This document shows positions 1 through 64,000 of a stretch of 64,000 bases of DNA, piece by piece. The notes under the pieces are model-generated. The model was not told the origin of the DNA, searched no databases, and saw only the letters and a list, made by a program, of their open reading frames with translations. The stretch's first letter is position 1; the number at the start of each line of letters is the position of its first letter. This DNA is from Minisyncoccota bacterium. Its GTDB lineage: Bacteria; Patescibacteriota; Minisyncoccia; Phycocordibacterales; UBA9973. The stretch is taken from contig DALYDY010000001.1 in NCBI GenBank assembly GCA_031972855.1, forward strand, positions 26,765 to 90,764, given 5' to 3'. The translations under genes were made by a program, and so were the position numbers.

Positions 1-16
1 TTATTAATAACTATTT

Positions 17-856
17 TTATCTCTTCTTTCCAACCTTACGGCGAGAAACAATTGAGTGATTTGAGTATTTCTTAGGAGTACGAGTCTTTCTTCCACCTGT
101 AACTTTACCGTAGATAGATTTTGGACGACGTGTTCCGCGACCTTGTGCGCCTTCACCTCCTCCGTATGGGTGATCAACAGGGTTCATGGCACTACCACGA
201 ACTGTTGGTCGGATACCGCGCCAACGTGAGCGACCTGCTTTACCATACTTACGAAGTTTGTTTTCTGTGTTTGAAACTTCACCAATACATGCATAACATT
301 CTTCTGAAACTTTACGAACTTCAGATGAAGGCATTTTAAGGTTTGTATAACCTCCGTCATTAGCTACAACTTGAGCAAAGTTACCGGCAGAACGAGCAAT
401 AGATGCACGAGTTCCTGGTTTTAGTTCAATATTGTAAACAAATGTACCAACAGGAATTTTCTTCAAAGGAAGACGATTACCTGGAGTAAGTGGTGCATTT
501 TCTGAAACAATAAAGGTATCACCTTTTGTTAAAGATTTTGGTGTAATAACATAACGTTTTTCACCATCAGCGTATGATACAACAGAAATAAATGCTGTTC
601 TGTTTGGATCGTATTCAACTGATTCAATCTTTGCTTTGATATCTTTTTTGTTATATGTGAAGTCAACAAGACGATAAAGTCTCTTGTTACCACCCCCTTT
701 GTGACGAGTAGTAATACGACCTTGATTATTTCTTCCCATAGATCTTTTAAAACCTAAAGTTAGAGATTTTTCTGGTGTATCTGTTGTTAGAAATTCACGA
801 TAATTAACTGTTTGAGTATTTCTGCGTGATGGAGTTGTTGGTTTATATGTTTTCAT
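17..856 (-). CDS. rplB: 50S ribosomal protein L2
   Basis: 279 aa; typical uL2 sequence throughout (..GRNNQGRITTRHKGGGNKR.., ..HPYGGGEG.. C-terminal region); first gene of an L2-L23-L4-L3-S10 block. Confidence 0.95.
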   Translation of the reverse strand: MKTYKPTTPSRRNTQTVNYREFLTTDTPEKSLTLGFKRSMGRNNQGRITTRHKGGGNKRLYRLVDFTYNKKDIKAKIESVEYDPNRTAFISVVSYADGEKRYVITPKSLTKGDTFIVSENAPLTPGNRLPLKKIPVGTFVYNIELKPGTRASIARSAGNFAQVVANDGGYTNLKMPSSEVRKVSEECYACIGEVSNTENKLRKYGKAGRSRWRGIRPTVRGSAMNPVDHPYGGGEGAQGRGTRRPKSIYGKVTGGRKTRTPKKYSNHSIVSRRKVGKKR

Positions 857-873
857 AGATTTTTATATAAAGG

Positions 874-1188
874 TTATGCAACCGAAATTTTATCACCTTT
901 TTTCAAATATACGACCGCTTTCTTCAAAGCTTTTGTTTTTCCATAACGTCCACGAATAAATGTATTCTTCGCAGGAATTTGTGTAATACCAATTTTCATA
1001 GGTGTTACTTTGTGCAATGTTTGGATTGCTTTTTTGATTTCACTTTTTGTTGTGTCTAGTGACACCATGAAAGTATATGCGTTTCTGTCAGCAAGAGCTG
1101 ATGTTTTTTCTGTGATACGCATTTTACCAAGAACACTTTTAGTGTTTGTTGTTGGCAATTCTTCTGTTTTAATTTTCTTTGTAGCCAT
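874..1188 (-). CDS. rplW: 50S ribosomal protein L23
   Basis: uL23-like C-terminus (..KTKALKKAVVYLKKGDKISVA). Start moved to the internal ATG (MATKKIK..) at 1188 so it does not overlap rplD. Confidence 0.85.
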   Translation of the reverse strand: MATKKIKTEELPTTNTKSVLGKMRITEKTSALADRNAYTFMVSLDTTKSEIKKAIQTLHKVTPMKIGITQIPAKNTFIRGRYGKTKALKKAVVYLKKGDKISVA

Positions 1189-1192
1189 AAAA

Positions 1193-1909
1193 TTATTTGA
1201 GTTTAGTTCCAAGATACTCAACAGCTGTTTGCGGTGATGGAATAATTACATACTCTTTGTTTAAAACATCGAGAACATTAATATCTTTCAATTGATCACA
1301 AGCAACTTGTGGAATATTTTTGAAACTCTTTAGAAGAGTAGTGTCACGACCAGAGAGCGCAATCAATGCTGCATTTTTTCTTTTTGTAATCAATTTTCCA
1401 AATTCTGGAACTCCTGCAAGATTTATCAAAATTGCATTTGCATCTTTTGTTTTAATTGATTTCAAAGATAGATCATCAACAAAGATAACTTTTCCTTTTG
1501 AAAGCTTTTGTGATAGCACTGTAAACAATGCTTTAACACGCATTTTCTTGTTGATTTTTTGAGAGTAATCTTTTTCAGCAAGTGGTCCATGTGTTACACC
1601 TCCTTTTCTCCATATTGGAGAACGAGAAGATCCGTGACGTGAACGACCTGTACCTTTTTGTTTCCAAGGTTTTTTACCTCCACCGCGAACTTCACTTCTA
1701 TCTTTTGTGTCAGCAACAGTTGGGCGAGCGTTTGCTTGCATAGCTATTGCAACTTGGTGAACCAAATCACCATTCCAAGGTAGACCAAAGATTTCTGATG
1801 GTAGATTTATTGTGCCTTTTTCCTTTCCAGTACTTGTATATATAGCTGCAGAAAGTTCAGTATTGTTTTCTTTTTTTGTAACTTTTTTCATAAAGAATTT
1901 ATTATGCAA
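1193..1909 (-). CDS. rplD: 50S ribosomal protein L4
   Basis: uL4 signature GGGKKPWKQKGTGRSRHGS..GGV.HGP; true start may be the internal MKKVTKK (about 1891). Confidence 0.9.
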   Translation of the reverse strand: MHNKFFMKKVTKKENNTELSAAIYTSTGKEKGTINLPSEIFGLPWNGDLVHQVAIAMQANARPTVADTKDRSEVRGGGKKPWKQKGTGRSRHGSSRSPIWRKGGVTHGPLAEKDYSQKINKKMRVKALFTVLSQKLSKGKVIFVDDLSLKSIKTKDANAILINLAGVPEFGKLITKRKNAALIALSGRDTTLLKSFKNIPQVACDQLKDINVLDVLNKEYVIIPSPQTAVEYLGTKLK

Positions 1910-2516
1910 CTATTTCAAGTAATGTGCCGAGACGACCAGGAACAGCACCTTTAACGAGAATAACGTTTTGAATAGCGTCAACATGAACGATTTCAAGATT
2001 TTTCACTGAAACACGATCATTACCCATACGTCCTGCCATGCGCATTCCTTTTGGAACACGTGTGCGAAGACCTCCACCAATTGAACCTGGTTCACGTTCT
2101 GAGTGTTTTTGACCGTGAGTTCTACGTCCTCCTTCGAATCCATGACGCTTAACTACACCTTGAAAACCTTTACCTTTTGAAATACCAGAAACAACAACTT
2201 TGTCTCCTTTTTCAAAAAGTGTTGGTTCTATTATGTCTCCAACGTTATTTGTATTTTCATCTGTACGAAATTCACGAAGAACTTCATAAGCAACATCTTT
2301 AGTGTGTCCTAGGACAGCTTTAGATTTGCGTTCTTTTTTTTGTGCACCAAAACCAACTTGAATGGCATTGTACCCATCAGTTTCAGTTTTTTTCACCTGT
2401 GTAACTGTGAGTGGACCAACTAGAACTTTTGTGACTGGAATAACCTTTCCATCTTCACTGAAGTACTGTGTCATGTGCTGTTTTTTTCCGAGAGTAAATT
2501 TCATAGGTTCCACCAT
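1902..2516 (-). CDS. rplC: 50S ribosomal protein L3
   Basis: uL3 motifs (GKKQHMTQ.., ..GFQGVVKRHGFEGG..THG); alternative start MKFTLGKK at 2504. Confidence 0.9.
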   Translation of the reverse strand: MVEPMKFTLGKKQHMTQYFSEDGKVIPVTKVLVGPLTVTQVKKTETDGYNAIQVGFGAQKKERKSKAVLGHTKDVAYEVLREFRTDENTNNVGDIIEPTLFEKGDKVVVSGISKGKGFQGVVKRHGFEGGRRTHGQKHSEREPGSIGGGLRTRVPKGMRMAGRMGNDRVSVKNLEIVHVDAIQNVILVKGAVPGRLGTLLEIVA

Positions 2517-2554
2517 TAGATTTGTAATTGGATACTTCTAAAAGCAAAGAGCTT

Positions 2555-2905
2555 TTATAGCATCTTTACATCAATATCAACGCCGGTTGGAAGATTCATG
2601 TTCGTGAGAGCTTCAATCGTTTTTTGAGAAGGATTTAGAATATCAATCATGCGTTTGTGAACTCGAACTTCAAACTGTTCACGTGCATTTTTGTACACGA
2701 AAGATGAACGGTTAACTGTATACTTCTTAATTTCTGTAGGAAGTGGTACAGGTCCAATAACTGTCGCTTCATGACGAAGAGCAGTGTCCATAATTTGCTT
2801 AACTGATGCATCAAGAATTTTATTCTCGTATGCACGTACACGTATGCGGAGTGTTACGCTTCCTTCTGTTTTTGTAGTTTTCGATTTTTTTGCCTGCGTT
2901 GCCAT
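2555..2905 (-). CDS. rpsJ: 30S ribosomal protein S10
   Basis: uS10 core LRIRVRAYENKILD..GPVPLPT..FEVRVHKR.IDI. Confidence 0.92.
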   Translation of the reverse strand: MATQAKKSKTTKTEGSVTLRIRVRAYENKILDASVKQIMDTALRHEATVIGPVPLPTEIKKYTVNRSSFVYKNAREQFEVRVHKRMIDILNPSQKTIEALTNMNLPTGVDIDVKML

Positions 2906-2955
2906 ATTGTTTATAGTAAATGAACAATTAGTATCTCTAAATTAGAGATTAATAA

Positions 2956-4158
2956 TTATGCGATGATTTTAGTAACAACTCCTGCACCAACTGTCTTACC
3001 TCCTTCACGGATAGCGAAACGTTGTTGTGCTTCAAGAGCAACTGGAGTAACGAGTTTAACTGTAAGTTTTACAGTATCACCTGGCATAACCATTTCTATT
3101 CCTTCTGGAAGAGTTGATTCACCTGTTACGTCTGTTGTTCTGATGTAGAATTGTGGCTTGTAACCATTAAAGAATGGAGTGTGACGACCACCTTCTTCTT
3201 TCTTCAAAATGTACACTTCACATTCAAAGTGTGAGTGAGGAGTAACTGTTCCTGACTTTGAAAGAACTTGTCCACGAGTAACATCTTCTTTCTTAGTTCC
3301 ACGTAGAAGGATACCTGCGTTGTCGCCTGCCATTCCTTCTGATAGTGATTTGTTGAACATTTCAATACCTGTAACTGTTGTTTTTGCTGTATCTTTAATA
3401 CCAACAATTTCAACTTCTTCACCAACTTTTACGATTCCGCGTTCGATTTTACCTGTAACAACTGTTCCACGTCCTTCGATAGAGAAGATATCTTCGATAG
3501 GCATAAGGAAAGGTTTTGTAACATCGCGTTCTGGAACTGGAATGTAAGAATCAAGTGCATTTGCAAGATCCATGATTTTTTGTGCCCATGGGTCATTGTT
3601 GTCTGCTGATTCAAGTGCTTTTAGACCTGAACCACGAATAACTGGAGCTGTAGCACCATCAAAACCTTGTTTTGTAAGAAGTTCACGAACTTCTTCTTCA
3701 ACTAGATCAAGCATGTCTGCATCATCTACCATATCGCATTTGTTTAAGAATACGATTATTTTTGGAACACCAACTTGTTTTGCAAGAAGAATGTGTTCAC
3801 GAGTTTGTGGCATAGCACCATCTGTTGCTGCAACTACGATAATTGCACCATCCATTTGAGCCGCACCTGTAATCATGTTTTTGATGTAGTCAGCGTGTCC
3901 TGGAGCATCAATGTGAGCGTAGTGACGTGCTGCTGTTTCATATTCATTGTGAGAAAGCGCAATAGTAATCCCACGAGCTTTTTCTTCTGGGGCCTTGTCG
4001 ATACCATCGATACCAACTAGTTTTGCTGAGTAACCACCTCCTTGACGTGCAAGAACGTGAAGTATAGCCGCTGTAAGAGTAGTCTTACCGTGGTCAACGT
4101 GACCAATAGTACCTACGTTTACGTGTGGCTTTGAACGATCGAATGCTTCTGTTGCCAT
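2956..4158 (-). CDS. tuf: Elongation factor Tu
   Basis: 400 aa; G1 motif [18 protein letters not shown]-like motif, NKCD, full EF-Tu domain layout; directly upstream of rpsJ. Confidence 0.97.
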
Positions 4159-4742
4159 AAAATGTTTATTGGTTCGGTTTTAGTCTCTTACCGCATATTG
4201 TGAGAGACTATTTCCGAACATAAAGTTAAAATAATAAATATAAGGGTTTATCCTTATAAAAGTATAAATTAGGACTAAAAATCACTAATTTATCTAAATA
4301 AAAACAACCGAACATGCGGTAGAAGTAATACTAACAGAGATTGAGAAAAAAGGCAAACAGGAGCCCTCTCTTTATTGGTTTAATACAAAAACACATAAAA
4401 CACTTGAAAACCAAATCCCTGCTTGATTATTAAATACAAAAAAATAAAAAGCCCTTATTATAGGCTTTTGTTGAAAGTGATAAATCCTAAACTTATCATC
4501 TTTTTAAATTCTTTTAGGGTTTTTAGAAAACCTTTTGATAGGCCTCTATCAAGATCTTTTGAGGCTTCATATGAAAGAGATTTAACTCTACCCTGGTTTT
4601 CCATATTATCCAGAGCTTTCTGATAAGAAGAAATAAACTGGCTCATAATTTTTTATTTAATTTGTTTATTTAATACTATACCCTATTTAATATAAAGGCA
4701 AAATAAAATCCTTGTTGCGTATATTACACAACAAGGATACTT

Positions 4743-5246
4743 TTAAGATGCTTTACCTTTTAATTCAAATGAAGAGAGTAATCCCTCGCAATCTTCTATA
4801 AACTTTTTCATTAAATCATTTACTTTTTCAATAAGTAATTTAAAATTTTCGAAGTTCCTATCAGAAAGCTTACAGAAAGTTGAGTTTGATTTAAAAAAAG
4901 AATTATTTAAATTCTCAAAAAATTTAAAAGGTTTAGTAAAATTGGCTTTTATATTTTTTTCTAAATCTTTAATATTTTCAACGGTACCTTTTTTAAATAT
5001 TTCTGCCATTTCTTTAGAATACTCTTCTGTATTTCGATCTAATTGAGTCCAAAAATCTTGTACAGCGGAATAAAAATAAATATTTACACTTGAATGTAGT
5101 TCTACGATCTTTTTCTGGTATTCGACCAGATCATTATTTGTAAATAATTTAACTTTTTGATGATTTAAATACATCTCTTTAATACTTAGAAGATTATCAC
5201 TTCCAAGTCTAACAATATCTTCCCTTAACTGCTTATAAAATAACAT
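4743..5246 (-). CDS. Hypothetical K/E-rich helical protein (paralogue of 5317..5709)
   Basis: 167 aa; shares a WTQ motif and an F[DE]x[LF]K..IEK[IV]N[ND][VL] block with the neighbouring ORF; own hairpin terminator near 4710-4737. Confidence 0.5.
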   Translation of the reverse strand: MLFYKQLREDIVRLGSDNLLSIKEMYLNHQKVKLFTNNDLVEYQKKIVELHSSVNIYFYSAVQDFWTQLDRNTEEYSKEMAEIFKKGTVENIKDLEKNIKANFTKPFKFFENLNNSFFKSNSTFCKLSDRNFENFKLLIEKVNDLMKKFIEDCEGLLSSFELKGKAS

Positions 5247-5316
5247 TTTTATTAAATTTTACTATTTATAACACATATTTTACAAAAATAAAACCCCCCT
5301 TTCGGAGAGTGGCGGA

Positions 5317-5709
5317 TTAAGCATTTGCTTGTTCCGGTTTTGGTGTGTACTTTTCAACCACCAAATCAGCATTCTTTTTGAATTCTTCAACAACATTATT
5401 AATTTTTTCAATAGTGTTTTTTAAAATATCAAAACTTTCTTCACAAAAACTCTCGCTTCCTTTATTTTTATCAATAAAGGATTCTGTAAAATTTTGAATA
5501 CTTTGATTAATATCTTTCGTATCAACAATTTTGTCTTGAGTCCATAAATCAAAAGATTGTTTTATGATACCAAAACCTTCGGAAAAGAACTCACTAAAAA
5601 GTTCGAAACTTTTATCTTTGTGCTTTTTGTTTAAAGCAAACAAAGAATTCCAATAGTCTGTCGAAATTTTAGAGAGGTCATGCTTTTTAAGCATGTACAA
5701 TTCATTCAT
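5317..5709 (-). CDS. Hypothetical K/E-rich helical protein (paralogue of 4743..5246)
   Basis: 130 aa; tandem paralogue; sits between fusA and tuf. Confidence 0.5.
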   Translation of the reverse strand: MNELYMLKKHDLSKISTDYWNSLFALNKKHKDKSFELFSEFFSEGFGIIKQSFDLWTQDKIVDTKDINQSIQNFTESFIDKNKGSESFCEESFDILKNTIEKINNVVEEFKKNADLVVEKYTPKPEQANA

Positions 5710-5877
5710 CTCTTTTCTATATTTGCATTTGAAGCAAGAACACCTTTCATTACCGACTGAAATGCTGCATTTAGCATATTATCAATCAGAAGATTCAATT
5801 TTGTTTTTGTAAAATTCATACTTTTTTTATTTAGTTGTCTAAGCATATTACAGATAAAATAGTTTAATGTCAACAAT

Positions 5878-5918
5878 GAAAACACTAAAGGCGCCCTACG
5901 GGCGCCTTTAGTGTTTTT
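5878..5918 (-). terminator. Long GC-clamped hairpin terminator downstream of fusA
   Basis: AAAACACTAAAGGCGCCC-tac-GGGCGCCTTTAGTGTTTTT; same architecture as the hairpin at 10325-10366. Confidence 0.6.
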
Positions 5919-5942
5919 AACATTCTTTAATGTTACTTGTTT

Positions 5943-8084
5943 TTATTTACGATTTTTAATGATATCTTCAGCAACATTACTTGGAACAATATCGTAACGC
6001 AAGAATTCCATAGTAAATCCTGCGCGTCCCTCAGTCATTGAACGAAGCGCTGTCATATATCCAAACATTTCTGATAGAGGTACTATAGCATTAACAACTT
6101 GATTCATTCCACGACTTTCCATACCTTCAATCAGACCACGACGAGATGATAGTGATCCATTAACATCACCCATGAATTTATCAGGAGTAACGACTTCAAC
6201 TTTCATCATTGGCTCAAGAATAACAGGACGAGCAGCTCTTGCTGCGTCTTGAACTGCCATAGAAGCAGCAATTTTGAACGCCATTTCGTTTGAGTCAACA
6301 TCGTGATATGAACCATCATAAAGATCAACAGATACATTTTCCATTCTAAATCCAGCAACAACACCACGATCTAGACCTTCACGAAGACCTTTTTCAATTG
6401 GTGCCATGTATTCACCTGGAATTGCACCTCCTTTAATATTATTGATAAATTCAAAGAATCCATCACGCTTAACATTTTTTGGAAGATCTTTTGGATCAAC
6501 AGATAAGTCCATAGGCTTAATCTTAATCTTAACGTGACCGTAGTTACCTTTACCTCCAGATTGTTTAATGTATTTACCTTCAGCTTGCGATTCTCCAGTA
6601 ATTGTTTCTCGGTATGCAACTTGCGGCTTACCAACATTAGCTTCAACATTGAATTCACGCTTCATACGATCAACAATAATTTCAAGGTGGAGCTCTCCCA
6701 TACCTGCAATAATTGTCTCTTCAGTTTCAGGGTCAGTAGAAACTTTGAATGTAGGGTCTTCATCAGCAAGCTTATTAAGAGCCATACCCATTTTTTCTTG
6801 ATCAGCTTTTGTCTTTGGTTCGATACGAAGGTTGATAACCGGTTCAGGGAATTTGATACGATCAAGAGCTATTGGATTCTTTTCGTCAGATAGAGTGTCA
6901 GATGTTTTTGTATCTTTAAGACCAACAGCAGCTGCAATTTCTCCAGCAAAAACTTTTTTCACTTCTTCACGTTGGTCTGCTTGCATACGCACAATACGAG
7001 AAAGACGTTCTTTATTTCCAGTACGTGGGTTATATACATATGATCCAGCTTCAAGTGTACCTGAATACACACGGAAGAATACTAGTTGTCCTACGAATGG
7101 ATCAACCATACTCTTGAAGGCAAGAGCCGCAAAAGGTTCTGTATCACTTGGATTACGTTCAAGTGGCTCTTCAGTGTCAGGATTAACACCTGAAATAGCT
7201 TTAATATCATCTGGAGCAGGAAGATAATCAACCACAGCATCAAGTACGAGTTGAACACCTTTATTTTTCAAAGCAGAACCAGCGTACACTGGGAAGATAT
7301 TGTTTGCAATAACGGCTTTACGAAGAGTCTTTTTAAGTTCAGGAATAGAAGGGATTACTCCATCAAGATATGCTGTCATTTGGTCGTCATCATTTTCAAC
7401 GATCCTTTCAATAAGTTCATCATGATACTTTTTGGCTTCAGCCATCATATTTTCAGGAATCTCTTTTTGAACTACTTTGTTTCCCATCTCACCTTCAAAA
7501 TAGTAGGCTTTCATTTCAAGAAGATCAATTACACCTTCATGATTTTCTTCAAGACCTATTGGAATTTGTGCACGAACAGCTTTTTTTGAAAGGCGGTCAA
7601 GAATAGTACTGTAAGAATGTTCGAAAGAAGCACCAGTTCTGTCTAGTTTATTAACAAAACAAATACGAGGAACATTAGCTTCGTCAGCATAACGCCAGTT
7701 TGTTTCTGATTGTGGTTCTACACCAGCAACACCATCAAATACAACAACAGCACCATCAAGAACACGTAGAGATCTTTTTACTTCAACAGTAAAGTCAATG
7801 TGGCCAGGTGTGTCGATAATATTAAAACGATAACTATTTTTTTTGTCACCCTGAGAGTATGTAGGAATCCAGTTACAAGTAACTGCAGCGGCTGTAATAG
7901 TAATACCACGCTCTCTCTCCTGTTCCATCCAGTCTGTTGTTGTCTCACCATTGTGAACTTCACCAATTTTGTGACTCATTCCAGTGTAGTAGAGTACACG
8001 TTCTGAAGTTGTTGTTTTACCAGCATCAATGTGCGCAATAATTCCAAAATTACGTACTCGCGCTAGTGGATAATCTCGTTCCAT
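5943..8084 (-). CDS. fusA: Elongation factor G
   Basis: 713 aa; AHIDAGKTT G1 motif, full EF-G domain organisation; own TTGCAA-17-TATAGT promoter-like sequence at about 8190-8218. Confidence 0.97.
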   Translation of the reverse strand: MERDYPLARVRNFGIIAHIDAGKTTTSERVLYYTGMSHKIGEVHNGETTTDWMEQERERGITITAAAVTCNWIPTYSQGDKKNSYRFNIIDTPGHIDFTVEVKRSLRVLDGAVVVFDGVAGVEPQSETNWRYADEANVPRICFVNKLDRTGASFEHSYSTILDRLSKKAVRAQIPIGLEENHEGVIDLLEMKAYYFEGEMGNKVVQKEIPENMMAEAKKYHDELIERIVENDDDQMTAYLDGVIPSIPELKKTLRKAVIANNIFPVYAGSALKNKGVQLVLDAVVDYLPAPDDIKAISGVNPDTEEPLERNPSDTEPFAALAFKSMVDPFVGQLVFFRVYSGTLEAGSYVYNPRTGNKERLSRIVRMQADQREEVKKVFAGEIAAAVGLKDTKTSDTLSDEKNPIALDRIKFPEPVINLRIEPKTKADQEKMGMALNKLADEDPTFKVSTDPETEETIIAGMGELHLEIIVDRMKREFNVEANVGKPQVAYRETITGESQAEGKYIKQSGGKGNYGHVKIKIKPMDLSVDPKDLPKNVKRDGFFEFINNIKGGAIPGEYMAPIEKGLREGLDRGVVAGFRMENVSVDLYDGSYHDVDSNEMAFKIAASMAVQDAARAARPVILEPMMKVEVVTPDKFMGDVNGSLSSRRGLIEGMESRGMNQVVNAIVPLSEMFGYMTALRSMTEGRAGFTMEFLRYDIVPSNVAEDIIKNRK

Positions 8085-8218
8085 AAATAAATCTAAATGT
8101 TGTAGTTATTGGGTATAAACCCATCGTTAATAAAAAAAGGGACAAAACGTCGCTTATACAAGAAACTATACGGCAAAATCACCTTTTTTGCAAATAAAAA
8201 AGCCCTTATTAAAAGGAC

Positions 8219-9031
8219 TTACAGAACCTTGTTTTCCAAGGTTGTAAAAAACTCTTTAAAGGTTTCGAAATCTAGATTGTAGTTTTCTCCACATGAAAAT
8301 GTTTCTTGGGTTTTACCATACTTTGACTTGTTATAAGTCACATTTCCAGGATCAATAAACATTACAATTGAATTTCTTCCTTTTTCGGATGTTTCCTTTG
8401 TGTTTACCACTCTATGACAGAGCGCAGGAAACTCACATTTTGAATAATACTGCCCAAGAAGTCCTGGATAAGCAAGGATGTGATTAGCCATTTGACCAAC
8501 ATTAATCCATCTTCCTTTCCATAATACCTGAAATCCTGGAGCGTCTTCGGTGAAGTGTATTGTTATACCTTTGTCTACATGAGGTATAGCGAGTATTCCC
8601 CCTTCAACAAAATCACGAGACGGGTAATGAAGAAAACGAAGTTGAGCATTCATTACAGCTTCTTCAACCTGAAGTTCAGATAAGTTACCTAAGGTAACAA
8701 TATTAACAGCTTCTTTTATTAAATCCTTATTTTCATAAATAAAAGCAGAGGCAATGTTAAAAAAATTCATATCAATACCATTATAGGTATGAATATTATT
8801 TTCAAGATAATTCAAAGAAATGTGAAAATTTTCTTTAAAATCAGGATGTTCTGGACCCTTATACTCATATCCTCCATTCTCACCAAAAACAAAAGTTTTT
8901 TTGTGTTCCAATGGTTGGCTATGAAATTCAATCCATTTTGAAATCAATCTTTTAATGATCTCTTTATCGATTTGATGTGGAATAAAAACATATCCATGTT
9001 CTTTTAGACCGATTTGTTGCATATTATTCAT
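8219..9031 (-). CDS. 2-oxoglutarate/Fe(II)-dependent dioxygenase (isopenicillin-N-synthase-like fold)
   Basis: 270 aa; matches the 2OG-FeII_Oxy core RFLHYP..HVDKG(ITIH)..GFQVLWKGRWINV..CHRVV..RNSIVMFIDP, i.e. HxD...H iron triad plus RxS 2OG-binding motif. Inserted in the str operon with its own promoter. Confidence 0.7.
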   Translation of the reverse strand: MNNMQQIGLKEHGYVFIPHQIDKEIIKRLISKWIEFHSQPLEHKKTFVFGENGGYEYKGPEHPDFKENFHISLNYLENNIHTYNGIDMNFFNIASAFIYENKDLIKEAVNIVTLGNLSELQVEEAVMNAQLRFLHYPSRDFVEGGILAIPHVDKGITIHFTEDAPGFQVLWKGRWINVGQMANHILAYPGLLGQYYSKCEFPALCHRVVNTKETSEKGRNSIVMFIDPGNVTYNKSKYGKTQETFSCGENYNLDFETFKEFFTTLENKVL

Positions 9032-9082
9032 TTTTTATTAATTTTATCCTACTCTACTCTTTTTATAGATTTTGTCAAAAAG

Positions 9083-9107
9083 AAAAACCCTGGATTATTC
9101 CAGGGTT
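9083..9107 (-). terminator. Hairpin terminator after the 386-aa hypothetical
   Basis: AAAAACCCTGGATTATTCCAGGGTT. Confidence 0.5.
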
Positions 9108-9111
9108 CATG

Positions 9112-10272
9112 TTATGAACTAAGACCAATAAGAAGTATCTTCTCTCTTATAGGAAGAGACAGAATACTTTTTGCAGTTTTATCAGAAATAACATTTTTGG
9201 GTAATTCTTCAGAAAGTACCCGATGAGCATCAAGAGCTCCCACCGATGAATCATTTTTTAGGTTGATCTTTTGATCTTGAGATAAATAATTCTTCATCCA
9301 CAAACAATTTTTGGAATCAAACAACTTCTTTATTGATGAAAGTGGGAGTGATTGAACCAACTCTCTTTTTCCGACATACGCAACCTCTAAGAAAAAATTA
9401 AGTAAATCAATTGTGGTTGTAGATATACCTTTTTCTTTTACGTGTTTATTGAAAACTTCAATAAAGTTAGAAATTCCTTCTTCAACAGCACTCTCAACTT
9501 TCTCTGTATGTGCTGTACTTTTAGAAAACATATCACTGTTATAAGATAAGAATCCAAGACAGAGTGGCTCCGGATTATATCGATCATCACTAATATGTCC
9601 ACCAAATGAAATTATTACAGAAAAAATCTTGTGCAAATCTTCTGCACGAAGCTTCGAATTGTATATGTATTTCAACTTTTTTTCATCTGACAATACAACA
9701 AGAAGTTCACGAACCCATTCATAGGACTTATTTGATAATTTATTCACAAACGCGGAATATGTATTAGCGGATTTGAAACCAGCCTTATCATCCCTGTCTA
9801 AACATGCTGCTTCACGAAGAGTTTGATTCCGACTGTGTTCATCTATAAATGAGCTGACCTTCTTGTAATCATTATCAATAGAGATATCAGAAAGTTTTAA
9901 AACAAGACTTGCTTGCAATAAATTTCCAGGAATCAATTGAAACATTTCTGTGGGATTAATATCTTGAACTCCACTCCACACCTTAGAAAATTTATCAAGT
10001 TTTATAATTTCCTTTAAAAATAAGTTCCCCCTGGTTGGTTCTGTTTTTTTCTTATCTGTAAAAAGTTCTGCTTCAAAAAGGTTTTTAACCATTACAATCA
10101 ACACACTTATCGAAAGAAATTTCAAAAAATCTTTCTTACCATGGTCCCACAAAAAATCAGAAGTGGGGATGATGTATTTTTTGTCGAGAGCGTTTATAGC
10201 TCTTGCTTGAATTTGAGGAGTCTGACCTAGGACCTCGTCCCAGATCTTCTTTTTGATTTCATCTTTTTTCAT
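9112..10272 (-). CDS. Hypothetical protein (386 aa), inserted between rpsG and the 2OG oxygenase
   Basis: Long ORF with no motif I recognise; upstream TTGACA...TAGAGT promoter-like box almost identical to the one in front of the oxygenase. Confidence 0.5.
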   Translation of the reverse strand: MKKDEIKKKIWDEVLGQTPQIQARAINALDKKYIIPTSDFLWDHGKKDFLKFLSISVLIVMVKNLFEAELFTDKKKTEPTRGNLFLKEIIKLDKFSKVWSGVQDINPTEMFQLIPGNLLQASLVLKLSDISIDNDYKKVSSFIDEHSRNQTLREAACLDRDDKAGFKSANTYSAFVNKLSNKSYEWVRELLVVLSDEKKLKYIYNSKLRAEDLHKIFSVIISFGGHISDDRYNPEPLCLGFLSYNSDMFSKSTAHTEKVESAVEEGISNFIEVFNKHVKEKGISTTTIDLLNFFLEVAYVGKRELVQSLPLSSIKKLFDSKNCLWMKNYLSQDQKINLKNDSSVGALDAHRVLSEELPKNVISDKTAKSILSLPIREKILLIGLSS

Positions 10273-10324
10273 GATTATTTATTTTTTAATTTTCCTTTAC
10301 TCTACTCTTTTTATGTTTTTTGTC

Positions 10325-10366
10325 AAAACACAGAGTGGCGTCCTATGGACGCCACTCTGTGTTTTT
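10325..10366 (-). terminator. Long GC-clamped hairpin terminator downstream of rpsG
   Basis: AAAACACAGAGTGGCGTCC-tat-GGACGCCACTCTGTGTTTTT. Confidence 0.6.
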
Positions 10367-10436
10367 AAGATTCATACTCTTCGACTTCGCTCAGGGTAAA
10401 AATAAAAAACTCCGACAATGTCAGAGTTTTTTATTT

Positions 10437-10904
10437 TTACCAAGCAAAGTGAGCGAACGCTTTGTTTGATTCTGCCATTTTGTGAGTATCTTGTTTCTTT
10501 TTCACAGCAGTACCTTCATTATTTGAAGCAAGAATGATTTCTTCTGCAAGTTTTTGTGCAATAGGTACACCTTTCTTTGCGCGAGCAGCTTCTTTTATCC
10601 AACGCATTGCAAGAGCATTGCGACGTTCTGGACGAACTTCACGAGGAACTTGATAGTTTGCACCACCAATACGACGTGAGCGAACTTCAATCATTGGAGC
10701 TGCATTTTTAAGTGCATTATCAAAAACTTCCAAAGGATCTGTTCCTAGTTTTTCTTTTATAATATCAAATGCACCGTAAACAGCTTTTTCAGCTGTAACT
10801 TTTTTACCATCCCACATCATGTAGTTAATAAATTTACTTACACGTTCTACATTGTAGACTGCGTCTGGTTTTGCGATATTTCTATTTGTTACTTTTCTTC
10901 TCAT
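10437..10904 (-). CDS. rpsG: 30S ribosomal protein S7
   Basis: 155 aa; uS7-like N-terminus MRRK...[12 protein letters not shown].. Confidence 0.93.
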
Positions 10905-10913
10905 AGATTAATT

Positions 10914-11333
10914 CTATTTTGCTGCTTTAGGGCGCTTTGCACCATAACGTGAACGACTTTTCATACGTTTATCTGGAGCAGTAGCGTCAAGACGACCACG
11001 AACAATAGTGTAACGTACACCGATCAAGTCTTTCACACGACCACCACGAAGCATCACTACTGAGTGCTCTTGGAGTTTGTGACCGATACCTGGAATGTAT
11101 GCTGTTACTTCTTCACCATTAGTGAGACGTACACGAGCGATTTTGCGAAGCGCTGAGTTAGGCTTCTTTGGAGTTGTTGTTGTAACCTTTGTACAAACAC
11201 CGCGTTTAAAAGGCGCAGGGTAATATACTGGACGGTTATGAATGTGATTGAAACCTTTCGCAAGAGCAACAGCTTTTGAGCGCTTTGTTACTTTTGTGCG
11301 GTTTTTCTTAATAAGCTGACTAATTGTAGGCAT
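10914..11333 (-). CDS. rpsL: 30S ribosomal protein S12
   Basis: 139 aa; uS12 hallmarks PTISQLIKK.., ..[10 protein letters not shown].., ..VRGG(R)VKDLPGVRY-like. Confidence 0.95.
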
Positions 11334-11442
11334 AAATAAATGGTTCGATTTCTCTCACCACACGGATAATTGATAAAAGCCATAGCATTCGCTCCTTAGA
11401 AACAAGAAAGAATTGCGTTCCGACAGTGTACTATAAAATATA

Positions 11443-13080
11443 CTATTTTGCAAATTTTAAAGCACGCACAACAAAAGATTTGACTATAAGTACGAGAGCG
11501 TAAATACTTGCCACAAAAATATAGTCTTTTTCTGGATTTGTAATAACTAACAACACCACGAGACCAGCACCCAAAACAAAGAATGCTTCAGATACGAGAG
11601 CTACCAATTCTTGAACTGTATATTTATCATCTTTATCTATTTTTACATGAGCGCTTGGTATTACCTGCTTCATTATTATATTTGTTGTAGGTAAACCATT
11701 TTCAGGAACAGTAATACTCATTTCTTGATGCAAAGGTTCGTAGCCATATTTTCTAGCGAGCACTCTATATGTACCAGGAGCTACACTGAAGCTATATTCC
11801 CCTCTATGATTTGTCATTGTTCCGGCAACTTCCCTTCCATGAGAATCAATAAGAACCATAAATACAGGATCTATTGGAACATCATTTTCTGTTTGAACCT
11901 TACCCCAAGACTCCTTTTTCTTTCTAATACCAAGCATTGAAAGTATAAGGGAAATAAATCTTCCTGGGACCAAAAATAGTTCTGAGAAAGCAAGTGGTGT
12001 ATAGAAGAAACTTGTCATAGACAATACAACAGTGGACACAATAAGTCCAAGTACTGATATCGCACCAATATTTGAACGTGTCTCTTTGTCAGACAAAGCA
12101 ACACTTACCCCTCTTGCAGTATCAAAAGCAAATTCAAGTAATGTTTCAGAACTTATTTTAATATTATTAAATGTTCTATCAAAAACATTTGGTAATCCTT
12201 GAGTTATAAAAGTGATTGGGTCTAGATCATTTAGAGATGAGAATGGTTTTCCATAAGGATCAAGTCTTCTTCCATATGAAAAAGGTCTTGGTGGTGGTAG
12301 TGTTGGTTTTTTTATTTCAAAAATATCTTCTTCTTTTTTTATTTCGTCTTTTTTAATTTCTTCTTTTATAAAACAAAGAAGACCTGTACAAGGAGTTACT
12401 GGATTTACAGGATTTAGTGGATTTATCCAATCAAGAGGTGGGGGTGTAAAAGGCCCAGATTCATCATTATCTTCTAGATTCAAACAGCCTCCATCGCTTG
12501 GATAATCAATCATGAAGTCATTGTCATCATCTAGAGTATTGTTACATAGAGGTCTTGCAGGAACAGGTCTCCAATCAGTCTTTACACAACTGTTTGGATA
12601 ATCAGCATCTCCCGTATCACAAGAAAATTTTATCCAACCATAATTTTGAGTCCAAGCATATCCATTGAATTCTCCACTATTATTAATAGTTACTGTTGTG
12701 GCTGAATTATTTACAAATGGACCAAAATTAACCCAACCGGTATTCTCTCCCCAAGCATATCCGGAAATAATTCCATATTTAGTATTAGCAACCTTAAAAT
12801 CATTTGTTCCACAAATATTCGTATTTGAACAATTGAGATTTATCCATCCAATTTGTTCTCCCCACATATATCCTGTAAGTGAAGCATCATTTATTACTAC
12901 ATTATATGAATCCAAAGCTGTGTCAGTGTATTTTCCAGCATTCAATCTTCCAAATCCATCAGAGAATATAGATGATCTGAAAGTAGAGTCAATTGTTCCA
13001 ACTGTTACAGACGCACGCAAAGATAAAGCCCCAGTAAAAAAGACCAGAGCGCAAGAAATAATTATCCATATGCGCTTCAT
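11443..13080 (-). CDS. Secreted/membrane-anchored repeat protein with CarboxypepD_reg-like domain
   Basis: Signal peptide; three or more copies of a roughly 16-aa motif G[YH]xW[GT][EQ]x.GW[IV][NK]F (GYMWGEQIGWINLNC, GYAWGENTGWVNFG, GYAWTQNYGWIKFSC); Pro-rich linker; TM helices; C-terminal segment HRGEYSFSVAPGTYRVLARKYGYEP resembles a carboxypeptidase-regulatory-like beta-sandwich. Confidence 0.55.
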   Translation of the reverse strand: MKRIWIIISCALVFFTGALSLRASVTVGTIDSTFRSSIFSDGFGRLNAGKYTDTALDSYNVVINDASLTGYMWGEQIGWINLNCSNTNICGTNDFKVANTKYGIISGYAWGENTGWVNFGPFVNNSATTVTINNSGEFNGYAWTQNYGWIKFSCDTGDADYPNSCVKTDWRPVPARPLCNNTLDDDNDFMIDYPSDGGCLNLEDNDESGPFTPPPLDWINPLNPVNPVTPCTGLLCFIKEEIKKDEIKKEEDIFEIKKPTLPPPRPFSYGRRLDPYGKPFSSLNDLDPITFITQGLPNVFDRTFNNIKISSETLLEFAFDTARGVSVALSDKETRSNIGAISVLGLIVSTVVLSMTSFFYTPLAFSELFLVPGRFISLILSMLGIRKKKESWGKVQTENDVPIDPVFMVLIDSHGREVAGTMTNHRGEYSFSVAPGTYRVLARKYGYEPLHQEMSITVPENGLPTTNIIMKQVIPSAHVKIDKDDKYTVQELVALVSEAFFVLGAGLVVLLVITNPEKDYIFVASIYALVLIVKSFVVRALKFAK

Positions 13081-13111
13081 AATATAAATTATAAACTATT
13101 TAATATATATT

Positions 13112-13738
13112 TTATAGAGAAATTCCTGTGAGTAACAAGAATAAAAAATATAGTATAGGCATTGCTATTGATTGCCATAAAAAGAAAATGAAGAAAAGCA
13201 GTATTACTAAACTATATTGTTCTAAAAATCTTTGAACATTGTAATATTTTGAAGGTAGTAAAGAAAAAAGAATTTTTGAACCATCAAGAGGTGGTATTGG
13301 AATAAGATTAAAAATAGCAAGAATTATATTTACAATCACAATAGCAGAGAATGCTTGAAGTATTCCAGGTGCTGTGAGTCCGAGTACTGGTGAAAATCTT
13401 ATAAGAAGACCAAAAACTATCGCTAAAACTAGATTGGAAATAATACCAGCACTGGCAACCAATAATGTTCCCCATTTAAAATTCCTTAAATTATTTGGAT
13501 TGTAAGGAACAGGTTTTGCCCAACCAATAATAAATCCTGCATTAGTAAGAACAAGAATAAGTGGCAAAAATATAGAACCTATAGGGTCTAAGTGTTTTAT
13601 AGGATTCATTGTAAGACGCCCTGACAGCTTGGCTGTTGGATCACCTTGTGAAAGAGCTGCGTATCCATGAGCTATTTCGTGAATAATCACAGAAAGCATC
13701 AATATTACTACATAAAATATACCTTGTATTAATTCCAT
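13112..13738 (-). CDS. Site-2 protease family (M50) membrane metalloprotease
   Basis: HEIAHG (HExxH) in a TM helix plus downstream ..PPLDGSK.. (LDG motif); polytopic. Confidence 0.7.
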   Translation of the reverse strand: MELIQGIFYVVILMLSVIIHEIAHGYAALSQGDPTAKLSGRLTMNPIKHLDPIGSIFLPLILVLTNAGFIIGWAKPVPYNPNNLRNFKWGTLLVASAGIISNLVLAIVFGLLIRFSPVLGLTAPGILQAFSAIVIVNIILAIFNLIPIPPLDGSKILFSLLPSKYYNVQRFLEQYSLVILLFFIFFLWQSIAMPILYFLFLLLTGISL

Positions 13739-13883
13739 AGGGTTTAATTATAGCATGGAAAAAAGTATACATAATATAGTAGTTATACTTATTTTTATTA
13801 TATTTTCTATACCTTATCCACGATATATTAATTACTCTTTATTTTCTTGCGAAAAATAAAGCATTGTGGTAATATAACGGTCT

Positions 13884-14129
13884 ATGGCAAAAGCTTGTGC
13901 AATAACTAAAAAAAGTTCAATAGTAGGAGGCGGATACTCTAATCGTGTTCGTGCTACAAAATACACTCCAACAGGAAAGGTTCGTAAATACATCAATCTT
14001 CAAAAGAAGCGTATTTTTGTTCCTGAACTTGGACAAACATTTGTACTAAACCTATCTACAAAAGCAATCCGCACTATTGCAAAAAACGGTGCATTCCAAA
14101 CTCTTAAAAAAGCTGGTTTGATAAAATAA
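13884..14129 (+). CDS. rpmB: 50S ribosomal protein L28
   Basis: 81 aa, MAKACAITKK....G..SNRVRATK.. matches the bL28 N-terminal pattern; followed by a strong terminator. Confidence 0.7.
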   Translation: MAKACAITKKSSIVGGGYSNRVRATKYTPTGKVRKYINLQKKRIFVPELGQTFVLNLSTKAIRTIAKNGAFQTLKKAGLIK

Positions 14130-14139
14130 TTATAAAAAA

Positions 14140-14167
14140 GTGGGACCCTTCGGGTCCCACTTTTTTG
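14140..14167 (+). terminator. Rho-independent terminator (GTGGGACCC-ttcg-GGGTCCCAC + T7)
   Basis: Perfect 9-bp stem followed by a T-run; the same stem arms recur at 41.8 kb. Confidence 0.8.
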
Positions 14168-14222
14168 TTTTAAATACCCCACAATCACTTCTCTATAGCC
14201 ACTGTGATATACTTCATATTAT

Positions 14223-14645
14223 ATGAAAGAAAATCTTATACAAAAACCTCACACATTTTTAAAAGAACTTCGTGAATTTGCAACAAAAGGAAGTGTTGTT
14301 GATCTTGCTCTAGGTATAATTATCGGTGGCGGATTTGGAAAAGTTGTTTCATCGCTTGTTTCTGATGTTATTATGCCTCCTATTGGACTTTTGATTGGTG
14401 GAGTGAATTTTACTGATATAAAATTTATTCTTCGAAGTGCAACAGATGTAGCCCCAGCAATAACTCTAAACATTGGAGCTTTTGTACAAACATTATTTGA
14501 TTTTGTTATAGTAGCAACAGTTATGTTTGTTGCAATAAAAATGATGAACCGTCTTCGTCGTGAACAAAAAGAAGAAGTTAAACAAGAAGAAACTTCAGAA
14601 CAAATTCTCCTTCTTCGTGAAATAAGAGATAGTTTGAAAAAATAA
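14223..14645 (+). CDS. mscL: Large-conductance mechanosensitive channel
   Basis: 140 aa; EFREFATKGSVVDLALGIIIG(G)GFGKVVSSLVSDVIMPPIGLLIGG is the canonical MscL N-terminus/TM1. Confidence 0.9.
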   Translation: MKENLIQKPHTFLKELREFATKGSVVDLALGIIIGGGFGKVVSSLVSDVIMPPIGLLIGGVNFTDIKFILRSATDVAPAITLNIGAFVQTLFDFVIVATVMFVAIKMMNRLRREQKEEVKQEETSEQILLLREIRDSLKK

Positions 14646-14680
14646 TTTCAAAAATAAAAACCTCCCCTTTCGGTTTGGTT

Positions 14681-15328
14681 TTATAAAAATTCATAAATTT
14701 CTTCACCTTTAATCTTTTTTCTATTTGAATAATTTAAAGAGAATATTTTTTCATGATCCAAAGATTGGAATATTCTTAATATGATTGGAATATTATTTAA
14801 CAAATTATCAAGATTTTCTCCTTCATAATAAAGTTTTTTAAATTCTTTCCCATTTGGATTAATAGCACAGGAAGGACCAGGTTTAAGACGTGAACTACTC
14901 CTAGTTGTAACTTGTCCACTAGATAAACGTAATTCTGGTTTAATACTAAATACATTACCTAATAAACCTTTAACTTTTAAAGTTATTTCACCGTTTCCTT
15001 TTGGAGAAATTTCTTTGTACATTGAAGGGTATTTTATTTCTGCTGAAAAAACTTCAACCTTACTAAAATGATCTTCAGTACAAATATTTAGCACATCCCT
15101 TAATGTGTTCGATATTTCAACAATTCCACTATTTTTATTAGCTTTATTGTGTATTTTATAATCAAATAAATCTACAAGCTTTGACAAACTCTTTAATTCT
15201 GAACGGAAATAGATATGTAGTGGGTCTTTTACAAAACCATGCAATTCTTCAATTGCATGTTCTGTTGTGTTGCCTATTTCTTTCAAGCAAGAATAGAAAT
15301 TAGGATAGATGTTTGGTGTTTTTTCCAT
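14681..15328 (-). CDS. Hypothetical protein
   Basis: 215 aa ORF, no motif I recognise. Confidence 0.4.
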   Translation of the reverse strand: MEKTPNIYPNFYSCLKEIGNTTEHAIEELHGFVKDPLHIYFRSELKSLSKLVDLFDYKIHNKANKNSGIVEISNTLRDVLNICTEDHFSKVEVFSAEIKYPSMYKEISPKGNGEITLKVKGLLGNVFSIKPELRLSSGQVTTRSSSRLKPGPSCAINPNGKEFKKLYYEGENLDNLLNNIPIILRIFQSLDHEKIFSLNYSNRKKIKGEEIYEFL

Positions 15329-15378
15329 TTATTTTTTAAATTTTCTTAAATATACTTATATAAGTATATTTTGTCAAA

Positions 15379-16266
15379 TTACTCACAAACCAAAATCATA
15401 CTCTTAGGGAAGCATTTTATCGTCCCTTCTGTACTTGTTTCCAAATATGTAATTTTCAAAAAGTTTAATCTATCGGTAATTTCTTTGTGTGGGTGTCCAT
15501 ATGAATTATTAATACCAGCCGAAATTATTGCGACTTTTGGCTGAACAATTTTTAAGTATTCTAGAGATGTAGAAGTTCGAGATCCATGATGTCCGAGCTT
15601 CAATATATCTGCACGTAAATTGTCACCGTCTCTATTTATTAAATATAATTCTTTAGAAGCTGGAGAGTCTCCTGTCAGTAAAACATTTCCGTAAGGAGTC
15701 TCGAGTATCCCTACGGTTGAAGCTTCATTGGTCTCCCACCCTGTTACATCTTGATCTGGAAAAATAATACGGAAAGTTATTTGATTCTCTTTATCAAGTA
15801 CAATATTCATTCCAGCTCTTGCAAGTAAATGAGGGATATCTTTTTCTTTTATTAAATTTTGAAATGATGAATATATTTTTGAACTTGAAGAAACTCCTGG
15901 CTCCAATATCGCGCCAACATTATAATTATTCAAAACATCAACCAATCCTCCGATGTGGTCTGCATCTGGATGAGTGCCTATTACCACATCAATACTAGTA
16001 TCATTTACCGGTAATACTTCTTTCAACTTACTCAAGACTTTCTTATCTCTACCTCCATCAACAAGTAATTGTCTACTGTTTGGAGCTTGAATCAATATAC
16101 TATCACCCTGCCCAACATCTAAAAATGATATAGAAAAATATTCTTGAGACTTTTTGTTCTTAAACAAAAATATAGATGACCCTATTGTTATTAAAATAAG
16201 AATTAAAACAATTCTCCAAAGCCATTTGGTTGACTGCATAATTCTAGTATAATAGGAATTATGCAA
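15379..16266 (-). CDS. ComEC C-terminal-like metallo-beta-lactamase domain protein
   Basis: N-terminal TM helix; DVGQGDS.., HPDADHIGG, ..LGHHGS MBL-fold motifs typical of the ComEC/Rec2 nuclease domain; encoded separately from the ComEC channel domain. Confidence 0.7.
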   Translation of the reverse strand: MHNSYYTRIMQSTKWLWRIVLILILITIGSSIFLFKNKKSQEYFSISFLDVGQGDSILIQAPNSRQLLVDGGRDKKVLSKLKEVLPVNDTSIDVVIGTHPDADHIGGLVDVLNNYNVGAILEPGVSSSSKIYSSFQNLIKEKDIPHLLARAGMNIVLDKENQITFRIIFPDQDVTGWETNEASTVGILETPYGNVLLTGDSPASKELYLINRDGDNLRADILKLGHHGSRTSTSLEYLKIVQPKVAIISAGINNSYGHPHKEITDRLNFLKITYLETSTEGTIKCFPKSMILVCE

Positions 16267-16866
16267 AAATTCATAGAAAAAACTTTTGAGATCCCAGAAC
16301 TATCAGGAATAAGTACTAAAAATATAGAAGAACATCTAAAACTTTATAAAGGATACGTAAACAACACCAATAATGTTGTAGAAAAAATAAGTAAATTGAG
16401 TGAAGAATTTTTCCGCGATGGAGCTGATAATTCATATCTTATAGCAGAACTCTTCCGCCGCTTTTCTTTCGAATACAATGGAATGAGAAATCACGAAGTT
16501 TATTTCAGTTCCTTATCTGGAGGACCAAAAGAACTTGATCCAGAAAGTGACCTCGCGAAAAAAATATCACAAGAATGCGTGTCTTTCGAAATATTCATGA
16601 CGGGCTTCAAAAATATTGCTCTCACTCGTGGTGTTGGATGGGCAGTACTGTGGTATGACAAGCGCGAAGATAGACTTATCGCTTCATGGGTGGACGAACA
16701 ACACTTAGGCCAATTGAATGGTTGTGAAATGATTCTCGCTATCGATATGTGGGAACATGCATATGTATATGACTTCCCCACATCAGCAAAGAAAGACTAT
16801 GTTGAAGCATTCTTCAAAAATATAAATTGGAGCGTAATCGAAGAAAATTTTAACAAAGCAAAATAA
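16261..16866 (+). CDS. sodA: Fe/Mn superoxide dismutase
   Basis: 201 aa; GWAVLWYD.., ..DMWEHAYVYDF (the DxWEHAYY metal-site motif). Confidence 0.9.
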   Translation: MQKFIEKTFEIPELSGISTKNIEEHLKLYKGYVNNTNNVVEKISKLSEEFFRDGADNSYLIAELFRRFSFEYNGMRNHEVYFSSLSGGPKELDPESDLAKKISQECVSFEIFMTGFKNIALTRGVGWAVLWYDKREDRLIASWVDEQHLGQLNGCEMILAIDMWEHAYVYDFPTSAKKDYVEAFFKNINWSVIEENFNKAK

Positions 16867-16892
16867 ATTAAAAAACCTCCGCACGGAGGTTT

Positions 16893-17171
16893 TTATATTA
16901 AAGACCATAGAATACCTTTTCTTTTTTTATATTGAGCAATCCTAATTTGAGATCTTACATAAAAATTGAAAAATACCCAAAAGACAAAAAAGAATACAAA
17001 AAAATACAAAGACTCAGTATCTATCAAAGAAATTATTCCAGAAACAAGAGCACCCCAATAAACCACTTCTCTAATTATAAAAAGTAGAGGATGAATATAG
17101 TGTTTATACTTCCAATCATGATGAGGACAAAAATACCAATATACTTTTGCCCAAAAGTTTTTATTTTTCAT
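16893..17171 (-). CDS. Small membrane protein
   Basis: 92 aa, two hydrophobic helices. Confidence 0.35.
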   Translation of the reverse strand: MKNKNFWAKVYWYFCPHHDWKYKHYIHPLLFIIREVVYWGALVSGIISLIDTESLYFFVFFFVFWVFFNFYVRSQIRIAQYKKRKGILWSLI

Positions 17172-17201
17172 TTTTAATTAATTTTCAAAAAGTATATACT
17201 T

Positions 17202-18509
17202 TTATTTTTTATTGTCAAAACTTTTTAAAGAAAAATAAAATATAAGTGTATATATAAAAATTAAAAACCAAATAGAAAATTCAGGTATATACATTACAGA
17301 AGTAGAAACACTCGAAACAAAGCTAATTATTTTTAAGATCAAAAATAGAAGATATTCTAAAATAACAGAAAAAGGTATTGCGAGCGGTAAATATATCAAT
17401 CCAAAAACTCCAACCAAAAATGAAAGAAGCATCGCTAAAGGAATAAGTGGAATAATTAAAATATTTATAGGAATAGAAAATACAGAAACAATACCTGTAG
17501 AAAATATTATTAGAGGCAGTACCATGAGAGTCGCTCCCAAGGTCGTTGCGAGAAGTTCTCTAATACCAAACCTCAATGTTATAAAAAATAAATATTTAAT
17601 TATTTTTGGAGCAATCACAATAACTCCAAAAGTTGCAAGAAATGACAATTGAAATGAAATATTAAAAATAACTTTTGGTTCAATGAGTATCATAATAAGA
17701 CCTGCTATCACAAGTGTACGAAGAGCAATGTTGGTGCGTCCTGTATATTTTGCTATAAGAACAATGATAGCCATAATACCAGCCCGTACAGCAGTCGCCG
17801 AACCTCCTGTCATAATTACAAAAAATATAATTCCAATAATTCCTCCAAAGATTGAAACATTGAATGAAAATATTTGTCGAAGTACAGATGTAATACTCTC
17901 TGCAACTATAGTTATGTTGTACCCAGACAAAGCGACAATATGAATAGTCCCTGTTCTAACAAAATCATCTTTTATTTTTTTATCAAAACCAGTTTTGTCT
18001 CCAAGTAATATTCCATTGGCTAACGCACTCTCATTCCCGTACAAAAGTTTATTAATAGAATTTTTAAAATTATTTTGAAAGGAAAATAAAAATCTTTTTA
18101 TAGAATATTTTGGTCTATCTATTTTAGATATTTTAGATCCTGAAATTATTGCTAGAATATTTTGAGATTCAAGATAAGTATCATATGCAAATTCTCTACC
18201 ATTATCAGTCTCAAATGGTTCTGGTTTTTCTAATTTTCCCGACAGTTTTATTTTGTCTCCAAAAAATACTTTTGGATTTTCATAAGTTCTTACAAGTACT
18301 AAAAAATTTTGATTATCAGGTCTAACATTAAAAGAAAAAGTATATTCACTTTCTACAACAGGTGAAACGACCTTACCAGACACTATTACCTTTTTATCAA
18401 AATTATCTTTGAAGATATTTGGGAGAGTTGTTGAGAATAAAAAAAGCCGGACCAAAGTTATAACACCCACAAGTCCGACCAAAATAATATCTACATATTT
18501 TTTATTCAT
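17202..18509 (-). CDS. comEC: ComEC/Rec2 competence channel domain protein (N-terminal part)
   Basis: 435 aa; N-terminal OB/DUF4131-like region then a polytopic competence domain (many TM helices, ..GYNITIV.., ..GGSATAVRAG..). Confidence 0.7.
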   Translation of the reverse strand: MNKKYVDIILVGLVGVITLVRLFLFSTTLPNIFKDNFDKKVIVSGKVVSPVVESEYTFSFNVRPDNQNFLVLVRTYENPKVFFGDKIKLSGKLEKPEPFETDNGREFAYDTYLESQNILAIISGSKISKIDRPKYSIKRFLFSFQNNFKNSINKLLYGNESALANGILLGDKTGFDKKIKDDFVRTGTIHIVALSGYNITIVAESITSVLRQIFSFNVSIFGGIIGIIFFVIMTGGSATAVRAGIMAIIVLIAKYTGRTNIALRTLVIAGLIMILIEPKVIFNISFQLSFLATFGVIVIAPKIIKYLFFITLRFGIRELLATTLGATLMVLPLIIFSTGIVSVFSIPINILIIPLIPLAMLLSFLVGVFGLIYLPLAIPFSVILEYLLFLILKIISFVSSVSTSVMYIPEFSIWFLIFIYTLIFYFSLKSFDNKK

Positions 18510-18519
18510 AACCTTTTAT

Positions 18520-19044
18520 TTACAATTTACCAAAACGTTTTTCATACTCGTGTAACTGACCTTGGTAGAGAGCACATGTTCCAGTCTGTGCGTAGGTAGT
18601 CGCAATCGTATCTACCCTTTCGTTTCCAGAAACACCCGCATGACCCTTCACTTTCTCCCAAGAAATATTTTTGAAGTATTGTGAAACAGATCGGAGACGC
18701 TTCCATAAGTCTTGATTGAGGACTTCTTTCTTGTTTGCAGTGCGCCAATTATTCTTCTCCCAATTATCTATCCAAGAGGTTATTCCTGATAGCACATACT
18801 GAGAATCTGCATATACTACAATCTTTTCTTTAATATCTGTATCGATTGTTTGAAGTCTTTCGAGGGCAGATATTACAGAGAATAGCTCCATTCTGTTGTT
18901 GGTTGTTTGTTTCTCACTTCCTCCTATTTCTACAATAGTACTTTTAGCCTTATCTTTCTGATGAAACAAAATCACAGTGCCCCACCCACCCGGACCTGGA
19001 TTACCAAGAGAACTTCCATCTGTATATATTTCTATTTTTTCCAT
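18520..19044 (-). CDS. rnhA: Ribonuclease HI
   Basis: IYTDGSSLGNPGPGGWG, ..ADSQYV.., ..GHAG..GNERVD RNase H catalytic motifs. Confidence 0.9.
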   Translation of the reverse strand: MEKIEIYTDGSSLGNPGPGGWGTVILFHQKDKAKSTIVEIGGSEKQTTNNRMELFSVISALERLQTIDTDIKEKIVVYADSQYVLSGITSWIDNWEKNNWRTANKKEVLNQDLWKRLRSVSQYFKNISWEKVKGHAGVSGNERVDTIATTYAQTGTCALYQGQLHEYEKRFGKL

Positions 19045-19096
19045 ATATGAATTGTATCAGAAATGCGAAACAAAAGGCAGAACAAAAAGAAAAACG

Positions 19097-19759
19097 CTAC
19101 AACGTAGCGCTTTTTGTTTCGAATTCTCTCCACGAATCAATATTATTTAGATTAATACAATCAATGTATGAAATTATTGTTGTAATCAAACTAATACAAT
19201 GTGAAACTCCTTGGTTATTTTTATTACAAATAAAATTATCAATATAAAGAATTGAAGAAGTGTCTATTTTTTCTTTTAAACTTAGTCTGAAACCACACCC
19301 TCCAAAAATGAGAGCAATATTTTCAACAAACAAATTACCTGAATTAAAGATAGTTAACTCATCTTCTTCGCTGGTTTCTTTTAAACACCCATTATTAAAA
19401 ATCGAATTAATCAATCTCTTTGAAAGAAAAGAAATATGATCATTTTCTTTTTTATTTTTTTCCATAAAATCAATCCATTGCTGGAAGAAATTTGCTTCAG
19501 GATTTTTTCTTAAAAAATACCTCAAACAAATCACAGTTTTAACACTCTCAACGCAAGCTCTTTTCACTTCTTCGTTTGAGTTACTAAGTATAAGTATGGC
19601 CAATTGTTTTTGAAGATGCTCACAAAAAACAGGAACCCAATCTTTCCGCATTTTGTCTGACAAATCCCAAAGTGTTTTTTGGTCTTTATTTAAAAAATCT
19701 GGGACATTAGGAAGTTCAGAGATTTTATAATCTCGGAAAAAATCTACTATATTTTTCAT
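19097..19759 (-). CDS. Hypothetical protein
   Basis: 220 aa. Confidence 0.4.
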   Translation of the reverse strand: MKNIVDFFRDYKISELPNVPDFLNKDQKTLWDLSDKMRKDWVPVFCEHLQKQLAILILSNSNEEVKRACVESVKTVICLRYFLRKNPEANFFQQWIDFMEKNKKENDHISFLSKRLINSIFNNGCLKETSEEDELTIFNSGNLFVENIALIFGGCGFRLSLKEKIDTSSILYIDNFICNKNNQGVSHCISLITTIISYIDCINLNNIDSWREFETKSATL

Positions 19760-19890
19760 TTGTTTAATTTTAATTTGTAATAACTTTATAGTAATTATGT
19801 TTGTGTGTCAAACATAATTAGAGATAATAACATCAAAAAACTATAATTTGACATATATTATTTTTAAATATAGTATAAACAAAAAACTAT

Positions 19891-20445
19891 ATGAAACCAT
19901 ATAAAAGAATCTTTGATATATTGTTTTCTATTGTCATTCTCATAATTACAGCACCAATCATTTTATTAATTTCTTTAGGAATTATTTTATCAGACAGTGG
20001 TCCTGTTATTTTTTGTTCTGAAAGAATTGGATGTGATGGTAAGGTTTTTACAATCTACAAATTCAAATCCTTAAAACAAAAACTTTCTAATATTAATCAA
20101 AAATTAGTTACTGATAAGAATGATTATAGAATGTTTTGGTTTGGAAAAATACTTCGCAGAACACACATGGATGAATTACCTCAGTTCATAAATGTATTAA
20201 TAGGAGACATGAGTGTTGTTGGTCCTAGACCATTACCAAAATTATATAGAGAAGAGAAATTAAAAATTCTTCCAGGAATTACAGGGTTGGCACAAGTAAG
20301 AATAGAGAATGATAAAATTCATAAATGTACATATAAACTAGGATTTAAATATGACAGATTTTATGAAAAAAAATATTCTATAATACTTGATCTTTATATA
20401 ATTTTGAAAACAACAAGAAATGTTTTCTTGGCGAAAGGCATTTAA
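19891..20445 (+). CDS. Polyprenyl-phosphate sugar phosphotransferase (Bac_transf family)
   Basis: 184 aa; KRIFDI.. N-terminal TM, ..GPVIF.QERIG..G..F.IYKFRSM-like, ..DELPQFINVL.GDMS.VGPRP. Confidence 0.8.
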   Translation: MKPYKRIFDILFSIVILIITAPIILLISLGIILSDSGPVIFCSERIGCDGKVFTIYKFKSLKQKLSNINQKLVTDKNDYRMFWFGKILRRTHMDELPQFINVLIGDMSVVGPRPLPKLYREEKLKILPGITGLAQVRIENDKIHKCTYKLGFKYDRFYEKKYSIILDLYIILKTTRNVFLAKGI

Positions 20446-20687
20446 AAAAGAAAAGCACCTATGCGGTGCTTTTAATATTTCTTCTTGAAAAATATTTTTT
20501 AATTAAGACAACTGAAATCCCAACAATAAAGAATGAAGAGGAACAACCTATGTATGAGATAACATTTCCTGGGATAATTTCATACATTTGTATAAGTATT
20601 GCAACAATAACAATGGCAACAAAAAGCGATAATAAGAAATTTCTTTTTTTCATAATCTTTTATTTTTGTTACATGCTATACCCAAAT

Positions 20688-22346
20688 CTATACTATGTCA
20701 ACGATTCGAATTCGAAGTTCTCTCTTCCTCAAGAACCATGACTCTTCAATAAACCCTAAGATAGAAATTGGCTCACCTATCACAAGCTTCCCTTTATACG
20801 AATCTGTCGTCTTGAAAAATTGAATTGCTTTTATATATTTCTTTCCATTTGAAATAATTATTTCTAAATGATTCTTTTCTTTACCAAAATTTCTAAAACT
20901 CACAAGTGTCGCGTCTTGAAATATGAATTGTGGTTTTTCAAATTCAAATCCAAACGGTGCGAGAATATTTACAGCGTTATACATTTCGTCACCAAAATTT
21001 TTCAAAGATACAACAATACCTTTTTTTTCTGATTCAACATTTTCAATTTTGTGTTCATCTACTATTGCAATCAATTCTTCTTCCAAAGAAAATATTCCAT
21101 CATCAGTAAGAGTGAATCCTCCAGCACCAATATGTCCTCCAAAGTTTGATATTGTATCTGTAGATAGAGATGTCATAAGTGTCACCAAGTGAGTATTACC
21201 GTCGCTTCTACAAGAGCCTTTTATTTGTGTTCCACCTTCCTGCCCCCAGACAAAAGCCGGCACTTTGTACGCTTCGACAATCTTAGTCGCCACAAGCCCG
21301 AGTACTCCCACTCTCCAAGACTTATCTCCAATAACGACAACTTTATTTATTTCTCTTCCTTCCATCTTTTTGTAGACTTCTTTCATTATACGAGCGACTT
21401 CACTCTTGCGACTATCATTCAAACTTCCGAGATGAATAGCGGCTTCTTTTCCGTCTTTCATATTTTTTGCAGCAAGAAGATTGTAAGCAAATTTTGGACT
21501 CTCCATTCTACTTGCAGCATTGAGGCGTGGCGCGAGCGTGAATCCTATATCATCTTCTGTAACACGAAATGTTTCTACACCAGCATCATGAAAAAGTTCT
21601 TGGAGACCAAAACGTTTTGTTTGTCTTATGACCTTGAGTCCGAAAGATGCGAGTATTCTATTCTCACCAATAAGTGGAACCATATCAGACAATGTTGCAA
21701 TCCCAACTAAGTCGAGAGACCACTTTTCAAATCCAACTGGCACTTTGAAATATTCACGATACTTTTCCAAAAATCCTCGAATGAAAGTGAAGCCTACACC
21801 TGCACCACAAAGCATCTTTTCTGGATATTTACAGTCAGAACGTTTTGGATTTATTACTACGAACGCTTTTGGAAGATTATCACTCCCATCTTCATGTTTC
21901 TTCGGTAAATGGTGATCTGTAACAATTACATCAATACCATGAGTACTTGCATATATCACCTCTTCGTGAGCTGTAATCCCAAGATCAAGAGTAAGTATCA
22001 ACTTAACCCCACTCTCTATAAATCCATCAATAGCTTCTCTATGGAGACCATACCCCTCTTCATGTCTATCTGGAATATATATTTCATAATTCTGAAAATT
22101 AATCTTTTGGAAAAGATCATCGAACATCGCAGCGGCAGGCACACCATCACAGTCATAATCAGAATAAATAATCACTTTTTCATTGTGATCAATAGCTTCA
22201 AATAGACGCACTACACCAGTCTCAAGTCCAGCCATCAAAAATGGATTTCCCAAAAGTTCATATTTTGGATTAAGGAAATCTTCCCATTCTGTTTGTGGAA
22301 TACCTTTTTGATTAAGGATTTGTTCTGTCAGTGCGTGTAGTGTCAT
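20688..22346 (-). CDS. recJ: Single-stranded-DNA-specific exonuclease RecJ
   Basis: 552 aa; DHH family motifs (..DYDCDG.., ..VTDHH..), DHHA1-like C-terminus. Confidence 0.85.
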   Translation of the reverse strand: MTLHALTEQILNQKGIPQTEWEDFLNPKYELLGNPFLMAGLETGVVRLFEAIDHNEKVIIYSDYDCDGVPAAAMFDDLFQKINFQNYEIYIPDRHEEGYGLHREAIDGFIESGVKLILTLDLGITAHEEVIYASTHGIDVIVTDHHLPKKHEDGSDNLPKAFVVINPKRSDCKYPEKMLCGAGVGFTFIRGFLEKYREYFKVPVGFEKWSLDLVGIATLSDMVPLIGENRILASFGLKVIRQTKRFGLQELFHDAGVETFRVTEDDIGFTLAPRLNAASRMESPKFAYNLLAAKNMKDGKEAAIHLGSLNDSRKSEVARIMKEVYKKMEGREINKVVVIGDKSWRVGVLGLVATKIVEAYKVPAFVWGQEGGTQIKGSCRSDGNTHLVTLMTSLSTDTISNFGGHIGAGGFTLTDDGIFSLEEELIAIVDEHKIENVESEKKGIVVSLKNFGDEMYNAVNILAPFGFEFEKPQFIFQDATLVSFRNFGKEKNHLEIIISNGKKYIKAIQFFKTTDSYKGKLVIGEPISILGFIEESWFLRKRELRIRIVDIV

Positions 22347-22414
22347 ATTAGGAGATTATACCTTACATATATACTTCTTCCACAATAAAGTTATAAAAAT
22401 ACTTAGACATTATA

Positions 22415-23248
22415 GTGTTTGACAAAAATATTATATTTAGTATTATAAGAAAAAACAAAAATTATTTAAAAATGAAAAAGATAAGCATATTAACTGGATT
22501 TATATTATTATCAATATTATCCATTGCCCAAGAAAAAATACTTGGTTGGAATTTAAAGGATTCAACACTTTACAGTATTGAATACCAAACAATAACAAAA
22601 GAAGTTCCTTTTGAGGTACCAAATTCATTCGAAGATTTTACCCTTGATCCTATCAATGTATCGCCCGTAACAGTCACCTATCGCAAGAGAACTATACTGG
22701 ATAGCTTTTCAGTAAAAAATTTACAAGAAAATGCTGGGATGTATTATTTTGTCCAAGCCATGAATTCACCCAAAAAATATATTTGTGTTAATTTAGATGA
22801 AAGAATTTACATAGACAAATTTTTTACACAAAGGATAGAGAAATATTCTTCGTTGTTTATTAAATTTATTCCTGAACAAAAAGAATTTGTTTTTCTAACT
22901 TCAAACAAAACAGAATCTTATATTCCTTGGATTAGATTAATTCTCTACATTCTTGCAATGTTTATTTGTATTCATATTTTACAAGAAAAAATATTTATCT
23001 TTTACGTAAAATACGATAAAGGAATGGGTATAACAGGACTTATTTTGCTATATGGCATGGGAATACCTTTATGTGATGCAGTTTTTGGAACCATGATAAT
23101 GGGTTTGGAAGGTGCTAAGAGTTATGAAATAATTCCAACATATCAAACTCTTACTCTGTGGATTGGTTTTATTTGTTTTATGCTGTCTATTTTTATTTAC
23201 AATATTAAAAGATTAAAACAAAATAAACCTATTTCAGTATTAAATTGA
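22415..23248 (+). CDS. Membrane protein, hypothetical
   Basis: Signal/TM at the N-terminus, several C-terminal TM helices. Confidence 0.4.
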   Translation: MFDKNIIFSIIRKNKNYLKMKKISILTGFILLSILSIAQEKILGWNLKDSTLYSIEYQTITKEVPFEVPNSFEDFTLDPINVSPVTVTYRKRTILDSFSVKNLQENAGMYYFVQAMNSPKKYICVNLDERIYIDKFFTQRIEKYSSLFIKFIPEQKEFVFLTSNKTESYIPWIRLILYILAMFICIHILQEKIFIFYVKYDKGMGITGLILLYGMGIPLCDAVFGTMIMGLEGAKSYEIIPTYQTLTLWIGFICFMLSIFIYNIKRLKQNKPISVLN

Positions 23249-23313
23249 GGCTACGGCCTCTTTTTTTATTAAATATACGTCTTTGTTTGTGTGTGGCAAA
23301 TTAAAAACGCACA

Positions 23314-23922
23314 TTAGTGCGTTTTGTATAATCTAAAAATTGTATTTTCTTTTAATGAAAAAGAACTTTGAGCATCTAGAGTCACCTCATTTTCAATTGG
23401 TAACTTCATTATCCCATTACTTTTTCTTATTTTAATCTTTGTTTTATTATTATTTAATGAACCAAGATCAAACGAATGCCCAATTGATGAAAGAATTTCA
23501 ATTGTATCAATCTGGGAAGCGTGAATCGCAACAGGAGCATCAAAAACGCAATGTGTAATAACAAGACTCTTTAAATAAGAATGACTGAAATTTAATGCAT
23601 TAACATTTTTTGTACCATTAATAAAATCTTCTTCACTAAATATACAATTCTTAAATAAGATATCTGAAAATTCAACATTTTCAAAGAAAAATGATCCTAA
23701 AAAAACACAATTTTCAAATTCAATCGAAACTTCAGGTCTATGAATTTTTCTAAAAATCTTATCATGAAAATCTCCCTTAAATGAGAAGTTTTTATTTTGA
23801 AGTTTTATTATCGGAACACAACTTCCGATTTCATCTCCAGAAAACAAATTTTCTTCTACTAATTGAAGAAAATGTAGAAGTTCACTAACGTCAAAATTAT
23901 GACTTATATATTTTTTTTCCAT
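23314..23922 (-). CDS. Hypothetical protein with pentapeptide-repeat-like segments
   Basis: Repetitive [FN][ED]NC.F.... units in the central region. Confidence 0.35.
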   Translation of the reverse strand: MEKKYISHNFDVSELLHFLQLVEENLFSGDEIGSCVPIIKLQNKNFSFKGDFHDKIFRKIHRPEVSIEFENCVFLGSFFFENVEFSDILFKNCIFSEEDFINGTKNVNALNFSHSYLKSLVITHCVFDAPVAIHASQIDTIEILSSIGHSFDLGSLNNNKTKIKIRKSNGIMKLPIENEVTLDAQSSFSLKENTIFRLYKTH

Positions 23923-23994
23923 ATTGTAAATTTTTATTACTGTACCCTTTTTTTATAAAAATCGCAAATTTAGAAATTTTGGTATAATTATCAA

Positions 23995-24396
23995 ATGGAA
24001 ACAATATTCACAAAAATTATCAAAGGAGAAATACCTTGTGCGAAGATATATGAAGACGATCAAGTTTTCGCTTTCTTAGATATTAACCCTATCAATCCCG
24101 GACACACCCTCGTAATACCAAAAGAACCTTACGAAAATATTTTTGAAATTCCAGATGAAATAATTTCAAAAATGATTGTAATTGCAAAACAAATTTCAAT
24201 AAAACAAAAAGAAATATTAAAGGCTGGTGGTGTAAATATTCATATGAATAATGGCGAAGCTGCTGGACCCGAAGTTTTACATTGTCATATTCATGTAATC
24301 CCCCGCTATACAAATGACGGTTATATGGATTGGCACGGAAAAGTATATGAGAGTGAAGAACAAAAGATAGAAGTTCAAGAAAAATTGAAGTTTTAA
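23995..24396 (+). CDS. HIT-family hydrolase
   Basis: 133 aa; histidine triad HCHIHVIP. Confidence 0.9.
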   Translation: METIFTKIIKGEIPCAKIYEDDQVFAFLDINPINPGHTLVIPKEPYENIFEIPDEIISKMIVIAKQISIKQKEILKAGGVNIHMNNGEAAGPEVLHCHIHVIPRYTNDGYMDWHGKVYESEEQKIEVQEKLKF

Positions 24397-24833
24397 AAAT
24401 AATTAGCCCGGAATTTGCGAAAGCAAATTCCGGGCTTTTTTAGGTATTCTACTTTGTAAATAAGTGGAGAGTACCAAGAAGTGGTAGACCAAAAATAGAG
24501 ATCTTCCAAATCGCAATGGCAAATCCCTGAGCAATAATGCCCAGAGCAGTATCACCCTTTATATTATCAAAAATAAAACCAGGGTAAGACGCGCTTAAAA
24601 TTAAGTTTTTCATATATGTGTTTTTTTTGGTTAGTTTTTAGAAGTTCAAAACATTGAATTCTCTAAAAACTAACCAAACCTAAGCATATTTCAAAGAACT
24701 CTTTATTAACTATATTATAGCACAATATATACCTATTTGTCAATAGATATATATTGTGCTAATTTAACCTTATAAATAAAGGTTTTTTGTAAAAATTCAT
24801 ATTTAGTATAGTATTTAAAGAAATTAAATACTT

Positions 24834-25025
24834 ATGAAAACAAGTGAACTTTTAACAAAAGAGAGAAATTTTATACTTAGAACACCTCCAAATGAAGTGA
24901 AGAGAAGTGTTGAAATTCTAGATAATAGCCCTTCTGATTTTAATCAAAATCTAGCTTCAGGCTATGGAATAAAAATAGCTCTAGATTTGTTAAGGAAAAT
25001 AAACATAAGCGAAGCTCTAAAATAA
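24834..25025 (+). CDS. Small protein, unit 0 of a tandem small-gene array
   Basis: 63 aa; preceded by TTGTAA-16-TAGTAT and followed by a hairpin terminator; its upstream DNA is homologous to the next two units. Confidence 0.35.
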   Translation: MKTSELLTKERNFILRTPPNEVKRSVEILDNSPSDFNQNLASGYGIKIALDLLRKINISEALK

Positions 25026-25079
25026 TTTTAGAGCTTTTATTTTGAAAAAAATCATTTTTAGTATATAAATAAAATAAAA

Positions 25080-25226
25080 ATGAGAAACAAGACTATAAAT
25101 CAAAAGAATCTAGCTCAAAGAGTTATGATTTTTAGAAAATTCACCAAAAAGAAAAATTCTAATTGGATCGAAAAAATACTATTATTCTTTGGAATATTGG
25201 ACGGACCTATTGGAAGATTCCGCTAA
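25080..25226 (+). CDS. Small basic protein (48 aa), unit 1 of the tandem array
   Basis: ATG at 25080, own TTGAAA-16-TATAAA promoter and own terminator (25219-25245); below the ORF-track size cut, found by manual translation. Confidence 0.3.
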   Translation: MRNKTINQKNLAQRVMIFRKFTKKKNSNWIEKILLFFGILDGPIGRFR

Positions 25227-25465
25227 AAGCCCTTTAAGGGTTTTTATTTTGAAAAAGCATTTACTTGGTGTATAAATAAAAGAAAAATGGAAAATAGAAA
25301 AAACCAGATAATAACCAGATATCTTTCTAAAAAAATATGAGGAGGAGAAAACGTCCCACTTATACAAAAATGAATATGGCTATGGAAAGATTCTTGGGTC
25401 CATCATATTATCCAAAATACAACACATAAAAAGCCCCTTTTCAGGGCTTTTTTTATTAACAAATT

Positions 25466-26593
25466 TTATTTTAAAACATCTATTCCTACCAGAGTTCCTT
25501 TTGCGAGGAATTCAAGTGTTGCCCCTCCTCCAGTTGAGACAAAAGTGAATTTGTCTGTGAGTTTCATTTTTTGGACGAGAGTTACTGTATCACCTCCCCC
25601 AATAATAACTTCAGTCTTTTCTAGTTTTGCCAAACCTTTCAATAATTCTTTTGTTGCCTTGTCGTATCCGTGTTCATAAAATCCGAGAGGTCCATTCCAC
25701 ACAACAAGCTTTGAAGATTTTGCTAGCGCGAGAATTTCTTTTACAGTAGAGGCTCCAATATCTACAATCTTTTCTGTTTCTGTTGTTTCGGCAACGGTAC
25801 ATGTATGTGATGCACTATTTTCTTCTACTACTACATCCATAGGAAGGAAGAAGTTTTTGTGTTTCAAAATATTCTTTGGAACTTCAAATCCATCATCTAC
25901 GAGAGATGTTCCAACTTCAAATCCAGCACTTTTGAGAGCGTTGTTTGCAAGAGCACCACCAATGAATACAGAGTCAGCACTTTCAAGGTATTTTTTCAAA
26001 AGAGGAAGTTTTGTAGAAAACTTCGCCCCTCCAAGTATAAAAAGAAATGGGTGTTTTGGTTCGAGAACTTTTGAAAGATTTTTTATTTCTTCTTCGAGTT
26101 GAAGCCCAGCAAATGAAGGGAGATGTTTCGCAATTCCAAAAACTGAAGCATGTTTTCTGTGAGAAACTGAGAAAGCATCGTTTACATATAAGTCACCCAT
26201 ACGAGACAGGGATCTTGCAAGAACAGTATCATTTTCTTTTTCACCAGCAAAACGACGGATATTTTCGAGAAGCACAATATCCCCTCCTATCATTTTATCT
26301 GTAAGTTCTTCTATCTCTCTAAGATTTGTTGTTGGGAGAAATACTGTTTTTATTTTTTTATTCAAATATTTTGCAACAGGAGCGAGAGTTTGTGTTCCGT
26401 CTTCACCTAAGTGAGCGAGAAGAATAACTCTTGCTTTTTGTTTCACCAAAAATTCAATAGTTGGAAGGGCTTTGTCTATACGAAATGTATCTTGTATTTT
26501 TCCATTTTCAATAGGAACATTGAAATCAACACGAACAAGAACTTTGTTATTTTTTGATGTTAGTTTTTCTTTGATTTTTTTGAGTGTTTGCAT
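25466..26593 (-). CDS. pgk: Phosphoglycerate kinase
   Basis: 375 aa; VRVDFNVP N-terminus, PGK fold throughout; bidirectional terminator hairpin at 25428-25456. Confidence 0.93.
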   Translation of the reverse strand: MQTLKKIKEKLTSKNNKVLVRVDFNVPIENGKIQDTFRIDKALPTIEFLVKQKARVILLAHLGEDGTQTLAPVAKYLNKKIKTVFLPTTNLREIEELTDKMIGGDIVLLENIRRFAGEKENDTVLARSLSRMGDLYVNDAFSVSHRKHASVFGIAKHLPSFAGLQLEEEIKNLSKVLEPKHPFLFILGGAKFSTKLPLLKKYLESADSVFIGGALANNALKSAGFEVGTSLVDDGFEVPKNILKHKNFFLPMDVVVEENSASHTCTVAETTETEKIVDIGASTVKEILALAKSSKLVVWNGPLGFYEHGYDKATKELLKGLAKLEKTEVIIGGGDTVTLVQKMKLTDKFTFVSTGGGATLEFLAKGTLVGIDVLK

Positions 26594-27365
26594 ATTGTTT
26601 ATTCTTTTCTTTTAGTTTGTCGTAAGCGTTATTAATAATTCCTGTGAAATCCTTTGGTGAAAGCGAGACTCTACCTATAAGGAGTCCTGTTACACCTTGT
26701 ATATCCATAAAAGATTGCGCGTTAGCTTTGTCTACTGACCCACCGTATAGAACTTTTATGTCGTGAGCTATTTTTTCACCAACAATATCAGCAACGACAC
26801 GACGAATAAAGATGGTCATTTCTTCACATTCGCTTGGAGTAGAAGACCTTACAGCATCTTTACCTATTGCCCATATTGGTTCATACGCGATAACAACTTT
26901 TTTTATTTCGTTTGAAGTAAATCCTTCAAAGGCTTTGAGAATTTGTTCTTTTACTACATGTAGATACCAATGTTCTTCTGTTCTTTCTTTTTCTCCAACA
27001 CAAAGAACTGGAGTAATACCCTGTTTTAAAACGCTTCGCAATTTTTGAGAAACAATTTCATCAGTATCACCACTCCCTCTCATTTCTGAGTGCCCTACCA
27101 AACAATAAGAAACTTTGTATTGTTTTAAAATAAATGCAGATATTTTACCAGTGTATGCACCGAGATCTACTTCAAAAGCATCTTGTGCTCCAATAGAAAT
27201 ATTTTTACTTATTAATTTTGAAAGTTCTGGTATATAGAGAGTTGGAGAACATATGACAGCTTTACTATCTTTTTGCAATCCTTTTTTTATTGCTTTAAAA
27301 GTATTAATTGCCTCTTTTGAAGATTTTGGATTTAGTTTCCAGTTTCCAATAATTAGTGGTTCCAT
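26547..27365 (-). CDS. tpiA: Triosephosphate isomerase
   Basis: IGNWKLN, ..VGHSE.R.., ..AYEPIWAIGKD.., GGSV motifs. Confidence 0.93.
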   Translation of the reverse strand: MEPLIIGNWKLNPKSSKEAINTFKAIKKGLQKDSKAVICSPTLYIPELSKLISKNISIGAQDAFEVDLGAYTGKISAFILKQYKVSYCLVGHSEMRGSGDTDEIVSQKLRSVLKQGITPVLCVGEKERTEEHWYLHVVKEQILKAFEGFTSNEIKKVVIAYEPIWAIGKDAVRSSTPSECEEMTIFIRRVVADIVGEKIAHDIKVLYGGSVDKANAQSFMDIQGVTGLLIGRVSLSPKDFTGIINNAYDKLKEKNKQYANTQKNQRKTNIKK

Positions 27366-27402
27366 ATCTGATATTATACACCACTATATGAAGTCTTAAA
27401 AA

Positions 27403-29172
27403 TTATTCTGTTTCACTCCAACCACTAGGTGTCCAAGATCCGGAAGGTCCAGAATTAAAGTTCATGTCAGCAAGTCCGGATTCATATTCAACTTCAGCCG
27501 AACCAGAAAGTGTAACTCTATAACCAGTCGCTTCTTTTGCTTTTGCTGATCCAGAAAAATTGATTGTCCCATATGGTGCATACAAAACAACAGAGCCAGC
27601 TGATCCAGAAACATTTATTGCATTGTAGCCACAAGTAGCAGAATCACAGTTTGATAAAGCTATCATTAGAACATAACTACCATTTTGACCTGTTCCATTA
27701 ACTTGTCCACTTCCTCCATTATCAAATTTACCATCTGTAATAATAATTCCACTACTGTTTCCATAAGAAGCGGAAGCTAAAACAATTTTACCAGAACCAG
27801 AGAGTGTTATGTTTCCTGTAACCCAAAGTGTTCCTGAAACATAAAGAGTTCCACTTCCTCCAACAGTTAGATTACCGACAATCTTTTTTGGACCAAGAGT
27901 TGCTGTATTACTTCCAGAAACATCATAGTTTCCATTATGAGTTCCTCCAGCTAAAGCTTCTTGTTTCCATTCTTCAATATTACCTTCAGATATTGGGAAT
28001 TCTTGGTATGCTGGATCGGCTTGAGTTGTATTACATATTTTATTGTTTCCTGTACCACTCTGACAATAAAGAGATCCTGTTACATTTGTATAGTTAACAG
28101 TATTTGCTCTCGCATCACCACTTGTAGTACCTACTCGAAATTGATTCCATTGACTACCTGAATTTCCAGCAATTCTTCCATTTATACTAGACAAGAATAC
28201 ATTAAAATAAAAATCAAGAGTTGAAGGTGAAAGATTACTCCAAGCACCAAACACTGCACCTTTTTTTGAAGCGCCAGGAATATATCCAGCATTATTTCCA
28301 CCTGCAGAGTAATATCCTCCACCTGAAGTTGTTGTCATAACAATCCAGTAAGTTGTACCGGCTGTTAATGTAGGATTTGTTGTAAAACTAATATCAACCC
28401 AACCATACGATGTGGATACTTGAGAAGAAGAAAGTGTACCTTGAGCAAGTGATCCGAAGCCAGGATTACTTCCATTGTTTGGCAATATATAGACAGTTGT
28501 ATTATAAGGATTTCCAGTTTTCTTTAGGTATAGCTGAACCTTACTCAATTGAGCTGTTGTTGTTAATTTGAAACTTTGAGCTATATCAGTATTTGAAGTA
28601 TTACCTACAGAGATATCGTAAGTTGGAGTTCCTTCGCCGTTATATTGATCAGCTGTTGTAGGACTATTTGCAGATGTAGCTGAGCCTGTAATTGAAGCTG
28701 AGCCATCACCCGTGATTGGTCCGTTTGCGTATACGTTTCCTTTTATTTTTGCACTTCCTGTTAAATTGATACCTCCTCTACCAACTTGAACACCGTAGTT
28801 AAAAGAGACACCTGTATCTTGTGTAATAGTAAGTCCTAAGTTTCTTTCATAAGAGTCCATTTGTCCAGTAGAATTGATTTGTTTTTGATTTGTATTAATT
28901 GTACTTATTATTGAAGTTGAAGATGAATCACCTAGTACAAGAGTTTCTGTTGTATCTATTGTTATGTTGTTTTTTATTCTATAAAAAGCATCTTCTATCC
29001 CAGATTCTGCTAGAAAATAACTTTGTTCTGATTTTAATTTTGCATGATTAGTTTTAAAATCTCTTGCTATTGGACTAATTATACCTGTGGTTATTGTTGC
29101 ACTAGCTAAAGCAAAAAATAAAACCACTATAGTCATTGCTGCTCCACTTTGATTCTTTAAAGTTTTTTTCAT
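27403..29172 (-). CDS. Large PilX-like minor pilin / tip-associated protein
   Basis: 589 aa; N-terminus ..QSGAAMTIVVLFFALAS.. resembles the PilX_N/TadG-type pseudopilin helix; rest is Gly/Ser/Thr/Asn-rich; last gene of the pilus operon. Confidence 0.5.
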   Translation of the reverse strand: MKKTLKNQSGAAMTIVVLFFALASATITTGIISPIARDFKTNHAKLKSEQSYFLAESGIEDAFYRIKNNITIDTTETLVLGDSSSTSIISTINTNQKQINSTGQMDSYERNLGLTITQDTGVSFNYGVQVGRGGINLTGSAKIKGNVYANGPITGDGSASITGSATSANSPTTADQYNGEGTPTYDISVGNTSNTDIAQSFKLTTTAQLSKVQLYLKKTGNPYNTTVYILPNNGSNPGFGSLAQGTLSSSQVSTSYGWVDISFTTNPTLTAGTTYWIVMTTTSGGGYYSAGGNNAGYIPGASKKGAVFGAWSNLSPSTLDFYFNVFLSSINGRIAGNSGSQWNQFRVGTTSGDARANTVNYTNVTGSLYCQSGTGNNKICNTTQADPAYQEFPISEGNIEEWKQEALAGGTHNGNYDVSGSNTATLGPKKIVGNLTVGGSGTLYVSGTLWVTGNITLSGSGKIVLASASYGNSSGIIITDGKFDNGGSGQVNGTGQNGSYVLMIALSNCDSATCGYNAINVSGSAGSVVLYAPYGTINFSGSAKAKEATGYRVTLSGSAEVEYESGLADMNFNSGPSGSWTPSGWSETE

Positions 29173-29173
29173 A

Positions 29174-29668
29174 TTAATAATTACCTCTAAGAGAAACTGT
29201 TTGATAAAAATTTTCTGTAATTAAACCATTACCACCATTAATTGAAGTTTGTAATTCTATTTTTACACCTTCACCTGTTGCTGTAGTTATTTTTCTAAAT
29301 ATTAGACTAGATAGAGTTAATTTACTTGAAAGAATATTCCCAGAAAGCACACCATTTTCTGTAAGGTTAATTGAATTTCCAGACACATCAAAACGAACAA
29401 TTTTTGAACTTGGTTGATTTAAAACAAGAACTCCAGGATTTGTACCAAAAGTACTACTTACACTATTTATACTTTCTGATTTTCTAATTTCTCTAGTGAA
29501 CCGCTCCATTGTTTTTGTTCCAACACTGATCAAATAACGACGAGCTACGACTTCTTTGAAAGAACTGTTTGAAATACTGTATGAATAAATAATTACACCA
29601 GACAAAACCACAAAAATAAGAAGATAAATTAGAACTTCGATTATTGTTGATCCTTTTTGTAGTCTCAT
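29174..29668 (-). CDS. Type IV pilus minor pilin (pseudopilin)
   Basis: Prepilin-type N-terminus QKGSTIIEVLIYLLIFVVL. Confidence 0.7.
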   Translation of the reverse strand: MRLQKGSTIIEVLIYLLIFVVLSGVIIYSYSISNSSFKEVVARRYLISVGTKTMERFTREIRKSESINSVSSTFGTNPGVLVLNQPSSKIVRFDVSGNSINLTENGVLSGNILSSKLTLSSLIFRKITTATGEGVKIELQTSINGGNGLITENFYQTVSLRGNY

Positions 29669-29673
29669 ATAAA

Positions 29674-30168
29674 TTAGAAAATATTAAAAATATAAAGTTG
29701 TAATTGCTTTGTTACAGTTCCTTCTTTAGTATTGAAAGTTGTTGTTATTGTAAAAAGTTTACTATTACTGTCGAGAGTTCCAGTACTTGCAATGTCATTG
29801 TTTACATCTCTATAAACATTTGAGACTGTAATAATTCTAGTGAAATAATCTATAGTATTGGGTGTTTGTGAAAGAGACCAGAGATTAGTAGTAGTATTAA
29901 AATAAAGATAATAATTCGTACCGACTTGAAGACTTGAGATATTTGTCCAAGAATTATCGCGAATAAGACGAACTGCTTCAGCTCCTTCTGACAATAAGTT
30001 TGTTGTTTGAACCTCTTTTAAAGCTCTATTTGATAGAGTTATTCCTTTTGTTGAAACAAATGATATAGCTAAAACCAAAGAACTAACAATAGCTGAAGCA
30101 ATAATAACTTCAATCAAAGAAAATCCTAAATTTGGTTTAAGAAAACTTTTTTTCATTTTAATTAACAC
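29674..30168 (-). CDS. Type IV pilus minor pilin (pseudopilin)
   Basis: N-terminus ..LGFSLIEVIIASAIV.. Confidence 0.7.
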   Translation of the reverse strand: MLIKMKKSFLKPNLGFSLIEVIIASAIVSSLVLAISFVSTKGITLSNRALKEVQTTNLLSEGAEAVRLIRDNSWTNISSLQVGTNYYLYFNTTTNLWSLSQTPNTIDYFTRIITVSNVYRDVNNDIASTGTLDSNSKLFTITTTFNTKEGTVTKQLQLYIFNIF

Positions 30169-30664
30169 TCACTGATCCTGTTTTTAAAACAGTTATAATT
30201 TTATTTGTCGAAGGGAGTGTGGTGAGTGATATTGTTATTGTACCATAATTATTTGTATCACCAGTGAGTCTAGCGAAGCTTAATGTCTGTCCTCCACCAT
30301 TTAGTGACCATGCAGCTTGTACACCATTTTCATATAACAGAATTTCATTACCTACAGCACCTTCAGTAAAATTTGTACCAGAAAATAAAACCACTCTTGT
30401 AGACTCAATACGTACAGAATATTGTAAACCATTTAAAGAATTTAATGTTTGGTTTTGAGCTTTTTCAATAACAGAAATTATTTGAGAAGATGTTGAATTT
30501 AAATTATTTCTACCTCTAGAATTTTTTATATTTGGCAAAACAATAGCAAGCATTAATAAAAGTAGTCCGAGAGCTATTATTGTCTCCATAAACGTAAACC
30601 CATACACCAAAATTTTTGGTGTATGGGTAAAACCTAGAATGTTTTTTGTGTAGAAATTTTTCAT
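30158..30664 (-). CDS. Type IV pilus minor pilin (pseudopilin)
   Basis: N-terminus ..YGFTFMETIIALGLLLLMLAI.. Confidence 0.65.
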   Translation of the reverse strand: MKNFYTKNILGFTHTPKILVYGFTFMETIIALGLLLLMLAIVLPNIKNSRGRNNLNSTSSQIISVIEKAQNQTLNSLNGLQYSVRIESTRVVLFSGTNFTEGAVGNEILLYENGVQAAWSLNGGGQTLSFARLTGDTNNYGTITISLTTLPSTNKIITVLKTGSVSVN

Positions 30665-30667
30665 AAT

Positions 30668-31870
30668 TTATATATTATCCATCAAAGAATACATTGGTGA
30701 AAGCATTGAAACAGCAAAAAATCCAACAGCCACACCGATAAATATCATAAGTATAGGCTCTATAATAGTAGATAAGTCTTTTGTTTTTGATTCAACTTCA
30801 CCTTCATAAAAAAGCGCAACATCTATTAGCATTTGAGATAGTTTTCCTGTTTCTTCTCCAACCTCCACCATTTCACCAAACATTACAGGATATAGATTTT
30901 CATTTGCTTTAAAAATACCAGACAAAGGCTCTCCTTTTTCAACAGCAACCTTAGCATCTTCAATTAGTTTTTTATACAAACTATTTTGCAAGACTTCTTT
31001 TGTTATATCCAAAGCACGAGTTACAGGAACACCAGCAATCAAAAGTGAAGCAAGTGTTCTTGCTGTGCGAGCACTATTTGCTTCACGCGCTATATTACCA
31101 ATAATAGGTAATTTCAAAATAATTTTGTCTGCATATTTTTTTGTAAAAGAAGATTTTCCAAAAAAATAGATTCCAAAACCAGATATTATTATAAATAAAA
31201 CAACCAACAACAAATGATTTGATAGTGTATCACTTATCCAAATAACAACTTTAGTAGAAGATGGCAGTTCAGCTCCAACATCTTTAAAAGTTTTTGTGAG
31301 AGTTGGTACAACGAAAATAAACATCAAAATACCTATAATAAAAATTGCTGAAATAATAATAGAAGGATACATTAAAGCTCCTTTTATTTTTTTATTTAAA
31401 GAATATGTCTTTTCAAGACTTTGGCCAATTTCGTTTAGTGCTCCTACCATTCCTCCAGATTCTTCTCCTGCTCTAACCATTGAGATAAAAAGTGTTGAGA
31501 AAATTTTTGGAAATTTCTCCATTGAAGATGAGAATGTACTACCACCAGAAATATCATTTACTATTTTTGATAAAACATCTTTGAATATAATATTTTTAGT
31601 TTGTCTTTCAAGAATAGATATTGCACGAGCAAGAGCAAGGCCAGCAGAAAGCATACCTGAAAGATTTTTTGTAAACATTATTTTTTCTGAAAGACCCACT
31701 CCACTACCAAAAGAAAAAGTAAGAGGTTTTTTCTCGCCAACTATTTTCAAATTTAAAAGTGTTTTTCCTTCAGATCTAAGCTGTTTTGACAAAGAAAATT
31801 TATCTGGAGACTCAATGATCCCATTTTCTTTTGTTCCATCATTTTTTATCGCTTCATAAGCAAATTTCAT
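30668..31870 (-). CDS. pilC: Type IV pilus assembly platform protein PilC (GspF family)
   Basis: 400 aa, two GspF repeats with three TM segments. Confidence 0.85.
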   Translation of the reverse strand: MKFAYEAIKNDGTKENGIIESPDKFSLSKQLRSEGKTLLNLKIVGEKKPLTFSFGSGVGLSEKIMFTKNLSGMLSAGLALARAISILERQTKNIIFKDVLSKIVNDISGGSTFSSSMEKFPKIFSTLFISMVRAGEESGGMVGALNEIGQSLEKTYSLNKKIKGALMYPSIIISAIFIIGILMFIFVVPTLTKTFKDVGAELPSSTKVVIWISDTLSNHLLLVVLFIIISGFGIYFFGKSSFTKKYADKIILKLPIIGNIAREANSARTARTLASLLIAGVPVTRALDITKEVLQNSLYKKLIEDAKVAVEKGEPLSGIFKANENLYPVMFGEMVEVGEETGKLSQMLIDVALFYEGEVESKTKDLSTIIEPILMIFIGVAVGFFAVSMLSPMYSLMDNI

Positions 31871-31875
31871 ATTTT

Positions 31876-33633
31876 TTATTCAGAAACAACACGCAAAACT
31901 TCTTCTGTTGTTGTATATCCTTGTACTGCAAGGAAAATACCATCTTCAAGCATAGTTATCATTCCCTCTTTTTTTCCTTGAGCTTCTATTGCGTCAGCTG
32001 AAGCACCTGAAATAATCAAATCTTTTATTGTTGATGTAACTTTTAATACTTCATGAATACCTACACGCCCCTTATATCCGTCTTCAGCATCAGCTGATCC
32101 TACAGGCTTATAAAAAGGTACATCTTTCCATTCTACTTTTTGATCAACAACATTTTCTTCTTTTAAAAGATTTAACATTCTATCTAGATCAATTATTTTT
32201 CCTAGAGCCTTTAACTCTGCTTCATTCATAAAGTACTTTTCTTTTGAATCAGCAAGTCTTCTAACTAGACGTTGAGCAATAACAGTCTTTAATGTTGAAA
32301 CAAGAAGAAATGGTTCGGCTCCCATATCGATAAAACGAGGAATTGCACCAGCAGCTGAGTTTGTGTGAATAGTTGATAAAACCAAGTGACCGGTAAGGGC
32401 AGCATTAATAGCTAAAGATGCTGTTTCTCCATCACGAATCTCTCCCACCATTATTATATTTGGATCTTGACGAAGAAGTGCGCGCAAACCATTTGCAAAA
32501 GTCATTCCAATATCAGAACGAACTTGAGTTTGATTTATACGAGCCATCTGATATTCAATAGGGTCTTCAACTGTTGAAATATTTACATTAGGAGTATTCA
32601 ACATATCCAAAATAGTATATAGGGTTGTAGTTTTACCAGAACCTGTTGGACCTGAAGCAAGTATCATGCCAGTGTGAAGTTTCATTGCTTCATGAATTCT
32701 CTCTAAAGACTCACCATGAAATCCTAATTTTTCTAATGAAAATCCTTTTGAGTTTTCACGCAAAATACGAATAACTGTTTTTTCTCCAAAATATGTTGGG
32801 ATTGTAGACACACGAAAAGAAACTTTTTGATCTTCATTAGATATTTTAAAACGCCCATCTTGAGGAAGTCGCTTTTCATCAAGTTTCAAATTTGAAAGAA
32901 CTTTTATACGAGCAACAATTCCATGAGCAGAGTCTTTTGGCAAAACCATGGCGTCACGCAAAATACCATCAATACGATAACGAACAACAAGAGAATCTTC
33001 TAAAGGTTCTATGTGAATATCAGAAGCATCTTGCAAAATAGCATGTGAAATAAGAGAATCCACAATCTTAACGATAGGTAAATCTTCGGCAAGCTCTTTT
33101 AATTCAGCCTCAGAAACAGCTTCCCCATTATTTGCACCTTCGGCTATAGCTTTAATTGAAACAGATTCTTTTTGAATTATGTCGTCGAATTCTGCACGAA
33201 GACTTTTTTTGTATAAAGTTAGTGCGTGTTTTATAGAAGAAACATCTGTAAGTCTTGGTAGAATTTTTTGTTGTAATTTTTTTCTTAAAAAATCAATTGT
33301 TGATATATCATTAATATCGAGCATCGCAACTTCAACAGTCGTTTCTGTTTTTTTATAAGCAACAACATTATGATTTTTTGCAATTGGTTCTGGAATAAGA
33401 GAAAGCACATCTGCATCTATCTTTTCATCAACCAAAGAAACGAAAGGTACACCAAGAACATACGCCTGGGCTCGACGCAAATCTGTTTCTGATATTTTAT
33501 TTTCAGAAACAAGCACATCTGCAAATGAAGATCTTTTATCTTTAGATACTTCTTCCGCAGAAGTAACATCATCTCGTGTTACAACACCAGCATCTATAAG
33601 AAACGATTTTAATGCTTCTTCATTTATAATCAT
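31876..33633 (-). CDS. pilB: Type IV pilus assembly ATPase PilB (GspE family)
   Basis: Walker A ..ASGPTGSGKTTTLY.., N-terminal GSPII domain, His box; start moved to the internal ATG MIINEEALK.. at 33633. Confidence 0.9.
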   Translation of the reverse strand: MIINEEALKSFLIDAGVVTRDDVTSAEEVSKDKRSSFADVLVSENKISETDLRRAQAYVLGVPFVSLVDEKIDADVLSLIPEPIAKNHNVVAYKKTETTVEVAMLDINDISTIDFLRKKLQQKILPRLTDVSSIKHALTLYKKSLRAEFDDIIQKESVSIKAIAEGANNGEAVSEAELKELAEDLPIVKIVDSLISHAILQDASDIHIEPLEDSLVVRYRIDGILRDAMVLPKDSAHGIVARIKVLSNLKLDEKRLPQDGRFKISNEDQKVSFRVSTIPTYFGEKTVIRILRENSKGFSLEKLGFHGESLERIHEAMKLHTGMILASGPTGSGKTTTLYTILDMLNTPNVNISTVEDPIEYQMARINQTQVRSDIGMTFANGLRALLRQDPNIIMVGEIRDGETASLAINAALTGHLVLSTIHTNSAAGAIPRFIDMGAEPFLLVSTLKTVIAQRLVRRLADSKEKYFMNEAELKALGKIIDLDRMLNLLKEENVVDQKVEWKDVPFYKPVGSADAEDGYKGRVGIHEVLKVTSTIKDLIISGASADAIEAQGKKEGMITMLEDGIFLAVQGYTTTEEVLRVVSE

Positions 33634-33738
33634 TAAGTATATTTTCTCACAGACTTTGATTAATAGCACGAAAAAATTTGTGTATAAAATAAAAAATCCC
33701 AACAATTATTTTAATCAGTTGGGATTTTTTATTTTTTA

Positions 33739-35244
33739 TTACCAAGTAATTTTTATTTGTCCTGCAGCACCATGTCCAGCTTGAGGACAACCATTTGGTA
33801 TACAACCATAACCATAATTTCTTCTTCCTCCATTTCCAACTGTTATATTAAATGTTTCACCAGCATTTACAGGAAAAGCTGTTTTTATATAACCACCAGC
33901 TCCACCACCATAAGCTTTATTTATTTGATGAACACCTGAGCCTCCAGCAAAACGAAATACAAAATTATCAGCTTTTAATCCTTTACACAAATCAATAACT
34001 CCTATTTTACAATTATCTAAATCTAGATAATTAGAAGGCGTACCTGAAACACTGTCTGTACCATATACACCAGAAGGAGCTCCCGGTGTACTTCCACCGC
34101 CACCAGGAAGAACTCCGTCTTTTACTTCTACATGGCCACTATTAGTCCAAAAACCACCCAATGTTCTATATCCTGCACTATTATCTGTATTACCACTACC
34201 CCATGCCCTACCTATAGAAAACCAAGATCCTTGTCCAGTTCCAAAATCAAGATTTAAACAATTAAAATCTAGTGGAAGTCTTGCTGCGTCACTAAACGCT
34301 CCTAAGTTTCCAGGGTCAAATAAACTATTTAAAATAGGTGCAACACCTCCTGGAGTACTAGAAGAAGATCCTAAGTATGCTGCTCCACCAACAGCTCCAC
34401 CTCCTCCAGTATTTCCATAAACAAGGTAACGATTAGGATTCCCTGAATAATTACATTCATAGATAGATGGTGTTGGAGCATTTGGAGCACCAGTTCCATT
34501 ACCACCAGCACGAATATCATTTATACCTATTGTTGAACGAGTACCAGTTCTAGCTCCTCCAATTCCTCCAGCACCTCCACTTGTATTAGATGCATTTGAT
34601 CCATTGTATCCAGTAACCGAAATACTAGAACCTGTTGTTGAAACTATTGTTGAATTATTTGGTTGAATTACTGTAGGTCCAACTTCTTGATTATTACTTG
34701 TAAGTCCAACATATCCAGCTCCTCCAGCTCCCCAAACTTCAACCATGACTTGATAGACGCCAGAAGATGGAACTTGCCATGTATAATTTCCTGGTAAATC
34801 TGGATATCCAGAAACATCATTTTCTGCTGTATTAAACATAGCAACTCCATGAGATGTATTTTGAGGTACATCAACACAAAGAATTACTTGTCCCGTATTA
34901 GAAACACAAAGCCTTTGAGGTGTTGTTGATGTTGATATATTAGAAATTGATAATCCTTTTGTTGTAAGATTTCCTGTTATAGAAGCATTTCCATTAGAAA
35001 CAATTCCATTTGTTGTGAGTGTACCATAAACATCTAATTTAGTACCTGATGTAGGAGAATTAGAACTTCCGATCATAAAAGATCCTGTTCTTGAATTAAT
35101 ATTATCTCCAACATTCCATATTGAGGGTTGTCCATTTGGATATCCAGAAGATGGTCTTGCTGCATAAATATCAACAAAATTAACAGCAACAATTAAAACT
35201 AGAGACGCAACTATAAGTTTTATAAAAGGTATATATTTTTTCAT
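33739..35244 (-). CDS. Secreted Gly-rich protein, long member of a 3-gene paralogous family
   Basis: Sec signal peptide; N-terminal about 110 aa homologous to the next two ORFs (..RPSxxYPN.QP..., ..GTLxTNG.., T..R.LCVS..G.LI.C Cys pair); then a roughly 390-aa Gly-rich extension. Confidence 0.5.
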   Translation of the reverse strand: MKKYIPFIKLIVASLVLIVAVNFVDIYAARPSSGYPNGQPSIWNVGDNINSRTGSFMIGSSNSPTSGTKLDVYGTLTTNGIVSNGNASITGNLTTKGLSISNISTSTTPQRLCVSNTGQVILCVDVPQNTSHGVAMFNTAENDVSGYPDLPGNYTWQVPSSGVYQVMVEVWGAGGAGYVGLTSNNQEVGPTVIQPNNSTIVSTTGSSISVTGYNGSNASNTSGGAGGIGGARTGTRSTIGINDIRAGGNGTGAPNAPTPSIYECNYSGNPNRYLVYGNTGGGGAVGGAAYLGSSSSTPGGVAPILNSLFDPGNLGAFSDAARLPLDFNCLNLDFGTGQGSWFSIGRAWGSGNTDNSAGYRTLGGFWTNSGHVEVKDGVLPGGGGSTPGAPSGVYGTDSVSGTPSNYLDLDNCKIGVIDLCKGLKADNFVFRFAGGSGVHQINKAYGGGAGGYIKTAFPVNAGETFNITVGNGGRRNYGYGCIPNGCPQAGHGAAGQIKITW

Positions 35245-35245
35245 A

Positions 35246-35626
35246 TTATGGACAAACTATTAATTTACCAATACTAGATACGCAAAGTTCTCTGTTTGTA
35301 GGAGACGTACCAGAAAGTTTACTTACGGTTAAATTTGTAGTATCTAAATTATAATTTATTTGTGTATTTGCTGGAACAATGAAACCATTAGTGAATAATG
35401 TACCAATTATATCAAACATAACACCAGGTGTTGGAGAATTAGACGTACCCACAGCAAGAGCTGATGTTCTCATTTGAGGAGAAGATGAATTTAAAACAAA
35501 AGGTGATACTGGTTGACTATTTGGATATGTACCACTTGGCCTTACCGCAAAAGTGTGTACTGCATTTGATAAAAGAACAATACTTATAGATACAAAGAAT
35601 AAATGTGTTATTGATATTTTTTTCAT
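35246..35626 (-). CDS. Small secreted protein, paralogue family member
   Basis: 126 aa; signal peptide; ends ..TNRELCVSSIGKLIVCP. Confidence 0.5.
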   Translation of the reverse strand: MKKISITHLFFVSISIVLLSNAVHTFAVRPSGTYPNSQPVSPFVLNSSSPQMRTSALAVGTSNSPTPGVMFDIIGTLFTNGFIVPANTQINYNLDTTNLTVSKLSGTSPTNRELCVSSIGKLIVCP

Positions 35627-35630
35627 ATAT

Positions 35631-36167
35631 TTAACAAGCTACCAAAACGTTATAAGTCCAAGGATTTATAAATCCGAGTGTTAAAGTGTTTTGAACAATA
35701 CAAACATTTCTAGTTCCAGAACCAACCAAATCTGTTATTAGAACATCACCATCTGTACTACCAGACGATGTTTTATTCACTGTTGTTGTTCCAGAAGTTA
35801 TAACATCACCATCAACAAGTAATCCGTCTGTAAGTGAACCTGAAGGGAGATTGAGAGATCCTATTTTTGTAATTCCATTAACATGAACTGTTTGCCCAAG
35901 AGCTGGCGGATTAAAACTTGGAATACTGCCACCAAAATTATAAGGTTGACTGTCAATCCCTATAGCAAGAGCCCTCCTAACAACATCGGCGCTAGTTCTG
36001 TTTTGAGGAGCTTCACCTGTCTTGCTTTGAGAAATACCTGTTATTAAAACAGGACTTGATGGTTGTCCCCCTGGTGCTATTTGTGTTGGAGAAGCGTAAG
36101 TTACCCCTACAGCTGAAAGCAGTACAAAACTTACTATAATAATTGATTCTTTTAGTGAAAAATACAT
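35631..36167 (-). CDS. Small secreted protein, paralogue family member
   Basis: 178 aa; signal peptide; ends ..RNVCIVQNTLTLGF..VLVAC. Confidence 0.45.
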   Translation of the reverse strand: MYFSLKESIIIVSFVLLSAVGVTYASPTQIAPGGQPSSPVLITGISQSKTGEAPQNRTSADVVRRALAIGIDSQPYNFGGSIPSFNPPALGQTVHVNGITKIGSLNLPSGSLTDGLLVDGDVITSGTTTVNKTSSGSTDGDVLITDLVGSGTRNVCIVQNTLTLGFINPWTYNVLVAC

Positions 36168-36184
36168 ATATAATTAATCTTTTT

Positions 36185-37960
36185 TTATTCTTCTTTATAA
36201 AAAGGTGCTGGTAAAATATTTGTTCCAAATCTCCACAACAATCTTCCACCTTTTCCAGTTAGAGGACTTCCAGTAATAAACATTCCTGGATCAACACCTT
36301 TTATTCCAACAATTGTAGAAGCTATAACAACTTTACCATTAGTGTCTGCACACTCTAAAGTAAATGTTTCAGCTGTTGCGCCCATATTTACAGTTTCTGA
36401 TCCTGAAATACTTTTTGGACCAGTCCAAGCAGGAGTTGATCCTGCTGGAATAATGTTTGCAGAACCACCTATACCCGTATAAGCTTTACAGCCAGAAACA
36501 TTTTTACCTTCCCATCTTAATAATGTTGTACTGTTTGGGTCTACAACTTGAGGAAAAGCTGTCAATCTTAAACCTGAAGGTGTTACATTTATTCCATTAA
36601 CTTTTGGATTTCCTCCTGTAAAGTAAACAACACTATTTCCCCCACTTCCATTAGCACAAGAGAGTAGATACTGATTTATTGCACCATTATAAATAACAGA
36701 AACTGAACCAGATCTAGATATTTGACCACTACCTGGCTGAGTTGCACCATTTAATGTACATGTTCCAGAAGGAATTTGAGCTAGAGGTGTAACATTAAAG
36801 CTTGTTGAGTGAGTTTCTGATCCGTCAGTTGAATCAACTACAACCAAATGATTTCCAGACCCAGCAGCAAGATTTACAGGGATAGTCATTCTAATTACAA
36901 ATGTTCCACTTATATTTGTACTTAAAAATCTCATATCAAGAGGATAAGTAGGAGCAAGACTTGGGTCTGGTTGAGCTCGTGGTACTGGATTACCATTATA
37001 AAGAAGTTCATATGTAGCTCCAGACAGAGATGGATTATTAGAACCTATTGATGTATATAAGTTTTTAGAACTTGGGTGTCCTAGAACTGTTAAAGGTATA
37101 TCAAAAGAAACATTTGCACCACCCTCAACAAAAGTTGCTGGATAAGGAACACCTATATAAAACCAAGGCATAACAACTCCAGACAGAATTGTTACTGTTG
37201 TATTACTTGAAACAGTAGTTATTCCATCTGTACATGTTATTGTATAAACTCTTGAAGATGAAGGATCATTACCTACATTCACTGTATCAGTTCCTGAAGT
37301 AGCTTTTGTTCCAGACCACTGACTAGAAGATATACTATTACTTGCTGTACAAGTATAACCTGTTAAATTTTGAGATGTCCAAGATAGAGTAATATTGCTA
37401 TTTCTATAAACACTATTTGGTGTAGCTGTAATTGTAACTGTAGGAGTTATTGATGATTGAACACCAACACCAGAAAAATCAATCCAGCCTATTTTATCAT
37501 TCCAAGCGTGTCCTTGAAACATTCCAGAACCGCCACTAATAACACTTACACCCGCCAAATCAACAAATCCTTCAGATCCAAGTGATAATATTTTTGCAAA
37601 ACCTTGCATTCCAGTATTAGAATTAAGTCTTGGACTACAAGGTGAAGAATTCCCAGAATAAGAAGAACATCCAACAGAATCACTTGACTCAAAAGATATC
37701 CATCCAAGATTATCATTCCAAGCGTACCCAGAGAAATTACCATTTGTTGACATATTTACACCATAATCTACACCAGAACAACTAGAAGATACTGTAGATG
37801 TACAGTTATTAAATGATAACCACCCAATAGTATCATTCCATGCATGACCAAAAACATTATCTCCAGAACTAGAAGAAACTGTATTTATATTTAAAAAACT
37901 AAAAGATAATATTATAGCCAGAGTTCCTATTGAAGAATAAATTATATTTTTTATTTTCAT
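36185..37960 (-). CDS. Large secreted repeat protein (G[YH]AWND..GW[IL].F repeats + Ig-like region)
   Basis: 591 aa; signal peptide; GHAWNDTIGWLSFNNC / GYAWNDNLGWISFESS / GHAWNDKIGWIDFSG; same repeat type as the 11443..13080 protein. Confidence 0.5.
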   Translation of the reverse strand: MKIKNIIYSSIGTLAIILSFSFLNINTVSSSSGDNVFGHAWNDTIGWLSFNNCTSTVSSSCSGVDYGVNMSTNGNFSGYAWNDNLGWISFESSDSVGCSSYSGNSSPCSPRLNSNTGMQGFAKILSLGSEGFVDLAGVSVISGGSGMFQGHAWNDKIGWIDFSGVGVQSSITPTVTITATPNSVYRNSNITLSWTSQNLTGYTCTASNSISSSQWSGTKATSGTDTVNVGNDPSSSRVYTITCTDGITTVSSNTTVTILSGVVMPWFYIGVPYPATFVEGGANVSFDIPLTVLGHPSSKNLYTSIGSNNPSLSGATYELLYNGNPVPRAQPDPSLAPTYPLDMRFLSTNISGTFVIRMTIPVNLAAGSGNHLVVVDSTDGSETHSTSFNVTPLAQIPSGTCTLNGATQPGSGQISRSGSVSVIYNGAINQYLLSCANGSGGNSVVYFTGGNPKVNGINVTPSGLRLTAFPQVVDPNSTTLLRWEGKNVSGCKAYTGIGGSANIIPAGSTPAWTGPKSISGSETVNMGATAETFTLECADTNGKVVIASTIVGIKGVDPGMFITGSPLTGKGGRLLWRFGTNILPAPFYKEE

Positions 37961-37961
37961 A

Positions 37962-38291
37962 TTATTGATTTTTTAAAAATTCATTAACCAAATCTTCGTC
38001 AGCATTTTTAACTTCTTTTGGAGAAACTGTGAATGATTCTTGTTTTTTTAGATCTTCTACCATTTTTTGTTTTTCTTCTGGTGTTGTTTTTATAGAAGCA
38101 GCTCTTTGTGCTACATTTTCTGTATATTGTTCTATTTGAGTCTTTTTTGGTTTATTATTCTTTTTATAAAACCAAAAAGCGGCTCCTAATATAATCAAAA
38201 CTATTAGTATAGAAATAACAAGAGAGAGGGTTTGTTTGCTCATATATAATTTGTGGGCAAATGGTGTTGATTCTTTATTTATTGGATCCAT
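37962..38291 (-). CDS. Small membrane-anchored protein (first gene of pilus operon)
   Basis: 109 aa, single TM, charged C-terminal tail. Confidence 0.4.
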   Translation of the reverse strand: MDPINKESTPFAHKLYMSKQTLSLVISILIVLIILGAAFWFYKKNNKPKKTQIEQYTENVAQRAASIKTTPEEKQKMVEDLKKQESFTVSPKEVKNADEDLVNEFLKNQ

Positions 38292-38469
38292 AAGTATATT
38301 TATTTTAACATGATTAATACATATATATGTATACCTATAATTAATTATGGGGAAAACTTAAACATTATTGAGTAATTTTTATTTTCAATAAAATGTGGTA
38401 TAGTACAAACATGATTGTCTTTGGTTGCCCCGAGGACTTTTTTTATAAAATTTAATAACAATAAAATAT

Positions 38470-39807
38470 ATGTTTGACTTAAAAACAATGCATCTAGCCC
38501 TCGTTCAATTAGAAGAAGAGCGCAAGATCCCAAAAGAAAAAATATTAGAGGCTATAGAGCAAGCACTTGCTGCTGCATACAAAAAAGATTTCGGTAAAAA
38601 AGGCCAAATTATCCGTTGTCATTTCAATTTAGAAACAGGAACTACTGAATTTTATCAAGTAAAAATAGTAGTAGATGATTCTATTGTGCGTATTATTCCA
38701 GAAGAAGAGGAATACATCCCAGAAGAAGGAGATGAGAGAGTTCGTTTCAACGAAGAACACCATATTTTCTTAGAAGACGCAAAAAAAATAAAAACAGGTT
38801 CTGAACTAGAAGATGAAATAATTTTTTCTCTTGAAAATAAAGATGATTTTGGACGTATTGCCGCTCAAACAGCCAAGCAAGTTATCATTCAAAAAATTCG
38901 TGAAGCAGAACGTTCTACTATTATTGATGAATACGGAGACAAAGAAGGAGAAATAATTAGTGGTTATGTTCAAAAAACAGAAAGAGGAACAATCTCTGTT
39001 GAATTTAATCGTGCTGTTGGACAAATTTCATTTGAAGAACAAATTCCAGGTGAAAGATGGAATCGTGGAGACCGTATTCGTGCTTACCTATTTGCTGTTG
39101 AAGAATCAGCTCGCGGTGTAAATCTTCGTCTTTCTCGTACTCATCCAAAATTTTTGGAACTTCTTTTTTCTCTTGAAGCACCAGAAATAGCGACAGGAGT
39201 AGTTGAGATAGTATCTATAGCTCGTGAACCAGGTTCTCGTTCAAAAATTGCAGTAAAATCAAATGATCCTCATATCGATCCTGTTGGATCTTGTGTTGGT
39301 CAGCGTGGAGTAAGAGTAAATGCTGTTACAAGTGAACTTTCAGGTGAAAAAATAGATATTATTCCTTGGAATGAAGATATAAAAACATTTATTACAAACT
39401 CTCTTTCACCAGCAAAAGTAACAGATATAACAATTGATGAAAGTGAACATAAGGCAAATATAGAAGTAGCTGAAGACCAACTCTCACTTGCAATCGGTAA
39501 AGGAGGACAAAATGTTCGTCTTGCTGCAAAACTTACAGGATGGAGAATTGATATAAAAGGAAACGGACTTCCATCAGAGCTTGATCAAACAGCAGGTGAC
39601 GAAAAGAAAGAAATGGCAGATAGTAATGCTCTAGCAAGTGCTATTAGTGAAGCTATATCAGAAAATGAAGTATCACAAGATGAAATCATTGCAGATTTTA
39701 TTCTTCCAGAAGATGAAACTATAAAGGAAAATGATCAAGAAATAAAAGAGAACAACGAAACAGAAACTATTGTTGAAGAAAAAGTCGAAACAGAAGAAAA
39801 AGAATAA
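38470..39807 (+). CDS. nusA: Transcription termination/antitermination factor NusA
   Basis: 445 aa; NusA N-terminal domain, S1 and two KH domains, acidic C-terminal tail. Confidence 0.9.
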   Translation: MFDLKTMHLALVQLEEERKIPKEKILEAIEQALAAAYKKDFGKKGQIIRCHFNLETGTTEFYQVKIVVDDSIVRIIPEEEEYIPEEGDERVRFNEEHHIFLEDAKKIKTGSELEDEIIFSLENKDDFGRIAAQTAKQVIIQKIREAERSTIIDEYGDKEGEIISGYVQKTERGTISVEFNRAVGQISFEEQIPGERWNRGDRIRAYLFAVEESARGVNLRLSRTHPKFLELLFSLEAPEIATGVVEIVSIAREPGSRSKIAVKSNDPHIDPVGSCVGQRGVRVNAVTSELSGEKIDIIPWNEDIKTFITNSLSPAKVTDITIDESEHKANIEVAEDQLSLAIGKGGQNVRLAAKLTGWRIDIKGNGLPSELDQTAGDEKKEMADSNALASAISEAISENEVSQDEIIADFILPEDETIKENDQEIKENNETETIVEEKVETEEKE

Positions 39808-39823
39808 TATTTATAAGTATATT

Positions 39824-40408
39824 ATGGCAAATATAAATCAAAAACCTTCAAAATACATGTACAATCTTTTACACGTGCTTCCTGCATTTGTAAATGAAGA
39901 AGAAGGGATAATAAATACAATTGTTGAAGTTTCAACAGGAAGTATTAATAAGTACGAACTTATTACAGAATCAGGACAATTAAAACTTGATCGTGTAGGA
40001 TATTCTTCACTTGCATACCCATTCACATATGGAGCACTTCCTATGACTTGGGACTTTGATGGAGATCCTCTTGATGTAGAAATTGTAAATATTACAGAAC
40101 CACTTGTTCCAGGCTCTCTTGTAGAAGTAAGAATAATTGGAATAATGAAATTTGTTGATGGAGGAGAAATTGATGACAAAATAATCGGTGTACTTTCTGG
40201 AGACAAAAGATCAGATCATATAAAATCTTATAAAGATCTTGGAGAATACTGGGAAAAAGAAACAAAATACTACTGGGAAAATTATAAAGCTCTCAAAAAA
40301 CCAGGTACAGGAGTTGTTGAAACATTTCACGACAAAGAAGAAGCTATAAAAGTAATAAAAGAATGTATTGAGAGATATAATACAGAATACGCTCCAAAAT
40401 TAGACTAG
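39824..40408 (+). CDS. ppa: Inorganic pyrophosphatase (family I)
   Basis: ..WDFDGDPLDVEIV.., ..GE.DDKII.V. motifs; start set at MANINQ (39824) rather than the nusA-overlapping Lys-rich extension. Confidence 0.85.
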   Translation: MANINQKPSKYMYNLLHVLPAFVNEEEGIINTIVEVSTGSINKYELITESGQLKLDRVGYSSLAYPFTYGALPMTWDFDGDPLDVEIVNITEPLVPGSLVEVRIIGIMKFVDGGEIDDKIIGVLSGDKRSDHIKSYKDLGEYWEKETKYYWENYKALKKPGTGVVETFHDKEEAIKVIKECIERYNTEYAPKLD

Positions 40409-40591
40409 TTAAGCATAGACTAAACCATTTTTTAGAAAATGGTCGTCCGAACTTTTATACTCTCTTTAAATTAAAGATAATAAAAGTTTTAGGATATACA
40501 CAGCAGGACACCCAAAGGGTGTCCTGCTTTTGTTATAATTACACCATACGGAATTCCCGTCTTATATATTAATCCTATATAAATATAAACT

Positions 40592-41491
40592 ATGAAAAAA
40601 ATTATTACTGTAACAATATTTGCTCTAATGTTTTTTATTGCAAACAATGTAAGTGCCCAAAGAGTGATTGAACCAACTGTTGAAATTGAGCCATATACAA
40701 ATATTAACCAAGAGCAACCAAGAGATCCTAGTATTGTTAATTTTGATTCAGGAGCTCAAGCAGATTATGAAAGAGAAGACAGTGAATCAGAAGAAGATAG
40801 GACAAGTCTGCAAAATCAAAGCGCACAAGAAACAGAAAATATTGTAAATAAAAATACTTCATTAACAAGTGGTGGTGTTGCTTCAAGAATAAAACAACAA
40901 GCAAAGGGTGTACGTGAAAAACTAATGACAACAATAACAAGAAAAGCTAGTCTAAAAGAATTGAGAAATACAAAATTACAAAATCCTGAAGAAACAGCTC
41001 GTCTAGAAGAAGAGAAAAAAGTAAAACTAGAAGAACAAAAAATTGAACTAAGAAAACAACAAGGAAAATCTGACAAACCAACAATTGGTGAGTCTTATAG
41101 ATCTATTTTTAACAAGTTAAATGAAATACAAGAAAAAATTGAAACATCTCTTCCAAAAATAGAAGGATCTAACAAAATTAATATAAACAAAGTAAGAGAA
41201 GATTTGCAAAACTCAAGAGAAAGTCTAGTAGAAGCAAATTCAATCATACAAAGACTAGAAACCATTGAATTAAATACAGACATAGATGAGGAATCAAAGT
41301 CATCTATGATAAAAGCAAAGAAAGAATTAATTGATTCAAAAAAATTCTTAAACAATATTTTGGTTTCATTGAAACAAGCATCAAAAGCAAAACCAATAAT
41401 ACAGACAGGTGGAGGTTCTGACTCTAATAATGATTCTGATACAGGAGGTGGAGCAGATAATAGTGATGGTGGAGCTGGTGACAGAAGATAG
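40592..41491 (+). CDS. Secreted coiled-coil / charged protein
   Basis: Signal peptide; long E/K-rich helical region; Gly/Asp-rich tail. Confidence 0.4.
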   Translation: MKKIITVTIFALMFFIANNVSAQRVIEPTVEIEPYTNINQEQPRDPSIVNFDSGAQADYEREDSESEEDRTSLQNQSAQETENIVNKNTSLTSGGVASRIKQQAKGVREKLMTTITRKASLKELRNTKLQNPEETARLEEEKKVKLEEQKIELRKQQGKSDKPTIGESYRSIFNKLNEIQEKIETSLPKIEGSNKININKVREDLQNSRESLVEANSIIQRLETIELNTDIDEESKSSMIKAKKELIDSKKFLNNILVSLKQASKAKPIIQTGGGSDSNNDSDTGGGADNSDGGAGDRR

Positions 41492-41515
41492 TTTTATAAT
41501 TAATAAATAAATTTT

Positions 41516-41773
41516 ATGGACGATATAACAAATATAAACACAGAACAAATGACACCTGAAAATAATAAAGGATTTTCAGAAAAACATCATCACTTTGTTC
41601 TATCACTAATAATCATTCTTGCAATAATAGGCGCTGGATGGTATTTGATAACATACAAACCTTGGGGAATGTTTGTAGAGCAAGAAGAAGTTCAACTCGA
41701 ACAACAAGAATCAGATCTAAGTTCATTAGATATAGATTTGGAAAGTATTGATATAGAAACATTGCCACAATAG
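41516..41773 (+). CDS. Small membrane protein
   Basis: 85 aa, one TM helix, acidic tail. Confidence 0.35.
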   Translation: MDDITNINTEQMTPENNKGFSEKHHHFVLSLIIILAIIGAGWYLITYKPWGMFVEQEEVQLEQQESDLSSLDIDLESIDIETLPQ

Positions 41774-41806
41774 TAAATAGTTTATAGTAACTAGAGATAT
41801 AGAGTA

Positions 41807-41847
41807 AAACCAACAGTGGGACCCGAAGGGTCCCACTGTTGGTTTTA
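41807..41847 (+). terminator. Rho-independent terminator (AAACCAACAGTGGGACCC-gaa-GGGTCCCACTGTTGGTTTT)
   Basis: About 18-bp perfect stem; same GTGGGACCC/GGGTCCCAC core as the rpmB terminator. Confidence 0.75.
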
Positions 41848-41902
41848 CATCCCCTTTCTGACCTCTTGCTCCTATTCACTTTTCACTATAGAATGTAGAT
41901 CT

Positions 41903-42958
41903 ATGCAACACGAAATCACAAAAAATAACGATAGTACTATTGATATTAAAGTAAGTATTCCTTGGGAAATGCTTGTAGAGGAGAAGCCTCATGCCCTAGC
42001 CGAACTTGGACAAAATGTCGAAGTTGATGGCTTCCGCAAAGGAAACGCTCCAAAAGAACTCGTAGAAAAAAACATAAAGCCAGCAATCCTTCTTGAAGTA
42101 ATGGCTGAGTATGCTGTAAACAAGGCATACATAAATATTCTAGAAAGTGACAAAATCGACACTATTGGTCGCCCTGAAGTTTTCTTCACTAAAATTGCTG
42201 AAGGTAACACTCTTGAATGTACAATCAAAACATCTGTACTTCCTGTTTTCGAACTTCCAAAATACAAAGTCCTCGCAAAAGAAATAAAGAAAGAAGACGC
42301 TATAAAAACAACAGATGAAGAACTAGAGAAAACAATGCAAGAACTCCGTGAAATGCGTGCTCACCAAAAACTTCACACACCTGTGGAAGAAGGTGGTCAC
42401 GGACATGATCACGATGACCACTCTCATGCACCAATAGAAGAAAAAGATCTTCCAGAAGTAAATGAAGAATTCGCAAAATCTTTTGGATTTGATACTGTAG
42501 AAAAATTAAAAGAGAAAATTGCTGAGAATATGGAAAAAGAAAAAGAAAACCGTGCTCACGAAAAATTCCGTATTGAGATAATGGAGAAGTTGGTATCAAA
42601 TACAGAAATGGCTATTCCTCCTGTTTTGATAGAAAGTGAAACAGATATGTTAATCGAAAGAATGAAGCACGATATCTCACAAATGGGACTTTCATTCGAT
42701 GACTATATGAAACACCTAGCAAAAGATGAAGAAACAATGAGAGAGGAGTTCAAAAAAGACGCAGAAAAGAGAATCAAGTCAAAACTCATAATTGATAGAA
42801 TCGCAAAAGAAGAGAAAATCACACCAGAACAAGAAGATGTTGACGCTAAGGTTGGAGATATAATGAAACAATACGCAGATGCAGACAAATTCCGTGCTGA
42901 AGCATATGTTACAGAACTTCTCACAACAGAAAAAGTATTCGAGTTTCTCACTAAGTAA
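41903..42958 (+). CDS. tig: Trigger factor (short form, apparently lacking the PPIase domain)
   Basis: Start at MQHEIT; ribosome-binding signature ..VDGFRKGNAPKELV.. in the N-domain, C-terminal helical arm domain; only about 352 aa. Confidence 0.75.
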   Translation: MQHEITKNNDSTIDIKVSIPWEMLVEEKPHALAELGQNVEVDGFRKGNAPKELVEKNIKPAILLEVMAEYAVNKAYINILESDKIDTIGRPEVFFTKIAEGNTLECTIKTSVLPVFELPKYKVLAKEIKKEDAIKTTDEELEKTMQELREMRAHQKLHTPVEEGGHGHDHDDHSHAPIEEKDLPEVNEEFAKSFGFDTVEKLKEKIAENMEKEKENRAHEKFRIEIMEKLVSNTEMAIPPVLIESETDMLIERMKHDISQMGLSFDDYMKHLAKDEETMREEFKKDAEKRIKSKLIIDRIAKEEKITPEQEDVDAKVGDIMKQYADADKFRAEAYVTELLTTEKVFEFLTK

Positions 42959-43032
42959 AAACATAAACGAAATAAGAAAAGCCTCCCCATAAAATATATT
43001 GGGGAGGCTTTTTAGTTTAGTTTAAAAAAGAA

Positions 43033-43536
43033 CTAGTTTTTAGAATCATGAATAACAGTAACTTTTTTATATGCCACATAAAGACAAGCATATCTACTAG
43101 CTTCTTCGCCGTGGAACAATCCTTCTTTATACCACCCATTATCATGAATCATTTGAATATCATTAAGTCCGTGAAGTACTGATTTATCTCTAAAGATTTC
43201 AAAATTTAAATCTTTCAATCTAAAATCATCACTCCAAAAACTTCTAGACAAGACAGCTGTTTCTCCAGAATCAAACTTAGATATGTTGTATACAACCAAT
43301 ATGTTGAGAGTATGATTTTCAATACTATCATACACAACAGTAACAATTCTTGAATTTTCATTAAACTTATCTATCATTTCGTAGTTTTTAACACCAGAGT
43401 ATAAAATAGGCATTAATACTATCATTCCAATTAAAAGAGTTATTATGCATATCCACTTCTTTAAACGCAAGAAGACTGGAATGCATATGATTGCTGAATA
43501 GCAAATTAAAAAAGAAGTTACGATTAATTTTTCCAT
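43033..43536 (-). CDS. Membrane protein, hypothetical
   Basis: 167 aa, two N-terminal TM helices. Confidence 0.4.
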   Translation of the reverse strand: MEKLIVTSFLICYSAIICIPVFLRLKKWICIITLLIGMIVLMPILYSGVKNYEMIDKFNENSRIVTVVYDSIENHTLNILVVYNISKFDSGETAVLSRSFWSDDFRLKDLNFEIFRDKSVLHGLNDIQMIHDNGWYKEGLFHGEEASRYACLYVAYKKVTVIHDSKN

Positions 43537-43566
43537 TGTTTTTTTTGTTTAATTGTAAAAAGTTTA

Positions 43567-44010
43567 CTAATTATATACTTCCCTAAATTTTTCCAATTCT
43601 GAAATTTTAGCATAAAAAACATTTAATAAATTCTCAATCATATTGAGCATTTCTTTGATTTCCTCTTGTCGATCATTAATCAACATCTCCTCATACTTAT
43701 TACGTAAGTTATTTTCTGTGGTTTGAAGACCATTCGGACTTACAATATTTTTTACAACCTGTAAAAGTTTATCGAGCTCGAGAATGTGATTTTGCTGATC
43801 TATCGGAAGAGTAGATAACGCTGGAATTTTTTTATGAAGGCGAACAAAAACCGTTGGCATTGGAATTGATACTAATTTTTGATAAAGCTGACCGAAACGG
43901 ATTGCCTGATTGATTTTACTTCCTTTATATTCTTCAAGGAAATATATGAAGTGTGCCATCAATCCCAGATTTTTGTAGTAATGCTGAAAATGTCCAAGTA
44001 GTGTATTCAT
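43567..44010 (-). CDS. Hypothetical protein
   Basis: 147 aa. Confidence 0.4.
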   Translation of the reverse strand: MNTLLGHFQHYYKNLGLMAHFIYFLEEYKGSKINQAIRFGQLYQKLVSIPMPTVFVRLHKKIPALSTLPIDQQNHILELDKLLQVVKNIVSPNGLQTTENNLRNKYEEMLINDRQEEIKEMLNMIENLLNVFYAKISELEKFREVYN

Positions 44011-44030
44011 TTTGTTTTTTATTTAATTGT

Positions 44031-44438
44031 TTAACATTCACACACAAAAGCTTCTTCTGTATTGAAATACTTTTTTGTAAATTCAAACGCTTTCTCAACA
44101 GAAAAAGGTTTGCAAGTATAACAATCAACAGTAATAAAATGATGTCCATTTTTTGTAAATTTTTTGTCATATGAATACACATGACATCCAGAAGTTACCC
44201 AATGGATCCATCCTCCATATCCAACGAGCTTTTTACCTTTCATTGCCGGATAAGCAAAAGGATTTTGTAAGACATTCATTTTTACTATTTTGGAAAGTTT
44301 CCACATGAAGTCTTTTATTTCTTCTTCATTAGCAAGATAATCAACATTTGCTTCAATCTTTATCCTTTGACGACACAATAGTGGTGCCAAATCCCTCCAT
44401 TTTGGAAGTTTTTTGTTATTTTTTATTGTTTTTTTCAT
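44031..44438 (-). CDS. Possible pyruvoyl-dependent S-adenosylmethionine decarboxylase-like protein
   Basis: 135 aa; ..GYGGWIHWVTSGCHVYSY.. and ..FITVDCYTCK.. loosely resemble the ..SGVVVISESHLTIHTWPE.. / ..IDLFTCG.. blocks of bacterial SpeH-type AdoMetDC. Confidence 0.3.
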   Translation of the reverse strand: MKKTIKNNKKLPKWRDLAPLLCRQRIKIEANVDYLANEEEIKDFMWKLSKIVKMNVLQNPFAYPAMKGKKLVGYGGWIHWVTSGCHVYSYDKKFTKNGHHFITVDCYTCKPFSVEKAFEFTKKYFNTEEAFVCEC

Positions 44439-44565
44439 TTGTTAAGTAATTTGTTTCTAGACACATTATGCAATATATTAGTATATATGTCTATTTATAT
44501 AGTTATTTTAGTATAAAAGTAAATAAAAAGTTGACTTTTAATTGACTTTTTAATATAATCATTTA

Positions 44566-45390
44566 ATGATTTATAATCCGAAAAATATAGAGGAATATGT
44601 TCTATTCTTCCTCCAAAAAGGATCTATAAAAACTTCTGAATTACTAAAAAATATAGGTGGGAAACGCCCAGGCACAACAAAGCAAGCGTTGTATAAAGTA
44701 ATTACAAAATTAAAAGAAGATGAAGTAATAGTGGTGAGAAGTAAGTACATTTCCCTATCTCATTTATGGATAAATAAAATGAGTGAATATTTCAATACAG
44801 CTAAACGTCTCTATACAACAGAAGGTGCGCCCAGTGAAGATTTCCTACAATTAGAAGATGGTGACAAAATAACTTACACATTCAAAAACCCAAACATTAC
44901 AGATATGTTTTGGGGACATGCTTTTAGTATTCTTTCAGAAATAACAGACAAACCTATTTGTTTGTATAATCCTCACGAGTGGTTTCTTCTTGGAAGATAT
45001 GAGAGTGAGAGGAAAATATTTGATGATATAAAAAGCAGAGATAAAAAATTGTTTTTACTCACCTCAAACAAAGACGAGTTGGACAAAAGTGTTTCAAAAG
45101 AATTTGATAATAAGAATCTTTTCTATTATATGCTTGGAGAAAATATATTTGATAAAGATAATTATTACTTAAATATATTCGATGATTTTATTATTGAAGT
45201 ATGGATAGATAAAAAAACCTCTGATCTAATTGATATTTTTTATAAAGAACACAAAGTGTTCAACGAAGAAGCAGGAGAAAAATTAAAAGATATTTTAGAA
45301 AAAAGAGGAAAAAATAAAATGGTAATTTCTAGAAATAAACGTAAAGCTGATAAATTACATAGAATATTTAAAAAGTATTTTGTATTGTAA
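44566..45390 (+). CDS. Hypothetical protein (possible N-terminal winged-helix)
   Basis: 274 aa. Confidence 0.35.
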   Translation: MIYNPKNIEEYVLFFLQKGSIKTSELLKNIGGKRPGTTKQALYKVITKLKEDEVIVVRSKYISLSHLWINKMSEYFNTAKRLYTTEGAPSEDFLQLEDGDKITYTFKNPNITDMFWGHAFSILSEITDKPICLYNPHEWFLLGRYESERKIFDDIKSRDKKLFLLTSNKDELDKSVSKEFDNKNLFYYMLGENIFDKDNYYLNIFDDFIIEVWIDKKTSDLIDIFYKEHKVFNEEAGEKLKDILEKRGKNKMVISRNKRKADKLHRIFKKYFVL

Positions 45391-45421
45391 AACGAGCTTT
45401 TTTAGGCTAATATAAAAACAT

Positions 45422-46006
45422 ATGTTAATCCCAACAGTAATCGAAAAAACAATGAATGGTGAGAGAGCTTATGATATATACTCTCGCCTTTTGAATGAAC
45501 GTATTATATTCCTCGGTGGCCCAATCGATGACCATGTCGCAAACCTCATCATTGCCCAACTTCTCTTCCTCGAACACACAGATCCTAAGAAAGATATTTC
45601 TTTATATATCAATTCTCCAGGAGGACAGATCCAATCAGGACTCGCGATTCTAGACACTATGAACCATATTAAATGTGATGTATCTACTATATGTGTCGGA
45701 ATGGCAGCTTCTATGGGTGCAGTAATTCTCTCAGCCGGGAAAAAAGGTAAGAGATTTGTTCTTCCAAATTCTGAAGTTATGATTCACCAGCCTCTCACAG
45801 GTATCGAGGGACAGGCTTCAGATATAGAAATCACAGCCAAGCATATTTTGAAACTCAAAGAAAATCTATATAAGATACTCGCGAAGAATACAGGTAAACC
45901 ATATACACAAGTAGAAAAGGACGGTGACCGCGACTACTGGATGGATGCAGAAGAATCAAAGAAGTATGGAATCATTGATGAAATATTGAGTAAGAATAAA
46001 AAATAA
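45422..46006 (+). CDS. clpP: ATP-dependent Clp protease proteolytic subunit
   Basis: ..[22 protein letters not shown].., ..GMAASMGA.., ..MIHQP catalytic Ser/His context. Confidence 0.93.
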
Positions 46007-46060
46007 ATTCCAGAATAAAAGCCCCGACATTTGATCGGGGCTTTTTGATTAAATATTTTT

Positions 46061-46489
46061 TTAACCAATCTCGCCTGTTCCTTGGTATCCTTTTTTTTCT
46101 AATTCAATTTGTTTTTGGATTCTAAGTTTGTTGTAATAATTTTGAAATATATATCCAAAAATTAAACCTATTCCCAAAAAAATTAGAAGAGAGCCCACAG
46201 AAGTGTATGCTGGTAAAGATGATCTAAAAAACCCATAAAGCCAAAACGGCAGTGCAACAGTAACAAGTACAAGAGAGTATGTTTCTGCTGGTCTCTTTCT
46301 TTTTTGTGTTCTATAGTAAATAATACAAAAAACATCAAGTCCTACAAGAAAAGAACTACCCCAAACACCACGAACGTACTCATTGGAAGCCCATTCATTA
46401 GTTGCAATTTGGTAAACACCAACCAAAATCAGTATTGTACCTAAAACAAGAAATATATTTTTCATTTTAATAAAGAATTTATTAGACAT
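46061..46489 (-). CDS. Membrane protein, hypothetical
   Basis: 142 aa, 4 TM helices. Confidence 0.4.
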   Translation of the reverse strand: MSNKFFIKMKNIFLVLGTILILVGVYQIATNEWASNEYVRGVWGSSFLVGLDVFCIIYYRTQKRKRPAETYSLVLVTVALPFWLYGFFRSSLPAYTSVGSLLIFLGIGLIFGYIFQNYYNKLRIQKQIELEKKGYQGTGEIG

Positions 46490-46551
46490 ACAATATACTT
46501 TGTAAAATAGAATGTCAAATAATAAAAACCAGACTTGAAGTCTGGTTTTTA

Positions 46552-46908
46552 TTATTCTAAATTATCTTTTATATCAGATAGTAATTCTTTTGTTTTGTTC
46601 AAAACCTCACCCAAAGTTTTACAATCTGACTCTCTTAATTCATTCCAAAAAGAGTCAACTTTTTCACTAGGCAGTATCAACTTACTGTGCCAGAAAAATA
46701 TTCTAGAAAATTCTTCTATCCACTTTTCATCGTCAGAAAAGTACAAAAGACTAGATCCTTCCCCACCAAACATAACTTCTTTATCAAGAGAATCAATCAT
46801 TGTCTCTTCTAAAATTTTTATCTTTTCAAAAGGATTTTCCAAAGAAGTATCTTCAAATGCTTTTTTGACGAAATCATTATTTTCTACCGGTTCAATTTGT
46901 TCATTCAT
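46552..46908 (-). CDS. Acidic hypothetical protein
   Basis: 118 aa. Confidence 0.35.
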   Translation of the reverse strand: MNEQIEPVENNDFVKKAFEDTSLENPFEKIKILEETMIDSLDKEVMFGGEGSSLLYFSDDEKWIEEFSRIFFWHSKLILPSEKVDSFWNELRESDCKTLGEVLNKTKELLSDIKDNLE

Positions 46909-47092
46909 AATATATATATTAGAGTTTTATATATAATTATTATATATTAAATTATTTTAATACTAAAATAGACATTTTTTAATTTATATATTATAGTGTG
47001 TATGTTACTTAATTAATCTTCCGATTTTTTGTACTCCCCGACTCTCCACCCACGATCGTCACTTTTGTACAAGAAAATGGATATTTGAAAAT

Positions 47093-48619
47093 ATGAAAAC
47101 AGAAATAATTATAGGAGCGATTGGTCTCCTAGGTCTTGGAGGTTTCCTAGGATACTATCTAAGACATTTAAAATCCCTAGCAACACGTGGAAGTCTCGAA
47201 CTCGAAATAAAACAAATACTGATAGATGCAAAAGAAGAAGCAAACAAAATAACAGACGAAGCAAGAAGAAAATCAGAAGAAAAAGAAGAGGAAGTGCGCA
47301 CACTAGAGCGTGAGACGTCAGACAAATTAAAACATACAGAAACTCGTCTTATAAAGAAAGAGGAGCTTCTTGATGCGCGCCAAACAGAAATCGACCGTGA
47401 AGGTGAACATTTGAAGATGCAAGCAGAAGATATTCGCAGAATAAAAGAGAAGGTTGAAGCCAATAAACTCGAAAGTGAAGATAAACTCGAGAAGATTGCT
47501 CGTCTTACACGCAGTGAAGCTCGCGATGAAATAATTCGTCAAACAGAAAATTCATACAGTGAAGATATTCTTTCTCGTATGCAAAAGCTCGAACGTGACG
47601 GCGAAGAAAGGCTCACTCGTCGTGCAAAAGAAATAATGGCGACAACAATCGAAAGACTTGCCTCTTCTACAGCAAACGAATTCATGACTACAACAGTCAC
47701 TATTCCATCTGAAGACATAAAAGGTAAGATTATCGGTAAAGAAGGTAGAAATATTCGTACATTCGAACGTGAAGCAGGAGTTGAACTCATAGTGGACGAT
47801 ACACCAGGAGCAATAATTATCTCATCATTCGACCCTATTCGTCGCCACATTGCATCACTCGCCCTCCAAAACTTGATCAAAGATGGACGTATCCAGCCAG
47901 CAAAAATAGAAGAAATGATTGCAAGAGCAAAAGAAGAAATCCAAAAAACAATGAAAGAAGAAGGAGAAAAAGCTGTGTTTGAATGTGGACTCTTCAATCT
48001 TGATCCTCGTGTTGTACAAGTTCTAGGACGCCTTCATTTCCGTACAAGTTATGGTCAAAATGTCTTGAAACACTCTATAGAAATGACTCACATTGCAGGA
48101 ATGCTCGCGTCTGAACTAGGTGGTGATGTAGCAATAGCAAAAGCTGGCGCTCTAGTACACGATATTGGTAAAGCTCTCGATCATGAAGTAGAAGGGACAC
48201 ATATTGATATTGGAATCCGTATCCTTCAGAAATACAATACAGACAAGAGGATTATCGATGCGATGAAGTCTCACCACAATGACTGCCCTCACGAATCAAT
48301 CGAAGCAGTTATCGTCCAAACGGCTGACCATATCTCAGGAGGACGCCCAGGTGCACGTCGTGACACAGCTGAGAACTACTTGAAACGTCTCGGTGAACTC
48401 GAAGCATTAGTTAATTCATTCCCTGGAATCGAGAAGTCATATGCTCTCCAAGCTGGACGTGAAATTAGAATATTCGTTTCTCCAGAAAAAGTTACAGACA
48501 TCGAAGCGAAGAAACTTACAAAAAACATCGCTGATAAAATAGAAAAAGAATTGAAATATCCAGGCGAAATAAAAGTTACAATGATAAGAGAAAGTCGAGT
48601 GATTGAATATGCAAGATAA
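47093..48619 (+). CDS. rny: Ribonuclease Y
   Basis: 508 aa; N-terminal TM, coiled coil, KH domain (..GKIIGKEGRNIR..), HD domain (..HDIGK..); terminator 48628-48653. Confidence 0.9.
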   Translation: MKTEIIIGAIGLLGLGGFLGYYLRHLKSLATRGSLELEIKQILIDAKEEANKITDEARRKSEEKEEEVRTLERETSDKLKHTETRLIKKEELLDARQTEIDREGEHLKMQAEDIRRIKEKVEANKLESEDKLEKIARLTRSEARDEIIRQTENSYSEDILSRMQKLERDGEERLTRRAKEIMATTIERLASSTANEFMTTTVTIPSEDIKGKIIGKEGRNIRTFEREAGVELIVDDTPGAIIISSFDPIRRHIASLALQNLIKDGRIQPAKIEEMIARAKEEIQKTMKEEGEKAVFECGLFNLDPRVVQVLGRLHFRTSYGQNVLKHSIEMTHIAGMLASELGGDVAIAKAGALVHDIGKALDHEVEGTHIDIGIRILQKYNTDKRIIDAMKSHHNDCPHESIEAVIVQTADHISGGRPGARRDTAENYLKRLGELEALVNSFPGIEKSYALQAGREIRIFVSPEKVTDIEAKKLTKNIADKIEKELKYPGEIKVTMIRESRVIEYAR

Positions 48620-48672
48620 ATAAAAAAGAAAACCTCCGTTTGGAGGTTTTTTTGTTGGAGGGCAAAAATAAT

Positions 48673-49080
48673 TTATCTTTTATTCCAGATTATGTATTTG
48701 TATGAAACATCTTCAAATGTGAAAGTGAAGTATGATTCATCATTTTCTTCTGGAGCTCCACACATAGGAACGTCAGCATAACAACCATATTCTTTACATC
48801 CTTCAAAGATTACAAATCCAAGGATACAAGCTCTTGTGAGAGAATCCGAAGAACCATCAAATGATTCATTGGAATAAAAGTGAGTTTTGTCTTTTGTTCT
48901 AGGTTTGTAGCCTAGCTCCACCTTTCTTCCATTTTCACGGATGAATAACGGATCAACAGTTTCACCACTTTTGCTTTTCAAAAATTTATTTAAGGTGTCA
49001 AAGCATTCTTGCATGTTTTTAACCAAATATTGGTTATTCATACTAAAGTTTGGTTCTAAATTAATTACTTTTTCTGTCAT
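48673..49080 (-). CDS. Hypothetical protein
   Basis: Start placed at MTEKV (49080); the ORF-track N-terminal extension overlaps the 57-bp repeat and is probably leader or promoter. Confidence 0.4.
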   Translation of the reverse strand: MTEKVINLEPNFSMNNQYLVKNMQECFDTLNKFLKSKSGETVDPLFIRENGRKVELGYKPRTKDKTHFYSNESFDGSSDSLTRACILGFVIFEGCKEYGCYADVPMCGAPEENDESYFTFTFEDVSYKYIIWNKR

Positions 49081-49108
49081 TTTATTTTTATTTAATTTTG
49101 GTTTTTTA

Positions 49109-49165
49109 TTTAAAGAACAATTCATTTTCAAAATTCGAACGTAATTCAAATTCTGAAAAATGTGG
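49109..49165. repeat. 57-bp perfect direct repeat, copy 1
   Basis: TTTAAAGAACAATTCATTTTCAAAATTCGAACGTAATTCAAATTCTGAAAAATGTGG, identical to 53416-53472. Confidence 0.9.
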
Positions 49166-49174
49166 GCGATTTTA

Positions 49175-49333
49175 TTATTCGGATCGCCCGTTTTCCTTTT
49201 TCTTCCTAGAGTAAGTTTTTTTACTCTTAAAAGTCTTTTCGGACTTAATTCCGCGGAAGATTTCGCGAGATTCTCTACGACCCTTATTCACATGGTCGAT
49301 TTTAATAACGATCTTCATATCTCTTTTTGCCAT
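49175..49333 (-). CDS. Small basic protein (52 aa)
   Basis: MAKRDMKIVIKIDHVNKGRRESREIFRG..; found by manual translation; conserved promoter-like box upstream. Confidence 0.3.
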   Translation of the reverse strand: MAKRDMKIVIKIDHVNKGRRESREIFRGIKSEKTFKSKKTYSRKKKENGRSE

Positions 49334-49453
49334 CTTGTTTTTATTTTATTGTTTCACAAAATATTTATTTTCTCAACAGAACCTCGAAACAGTATTCGAA
49401 ACCCTGATAAAGAAAAGGAGGTGGAGGACCTCCTTTTGTAAAATAGGTACTAT

Positions 49454-49603
49454 TTACCTTATTTTACTGAATTTAATTTCATCTAGCCGATTAGTGGCTT
49501 GAGTAAATTTATAATTCTTTTTTTGTTCTGGTTTTGGTTTTGGCAAATTAATTTTACCAACAATTTTTAAGCCAGGTAAAACTTTAGTATTTATATTTTC
49601 CAT
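49454..49603 (-). CDS. Small protein (49 aa)
   Basis: MENINTKVLPGLKIVGKINLPKPKPEQ..; conserved promoter-like box (AAATAGTGATTTGAAAGT) about 45 bp upstream. Confidence 0.3.
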   Translation of the reverse strand: MENINTKVLPGLKIVGKINLPKPKPEQKKNYKFTQATNRLDEIKFSKIR

Positions 49604-49814
49604 TTTATATTTATTTTTATTTACAGAACAATCCTACTTTCAAATCACTATTTGGAATACTTATAGCAAGCAAATACTGATTTGAAAAATGGAGGGGAAC
49701 TCGTGCTCCCCTATTTTTTGATTTATTTGTTTTCAAGATGTTTACTCATCTTAACCAGCGATTTCACTTACTTCCTTCAGTGAGTATCTTGTTTGGATTT
49801 TTCCACGAAATAAG

Positions 49815-50054
49815 CTAACTAGGATAAAAATTACTAATTTTATTTTCCAATTTGTTACTGTAACGATGTTTTATTGTTAGACGAATTTTCATCTCTAATA
49901 TTCTTACTGGCAAACACCTATAACATGAACAATCTTGTAAGTAATCCCTATCATCATAATCATCTTCGTACATCCATTCACTTTCGTATATGTATGCATC
50001 TTTGATTATTTTAGCTACTTTTTCTAGTTCCTGGTTTCTTTCATACTTTTTCAT
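49815..50054 (-). CDS. Small hypothetical protein
   Basis: Start set at MKKYERNQ (the ORF-track start at 50096 is a TTG); conserved upstream box. Confidence 0.4.
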   Translation of the reverse strand: MKKYERNQELEKVAKIIKDAYIYESEWMYEDDYDDRDYLQDCSCYRCLPVRILEMKIRLTIKHRYSNKLENKISNFYPS

Positions 50055-50227
50055 GTTTGTGAATTTAGTCTTGCAACTACACCCACAATGAATCAAATTT
50101 CTTTTTCATGTTTTATTTAATTGTTTTAAGAACTCTTCACTATCAAACCACTATTTTAAAATAATAATCTGAACAATGAAGGAAAGATTTTTAAATCTTT
50201 CCTTTCTAATATTGAGTATTAGTACTC

Positions 50228-50611
50228 TTAAATCCAATCTCTAAATACCTCGCGAAATAAATAATCATCAAAATCTAAACCATAATCACATTTCTGTGGT
50301 AAATTCTCGCACATTTTTTTAAACACTTCCAAGATAGCATTTTCTGTCACACTGTCTCTCGATCCAAAATTAGTAATCATCCAATCACTTTCGTTATACA
50401 GATAAACTTGACACAAGGGCTCGAATGGTTGTTGCCAATCATTCTTTGGTCTTTCTTGAATGTATTCTTCTATTTCGTCAAGAAAATTATTTAGATAGAG
50501 GTTTTCATCTATGGGAATATCCCACATTTTAATGTCTTCAGAATGATTGTAAATCTTTCCAGATTCAATTTTTACATTCATTTTAGAGATTCTTATTTTA
50601 ATTGTTGCCAT
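50228..50611 (-). CDS. Hypothetical acidic protein
   Basis: 127 aa; conserved upstream box and own terminator. Confidence 0.45.
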   Translation of the reverse strand: MATIKIRISKMNVKIESGKIYNHSEDIKMWDIPIDENLYLNNFLDEIEEYIQERPKNDWQQPFEPLCQVYLYNESDWMITNFGSRDSVTENAILEVFKKMCENLPQKCDYGLDFDDYLFREVFRDWI

Positions 50612-50721
50612 AATATTTTTTTATTTTGTTTAATAAAAAAAATAAAAATATTTATGAAGATATTTTAAAGAACATTTATCTCTATCAATTTCCAAAAAAT
50701 TTTAGAAACTGAATAAAGAGG

Positions 50722-51160
50722 GAAAGTATTAATCAATTTGAAAAATACTTTCCCATTGCCGGATTTACGGCTGTTGAATTTGCTCGGGTAACGGAAACAT
50801 AAATTACATTTCCGTAAACCCAAGCGCTCATCACTTTACGTAGTAACCTCGGTCCGCAGTCCTCTTCAAAAATTCCCGCTCGGAACTTCTAAGTCGATGG
50901 ACAAAAATTGAACAAGGTCCCTGTCGAGCAACAGGTGTGGACATGGGCTCCACAATTTGAGACCGCAAACATAAAGTTTGTGATCTCAAAAATGGAGGCG
51001 AACAGGTGTTCGCCAGAATATAGAGAGGATAAAATCACTTTTCTCCCGGGCCAGTGTTTTGGATAACACTGGGCCAGGATCTTCTGTTGCCAATCGGTTA
51101 CTCTTGCTATCGAGTAATGTGAGACCGATCCGAATCGTCGTGTGTGCCTTTCGACTCAAA
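50722..51160 (-). ncRNA. GC-rich structured non-coding segment directly 3' of rsr; candidate Rsr-associated (Y-RNA-like) RNA
   Basis: No ORF; local GC well above the surroundings; several perfect hairpins (GGCCCAGTGTTATCCAAAACACTGGGCC, GAGATCACAAACTTTATGTTTGCGGTCTC, ACGGAAA..TTTCCGT); contains one copy of an about 80-nt module duplicated at 53.3 kb. Confidence 0.45.
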
Positions 51161-51163
51161 GCT

Positions 51164-59922: not shown

Positions 59923-60005
59923 CAAATTGCTGACTTTATACAAATAAAACAACATTTGCATTTTTTTATACATGTAGATATAATTACAAATACCAATCTA
60001 TATAA

Positions 60006-60076
60006 GCGGGATTGGTTTAGTGGTAGAATACGTCCTTGCCAAGGATGAGTCAAGAGTTCGATTCTCTTATCCCGCA
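60006..60076 (+). tRNA. tRNA-Gly (anticodon GCC), no encoded CCA
   Basis: Identical to the 58.4-kb tRNA-Gly outside the anticodon arm; anticodon loop TTGCCAA. Confidence 0.85.
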
Positions 60077-60090
60077 CAGATTAGGGTAAA

Positions 60091-61656
60091 ATGAAGTTTC
60101 ATATGAAACCAAACCCAATAAATAACAAAATAATACCAGAATATGTTACACATGTAACACAAACTCTCGAAAATAATGGCTTTGAGGCTTTTTTAGTGGG
60201 TGGATGTGTAAGAGATCTAATAATTGGTAGGGAAGTCAAGGATTGGGACCTGACAACAAACGCTAAGCCAGAAGATATAGTAGGTCTTTTTGAAAAGACT
60301 GTATACGAGAACACTTTTGGAACAGTTGCGGTTTGTATACCTAAAGTTACACATGAAACCGATTTATCAGAGAATACCAAAGAAGAAAGTGTTTCATATG
60401 TAACAAATACAGGTGTTTCACCTGAAACAAAGCAAAAATATAACATTATAGAGGTTACACCATACAGAAAAGAGGGTATTTATAAAGATTCTAGACATCC
60501 AGAAAGTGTTTCATTCAGTGAAAATATAGAAGACGATCTTAAAAGACGTGATTTTACAATGAATGCCATAGGGTATAGTGTCTCTAAAGGACAGTTTATT
60601 GACCTTTATAAAGGACATGAAGATATAAAGGACAAAGTTATTAGAGCGGTAGGAAATCCAGACGAGCGTTTCCAAGAAGACGCACTTCGAATGATTAGAG
60701 CGATTAGGTTTTCCACAGTTTTAAATTTTGCTATCGAAAGTGAAACATTGAGTGCTATTTATACAAACAGAGAATTGATTAAAAATATTTCACAAGAGCG
60801 TATTCGTGATGAATTTGTAAAAATAATAGAGAGTAAGAATCCTAGTATGGGAATAGTGTTACTTGAAAAGACGGGGCTACTAGAATATATTATTCCAGAA
60901 CTTCGTGAAGGAATCGGCTGTGAACAGGGTGGGGCACACAAATTCGCTGTATTCGAACATTTACTCGGAGCACTCGACCACTCAGCCCAAAAAGAATTTT
61001 CTACAGAAATACGTCTCGCAGCACTATTCCACGATATAGGTAAACCTAGAACACGTCGCCCAGGAATAAAGAAAGCTTACACATTCTACGGACATGAAGT
61101 AGTGGGAGCAAAGATGGTAAAGAAAATAATGGAAAGAATGAAATTTCCAAAAGATACAACAGACTTTGTGACAAACATGGTTCGTCGCCACATGTTCTTC
61201 TCAGATACAGAACAAATTACACTTTCTGCAGTGCGTCGTGTTATTGCAAATGTGGGAGTGGATCATATTTGGGAACTTATGGAAATAAGAGAGTGTGACA
61301 GAGTAGGGATGAGTAAAGTTGAAGCGCCATACAGACTTCGCAAATATCACGCAATGATTGAAGAATGTCTTCGTGATCCGATATCAGTATCCCAACTCGC
61401 TATCGACGGCTCATATATGATTAACGAGCTTAAAATGACTCCAGGACCACGCATGGGTTGGATTCTTCTATCTTTACTTGAGGAAGTGTTGGACGACCCT
61501 GCGAAGAATACAGTTGAAATATTAAAGGAAAGAATTCTTGATCTAAATGAACTCGATGATAAGACTCTCCAAACCCTCGGCGAGAAAGCTAAGAAGCAAA
61601 AAGAAGATCTTGATGAAAAGGAAGTAGGTGAATTACATAAGAAACATAGAGTATAA
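60091..61656 (+). CDS. cca: CCA-adding tRNA nucleotidyltransferase with HD domain
   Basis: 521 aa; PolyA_pol head (..FLVGGCVRDLIIGREVKDWDLTT..), probe-binding region, HD motif ..LFHDIGKP.. Confidence 0.85.
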   Translation: MKFHMKPNPINNKIIPEYVTHVTQTLENNGFEAFLVGGCVRDLIIGREVKDWDLTTNAKPEDIVGLFEKTVYENTFGTVAVCIPKVTHETDLSENTKEESVSYVTNTGVSPETKQKYNIIEVTPYRKEGIYKDSRHPESVSFSENIEDDLKRRDFTMNAIGYSVSKGQFIDLYKGHEDIKDKVIRAVGNPDERFQEDALRMIRAIRFSTVLNFAIESETLSAIYTNRELIKNISQERIRDEFVKIIESKNPSMGIVLLEKTGLLEYIIPELREGIGCEQGGAHKFAVFEHLLGALDHSAQKEFSTEIRLAALFHDIGKPRTRRPGIKKAYTFYGHEVVGAKMVKKIMERMKFPKDTTDFVTNMVRRHMFFSDTEQITLSAVRRVIANVGVDHIWELMEIRECDRVGMSKVEAPYRLRKYHAMIEECLRDPISVSQLAIDGSYMINELKMTPGPRMGWILLSLLEEVLDDPAKNTVEILKERILDLNELDDKTLQTLGEKAKKQKEDLDEKEVGELHKKHRV

Positions 61657-61692
61657 ATAGTAAAAACCACTCACATTTGTGAGTGGTTTTTA

Positions 61693-62007
61693 CTATTTCT
61701 GACCACTTTTATAATCAAAATCTTCAGTCTTATTAGCATTATCCCATTCTTCGGCAGTAAGGAGACTGTCTTTCATATACCAATCATTCTCCCTAAATTC
61801 TATCTTTTCTGGATAAAGCACATTATATTTATCAGCAACCTTTTTTCTTTCTTCTATATAAGATTCTTCTGATTCAAATTTTCCTAAATATAATTCTGAT
61901 TCTTTTGTAGAGGTTTTTTCTTGAATTCTTTGAGCCTCTTGTATGAAATCAAATTGTGCCTCTTGTTGAACACCATTATCGTTTCCAAGTTCTAGATTAT
62001 ATTGCAT
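61693..62007 (-). CDS. Acidic hypothetical protein
   Basis: 104 aa. Confidence 0.35.
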   Translation of the reverse strand: MQYNLELGNDNGVQQEAQFDFIQEAQRIQEKTSTKESELYLGKFESEESYIEERKKVADKYNVLYPEKIEFRENDWYMKDSLLTAEEWDNANKTEDFDYKSGQK

Positions 62008-62071
62008 ATATATAAAGTATACGCCACTTAAACAAAAAGAAAAGCCTCCTTTAAGGAGACTTTAGAATGAA

Positions 62072-63523
62072 CTATTTTTTGATTTTGATTTTTTTCAAAA
62101 CAACTAAATTCTCTTCAAACAAATCCGGCGTAGTGGCCAAAGCCTTTGCCATAGGATTCTTTTTTGAAATAAAGAAGAAATGTTCTGAAATTTTTCCAAT
62201 GATTTCAGCAGGGTTAACTTCAGAAACAGCAACAGGCTTTTGAGGAAACAAAAAATCCTTTTGTTCCGGTGTGAGCATTTCAATAAACACCCTAAATGAT
62301 TCACCTAATTCCGACAAATCAACTTTTTTTGCACCTGTTTCACTTTCTGTCCCTGTTAAAATCAAAGTCATTTTAGTATTTTCAGACTTAAAACGACAAG
62401 GAATATCATTTTTAATGAGTAACTCCAAAGATTTCTTAGCCTCTTCAGACCTTTCTTCTTTAGTGCCTTTCAAAAAAAAGACTTCAACATATTTTGAGGT
62501 TGCTGGTTTTGAAATCTTCACACAAAGTTTATCGTTTGCACTATCTGGTGTGTACTTCGGTAAATGAGATAAAATTTCATAAACCTGGGCGTTTATACCC
62601 TTTGCTCCTTTTCCTTGCATTTTTTTGATTGGTTTTGTTGTTGTTTGTTTTAATTTAATGTAGAAAGTATTGGGCTCAGCTTGATCCTGAACGGATTCAA
62701 TCTGATAAGTTTCTTTCAGGAATTGAAGTGATTTTTCAACACATTCAACTCTTACAGAAGAGGTAGGTACAAATCTTGTCGATAATTTCTTGTCACCGTT
62801 TACACGTCCAGAGGATTTCAGCTTTGAGCAAAGTCTATGATTACACTCCCATTCAACGAGTTTTAGAATTTCCTCGTTACTGAAAGAAAATTTTCTTTCA
62901 ACAGGTTTAAGGTTATCATCTCTTTCATACGGAACATCGTCTGGCAGTTCCAAAATGAAAATTAATTTGTTCTCGTTATTGTTTGGACGTTCGGGAGAAA
63001 ATCCTAAAGAACCAAAAAATTTCATAGCAAGCTTAGTTTCAAAATCGTTAAAATAATTAAAAACCATTTGATTAGATGTTGGTTTAGCGTTTTCAGAAAC
63101 ACCAATGATTTTTCTAATTTCATGAAGTTTTAAAATAACTTCTAAAGCTTGAACAACATTAAGCATGATACCGATGTCTGTTTTTATTGATTGAGGTAAA
63201 GCAACAGGTATCAAAACATGATCTTTAGATGGAGAAATATTTCTCAAACTTAAGATAATTTTTTTCTCACTGTCTTTGAAAGGTTTTACTTCGCTTGAGC
63301 TAAAAATGTTTTCAACTCTTGATTTGTTAATAATTGCATTTGAACCCTTCAGAGTGATGATGATTCCTGTGTAGTTATCGATATTCCTTTTTTCTGGATG
63401 GAGAATTTCATAATCCTTGCCTACTTCAAGTGAGCAACGATCGTGAATCATTTTCTCCACTGTGTGTCTTTTGCGCCAGTATATACTGACAACATCAGAC
63501 TCTGGTGATGTTTGTGCGGCCAT
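62072..63523 (-). CDS. Hypothetical protein (483 aa)
   Basis: Long ORF, no motif I recognise. Confidence 0.45.
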   Translation of the reverse strand: MAAQTSPESDVVSIYWRKRHTVEKMIHDRCSLEVGKDYEILHPEKRNIDNYTGIIITLKGSNAIINKSRVENIFSSSEVKPFKDSEKKIILSLRNISPSKDHVLIPVALPQSIKTDIGIMLNVVQALEVILKLHEIRKIIGVSENAKPTSNQMVFNYFNDFETKLAMKFFGSLGFSPERPNNNENKLIFILELPDDVPYERDDNLKPVERKFSFSNEEILKLVEWECNHRLCSKLKSSGRVNGDKKLSTRFVPTSSVRVECVEKSLQFLKETYQIESVQDQAEPNTFYIKLKQTTTKPIKKMQGKGAKGINAQVYEILSHLPKYTPDSANDKLCVKISKPATSKYVEVFFLKGTKEERSEEAKKSLELLIKNDIPCRFKSENTKMTLILTGTESETGAKKVDLSELGESFRVFIEMLTPEQKDFLFPQKPVAVSEVNPAEIIGKISEHFFFISKKNPMAKALATTPDLFEENLVVLKKIKIKK

Positions 63524-64000
63524 TTTTATAAGTTGTTTTGAGTTTGTTTTTTCAAAAATCGTTAATTTGAAGCATTGTATACTAAAAATACAATTTTGTC
63601 AATAGTCGCTCGGATATATATTCCAAAAGACACGTATATTTTTCTGCTGAAAAATTACTATTCTCGATAGATATCTGCGAAATGTCTTTTTGAATATATA
63701 TCCTCGCTTAGTAGTTAAATACAATAAAAAACAAATTCGCGCAGTCATTATCCGTAAGGCTTCAGAAAAGTAATATCCTCGCTTAATGGTTAAATGCAAA
63801 AATACAATTAAGTGAGATAAAAATCATGATTAATTGCTGAGTCGCTTGATTAGCTTGTCCCGTGAAATTGTATTCGCGAAGCATTTCACTGGGATTAAAT
63901 ACAAAAATCAAAAAAGGCCGGTTCCCAATGGAAACCAGCCTTTAATCTATGATAACAGAACTATGCGTCTACCCCTAGCGCATGTCTATTTTAAATAGTA

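Follow-up and report, generated by a model that had tools for sequence, protein, structure and literature searches.

The window analysed here, a 64,000-nucleotide stretch of DNA from a Minisyncoccota bacterium, encodes two secreted proteins that share a four-repeat module, and this module is an undescribed domain family without a database model. Our interpretation is that its predicted ~145-aa barrel is displayed as a head for binding or adhesion, that the tether differs between lineages and that the second of the two proteins (protein B) acts together with the type IV pilus; we would put the probability of this reading at roughly 55%. Both open reading frames are as the earlier note described them: protein A (545 aa) is encoded at 11443..13080 and protein B (591 aa) at 36185..37960, both on the minus strand, as are all features located below.

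We searched all six frames of the window with a strict motif, G[YHWF]xW(3-5)GW[ILVM]x[FLWY], and obtained six matches, all in proteins A and B. The form G[YH]xWxxxxGW[ILV]x[FL] likewise gives six matches across the six translated frames and is confined to these two ORFs. Chance expectation was 0.0 in 200 nucleotide shuffles and again 0.0 in 200 residue shuffles, so the repeat is real and common to both proteins. Each protein holds three canonical copies and one degenerate copy, and the earlier count of seven becomes six canonical plus two degenerate, with four repeats in A and four in B. Canonical copies start 37 and 33 aa apart in protein A and 40 and 72 aa apart in protein B, where the 72-aa gap contains the degenerate fourth copy, a conserved variant in B-type homologues; the degenerate copy of protein A, its first, was revealed by alignment to the family HMM. 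The repeat cores are only 62–80% identical at the DNA level, which indicates that the duplication is old. When the family HMM, built with the query left out, was compared with the 234 ORFs of the window, only A (E=1.8e-51) and B (E=1.1e-18) matched.

Across the family, four units of ~35 aa make up one domain of ~145 residues directly after a Sec signal peptide, with the unit consensus GVxVxDxxGxLSGYAWGENIGWINF. A four-repeat consensus emerged from each of three alignments (118, 59 and 110 proteins), and stacking of 1,412 repeat units gave the following conservation, in percent: G81 Y67 A89 W90 .. E71 N83. G100 W97 I81. F/L97. The signal peptide immediately precedes the module in nearly all loci, paired Cys residues can be read from the sequence in the inter-hairpin loops, and we infer that the module of the family sits extracytoplasmically. 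Two AF2 models, made from independent alignments, reached a pLDDT of 85.6 with a pTM of 0.80 and a pLDDT of 84.0 with a pTM of 0.77, and both match closed 8-stranded barrels, not solenoids. The module is thus predicted to fold as a pseudo-four-fold, 8-stranded up-and-down β-barrel to which each repeat unit contributes one hairpin, in place of the β-solenoid or propeller that had been entertained before. Its modelled strands are short, at 4–8 residues, and the hairpin turn, G-E-N-x-G, is predicted to be flanked by a cross-strand Trp/Trp pair. Proteins A and B both belong to this GYAWGENIGW four-hairpin barrel family, each combining an HMM match, four ~35-aa units after a signal peptide and the predicted barrel.

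Database searches bear out the description of the repeat as unrecognised: even at E≤1, neither Pfam nor NCBIfam has a model matching the module in A, B or canonical family members, so the known Pfam repeat family that would have refuted the earlier note did not turn up. A sequence profile search of the PDB gave no significant match to the module; FlgD (3c12, E=0.038) came up in this search and was rejected as a chance hit. Foldseek comparison of the module models with the PDB returned nothing under E=0.17. An exact-substring search of the literature with six variants of the motif found no paper containing it, and a keyword search on Patescibacteria surface proteins and pili yielded nothing relevant.

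Protein A is arranged as a signal peptide, the four-hairpin module, an Asp/Cys loop, a Pro-rich linker, a TM pair, a CarboxypepD_reg domain and a second TM pair. The Sec-type signal peptide (aa 1-23; 13012..13080) coincides with a hydrophobic segment at aa 1-25 and has a putative cleavage site between LSLRA and the following S. The module (aa 24-172; 12565..13011) carries a conserved TDWRP at its end. Its degenerate first repeat (GTIDSTFRSSIFSDGFGRLNAG, aa 28-49; 12934..12999), which the HMM alignment pairs with the first repeat of the family (YAWGENiGWiNF), is predicted in the model to form a hairpin of strands E4-16 and E22-24, and the motif search places the cores of repeat 2 (GYMWGEQIGWINL, aa 70-82; 12835..12873), repeat 3 (GYAWGENTGWVNF, aa 107-119; 12724..12762) and repeat 4 (GYAWTQNYGWIKF, aa 140-152; 12625..12663). 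The Asp-rich, Cys-bracketed loop that follows (CNNTLDDDNDFMIDYPSDGGC, aa 179-199; 12484..12546) is conserved in the homologue P0001 and is, by resemblance, possibly Ca-binding; TSP3_bac or MopE motifs are present in other family members, and a Pfam scan gave no match at the loop of protein A itself. The CarboxypepD_reg-like domain and the TM anchors that the earlier note had assigned to one of the proteins are both found in A. The former (aa 393-468; 11677..11904) matches PF13620 with E=7.5e-9, scoring 36.3 bits against a gathering cut-off of 32.3, and the latter correspond to four hydrophobic segments of presumed transmembrane topology, two before the domain (aa 335-361 and 367-386; 11923..12078; Kyte–Doolittle windows) and two after it (aa 489-517 and 519-544; 11449..11616; hydropathy). 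Fusion of the module to CarboxypepD_reg recurs in 10 of the 110 family representatives, and also at loci L043 and L073.

Protein B, whose orthologues are P0121–P0125, runs from a signal peptide through the four-hairpin module into a C-terminal region without a Pfam match. Its Sec-type signal peptide (about aa 1-30; 37871..37960), with a hydrophobic segment at aa 5-25, is not a prepilin leader, given that Pfam and a regular-expression search found neither an N_methyl (PF07963) match nor a G-F-T-L-x-E motif. In the family as a whole, the same kind of expression detects the prepilin N-methylation motif in only 2 of 396 members, B not among them; these two (P0138 and P0179) are pilin fusions among its relatives. 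The module (aa 31-168; 37457..37870) contains the cores of repeat 1 (GHAWNDTIGWLSF, aa 38-50; 37811..37849), repeat 2 (GYAWNDNLGWISF, aa 78-90; 37691..37729) and repeat 4 (GHAWNDKIGWIDF, aa 150-162; 37475..37513), all located by the motif search. The variant, degenerate repeat 3 (GFAKILSLGSEGFVDL, aa 120-135; 37556..37603) follows the B-type consensus GWAxALSxxxxGWDGWIxL in the alignment and is predicted to form strands E93-100 and E108-116. The polar GEN turn is lost in protein B, which has NDT, NDN and NDK instead, so that a single ligand site common to A and B is doubtful.

The gene for protein B is the second of a conserved five-gene cassette (33739..38291) that encodes a 109-aa TM protein, protein B and secreted proteins of 178, 126 and 501 aa, in the same order at L001 and L002; for the four partner genes, Pfam gives no match that exceeds its cut-off. 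Directly downstream lie the type IV pilus genes (27403..33705), identified through Pfam: pilB (31876-33705; T2SSE, E=2e-121), pilC (30668-31870; T2SSF, E=5e-51), three pilin-like genes (29174-30664; N_methyl in two small genes and a sub-threshold ComGE in the third) and the gene for a 589-aa protein (27403-29172). The cassette abuts pilB, with three of its genes between B and pilB both in the window and at L001. When the cassette–pilus array was scanned for promoters and terminators, promoter-like sites were fewer than in shuffles, and no terminator separated the 501-aa gene from pilB.

The link between protein B and the pilus is stronger than first stated, as it is repeated in relatives. In more distant ones, the B-type module gene lies 6–87 nt upstream of pilB (L085, L086 and L090) or between prepilin peptidase and pilin genes (L087), and at L083 the module is fused to a pilin encoded right after pilC. 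The B-type subtype is pilus-linked in 7 of 10 Patescibacteria contexts, namely these five, the window and L001; pilB and pilC are not adjacent in the other three (L002, L088 and L089), and pilus linkage is absent in the loci of A-type relatives. Since the B-subtype gene is a conserved neighbour of pilB/pilC, protein B most likely functions together with the type IV pilus.

The module had been taken as possibly lineage-specific, which does not hold: it is spread over ten or more phyla, from Planctomycetota to Patescibacteria. The family comprises 9,282 clusters, counted by their representatives, at E≤1e-3, 7,049 at E≤1e-10 and 2,856 at E≤1e-30; the figure of ~7,000 used below refers to 50%-identity clusters at E≤1e-10. 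A genomic-locus search, run with a 13-sequence alignment, confirmed at least 551 loci in species-representative genomes of Planctomycetota, Desulfobacterota, Nitrospirota, Acidobacteriota, Gemmatimonadota, Gammaproteobacteria, Chloroflexota, Verrucomicrobiota, Methylomirabilota and Patescibacteria, among others. Saccharibacteria are also represented among the genomic loci, by L051 and L075. A genome can carry several paralogues: the window has two, tandem pairs lie at L011 and L065, and a further two genomes have two loci apiece. Fusion to anchors is frequent, PG_binding_1 being found in 12 and SLH in 5 of 110 representatives; GC-dockerin is also found, other tethers are TM helices and, rarely, a pilin N-terminus, and two minimal proteins (P0063 and P0062) consist solely of signal peptide, module and anchor. 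The C-terminal passengers behind the module are varied and include PKD, Ig-like, LamG, CARDB, Kelch and FN3 domains. All-against-all clustering of the neighbours at 80 loci identified no universal neighbour; one neighbour cluster, covering 28 loci, is apparently made up of antisense ORFs that overlap the module gene. A role as a phage receptor-binding module was rejected, as only one confirmed locus was found among 2.9 million viral contigs.

The domain architectures make a ligand- or host-binding role plausible. We infer that binding is extracellular, that the conserved GEN turns mark the ligand-binding pole and that there is cooperation with the pilus. The barrel would serve as the binding head. 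In protein A its tether would be the TM helices, whereas relatives would use PG_binding_1, SLH, a GC-type dockerin or a pilin N-terminus. The Pro-rich stalk of protein A may keep the barrel away from the membrane, and protein B would most likely work alongside the type IV pilus in attaching to surfaces or hosts. More tentatively, the module might be an unrecognised multi-phylum adhesion or receptor-binding domain that Patescibacteria use together with their type IV pili, at times fused to them, to attach to hosts or surfaces, and that is coupled elsewhere to C-type-lectin proteins diversified by a diversity-generating retroelement (DGR); it would then be the common 'constant' binding or docking partner in bacterial surface-recognition systems.

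Two other functions have to be weighed against a displayed binding head. SLH, CWB2, LysM and choline-binding repeats are envelope anchoring modules, and the barrel could similarly bind a wall or S-layer polymer of its own producer and hold variable passengers at the surface. One conserved N-terminal module combined with very diverse passengers is a pattern typical of anchoring or sorting modules, the several paralogues per genome fit it, and the aromatic-rich hairpin repeats recall wall-binding repeats. However, the module is often already fused to a dedicated anchor, even in the minimal module-plus-anchor proteins, which speaks for a displayed binding head rather than an anchor, and the envelopes of the phyla that carry it (Planctomycetota, Proteobacteria, Chloroflexota and Patescibacteria among them) are so different that a common wall ligand is unlikely; we regard the anchor as doubtful. 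The second possibility, a scaffold for hypervariable lectins, holds that the module protein docks DGR-diversified Lcl_C proteins, which have a C-type-lectin fold, or other fibre proteins at the cell surface and has no external ligand itself. It draws on the DGR cassette (an Lcl_C target with VR, bAvd, TR and RT) that adjoins the module gene in 6–7 of 80 loci, from five different phyla outside Patescibacteria, the module gene starting 7–60 nt after the last DGR gene at five of them, and on the Peptidase_S74 fibre-type proteins that adjoin module genes at L083, L090, L091 and L092. Yet the window contains no RT or Avd homologue, and hence no DGR, more than 90% of the sampled loci are likewise without one, and adjacency could stem from shared mobile surface-protein islands; a survey of DGRs does not list an accessory gene of this type (PMC5758913). 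A scaffolding role is in our judgement improbable. That the module is itself a DGR target was rejected: in every DGR-adjacent relative the VR belongs to another gene, the Lcl_C gene upstream of the module gene, and RT and Avd are missing from the window.

The remaining alternatives concern the fold. The likeness to choline-binding or YG-type repeats raised in the earlier note is superficial. CW_binding_1 (PF01473) and YG glucan-binding repeats do resemble the module in being aromatic-rich β-hairpins with a conserved Gly-Trp/Tyr in secreted bacterial proteins. CW_binding_1/YG repeats recur about every 20 aa, vary in copy number and build an open superhelical solenoid, whereas the module has a period of 33–40 aa, exactly four copies and, in both AF2 models, a closed barrel, and A, B and seven canonical members gave no match to PF01473 or a related model at E≤1. 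It is scarcely credible, then, that the module is a set of divergent CW_binding_1 repeats forming a β-solenoid. The other alternative is an 8-stranded barrel embedded in an outer membrane or outer layer, of the OmpA type (OmpA, OprF-N, NspA, OmpW and PagL were compared). Spanning a membrane takes strands of about 10 or more residues, longer than the 4–8 modelled here, and the turns at both poles are polar, being GEN or D/N-rich. A, B and canonical members have no OmpA_membrane or OMP_b-brl Pfam match. Unlike OmpA-like barrels, the module occurs in SLH-, PG-binding- and TM-helix-anchored proteins, N-terminal to long soluble domain arrays, and is abundant in Patescibacteria, which are generally held to be without an outer membrane. 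We consider such a membrane barrel very unlikely.

Patescibacteria are mostly episymbionts, and apart from a requirement for type IV pili little is known of how they recognize and hold their hosts. For this group, a secreted, conserved protein that carries a distinctive binding-type domain and is encoded beside pilB in most sampled genomes is a concrete adhesin candidate. Definition of the family would annotate thousands of surface proteins now called hypothetical (~7,000 or more clusters in at least ten phyla), and, if the adjacency to DGRs is upheld when all loci are counted, DGR systems would gain a new conserved neighbour. Groups working on protein evolution and design may also take an interest in the module, in which nature would arrive at an 8-stranded barrel by repeating a trpzip-like hairpin four times.

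We compared the module with soluble 8-stranded barrels, namely those of the ligand-binding bacterial surface proteins hemophilin, HpuA, TbpB, fHbp and NHBA, and also the avidins and YceI. Like the module, the soluble surface barrels are extracytoplasmic and part of surface-tethered proteins. They share 2–15% sequence identity with it, give no HMM or Foldseek match, lack an internal four-fold sequence repeat and the GYAWGENIGW motif, and are usually C-terminal in lipoproteins, whereas the module occupies the N-terminus, just behind a Sec signal peptide. Type IV pilus adhesins and minor-pilin fusions (PilY1/PilC-type tip proteins) resemble the module in genomic setting, the module gene adjoining pilB/pilC and pilin genes in most Patescibacteria contexts, and in the two pilin fusions P0138 and P0179. 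Protein B differs from the minor pilins in having a Sec signal peptide rather than a prepilin leader, Pfam detects no PilY1 or PilC domain similarity, and the tie to the pilus is one of gene position. At the level of the single hairpin, there is a parallel with trpzips, designed tryptophan-zipper hairpins (for example SWTWENGKWTWK) that are isolated synthetic peptides of 12–16 residues. Trpzip and module hairpins alike place a cross-strand Trp pair around a short turn of the E-N-G type (W-G-E-N-x-G-W), and the module sets four such hairpins within a natural domain of ~145 aa. The relationship is one of analogy, and a trpzip-like Trp pair probably explains the strong conservation of the hairpin core.

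Both ORFs described in the earlier note, those of protein A (545 aa; 11443..13080, minus strand) and protein B (591 aa; 36185..37960, minus strand), were borne out, and the Trp-rich repeat said to be common to them proved real. Six-frame translation of the 64-kb window gave six matches to the strict pattern G[YHWF]xW(3-5)GW[ILVM]x[FLWY], all inside these two ORFs (starting at aa 70, 107 and 140 of A and at aa 38, 78 and 150 of B), and shuffled controls (200 nucleotide and 200 residue shuffles) gave none. The 39-nt repeat cores share only 62–80% DNA identity, and the duplication is therefore old. Alignment to the family resolves four units in each protein, with tryptophans lost from unit 1 of A (aa 28–49) and unit 3 of B (aa 120–135); the 72-aa spacing in B therefore represents two units.

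The repeat region of A matched 142 homologues, and full-length B matched 5 orthologues and about 115 proteins similar over the N-terminal ~150 aa only. Alignments of 118, 59 and 110 proteins agree on a Sec signal peptide followed by four units (consensus GVxVxDxxGxLSGYAWGENIGWINF), with the module ending in (V)xTDWRP in many proteins. Across 1,412 stacked units, some of whose scored positions were fixed by the selection pattern itself, conservation was G(-3) 81%, Y 67%, A 89%, W 90%, E 71%, N 83%, G 100%, W 97%, I 81% and F/L 97%. A family HMM with the query left out recovered A (E=1.8e-51) and B (E=1.1e-18) and no other window ORF. It follows that the repeats make up a single ~145-aa domain whose copy number is fixed at four, and we conclude that this non-random four-fold repeat forms a discrete extracytoplasmic domain common to A and B. 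Paired cysteines occur in post-hairpin loops (C84/C90 and C154/C165 in A; C52/C61 and C98/C108 in B); judged from sequence, they are probably disulfide staples, consistent with an extracytoplasmic location.

Neither Pfam-A nor NCBIfam has a model that falls on the module, whether in A, in B or in canonical members, at thresholds as loose as E<=1; the search for a well-described Pfam repeat thus came out empty, and the repeat remains unrecognised, as the earlier note had it. None of the papers searched for exact text contained any of six motif substrings. An exhaustive family-HMM search over 1.84 billion cluster representatives matched 9,282 proteins at E<=1e-3, 7,049 at E<=1e-10 and 2,856 at E<=1e-30. 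A separate scan of species-representative genomes confirmed at least 551 loci. Hosts among the loci listed span many phyla: Planctomycetota (many, including Brocadia and Kuenenia), Desulfobacterota, Nitrospirota, Acidobacteriota, Gemmatimonadota, Gammaproteobacteria (for example Thiomargarita), Chloroflexota, Verrucomicrobiota, Methylomirabilota, Patescibacteria and Saccharibacteria. The suggestion that the module is lineage-specific therefore did not hold. Viral contigs were nearly free of it (1 locus). The domain belongs to a large, many-phyla family that matches no Pfam or NCBIfam model and no solved structure. Near-tandem paralogous module genes lie ~1.3 kb apart at two loci (L011:3007-5609 and L065:2385-6083), and one 2,248-aa Desulfobacterales protein (L042:3687-10433) carries two complete four-repeat modules.

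The module occupies the mature N-terminus in almost all loci. Among 110 representatives, its partners are PG_binding_1 (12), CarboxypepD_reg, as in protein A (10), SLH (5), TSP3_bac (5), a MopE-type motif (4) and, in various counts, Ig-like, PKD, CARDB and FN3 domains. Members from planctomycetes have a GC-type dockerin anchor at their end, and two from Patescibacteria (P0138 and P0179) begin with a true prepilin leader region (N_methyl, GFTL[IV]E), the module lying at aa ~264–390. The module could itself be the anchor, but we consider this unlikely; we favour a displayed functional head because minimal proteins (P0063 and P0062), consisting of signal peptide, module and nothing else but a dedicated anchor, are already provided with one. 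Such a head would serve in binding or adhesion.

The CarboxypepD_reg domain (aa 393–468, E=7.5e-9) and four hydrophobic segments of protein A were confirmed. The module is followed by a loop that is rich in Asp and bracketed by Cys, then by a Pro-rich linker, a putative TM pair, CarboxypepD_reg and a second putative TM pair, an order compatible with a stalk that would be tethered to the membrane and carry the barrel at its tip. The loop, CNNTLDDDNDFMIDYPSDGGC (12484..12546, minus strand; aa 179–199), is kept in homologue P0001 and has no Pfam match; it resembles the TSP3 and MopE-type calcium or metal-binding motifs of other family members. The upstream neighbour of the protein A gene (13112..13738, minus strand) encodes a 208-aa multi-TM protein whose HEIAHG zinc-protease motif recalls site-2/M50-type proteases.

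Protein B is encoded second in a cassette of five genes, divergent from nusA and ending 33 nt before pilB, which is followed by pilC, three pilin-like genes, a 589-aa protein gene, tpiA and pgk. Its partners (33739..36167 and 37962..38291, minus strand), a 109-aa single-TM protein and secreted proteins of 178, 126 and 501 aa, have no Pfam match above cut-off. Common to the three secreted partners are an 'LCVS..G.L..C' motif and, following the signal peptide, a 'P-x-G-x-YPN-x-QP' stretch. The cassette is kept in L001, where pilB/pilC follow and the largest partner has a faint Gly_rich_2 match, and in L002, where neither pilus gene follows. In more distant B-type proteins, similarity to B is confined to the module (33–41% identity). 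Their genes lie directly upstream of pilB (L085, P0153; L086, P0145; L090, P0229), between prepilin peptidase and pilin genes (L087, P0157), as a pilin fusion immediately following pilC, within a pilus operon that has three pilin genes (L083:8001-9254, P0138), in the same nusA..tpiA slot without pilB/pilC (L089, P0148) or with no nearby pilus genes (L088, P0167). With the window, L001 and L002 counted in, 7 of 10 B-type contexts are pilus-linked; the two A-type contexts inspected showed no such linkage. We infer that protein B acts alongside the type IV pilus. It is not itself a pilin, since it has a Sec signal peptide instead of a prepilin leader. The Gly/Ser/Thr-rich 589-aa protein (27403..29172, minus strand), 3' of the pilin-like genes, has an N-terminal hydrophobic segment and matches nothing in Pfam; from where its gene lies, it may be a tip protein or adhesin associated with the pilus. 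In four Patescibacteria loci (L083:9873-15389, L090:4575-6995, L091:4491-5894 and L092:6670-10089), module genes adjoin large proteins with Peptidase_S74, the intramolecular chaperone of trimeric fibres, suggesting surface-fibre gene islands.

Clustering of neighbour genes in 80 loci from other phyla placed a diversity-generating retroelement (DGR; Lcl_C target with variable repeat (VR), bAvd, template repeat (TR) and RT) beside the module gene in 6–7 loci from five phyla (L041:1943-5786, L043:484-7766, L052:407-3931, L062:105-5699, L067:4244-6128, L073:91-6965 and L077:181-5390), the count depending on L067, which has an RT fragment only and no VR/TR pair. The seven come from Thermodesulfobacteriota, Parcubacteria, Anaerolineae, Gammaproteobacteria, Desulfobacterales, an unclassified bacterium and Verrucomicrobia. 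In five, the module gene starts 7–60 nt past the last DGR gene (RT or Avd). At none of these loci does the VR lie within the module gene, and we therefore reject the module as a diversified target. None of the accessory genes in a DGR survey (avd, HRDC, MSL and CH1; PMC5758913) resembles the module protein, and neither RT nor Avd is present in the window.

AlphaFold2 models of A (aa 24–200, alignment A1; pLDDT 85.6, pTM 0.80) and B (aa 25–185, independent alignment A3; pLDDT 84.0, pTM 0.77) are both all-beta and predict, with good confidence, an 8-stranded barrel built from four Trp-flanked hairpins, rather than the beta-solenoid once proposed. Residue alternation suggests a tight interior lined by L/G/A/I/F, with Y/W/W plus S/N on the opposite strand face and the four W-GENxG-W turns grouped at one pole. 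We file the domain as a surface beta-barrel domain with a presumed binding role. The likeness to choline-binding (YG) repeats was rejected: there is no HMM match, the period is 33–40 aa as against ~20 aa, copy number is fixed and the predicted fold differs. The barrels set beside the two models were membrane barrels (the de novo transmembrane barrel 6x9z, OprF-N, NspA, OmpA, OmpW and PagL) and soluble ones (hemophilin, HpuA, NHBA-C, fHbp, TbpB, YceI and avidins).

What the first reader, a model, noticed from the sequence alone, without database searches (positions are those of the whole stretch)
27403..38291. Type IV pilus/competence-pilus operon with atypical cargo: no major pilin or PilM/N/O/T here, but a 3-gene secreted paralogue family and giant Gly-rich proteins
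Operon order (minus sense): small TM protein, 591-aa repeat protein, three tandem paralogous Sec-secreted proteins (178, 126, 501 aa), PilB, PilC, three pseudopilins, a 589-aa PilX-like minor pilin, then directly tpiA-pgk. The three paralogues share an N-terminal module ending in a Cys pair (T..R.LCVS..G.LI.C), like a pilin D-region disulfide loop, yet they have Sec rather than prepilin signals. The longest adds a roughly 390-aa Gly-rich tail. Proposed role: pilus-tip or surface-displayed adhesin set for host/episymbiont attachment or DNA capture. This role is inference.
Basis: partly seen in the sequence, partly recalled or inferred. Interest (0 to 1): 0.55.

Follow-up and report, generated by a model that had tools for sequence, protein, structure and literature searches.

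The report
Tail-fibre-like adhesin cassette beside pilus operon
In this tiny symbiotic-type (CPR/Paceibacteria) bacterium, an ordinary type IV pilus gene set lies next to a separately transcribed five-gene cassette of secreted surface proteins, one with a phage-tail-fibre-like receptor-binding head, so these are candidate host-recognition fibres rather than pilus cargo.

Summary
The "one operon with cargo" reading does not hold. A strong terminator hairpin (33686-33736) separates two units:
- a five-gene cassette: small membrane protein, 591-aa repeat protein, and paralogues A178, B126 and C501;
- pilB-pilC, three pseudopilins, a 589-aa PilX/GspK-like protein, then tpiA-pgk.

Relatives keep a terminator at this spot, with unrelated stem sequences. 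The same cassette sits beside nusA without pilB in four other lineages. At least seven relatives have pilB directly beside nusA with no cassette.

Best reading: autonomous surface fibre adhesins, similar in architecture to Bdellovibrio MAT fibres. Pilus docking remains a minority possibility. Only about 119 of 1.84 billion representative proteins match the family profile. I rate this a new variant of a known kind, of moderate interest.

The parts
37962..38291 (-). tm109: the first cassette gene, a small single-pass membrane protein with a Lys/Glu-rich tail. The KKNNKPKK run directly after the TM segment suggests the C-terminus is cytoplasmic.
   Evidence: ORF. Only compositional hits to FtsN-type TM regions, all below cut-off. 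Orthologues head the cassette in L004, L007, L008, L009, L092, L093 and L096. The topology is inferred from the positive-inside rule.
36185..37960 (-). rep591: a Sec-type secreted modular protein. It has three N-terminal G[HY]AWND.[IL]GW[LI].F repeats (starting at residues 38, 78 and 150), then Ser/Thr-rich regions with 10 Cys, and a conserved extreme C-terminus (...APFYKEE).
   Evidence: It has 122 homologues. Of the 120 listed, nearly all are a signal peptide plus 2-3 repeats plus variable domains (PKD, Ig, LamG, fn3, Kelch). Two of the 120 (P0144, P0185) are prepilin fusions. No Pfam or NCBIfam family matches.
35631..36167 (-). A178: paralogue A. It consists of a Sec-type signal and the N-module with insertions, with a Cys pair at residues 156 and 178.
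   Evidence: (N-module HMM E 1.2e-15). Type-specific orthologues occur in L004-L009, L092 and L093.
35246..35626 (-). B126: paralogue B. It is the N-module alone, with a Sec-type signal (likely cleavage after TFA) and Cys115/Cys125.
   Evidence: (E 2e-38). The AF2 model has module pLDDT of 50-74, short beta-strands and no compact fold.
33739..35244 (-). C501: paralogue C. It has the N-module (residues 1 to about 125, Cys113/Cys123), then a TNF-like plus glycine-rich domain with long insertions.
33686..33736 (-). Intrinsic-terminator-like hairpin plus T-run, placed between C501 and pilB.
   Evidence: Sequence. Fold dG -22.3 kcal/mol, z -5.3, with 0 of 200 shuffles folding as well. Functionally equivalent hairpins with different stem sequences occur in L004/5, L008 and L014, and in all 12 loci with an N-module gene upstream of pilB.
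31876..33633 (-). pilB: the extension ATPase (585 aa from the ATG at 33633).
   Evidence: T2SSE E 2e-121 and MshEN. Gene calls of 584-585 aa in relatives. A conserved promoter-like stretch lies upstream.
30668..31870 (-). pilC: the platform protein.
   Evidence: T2SSF matched twice. GspF and PilC NCBIfam models E 9e-94 and 9e-84.
30158..30664 (-). pp1: a prepilin-type minor pilin (G|FTFME).
   Evidence: ComGE-like at 35.7 bits, below the 49-bit cut-off. Motif found. No Cys.
29674..30168 (-). pp2: a prepilin-type minor pilin (G|FSLIE).
   Evidence: N_methyl 23.3 bits against a 21.2 cut-off. TIGR02532 match.
29174..29668 (-). pp3: a prepilin-type minor pilin (G|STIIE).
   Evidence: N_methyl 19.7 bits, just below the cut-off. 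The motif was read from the sequence.
27403..29172 (-). A 589-aa PilX/GspK-like large minor pilin. It lacks E5, has a choice-of-anchor R domain at residues 186-315, and a Gly/Ser/Thr-rich repeat C-terminus. It is the in-operon candidate for a pilus-tip adhesin.
   Evidence: NF041539 36.1 bits against a cut-off of 30. No Pfam family. Its position after three minor pilins is conserved in about 60 relatives. The parallel with the large PilX1/PilX2 proteins of Saccharibacteria is described in PMC11623550.
25428..27365 (-). tpiA (26547-27365) and pgk (25466-26593), probably co-transcribed with the pilus genes. A terminator lies at 25428-25452.
   Evidence: Translations; TIM and PGK Pfam calls on the orthologues in relatives. 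The gap after the pilX-like gene is 37 bp and has no terminator; the terminator comes after pgk. The pilB...pilX-tpiA-pgk order is conserved across the PilB-anchored loci.

Best explanation
The region holds two adjacent, co-oriented but separate systems.

(1) A conserved type IV pilus core. It comprises PilB, PilC and four "core minor pilin"-type proteins, the largest being a PilX/GspK-like protein with its own adhesin-type domains. It is transcribed together with tpiA-pgk from a promoter downstream of a terminator.

(2) An autonomous five-gene cassette anchored next to nusA, in the order tm109, rep591, A178, B126, C501. It encodes Sec-exported cell-surface proteins. A, B and C share a roughly 100-aa beta-rich N-module, closed by a disulfide hairpin, directly after the signal peptide. 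I infer that this module is the cell-proximal or oligomerisation part of a fibre. C501 carries a distal TNF-like plus glycine-rich head of the kind that phage tail fibres use to bind receptors.

The proposed function is recognition of, and attachment to, a partner or host cell surface by fibre-type adhesins. These would evolve fast at the tip, in the manner of Bdellovibrio MAT fibres and phage receptor-binding proteins.

Shown: gene content, paralogy, the terminator, conservation patterns, the fold of the C501 head, and relative evolutionary rates.

Inferred: export and signal cleavage, trimeric fibre assembly, surface location, the roles of tm109, rep591, A and B, and the adhesin function itself.
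For: - Terminator. A hairpin after C501 has dG -22 kcal/mol and z -5.3. The gap to pilB is 105 bp against 17 bp or less elsewhere. Non-homologous terminators sit at the same place in L004/5, L008 and L014, and in 12 of 12 loci with N-module genes upstream of pilB.
- Cassette without pilB. In L007, L092, L093 and L095 the cassette lies next to nusA, followed by a Por_Secre_tail protein and then tuf-rpsJ or other genes. Its composition was confirmed by HMMs.
- pilB operon without the cassette. The nusA-pilB gap is 105-177 bp in L032, L046, L047, L050, L078, L081 and L089. In L022 other genes precede pilB.
- Fibre hallmark. The N-module protein of L079 ends in a Peptidase_S74 intramolecular trimerisation chaperone (48.5 bits against a cut-off of 22). 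Other family members carry different C-terminal parts.
- Evolutionary rates, window versus L008. NusA 91%, PilB 89%, PilC 83% and TpiA 91%. Against these, tm 71%, rep 62%, A 62%, B 58% and C 41%, with the N-module of C at 59% and its head at 35%.
- Extracytoplasmic signature. Sec-type signals, even Cys counts (2, 2, 8, 10) and an invariant Cys pair.
- Architecture parallel. Bdellovibrio MAT fibres have a signal peptide, a conserved roughly 130-aa beta-rich N-domain, variable tips, and S74 and non-S74 subfamilies (PMC10769870).
Against: - There are no experimental data on export, localisation or binding.
- The N-module is predicted only at low confidence (pLDDT 35-74), so its fold and oligomeric state are unknown.
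- C501 itself is below the Pfam Gly_rich_2 threshold (16 bits against 24.3).
- The cassette or N-module genes do sit immediately upstream of, and co-oriented with, pilB in the window's own clade and in 12 of the 80 more distant loci. A functional link with pili is therefore not excluded.
- Rare prepilin fusions exist for the rep repeat domain (P0144, P0185) and for a glycine-rich domain (P0106). These modules can therefore be pilus-borne in some organisms.
- The terminators are predictions; read-through is possible.
Confidence: 0.55

Rival explanations
1. Pilus-associated accessory proteins, working like PilY1. In this reading A, B and C (and perhaps rep591) are Sec-exported non-pilin proteins. 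They would be loaded onto the minor-pilin tip complex through the shared N-module and displayed at the pilus tip as interchangeable adhesins. This is essentially the first reader's proposal.
For: - The cassette is adjacent to, and co-oriented with, pilB in the window and in L004, L005, L008 and L009.
- N-module genes sit directly upstream of pilB in 12 of the 80 PilB-anchored loci. They appear nowhere else in those 20-kb loci apart from one marginal hit (E 0.006) in L040.
- Cassette proteins and minor pilins both evolve fast.
- Rare prepilin fusions exist for the rep repeats and for a glycine-rich domain.
- There is a precedent from established knowledge: PilY1/PilC are Sec-dependent non-pilin tip adhesins. 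The parallel is also discussed for Saccharibacteria PilX2 in PMC11623550.
Against: - A terminator always separates these genes from pilB.
- The cassette is retained next to nusA in four lineages where pilB is not adjacent.
- Many pilB operons lack it.
- It sits upstream of pilB rather than inside the minor-pilin block where PilY1 genes lie.
- There is no PilY1/Neisseria_PilC domain.
- The operon already encodes its own large tip-type protein, the 589-aa PilX-like protein.
Confidence: 0.2
2. Structural envelope proteins. In this reading the cassette encodes components of the cell wall or S-layer-like surface coat of this CPR cell. rep591 would be anchored through its aromatic GW-type repeats, and A, B and C would be coat subunits. 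There would be no specific role in partner recognition.
For: - The cassette has a conserved chromosomal position beside a housekeeping gene (nusA) in several lineages.
- The rep N-terminal repeat module is widespread in CPR as an N-terminal module on many different secreted proteins, as expected for an anchoring domain.
- A second such protein lies in the window at 11443-13080.
Against: - The family is rare, with 119 hits at E<=1e-3 among 1.84 billion representatives.
- It is absent from the slot in many close relatives, which is unexpected for an essential coat.
- The C501 head has the fold of receptor-binding fibre tips and is the fastest-evolving part.
- The S74 chaperone in a family member points to fibres rather than lattices.
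Confidence: 0.15
3. A remnant of a prophage or tailocin. In this reading the glycine-rich tail-fibre-like gene and its neighbours are leftover phage receptor-binding genes with no cellular role.
For: The closest structural and profile matches of the C501 head are phage tail fibres and tail-tip proteins.
Against: - No other phage-type gene lies in or around the cassette (no PHROG hit for tm, rep, A, B or C).
- All the cassette proteins except tm109 (a signal-anchor-type membrane protein) carry Sec-type signal peptides.
- The same order and location next to nusA is kept down to about 30% identity of the C protein.
- GC content is the same as the surroundings.
Confidence: 0.03

Closest known systems
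Bdellovibrio bacteriovorus MAT (mosaic adhesive trimer) fibres (PMC10769870)
   Same: Both are chromosomally encoded, phage-tail-fibre-like surface proteins of a bacterium that lives on other bacteria. Both have a signal peptide followed directly by a conserved beta-rich N-terminal domain of about 100-130 aa, and then variable C-terminal binding parts. Both families have members with and without an S74 intramolecular chaperone. Both occur as several paralogues per genome.
   Different: Sequence or fold homology of the N-modules was not tested, because no MAT sequences were available. The CPR proteins are much shorter (126-501 aa against roughly 1000 aa), and two of the three have no tip at all. 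Here they form a fixed five-gene cassette with a small membrane protein and a repeat protein. The envelope is not Gram-negative. Trimer formation and surface location are not shown.
Phage tail-fibre tips with a TNF-like plus glycine-rich domain (cyanophage Pam3 gp24, PDB 7ypx; Pfam PF21722 Gly_rich_2; ALK/LTK glycine-rich domain)
   Different: C501 has a Sec signal and the CPR N-module in place of a baseplate-docking helix. It has long low-confidence insertions (residues 304-371 and 394-438). No chaperone gene of the gp25 type is evident. It is below the Pfam threshold on its own (16 bits).
Type IV pilus core-minor-pilin operons of Patescibacteria (Saccharibacteria T4P-1/T4P-2, PMC11623550; CPR pilus families, PMC6744442)
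   Same: The window has PilB and PilC plus several small minor pilins and one large PilX-type protein that lacks a canonical prepilin signal and carries extra domains. There is no secretin. ComEC is encoded nearby in the window.
   Different: The major pilin and PilD, PilT and PilM/N/O are not in this window. The operon runs on into tpiA-pgk. This part is ordinary for the group.
PilY1/PilC non-pilin pilus-tip adhesins
   Same: They are Sec-type exported and not pilins. They are encoded near pilus genes and proposed to act as adhesins.
   Different: There is no PilY1 beta-propeller domain. The genes are not located inside the minor-pilin block and are separated from pilB by a terminator. The cassette also persists without adjacent pilus genes.

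Membership tests
Type IV pilus / T2SS-type filament system (the pilB to pilX-like block) | A PilB/GspE-type hexameric ATPase and a PilC/GspF-type platform protein | tested here: met
   T2SSE at 405 bits plus MshEN; T2SSF matched twice; GspF and PilC NCBIfam models E 9e-94 and 9e-84.
Type IV pilus / T2SS-type filament system (the pilB to pilX-like block) | Pilin or pseudopilin subunits with a class III signal (Gly at -1, Glu at +5, hydrophobic N-terminal helix) | tested here: met
   pp1 G|FTFME, pp2 G|FSLIE and pp3 G|STIIE. N_methyl or TIGR02532 is above the cut-off for pp2 and near it for pp3.
Type IV pilus / T2SS-type filament system (the pilB to pilX-like block) | Major pilin, prepilin peptidase PilD, and alignment proteins PilM/N/O (plus PilT for retraction) | tested here: not met
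   None was found in the 64-kb window by motif scan or by Pfam scans of most of the remaining ORFs of at least 100 aa. They are probably encoded elsewhere in the genome, which could not be searched.
Type IV pilins (as a possible identity of A178, B126 and C501) | A class III signal peptide with Gly-1 and Glu+5, and an N-terminal alpha-1 helix | tested here: not met
   No motif was found. The N-termini have Sec-type n/h/c regions ending in Ala at -1, followed by a Pro-rich stretch. The AF2 models show only the signal helix and then short strands.
Type IV pilins (as a possible identity of A178, B126 and C501) | A C-terminal disulfide-bonded D-region on a pilin globular domain | tested here: inconclusive
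   An invariant Cys pair exists. It closes a short beta-hairpin at the end of a non-pilin module, and in C501 it is internal (C113/C123). The organism's own pseudopilins have no Cys.
   No Cys occurs in the first 110 residues of A, B or C.
Glycine-rich domain, Pfam PF21722 Gly_rich_2 (TNF-like plus glycine-rich fibre tip) | A match to the family HMM above the gathering score | tested here: inconclusive
   C501 scores 16 bits and its orthologue P0003 scores 23.6 bits, against a cut-off of 24.3. The distant family members P0017 (39 bits, full-length match) and P0018 (27.4 bits) pass.
Glycine-rich domain, Pfam PF21722 Gly_rich_2 (TNF-like plus glycine-rich fibre tip) | A TNF-like beta-sandwich carrying stacked glycine-rich loops (fold level) | tested here: met
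Glycine-rich domain, Pfam PF21722 Gly_rich_2 (TNF-like plus glycine-rich fibre tip) | Trimeric assembly and receptor binding | not testable with these tools
   Only monomer prediction was available.
Bdellovibrio MAT fibre superfamily | A signal peptide followed by a conserved beta-rich N-terminal domain, then variable C-terminal tips, with S74 and non-S74 subfamilies | tested here: met
   The architecture is seen across about 50 N-module proteins. Tips include the glycine-rich domain, S74 (L079) and others without a family match.
Bdellovibrio MAT fibre superfamily | Homology of the N-terminal domain, and an intertwined trimeric beta-prism or beta-helix stalk | not tested
   No MAT sequences or models could be obtained, and the AFDB library was unavailable. 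The PDB has no sequence relative of the N-module.
PilY1/PilC pilus-tip adhesins | A C-terminal PilY1/Neisseria_PilC beta-propeller, with the gene inside the minor-pilin operon | tested here: not met
   There is no such Pfam hit and the fold is TNF-like plus glycine-rich. The genes lie upstream of pilB, beyond a terminator.

The most novel reading that the evidence does not exclude
The nusA-proximal cassette would encode a CPR-specific, previously undescribed heteromeric surface organelle. A, B and C would co-assemble through their shared disulfide-capped N-module into a short fibre. rep591 and tm109 would tether the fibre to the envelope. The fibre would cooperate physically with the neighbouring type IV pilus, for example by being handed to or docked on the minor-pilin tip, to select the host cell. 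The fast-evolving, phage-like glycine-rich head would be the determinant of host range.
Probability: 0.12. Interest if true: 0.7.

Novelty: new variant of a known kind. Interest (0 to 1): 0.4.

Why it matters
Paceibacteria and related CPR bacteria are thought to live attached to other microbes, but none of this clade is cultured and their host-recognition molecules are unknown. Type IV pili are the usual suspects.

This analysis separates the pilus genes from a neighbouring, independently conserved cassette. The largest of the cassette's three paralogues (C501) has the fold that phages use to pick their hosts, and its tip is the fastest-evolving segment compared in the locus. That gives concrete, expressible candidates for partner-binding assays and host prediction: the C501 head, the N-module and rep591.

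It also suggests that using phage-fibre-like adhesins for cell-cell recognition, as described for the predator Bdellovibrio, extends to ultrasmall episymbionts. Finally, it is a caution against reading tight gene order as an operon in these compact genomes, since the pilus genes themselves run straight into tpiA-pgk.

Tried and rejected
- **Paralogues as disguised pilins.** Rejected. They have no class III motif and no alpha-1 helix, and the organism's own pilins lack Cys.
- **Lipoproteins.** Rejected, as there is no lipobox.
- **Prophage remnant.** Rejected. There are no phage neighbours, all the cassette proteins except tm109 have Sec-type signals, and the chromosomal position is conserved.
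- **Homologue searches.** Word-seeded searches with C501 and B126 found only 4 and 5 clusters. The exhaustive profile search was needed to reach distant members.
- **Profile design.** I meant that profile to cover only the N-module, but it also modelled the Gly-rich part (418 positions). Many weak hits are therefore generic glycine-rich-domain matches.
- **AF2 on the N-module.** Two attempts, with 17 and 29 sequences, stayed at low confidence. No fold assignment was attempted for it.
- **AFDB fold library.** It was unavailable.
- **PDB sequence searches.** Searches with the N-module and C501 profiles found nothing.
- **PHROGs.** Nothing was found for the window's own cassette proteins.
- **sigma-70 promoter scan.** It found no more sites than chance (47 against 55.7 expected), so no promoter call rests on it. 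That scan also missed the C501 terminator, because the loop exceeds its limit.
- **The 24-kb contig carrying P0002.** Its DNA could not be fetched.
- **Rfam.** Nothing beyond tRNAs was found.

Full report
**Organism and setting**

The window has about 33% GC. It carries a ribosomal-protein/tuf/fusA block, RNase Y, trigger factor and a split ComEC. PilB-anchored relatives in the species-representative genome collection are labelled Candidatus Nomurabacteria, Paceibacterota, Parcubacteria or, for many ENA-derived MAGs, uncultured Candidatus Saccharibacteria, at 64-71% PilB identity. The window therefore comes from a Paceibacteria-type CPR bacterium. Identical or near-identical copies of the locus occur on public contigs (L001-L003, and L009 = GCA_964586445).

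**Check of the observation**

- PilB: T2SSE E 2e-121 plus MshEN. PilC: T2SSF twice, and GspF/PilC models. Both are unambiguous.
- The three proteins of about 165 aa carry prepilin motifs: G|FTFME, G|FSLIE and G|STIIE.
- The 589-aa protein has a hydrophobic N-terminus without Glu+5 and an "AESGIEDA" motif reminiscent of PilX/GspK N-domains. This is my reading; there is no Pfam hit. It also has a choice-of-anchor R domain above threshold.
- Three small minor pilins plus one large E5-less protein match the well-known "core minor pilin" set (GspH/I/J/K, or FimU/PilV/W/X). This comparison rests on established knowledge rather than a tool result. The large PilX1/PilX2 tip candidates of Saccharibacteria are a close parallel (PMC11623550).
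- No further prepilin motif and no PilD, PilT or PilM/N/O was found among the window ORFs I scanned. Most ORFs of at least 100 aa were covered; a few were judged from their N-termini only.

**The paralogue family**

- A178, B126 and C501 align over a shared N-terminal module.
- A family HMM recovers them at E 1e-15 to 1e-46.
- In an alignment of 29 diverged modules (mean column identity 25%) the only invariant columns are the two cysteines.
- The N-termini are Sec-type. They have a basic n-region, a hydrophobic core, and Ala at -1 of the likely cleavage site (TFA|V, IYA|A, TYA|S). A Pro-rich stretch follows. There is no lipobox and no class III motif.
- The secreted non-pilin proteins have even cysteine counts (2, 2, 8, 10, 4), whereas the three pseudopilins have none. 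The proposed likeness to a pilin D-region is therefore superficial.

**Operon structure**

Gene spacing inside each block is -11 to 17 bp, but C501 and pilB are 105 bp apart.

- That gap contains AAAAAATCCCAAC...GTTGGGATTTTTT. It folds at -22.3 kcal/mol (z -5.3; 0 of 200 shuffles as good) and is followed by a T-run.
- Relatives with 41-46% identical C proteins have equally strong hairpins with T-runs at the same place, but with unrelated stem sequences. A conserved promoter-like stretch follows, just before pilB.
- All 12 more distant loci with an N-module gene just upstream of pilB also have such a hairpin in the short gap.
- Downstream, the pilX-like gene is followed after 37 bp by tpiA-pgk with no terminator. 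The terminator comes after pgk.

The predicted units are therefore [tm109-rep591-A-B-C] and [pilB-pilC-pp1-3-pilX-tpiA-pgk].

**Conservation**

- The full arrangement is kept in close relatives (L004/5, L008, L009).
- Among the 80 PilB-anchored loci, the backbone pilB-pilC-pp1-3-pilX-tpiA-pgk is widely conserved.
- The interval between the divergent nusA and pilB ranges from 105-177 bp (seven loci) to more than 8 kb. It is filled with unrelated signal-peptide proteins.
- A broader N-module HMM finds N-module genes immediately upstream of pilB in 12 of these loci. It finds them nowhere else in those 20-kb stretches apart from one marginal hit (E 0.006) in L040.
- Conversely, the same ordered cassette (tm, rep, A, B, C; confirmed by HMMs) lies next to nusA without pilB in L007, L092, L093 and L095. 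There it is followed by a Por_Secre_tail protein and then tuf-rpsJ or other genes.

The cassette is thus an autonomous unit anchored at nusA. In the window's lineage it happens to abut the pilus operon.

**What the proteins are**

*Family size.* An exhaustive profile search of 1.84 billion representatives gave only 119 hits at E<=1e-3 and 10 at E<=1e-10. It is a small family that, as far as the members with traceable source contigs show, is confined to CPR/Patescibacteria-type genomes.

*Common architecture.* Members share a Sec signal, a Pro-rich linker, a Q.K.G.L..G....LDV.G motif, short beta-strands and a Cys-closed hairpin. After that comes either nothing or a variable C-terminal part.

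*C501 head.*
- It is sub-threshold for Pfam Gly_rich_2 (16 bits), but distant members pass with full-length matches (P0017 39 bits, P0018 27.4 bits). Those members also match tail-fibre PHROG 863 at E 1e-21 and 4e-24.
- The AF2 model of C501 (17 sequences; mean pLDDT 59.5) has a confident core at residues 150-260 and 440-500.
- BFVD gives 20 hits at E<=1e-3, mostly "glycine-rich domain-containing" proteins of tailed phages.
- In Pam3 this TNF-like plus glycine-rich unit is the trimeric receptor-binding tip, with a hypervariable distal end (PMC9608196).

*Fibre hallmark.* One N-module protein (L079, directly upstream of pilB) ends in a Peptidase_S74 intramolecular chaperone (48.5 bits). This domain is the hallmark of trimeric phage fibres and spikes, and of the S74 subfamily of Bdellovibrio MAT fibres (PMC10769870).

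*N-module fold.* The module itself is predicted only at low confidence as short strands without a compact fold. That is compatible with an obligate oligomer, but it does not demonstrate one.

*rep591.* It belongs to a much larger CPR family. Nearly all of the 120 listed homologues have a Sec signal, then 2-3 "G[WY]AWS.N[IV]GW[IV]SF" repeats, then variable PKD, Ig, LamG, fn3 or Kelch domains. Two of the 120 are prepilin fusions. By its position and aromatic repeats I infer an envelope-anchoring module; this is not tested.

*tm109.* It is a single-pass membrane protein of unknown role.

**Evolutionary rates (window versus L008)**

| Protein | Identity |
|---|---|
| NusA | 91% |
| TpiA | 91% |
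| PilB | 89% |
| PilC | 83% |
| tm109 | 71% |
| rep591 | 62% |
| A178 | 62% |
| B126 | 58% |
| C501 (whole) | 41% |
| C501 N-module | 59% |
| C501 head | 35% |
| Minor pilins and PilX-like | 42-59% |

The C501 head is the fastest-evolving segment compared in the locus, as expected for an exposed recognition surface.

**Interpretation**

The best-supported model is that the cassette encodes autonomous, Sec-exported surface fibre adhesins. The shared N-module would be the cell-proximal or assembly part, and the glycine-rich head of C501 the binding tip. The closest analogue in architecture is the Bdellovibrio MAT fibre family. The closest structural relatives of the head are phage tail-fibre tips.

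The pilus-docking (PilY1-like) reading keeps some weight. N-module genes recur just upstream of pilB, and rare pilin fusions exist for the rep repeats (P0144, P0185) and for a glycine-rich domain (P0106). Against it stand the terminators, the cassette's persistence without pilB, the pilus operons without a cassette, and the presence of a dedicated large tip-type protein inside the pilus operon. A purely structural-coat role and a prophage remnant are less likely; the reasons are given under the rival explanations.

**Novelty and score**

- The pilus part is ordinary for CPR bacteria (PMC6744442, PMC11623550).
- The cassette is an uncharacterised, rare family. Its N-module has no Pfam, NCBIfam or PDB relative.
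- Its kind, a phage-fibre-like bacterial surface adhesin, is known. I therefore rate it a new variant of a known kind.
- Interest is moderate at 0.4. It provides concrete candidates for host recognition in an uncultured clade.
- The function is inferred, and the N-module fold, oligomeric state and any link to pili remain open.

Noticed in passing
window 11443-13080 (-): A second Sec-type protein (545 aa) has the same N-terminal 'G..W...IGWI' repeat module as rep591, followed by a CarboxypepD_reg domain. The repeat module is therefore reused on other surface proteins of this genome.
   Followed up: partly
window 52800-55400: About 2.6 kb next to a Ro60/TROVE+vWA (Rsr) orthologue (51164-52774, minus strand) has no ORF of 110 aa or more. 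Its GC is about 0.40, against 0.29-0.38 in neighbouring 2-kb windows. No Rfam family matches even at E<=1. It could be a large or Y-RNA-like non-coding RNA region, or decayed genes.
   Followed up: partly
window 15379-18509: ComEC is encoded in two pieces. DUF4131 plus the Competence channel domain lies at 17202-18509 (-), and the metallo-beta-lactamase domain at 15379-16266 (-). An Fe/Mn superoxide dismutase gene on the opposite strand (16261-16866) sits between them.
   Followed up: partly
window 30598-30628 (-): A perfect 14-bp-stem hairpin (ACCCATACACCAAA/TTTGGTGTATGGGT) lies inside the leader-coding part of pseudopilin pp1. Some relatives have a shorter pp1 (156 aa in L004/L005; 120 aa in L008), so the real start codon, or a regulatory element, may lie here.
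   Followed up: no
window 36185-36230 (C-terminus of rep591); L014, L018, L024, L092, L093, L095: The rep-type proteins in the nusA-proximal slot (first after tm109 where that gene is present) all end in a similar extreme C-terminus: PFYKEE, IKVIER, PIYHER, PRFEEF, PHYQEN, PIFIEQ. The preceding sequences are unrelated. This may be a docking or sorting motif.
   Followed up: no
L022 8224-9157 (Parcubacteria RAAC4_OD1_1): In this relative, a thioredoxin-like CPHC protein and a VKOR/DsbB-like membrane protein lie about 0.85 kb upstream of pilB, with a 142-aa ORF (9525-9953) between them and pilB, in place of the cassette. This echoes the reported link between CPR pili and a disulfide-forming system (PMC6744442).
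   Followed up: no
L082 6392-7564: An N-module protein upstream of pilB shows weak, sub-threshold Hint/intein-like hits at residues 187-286. This hints at an autoprocessing C-terminal part in some family members.
   Followed up: no
L007 9222-10409; L092 9391-11013; L093 9593-10528; L095 3402-4745: Where the cassette is not followed by pilB, it is followed by a protein with a Por_Secre_tail (T9SS-type C-terminal) domain. This is odd for CPR bacteria, which are not known to have a type IX secretion system.
   Followed up: no
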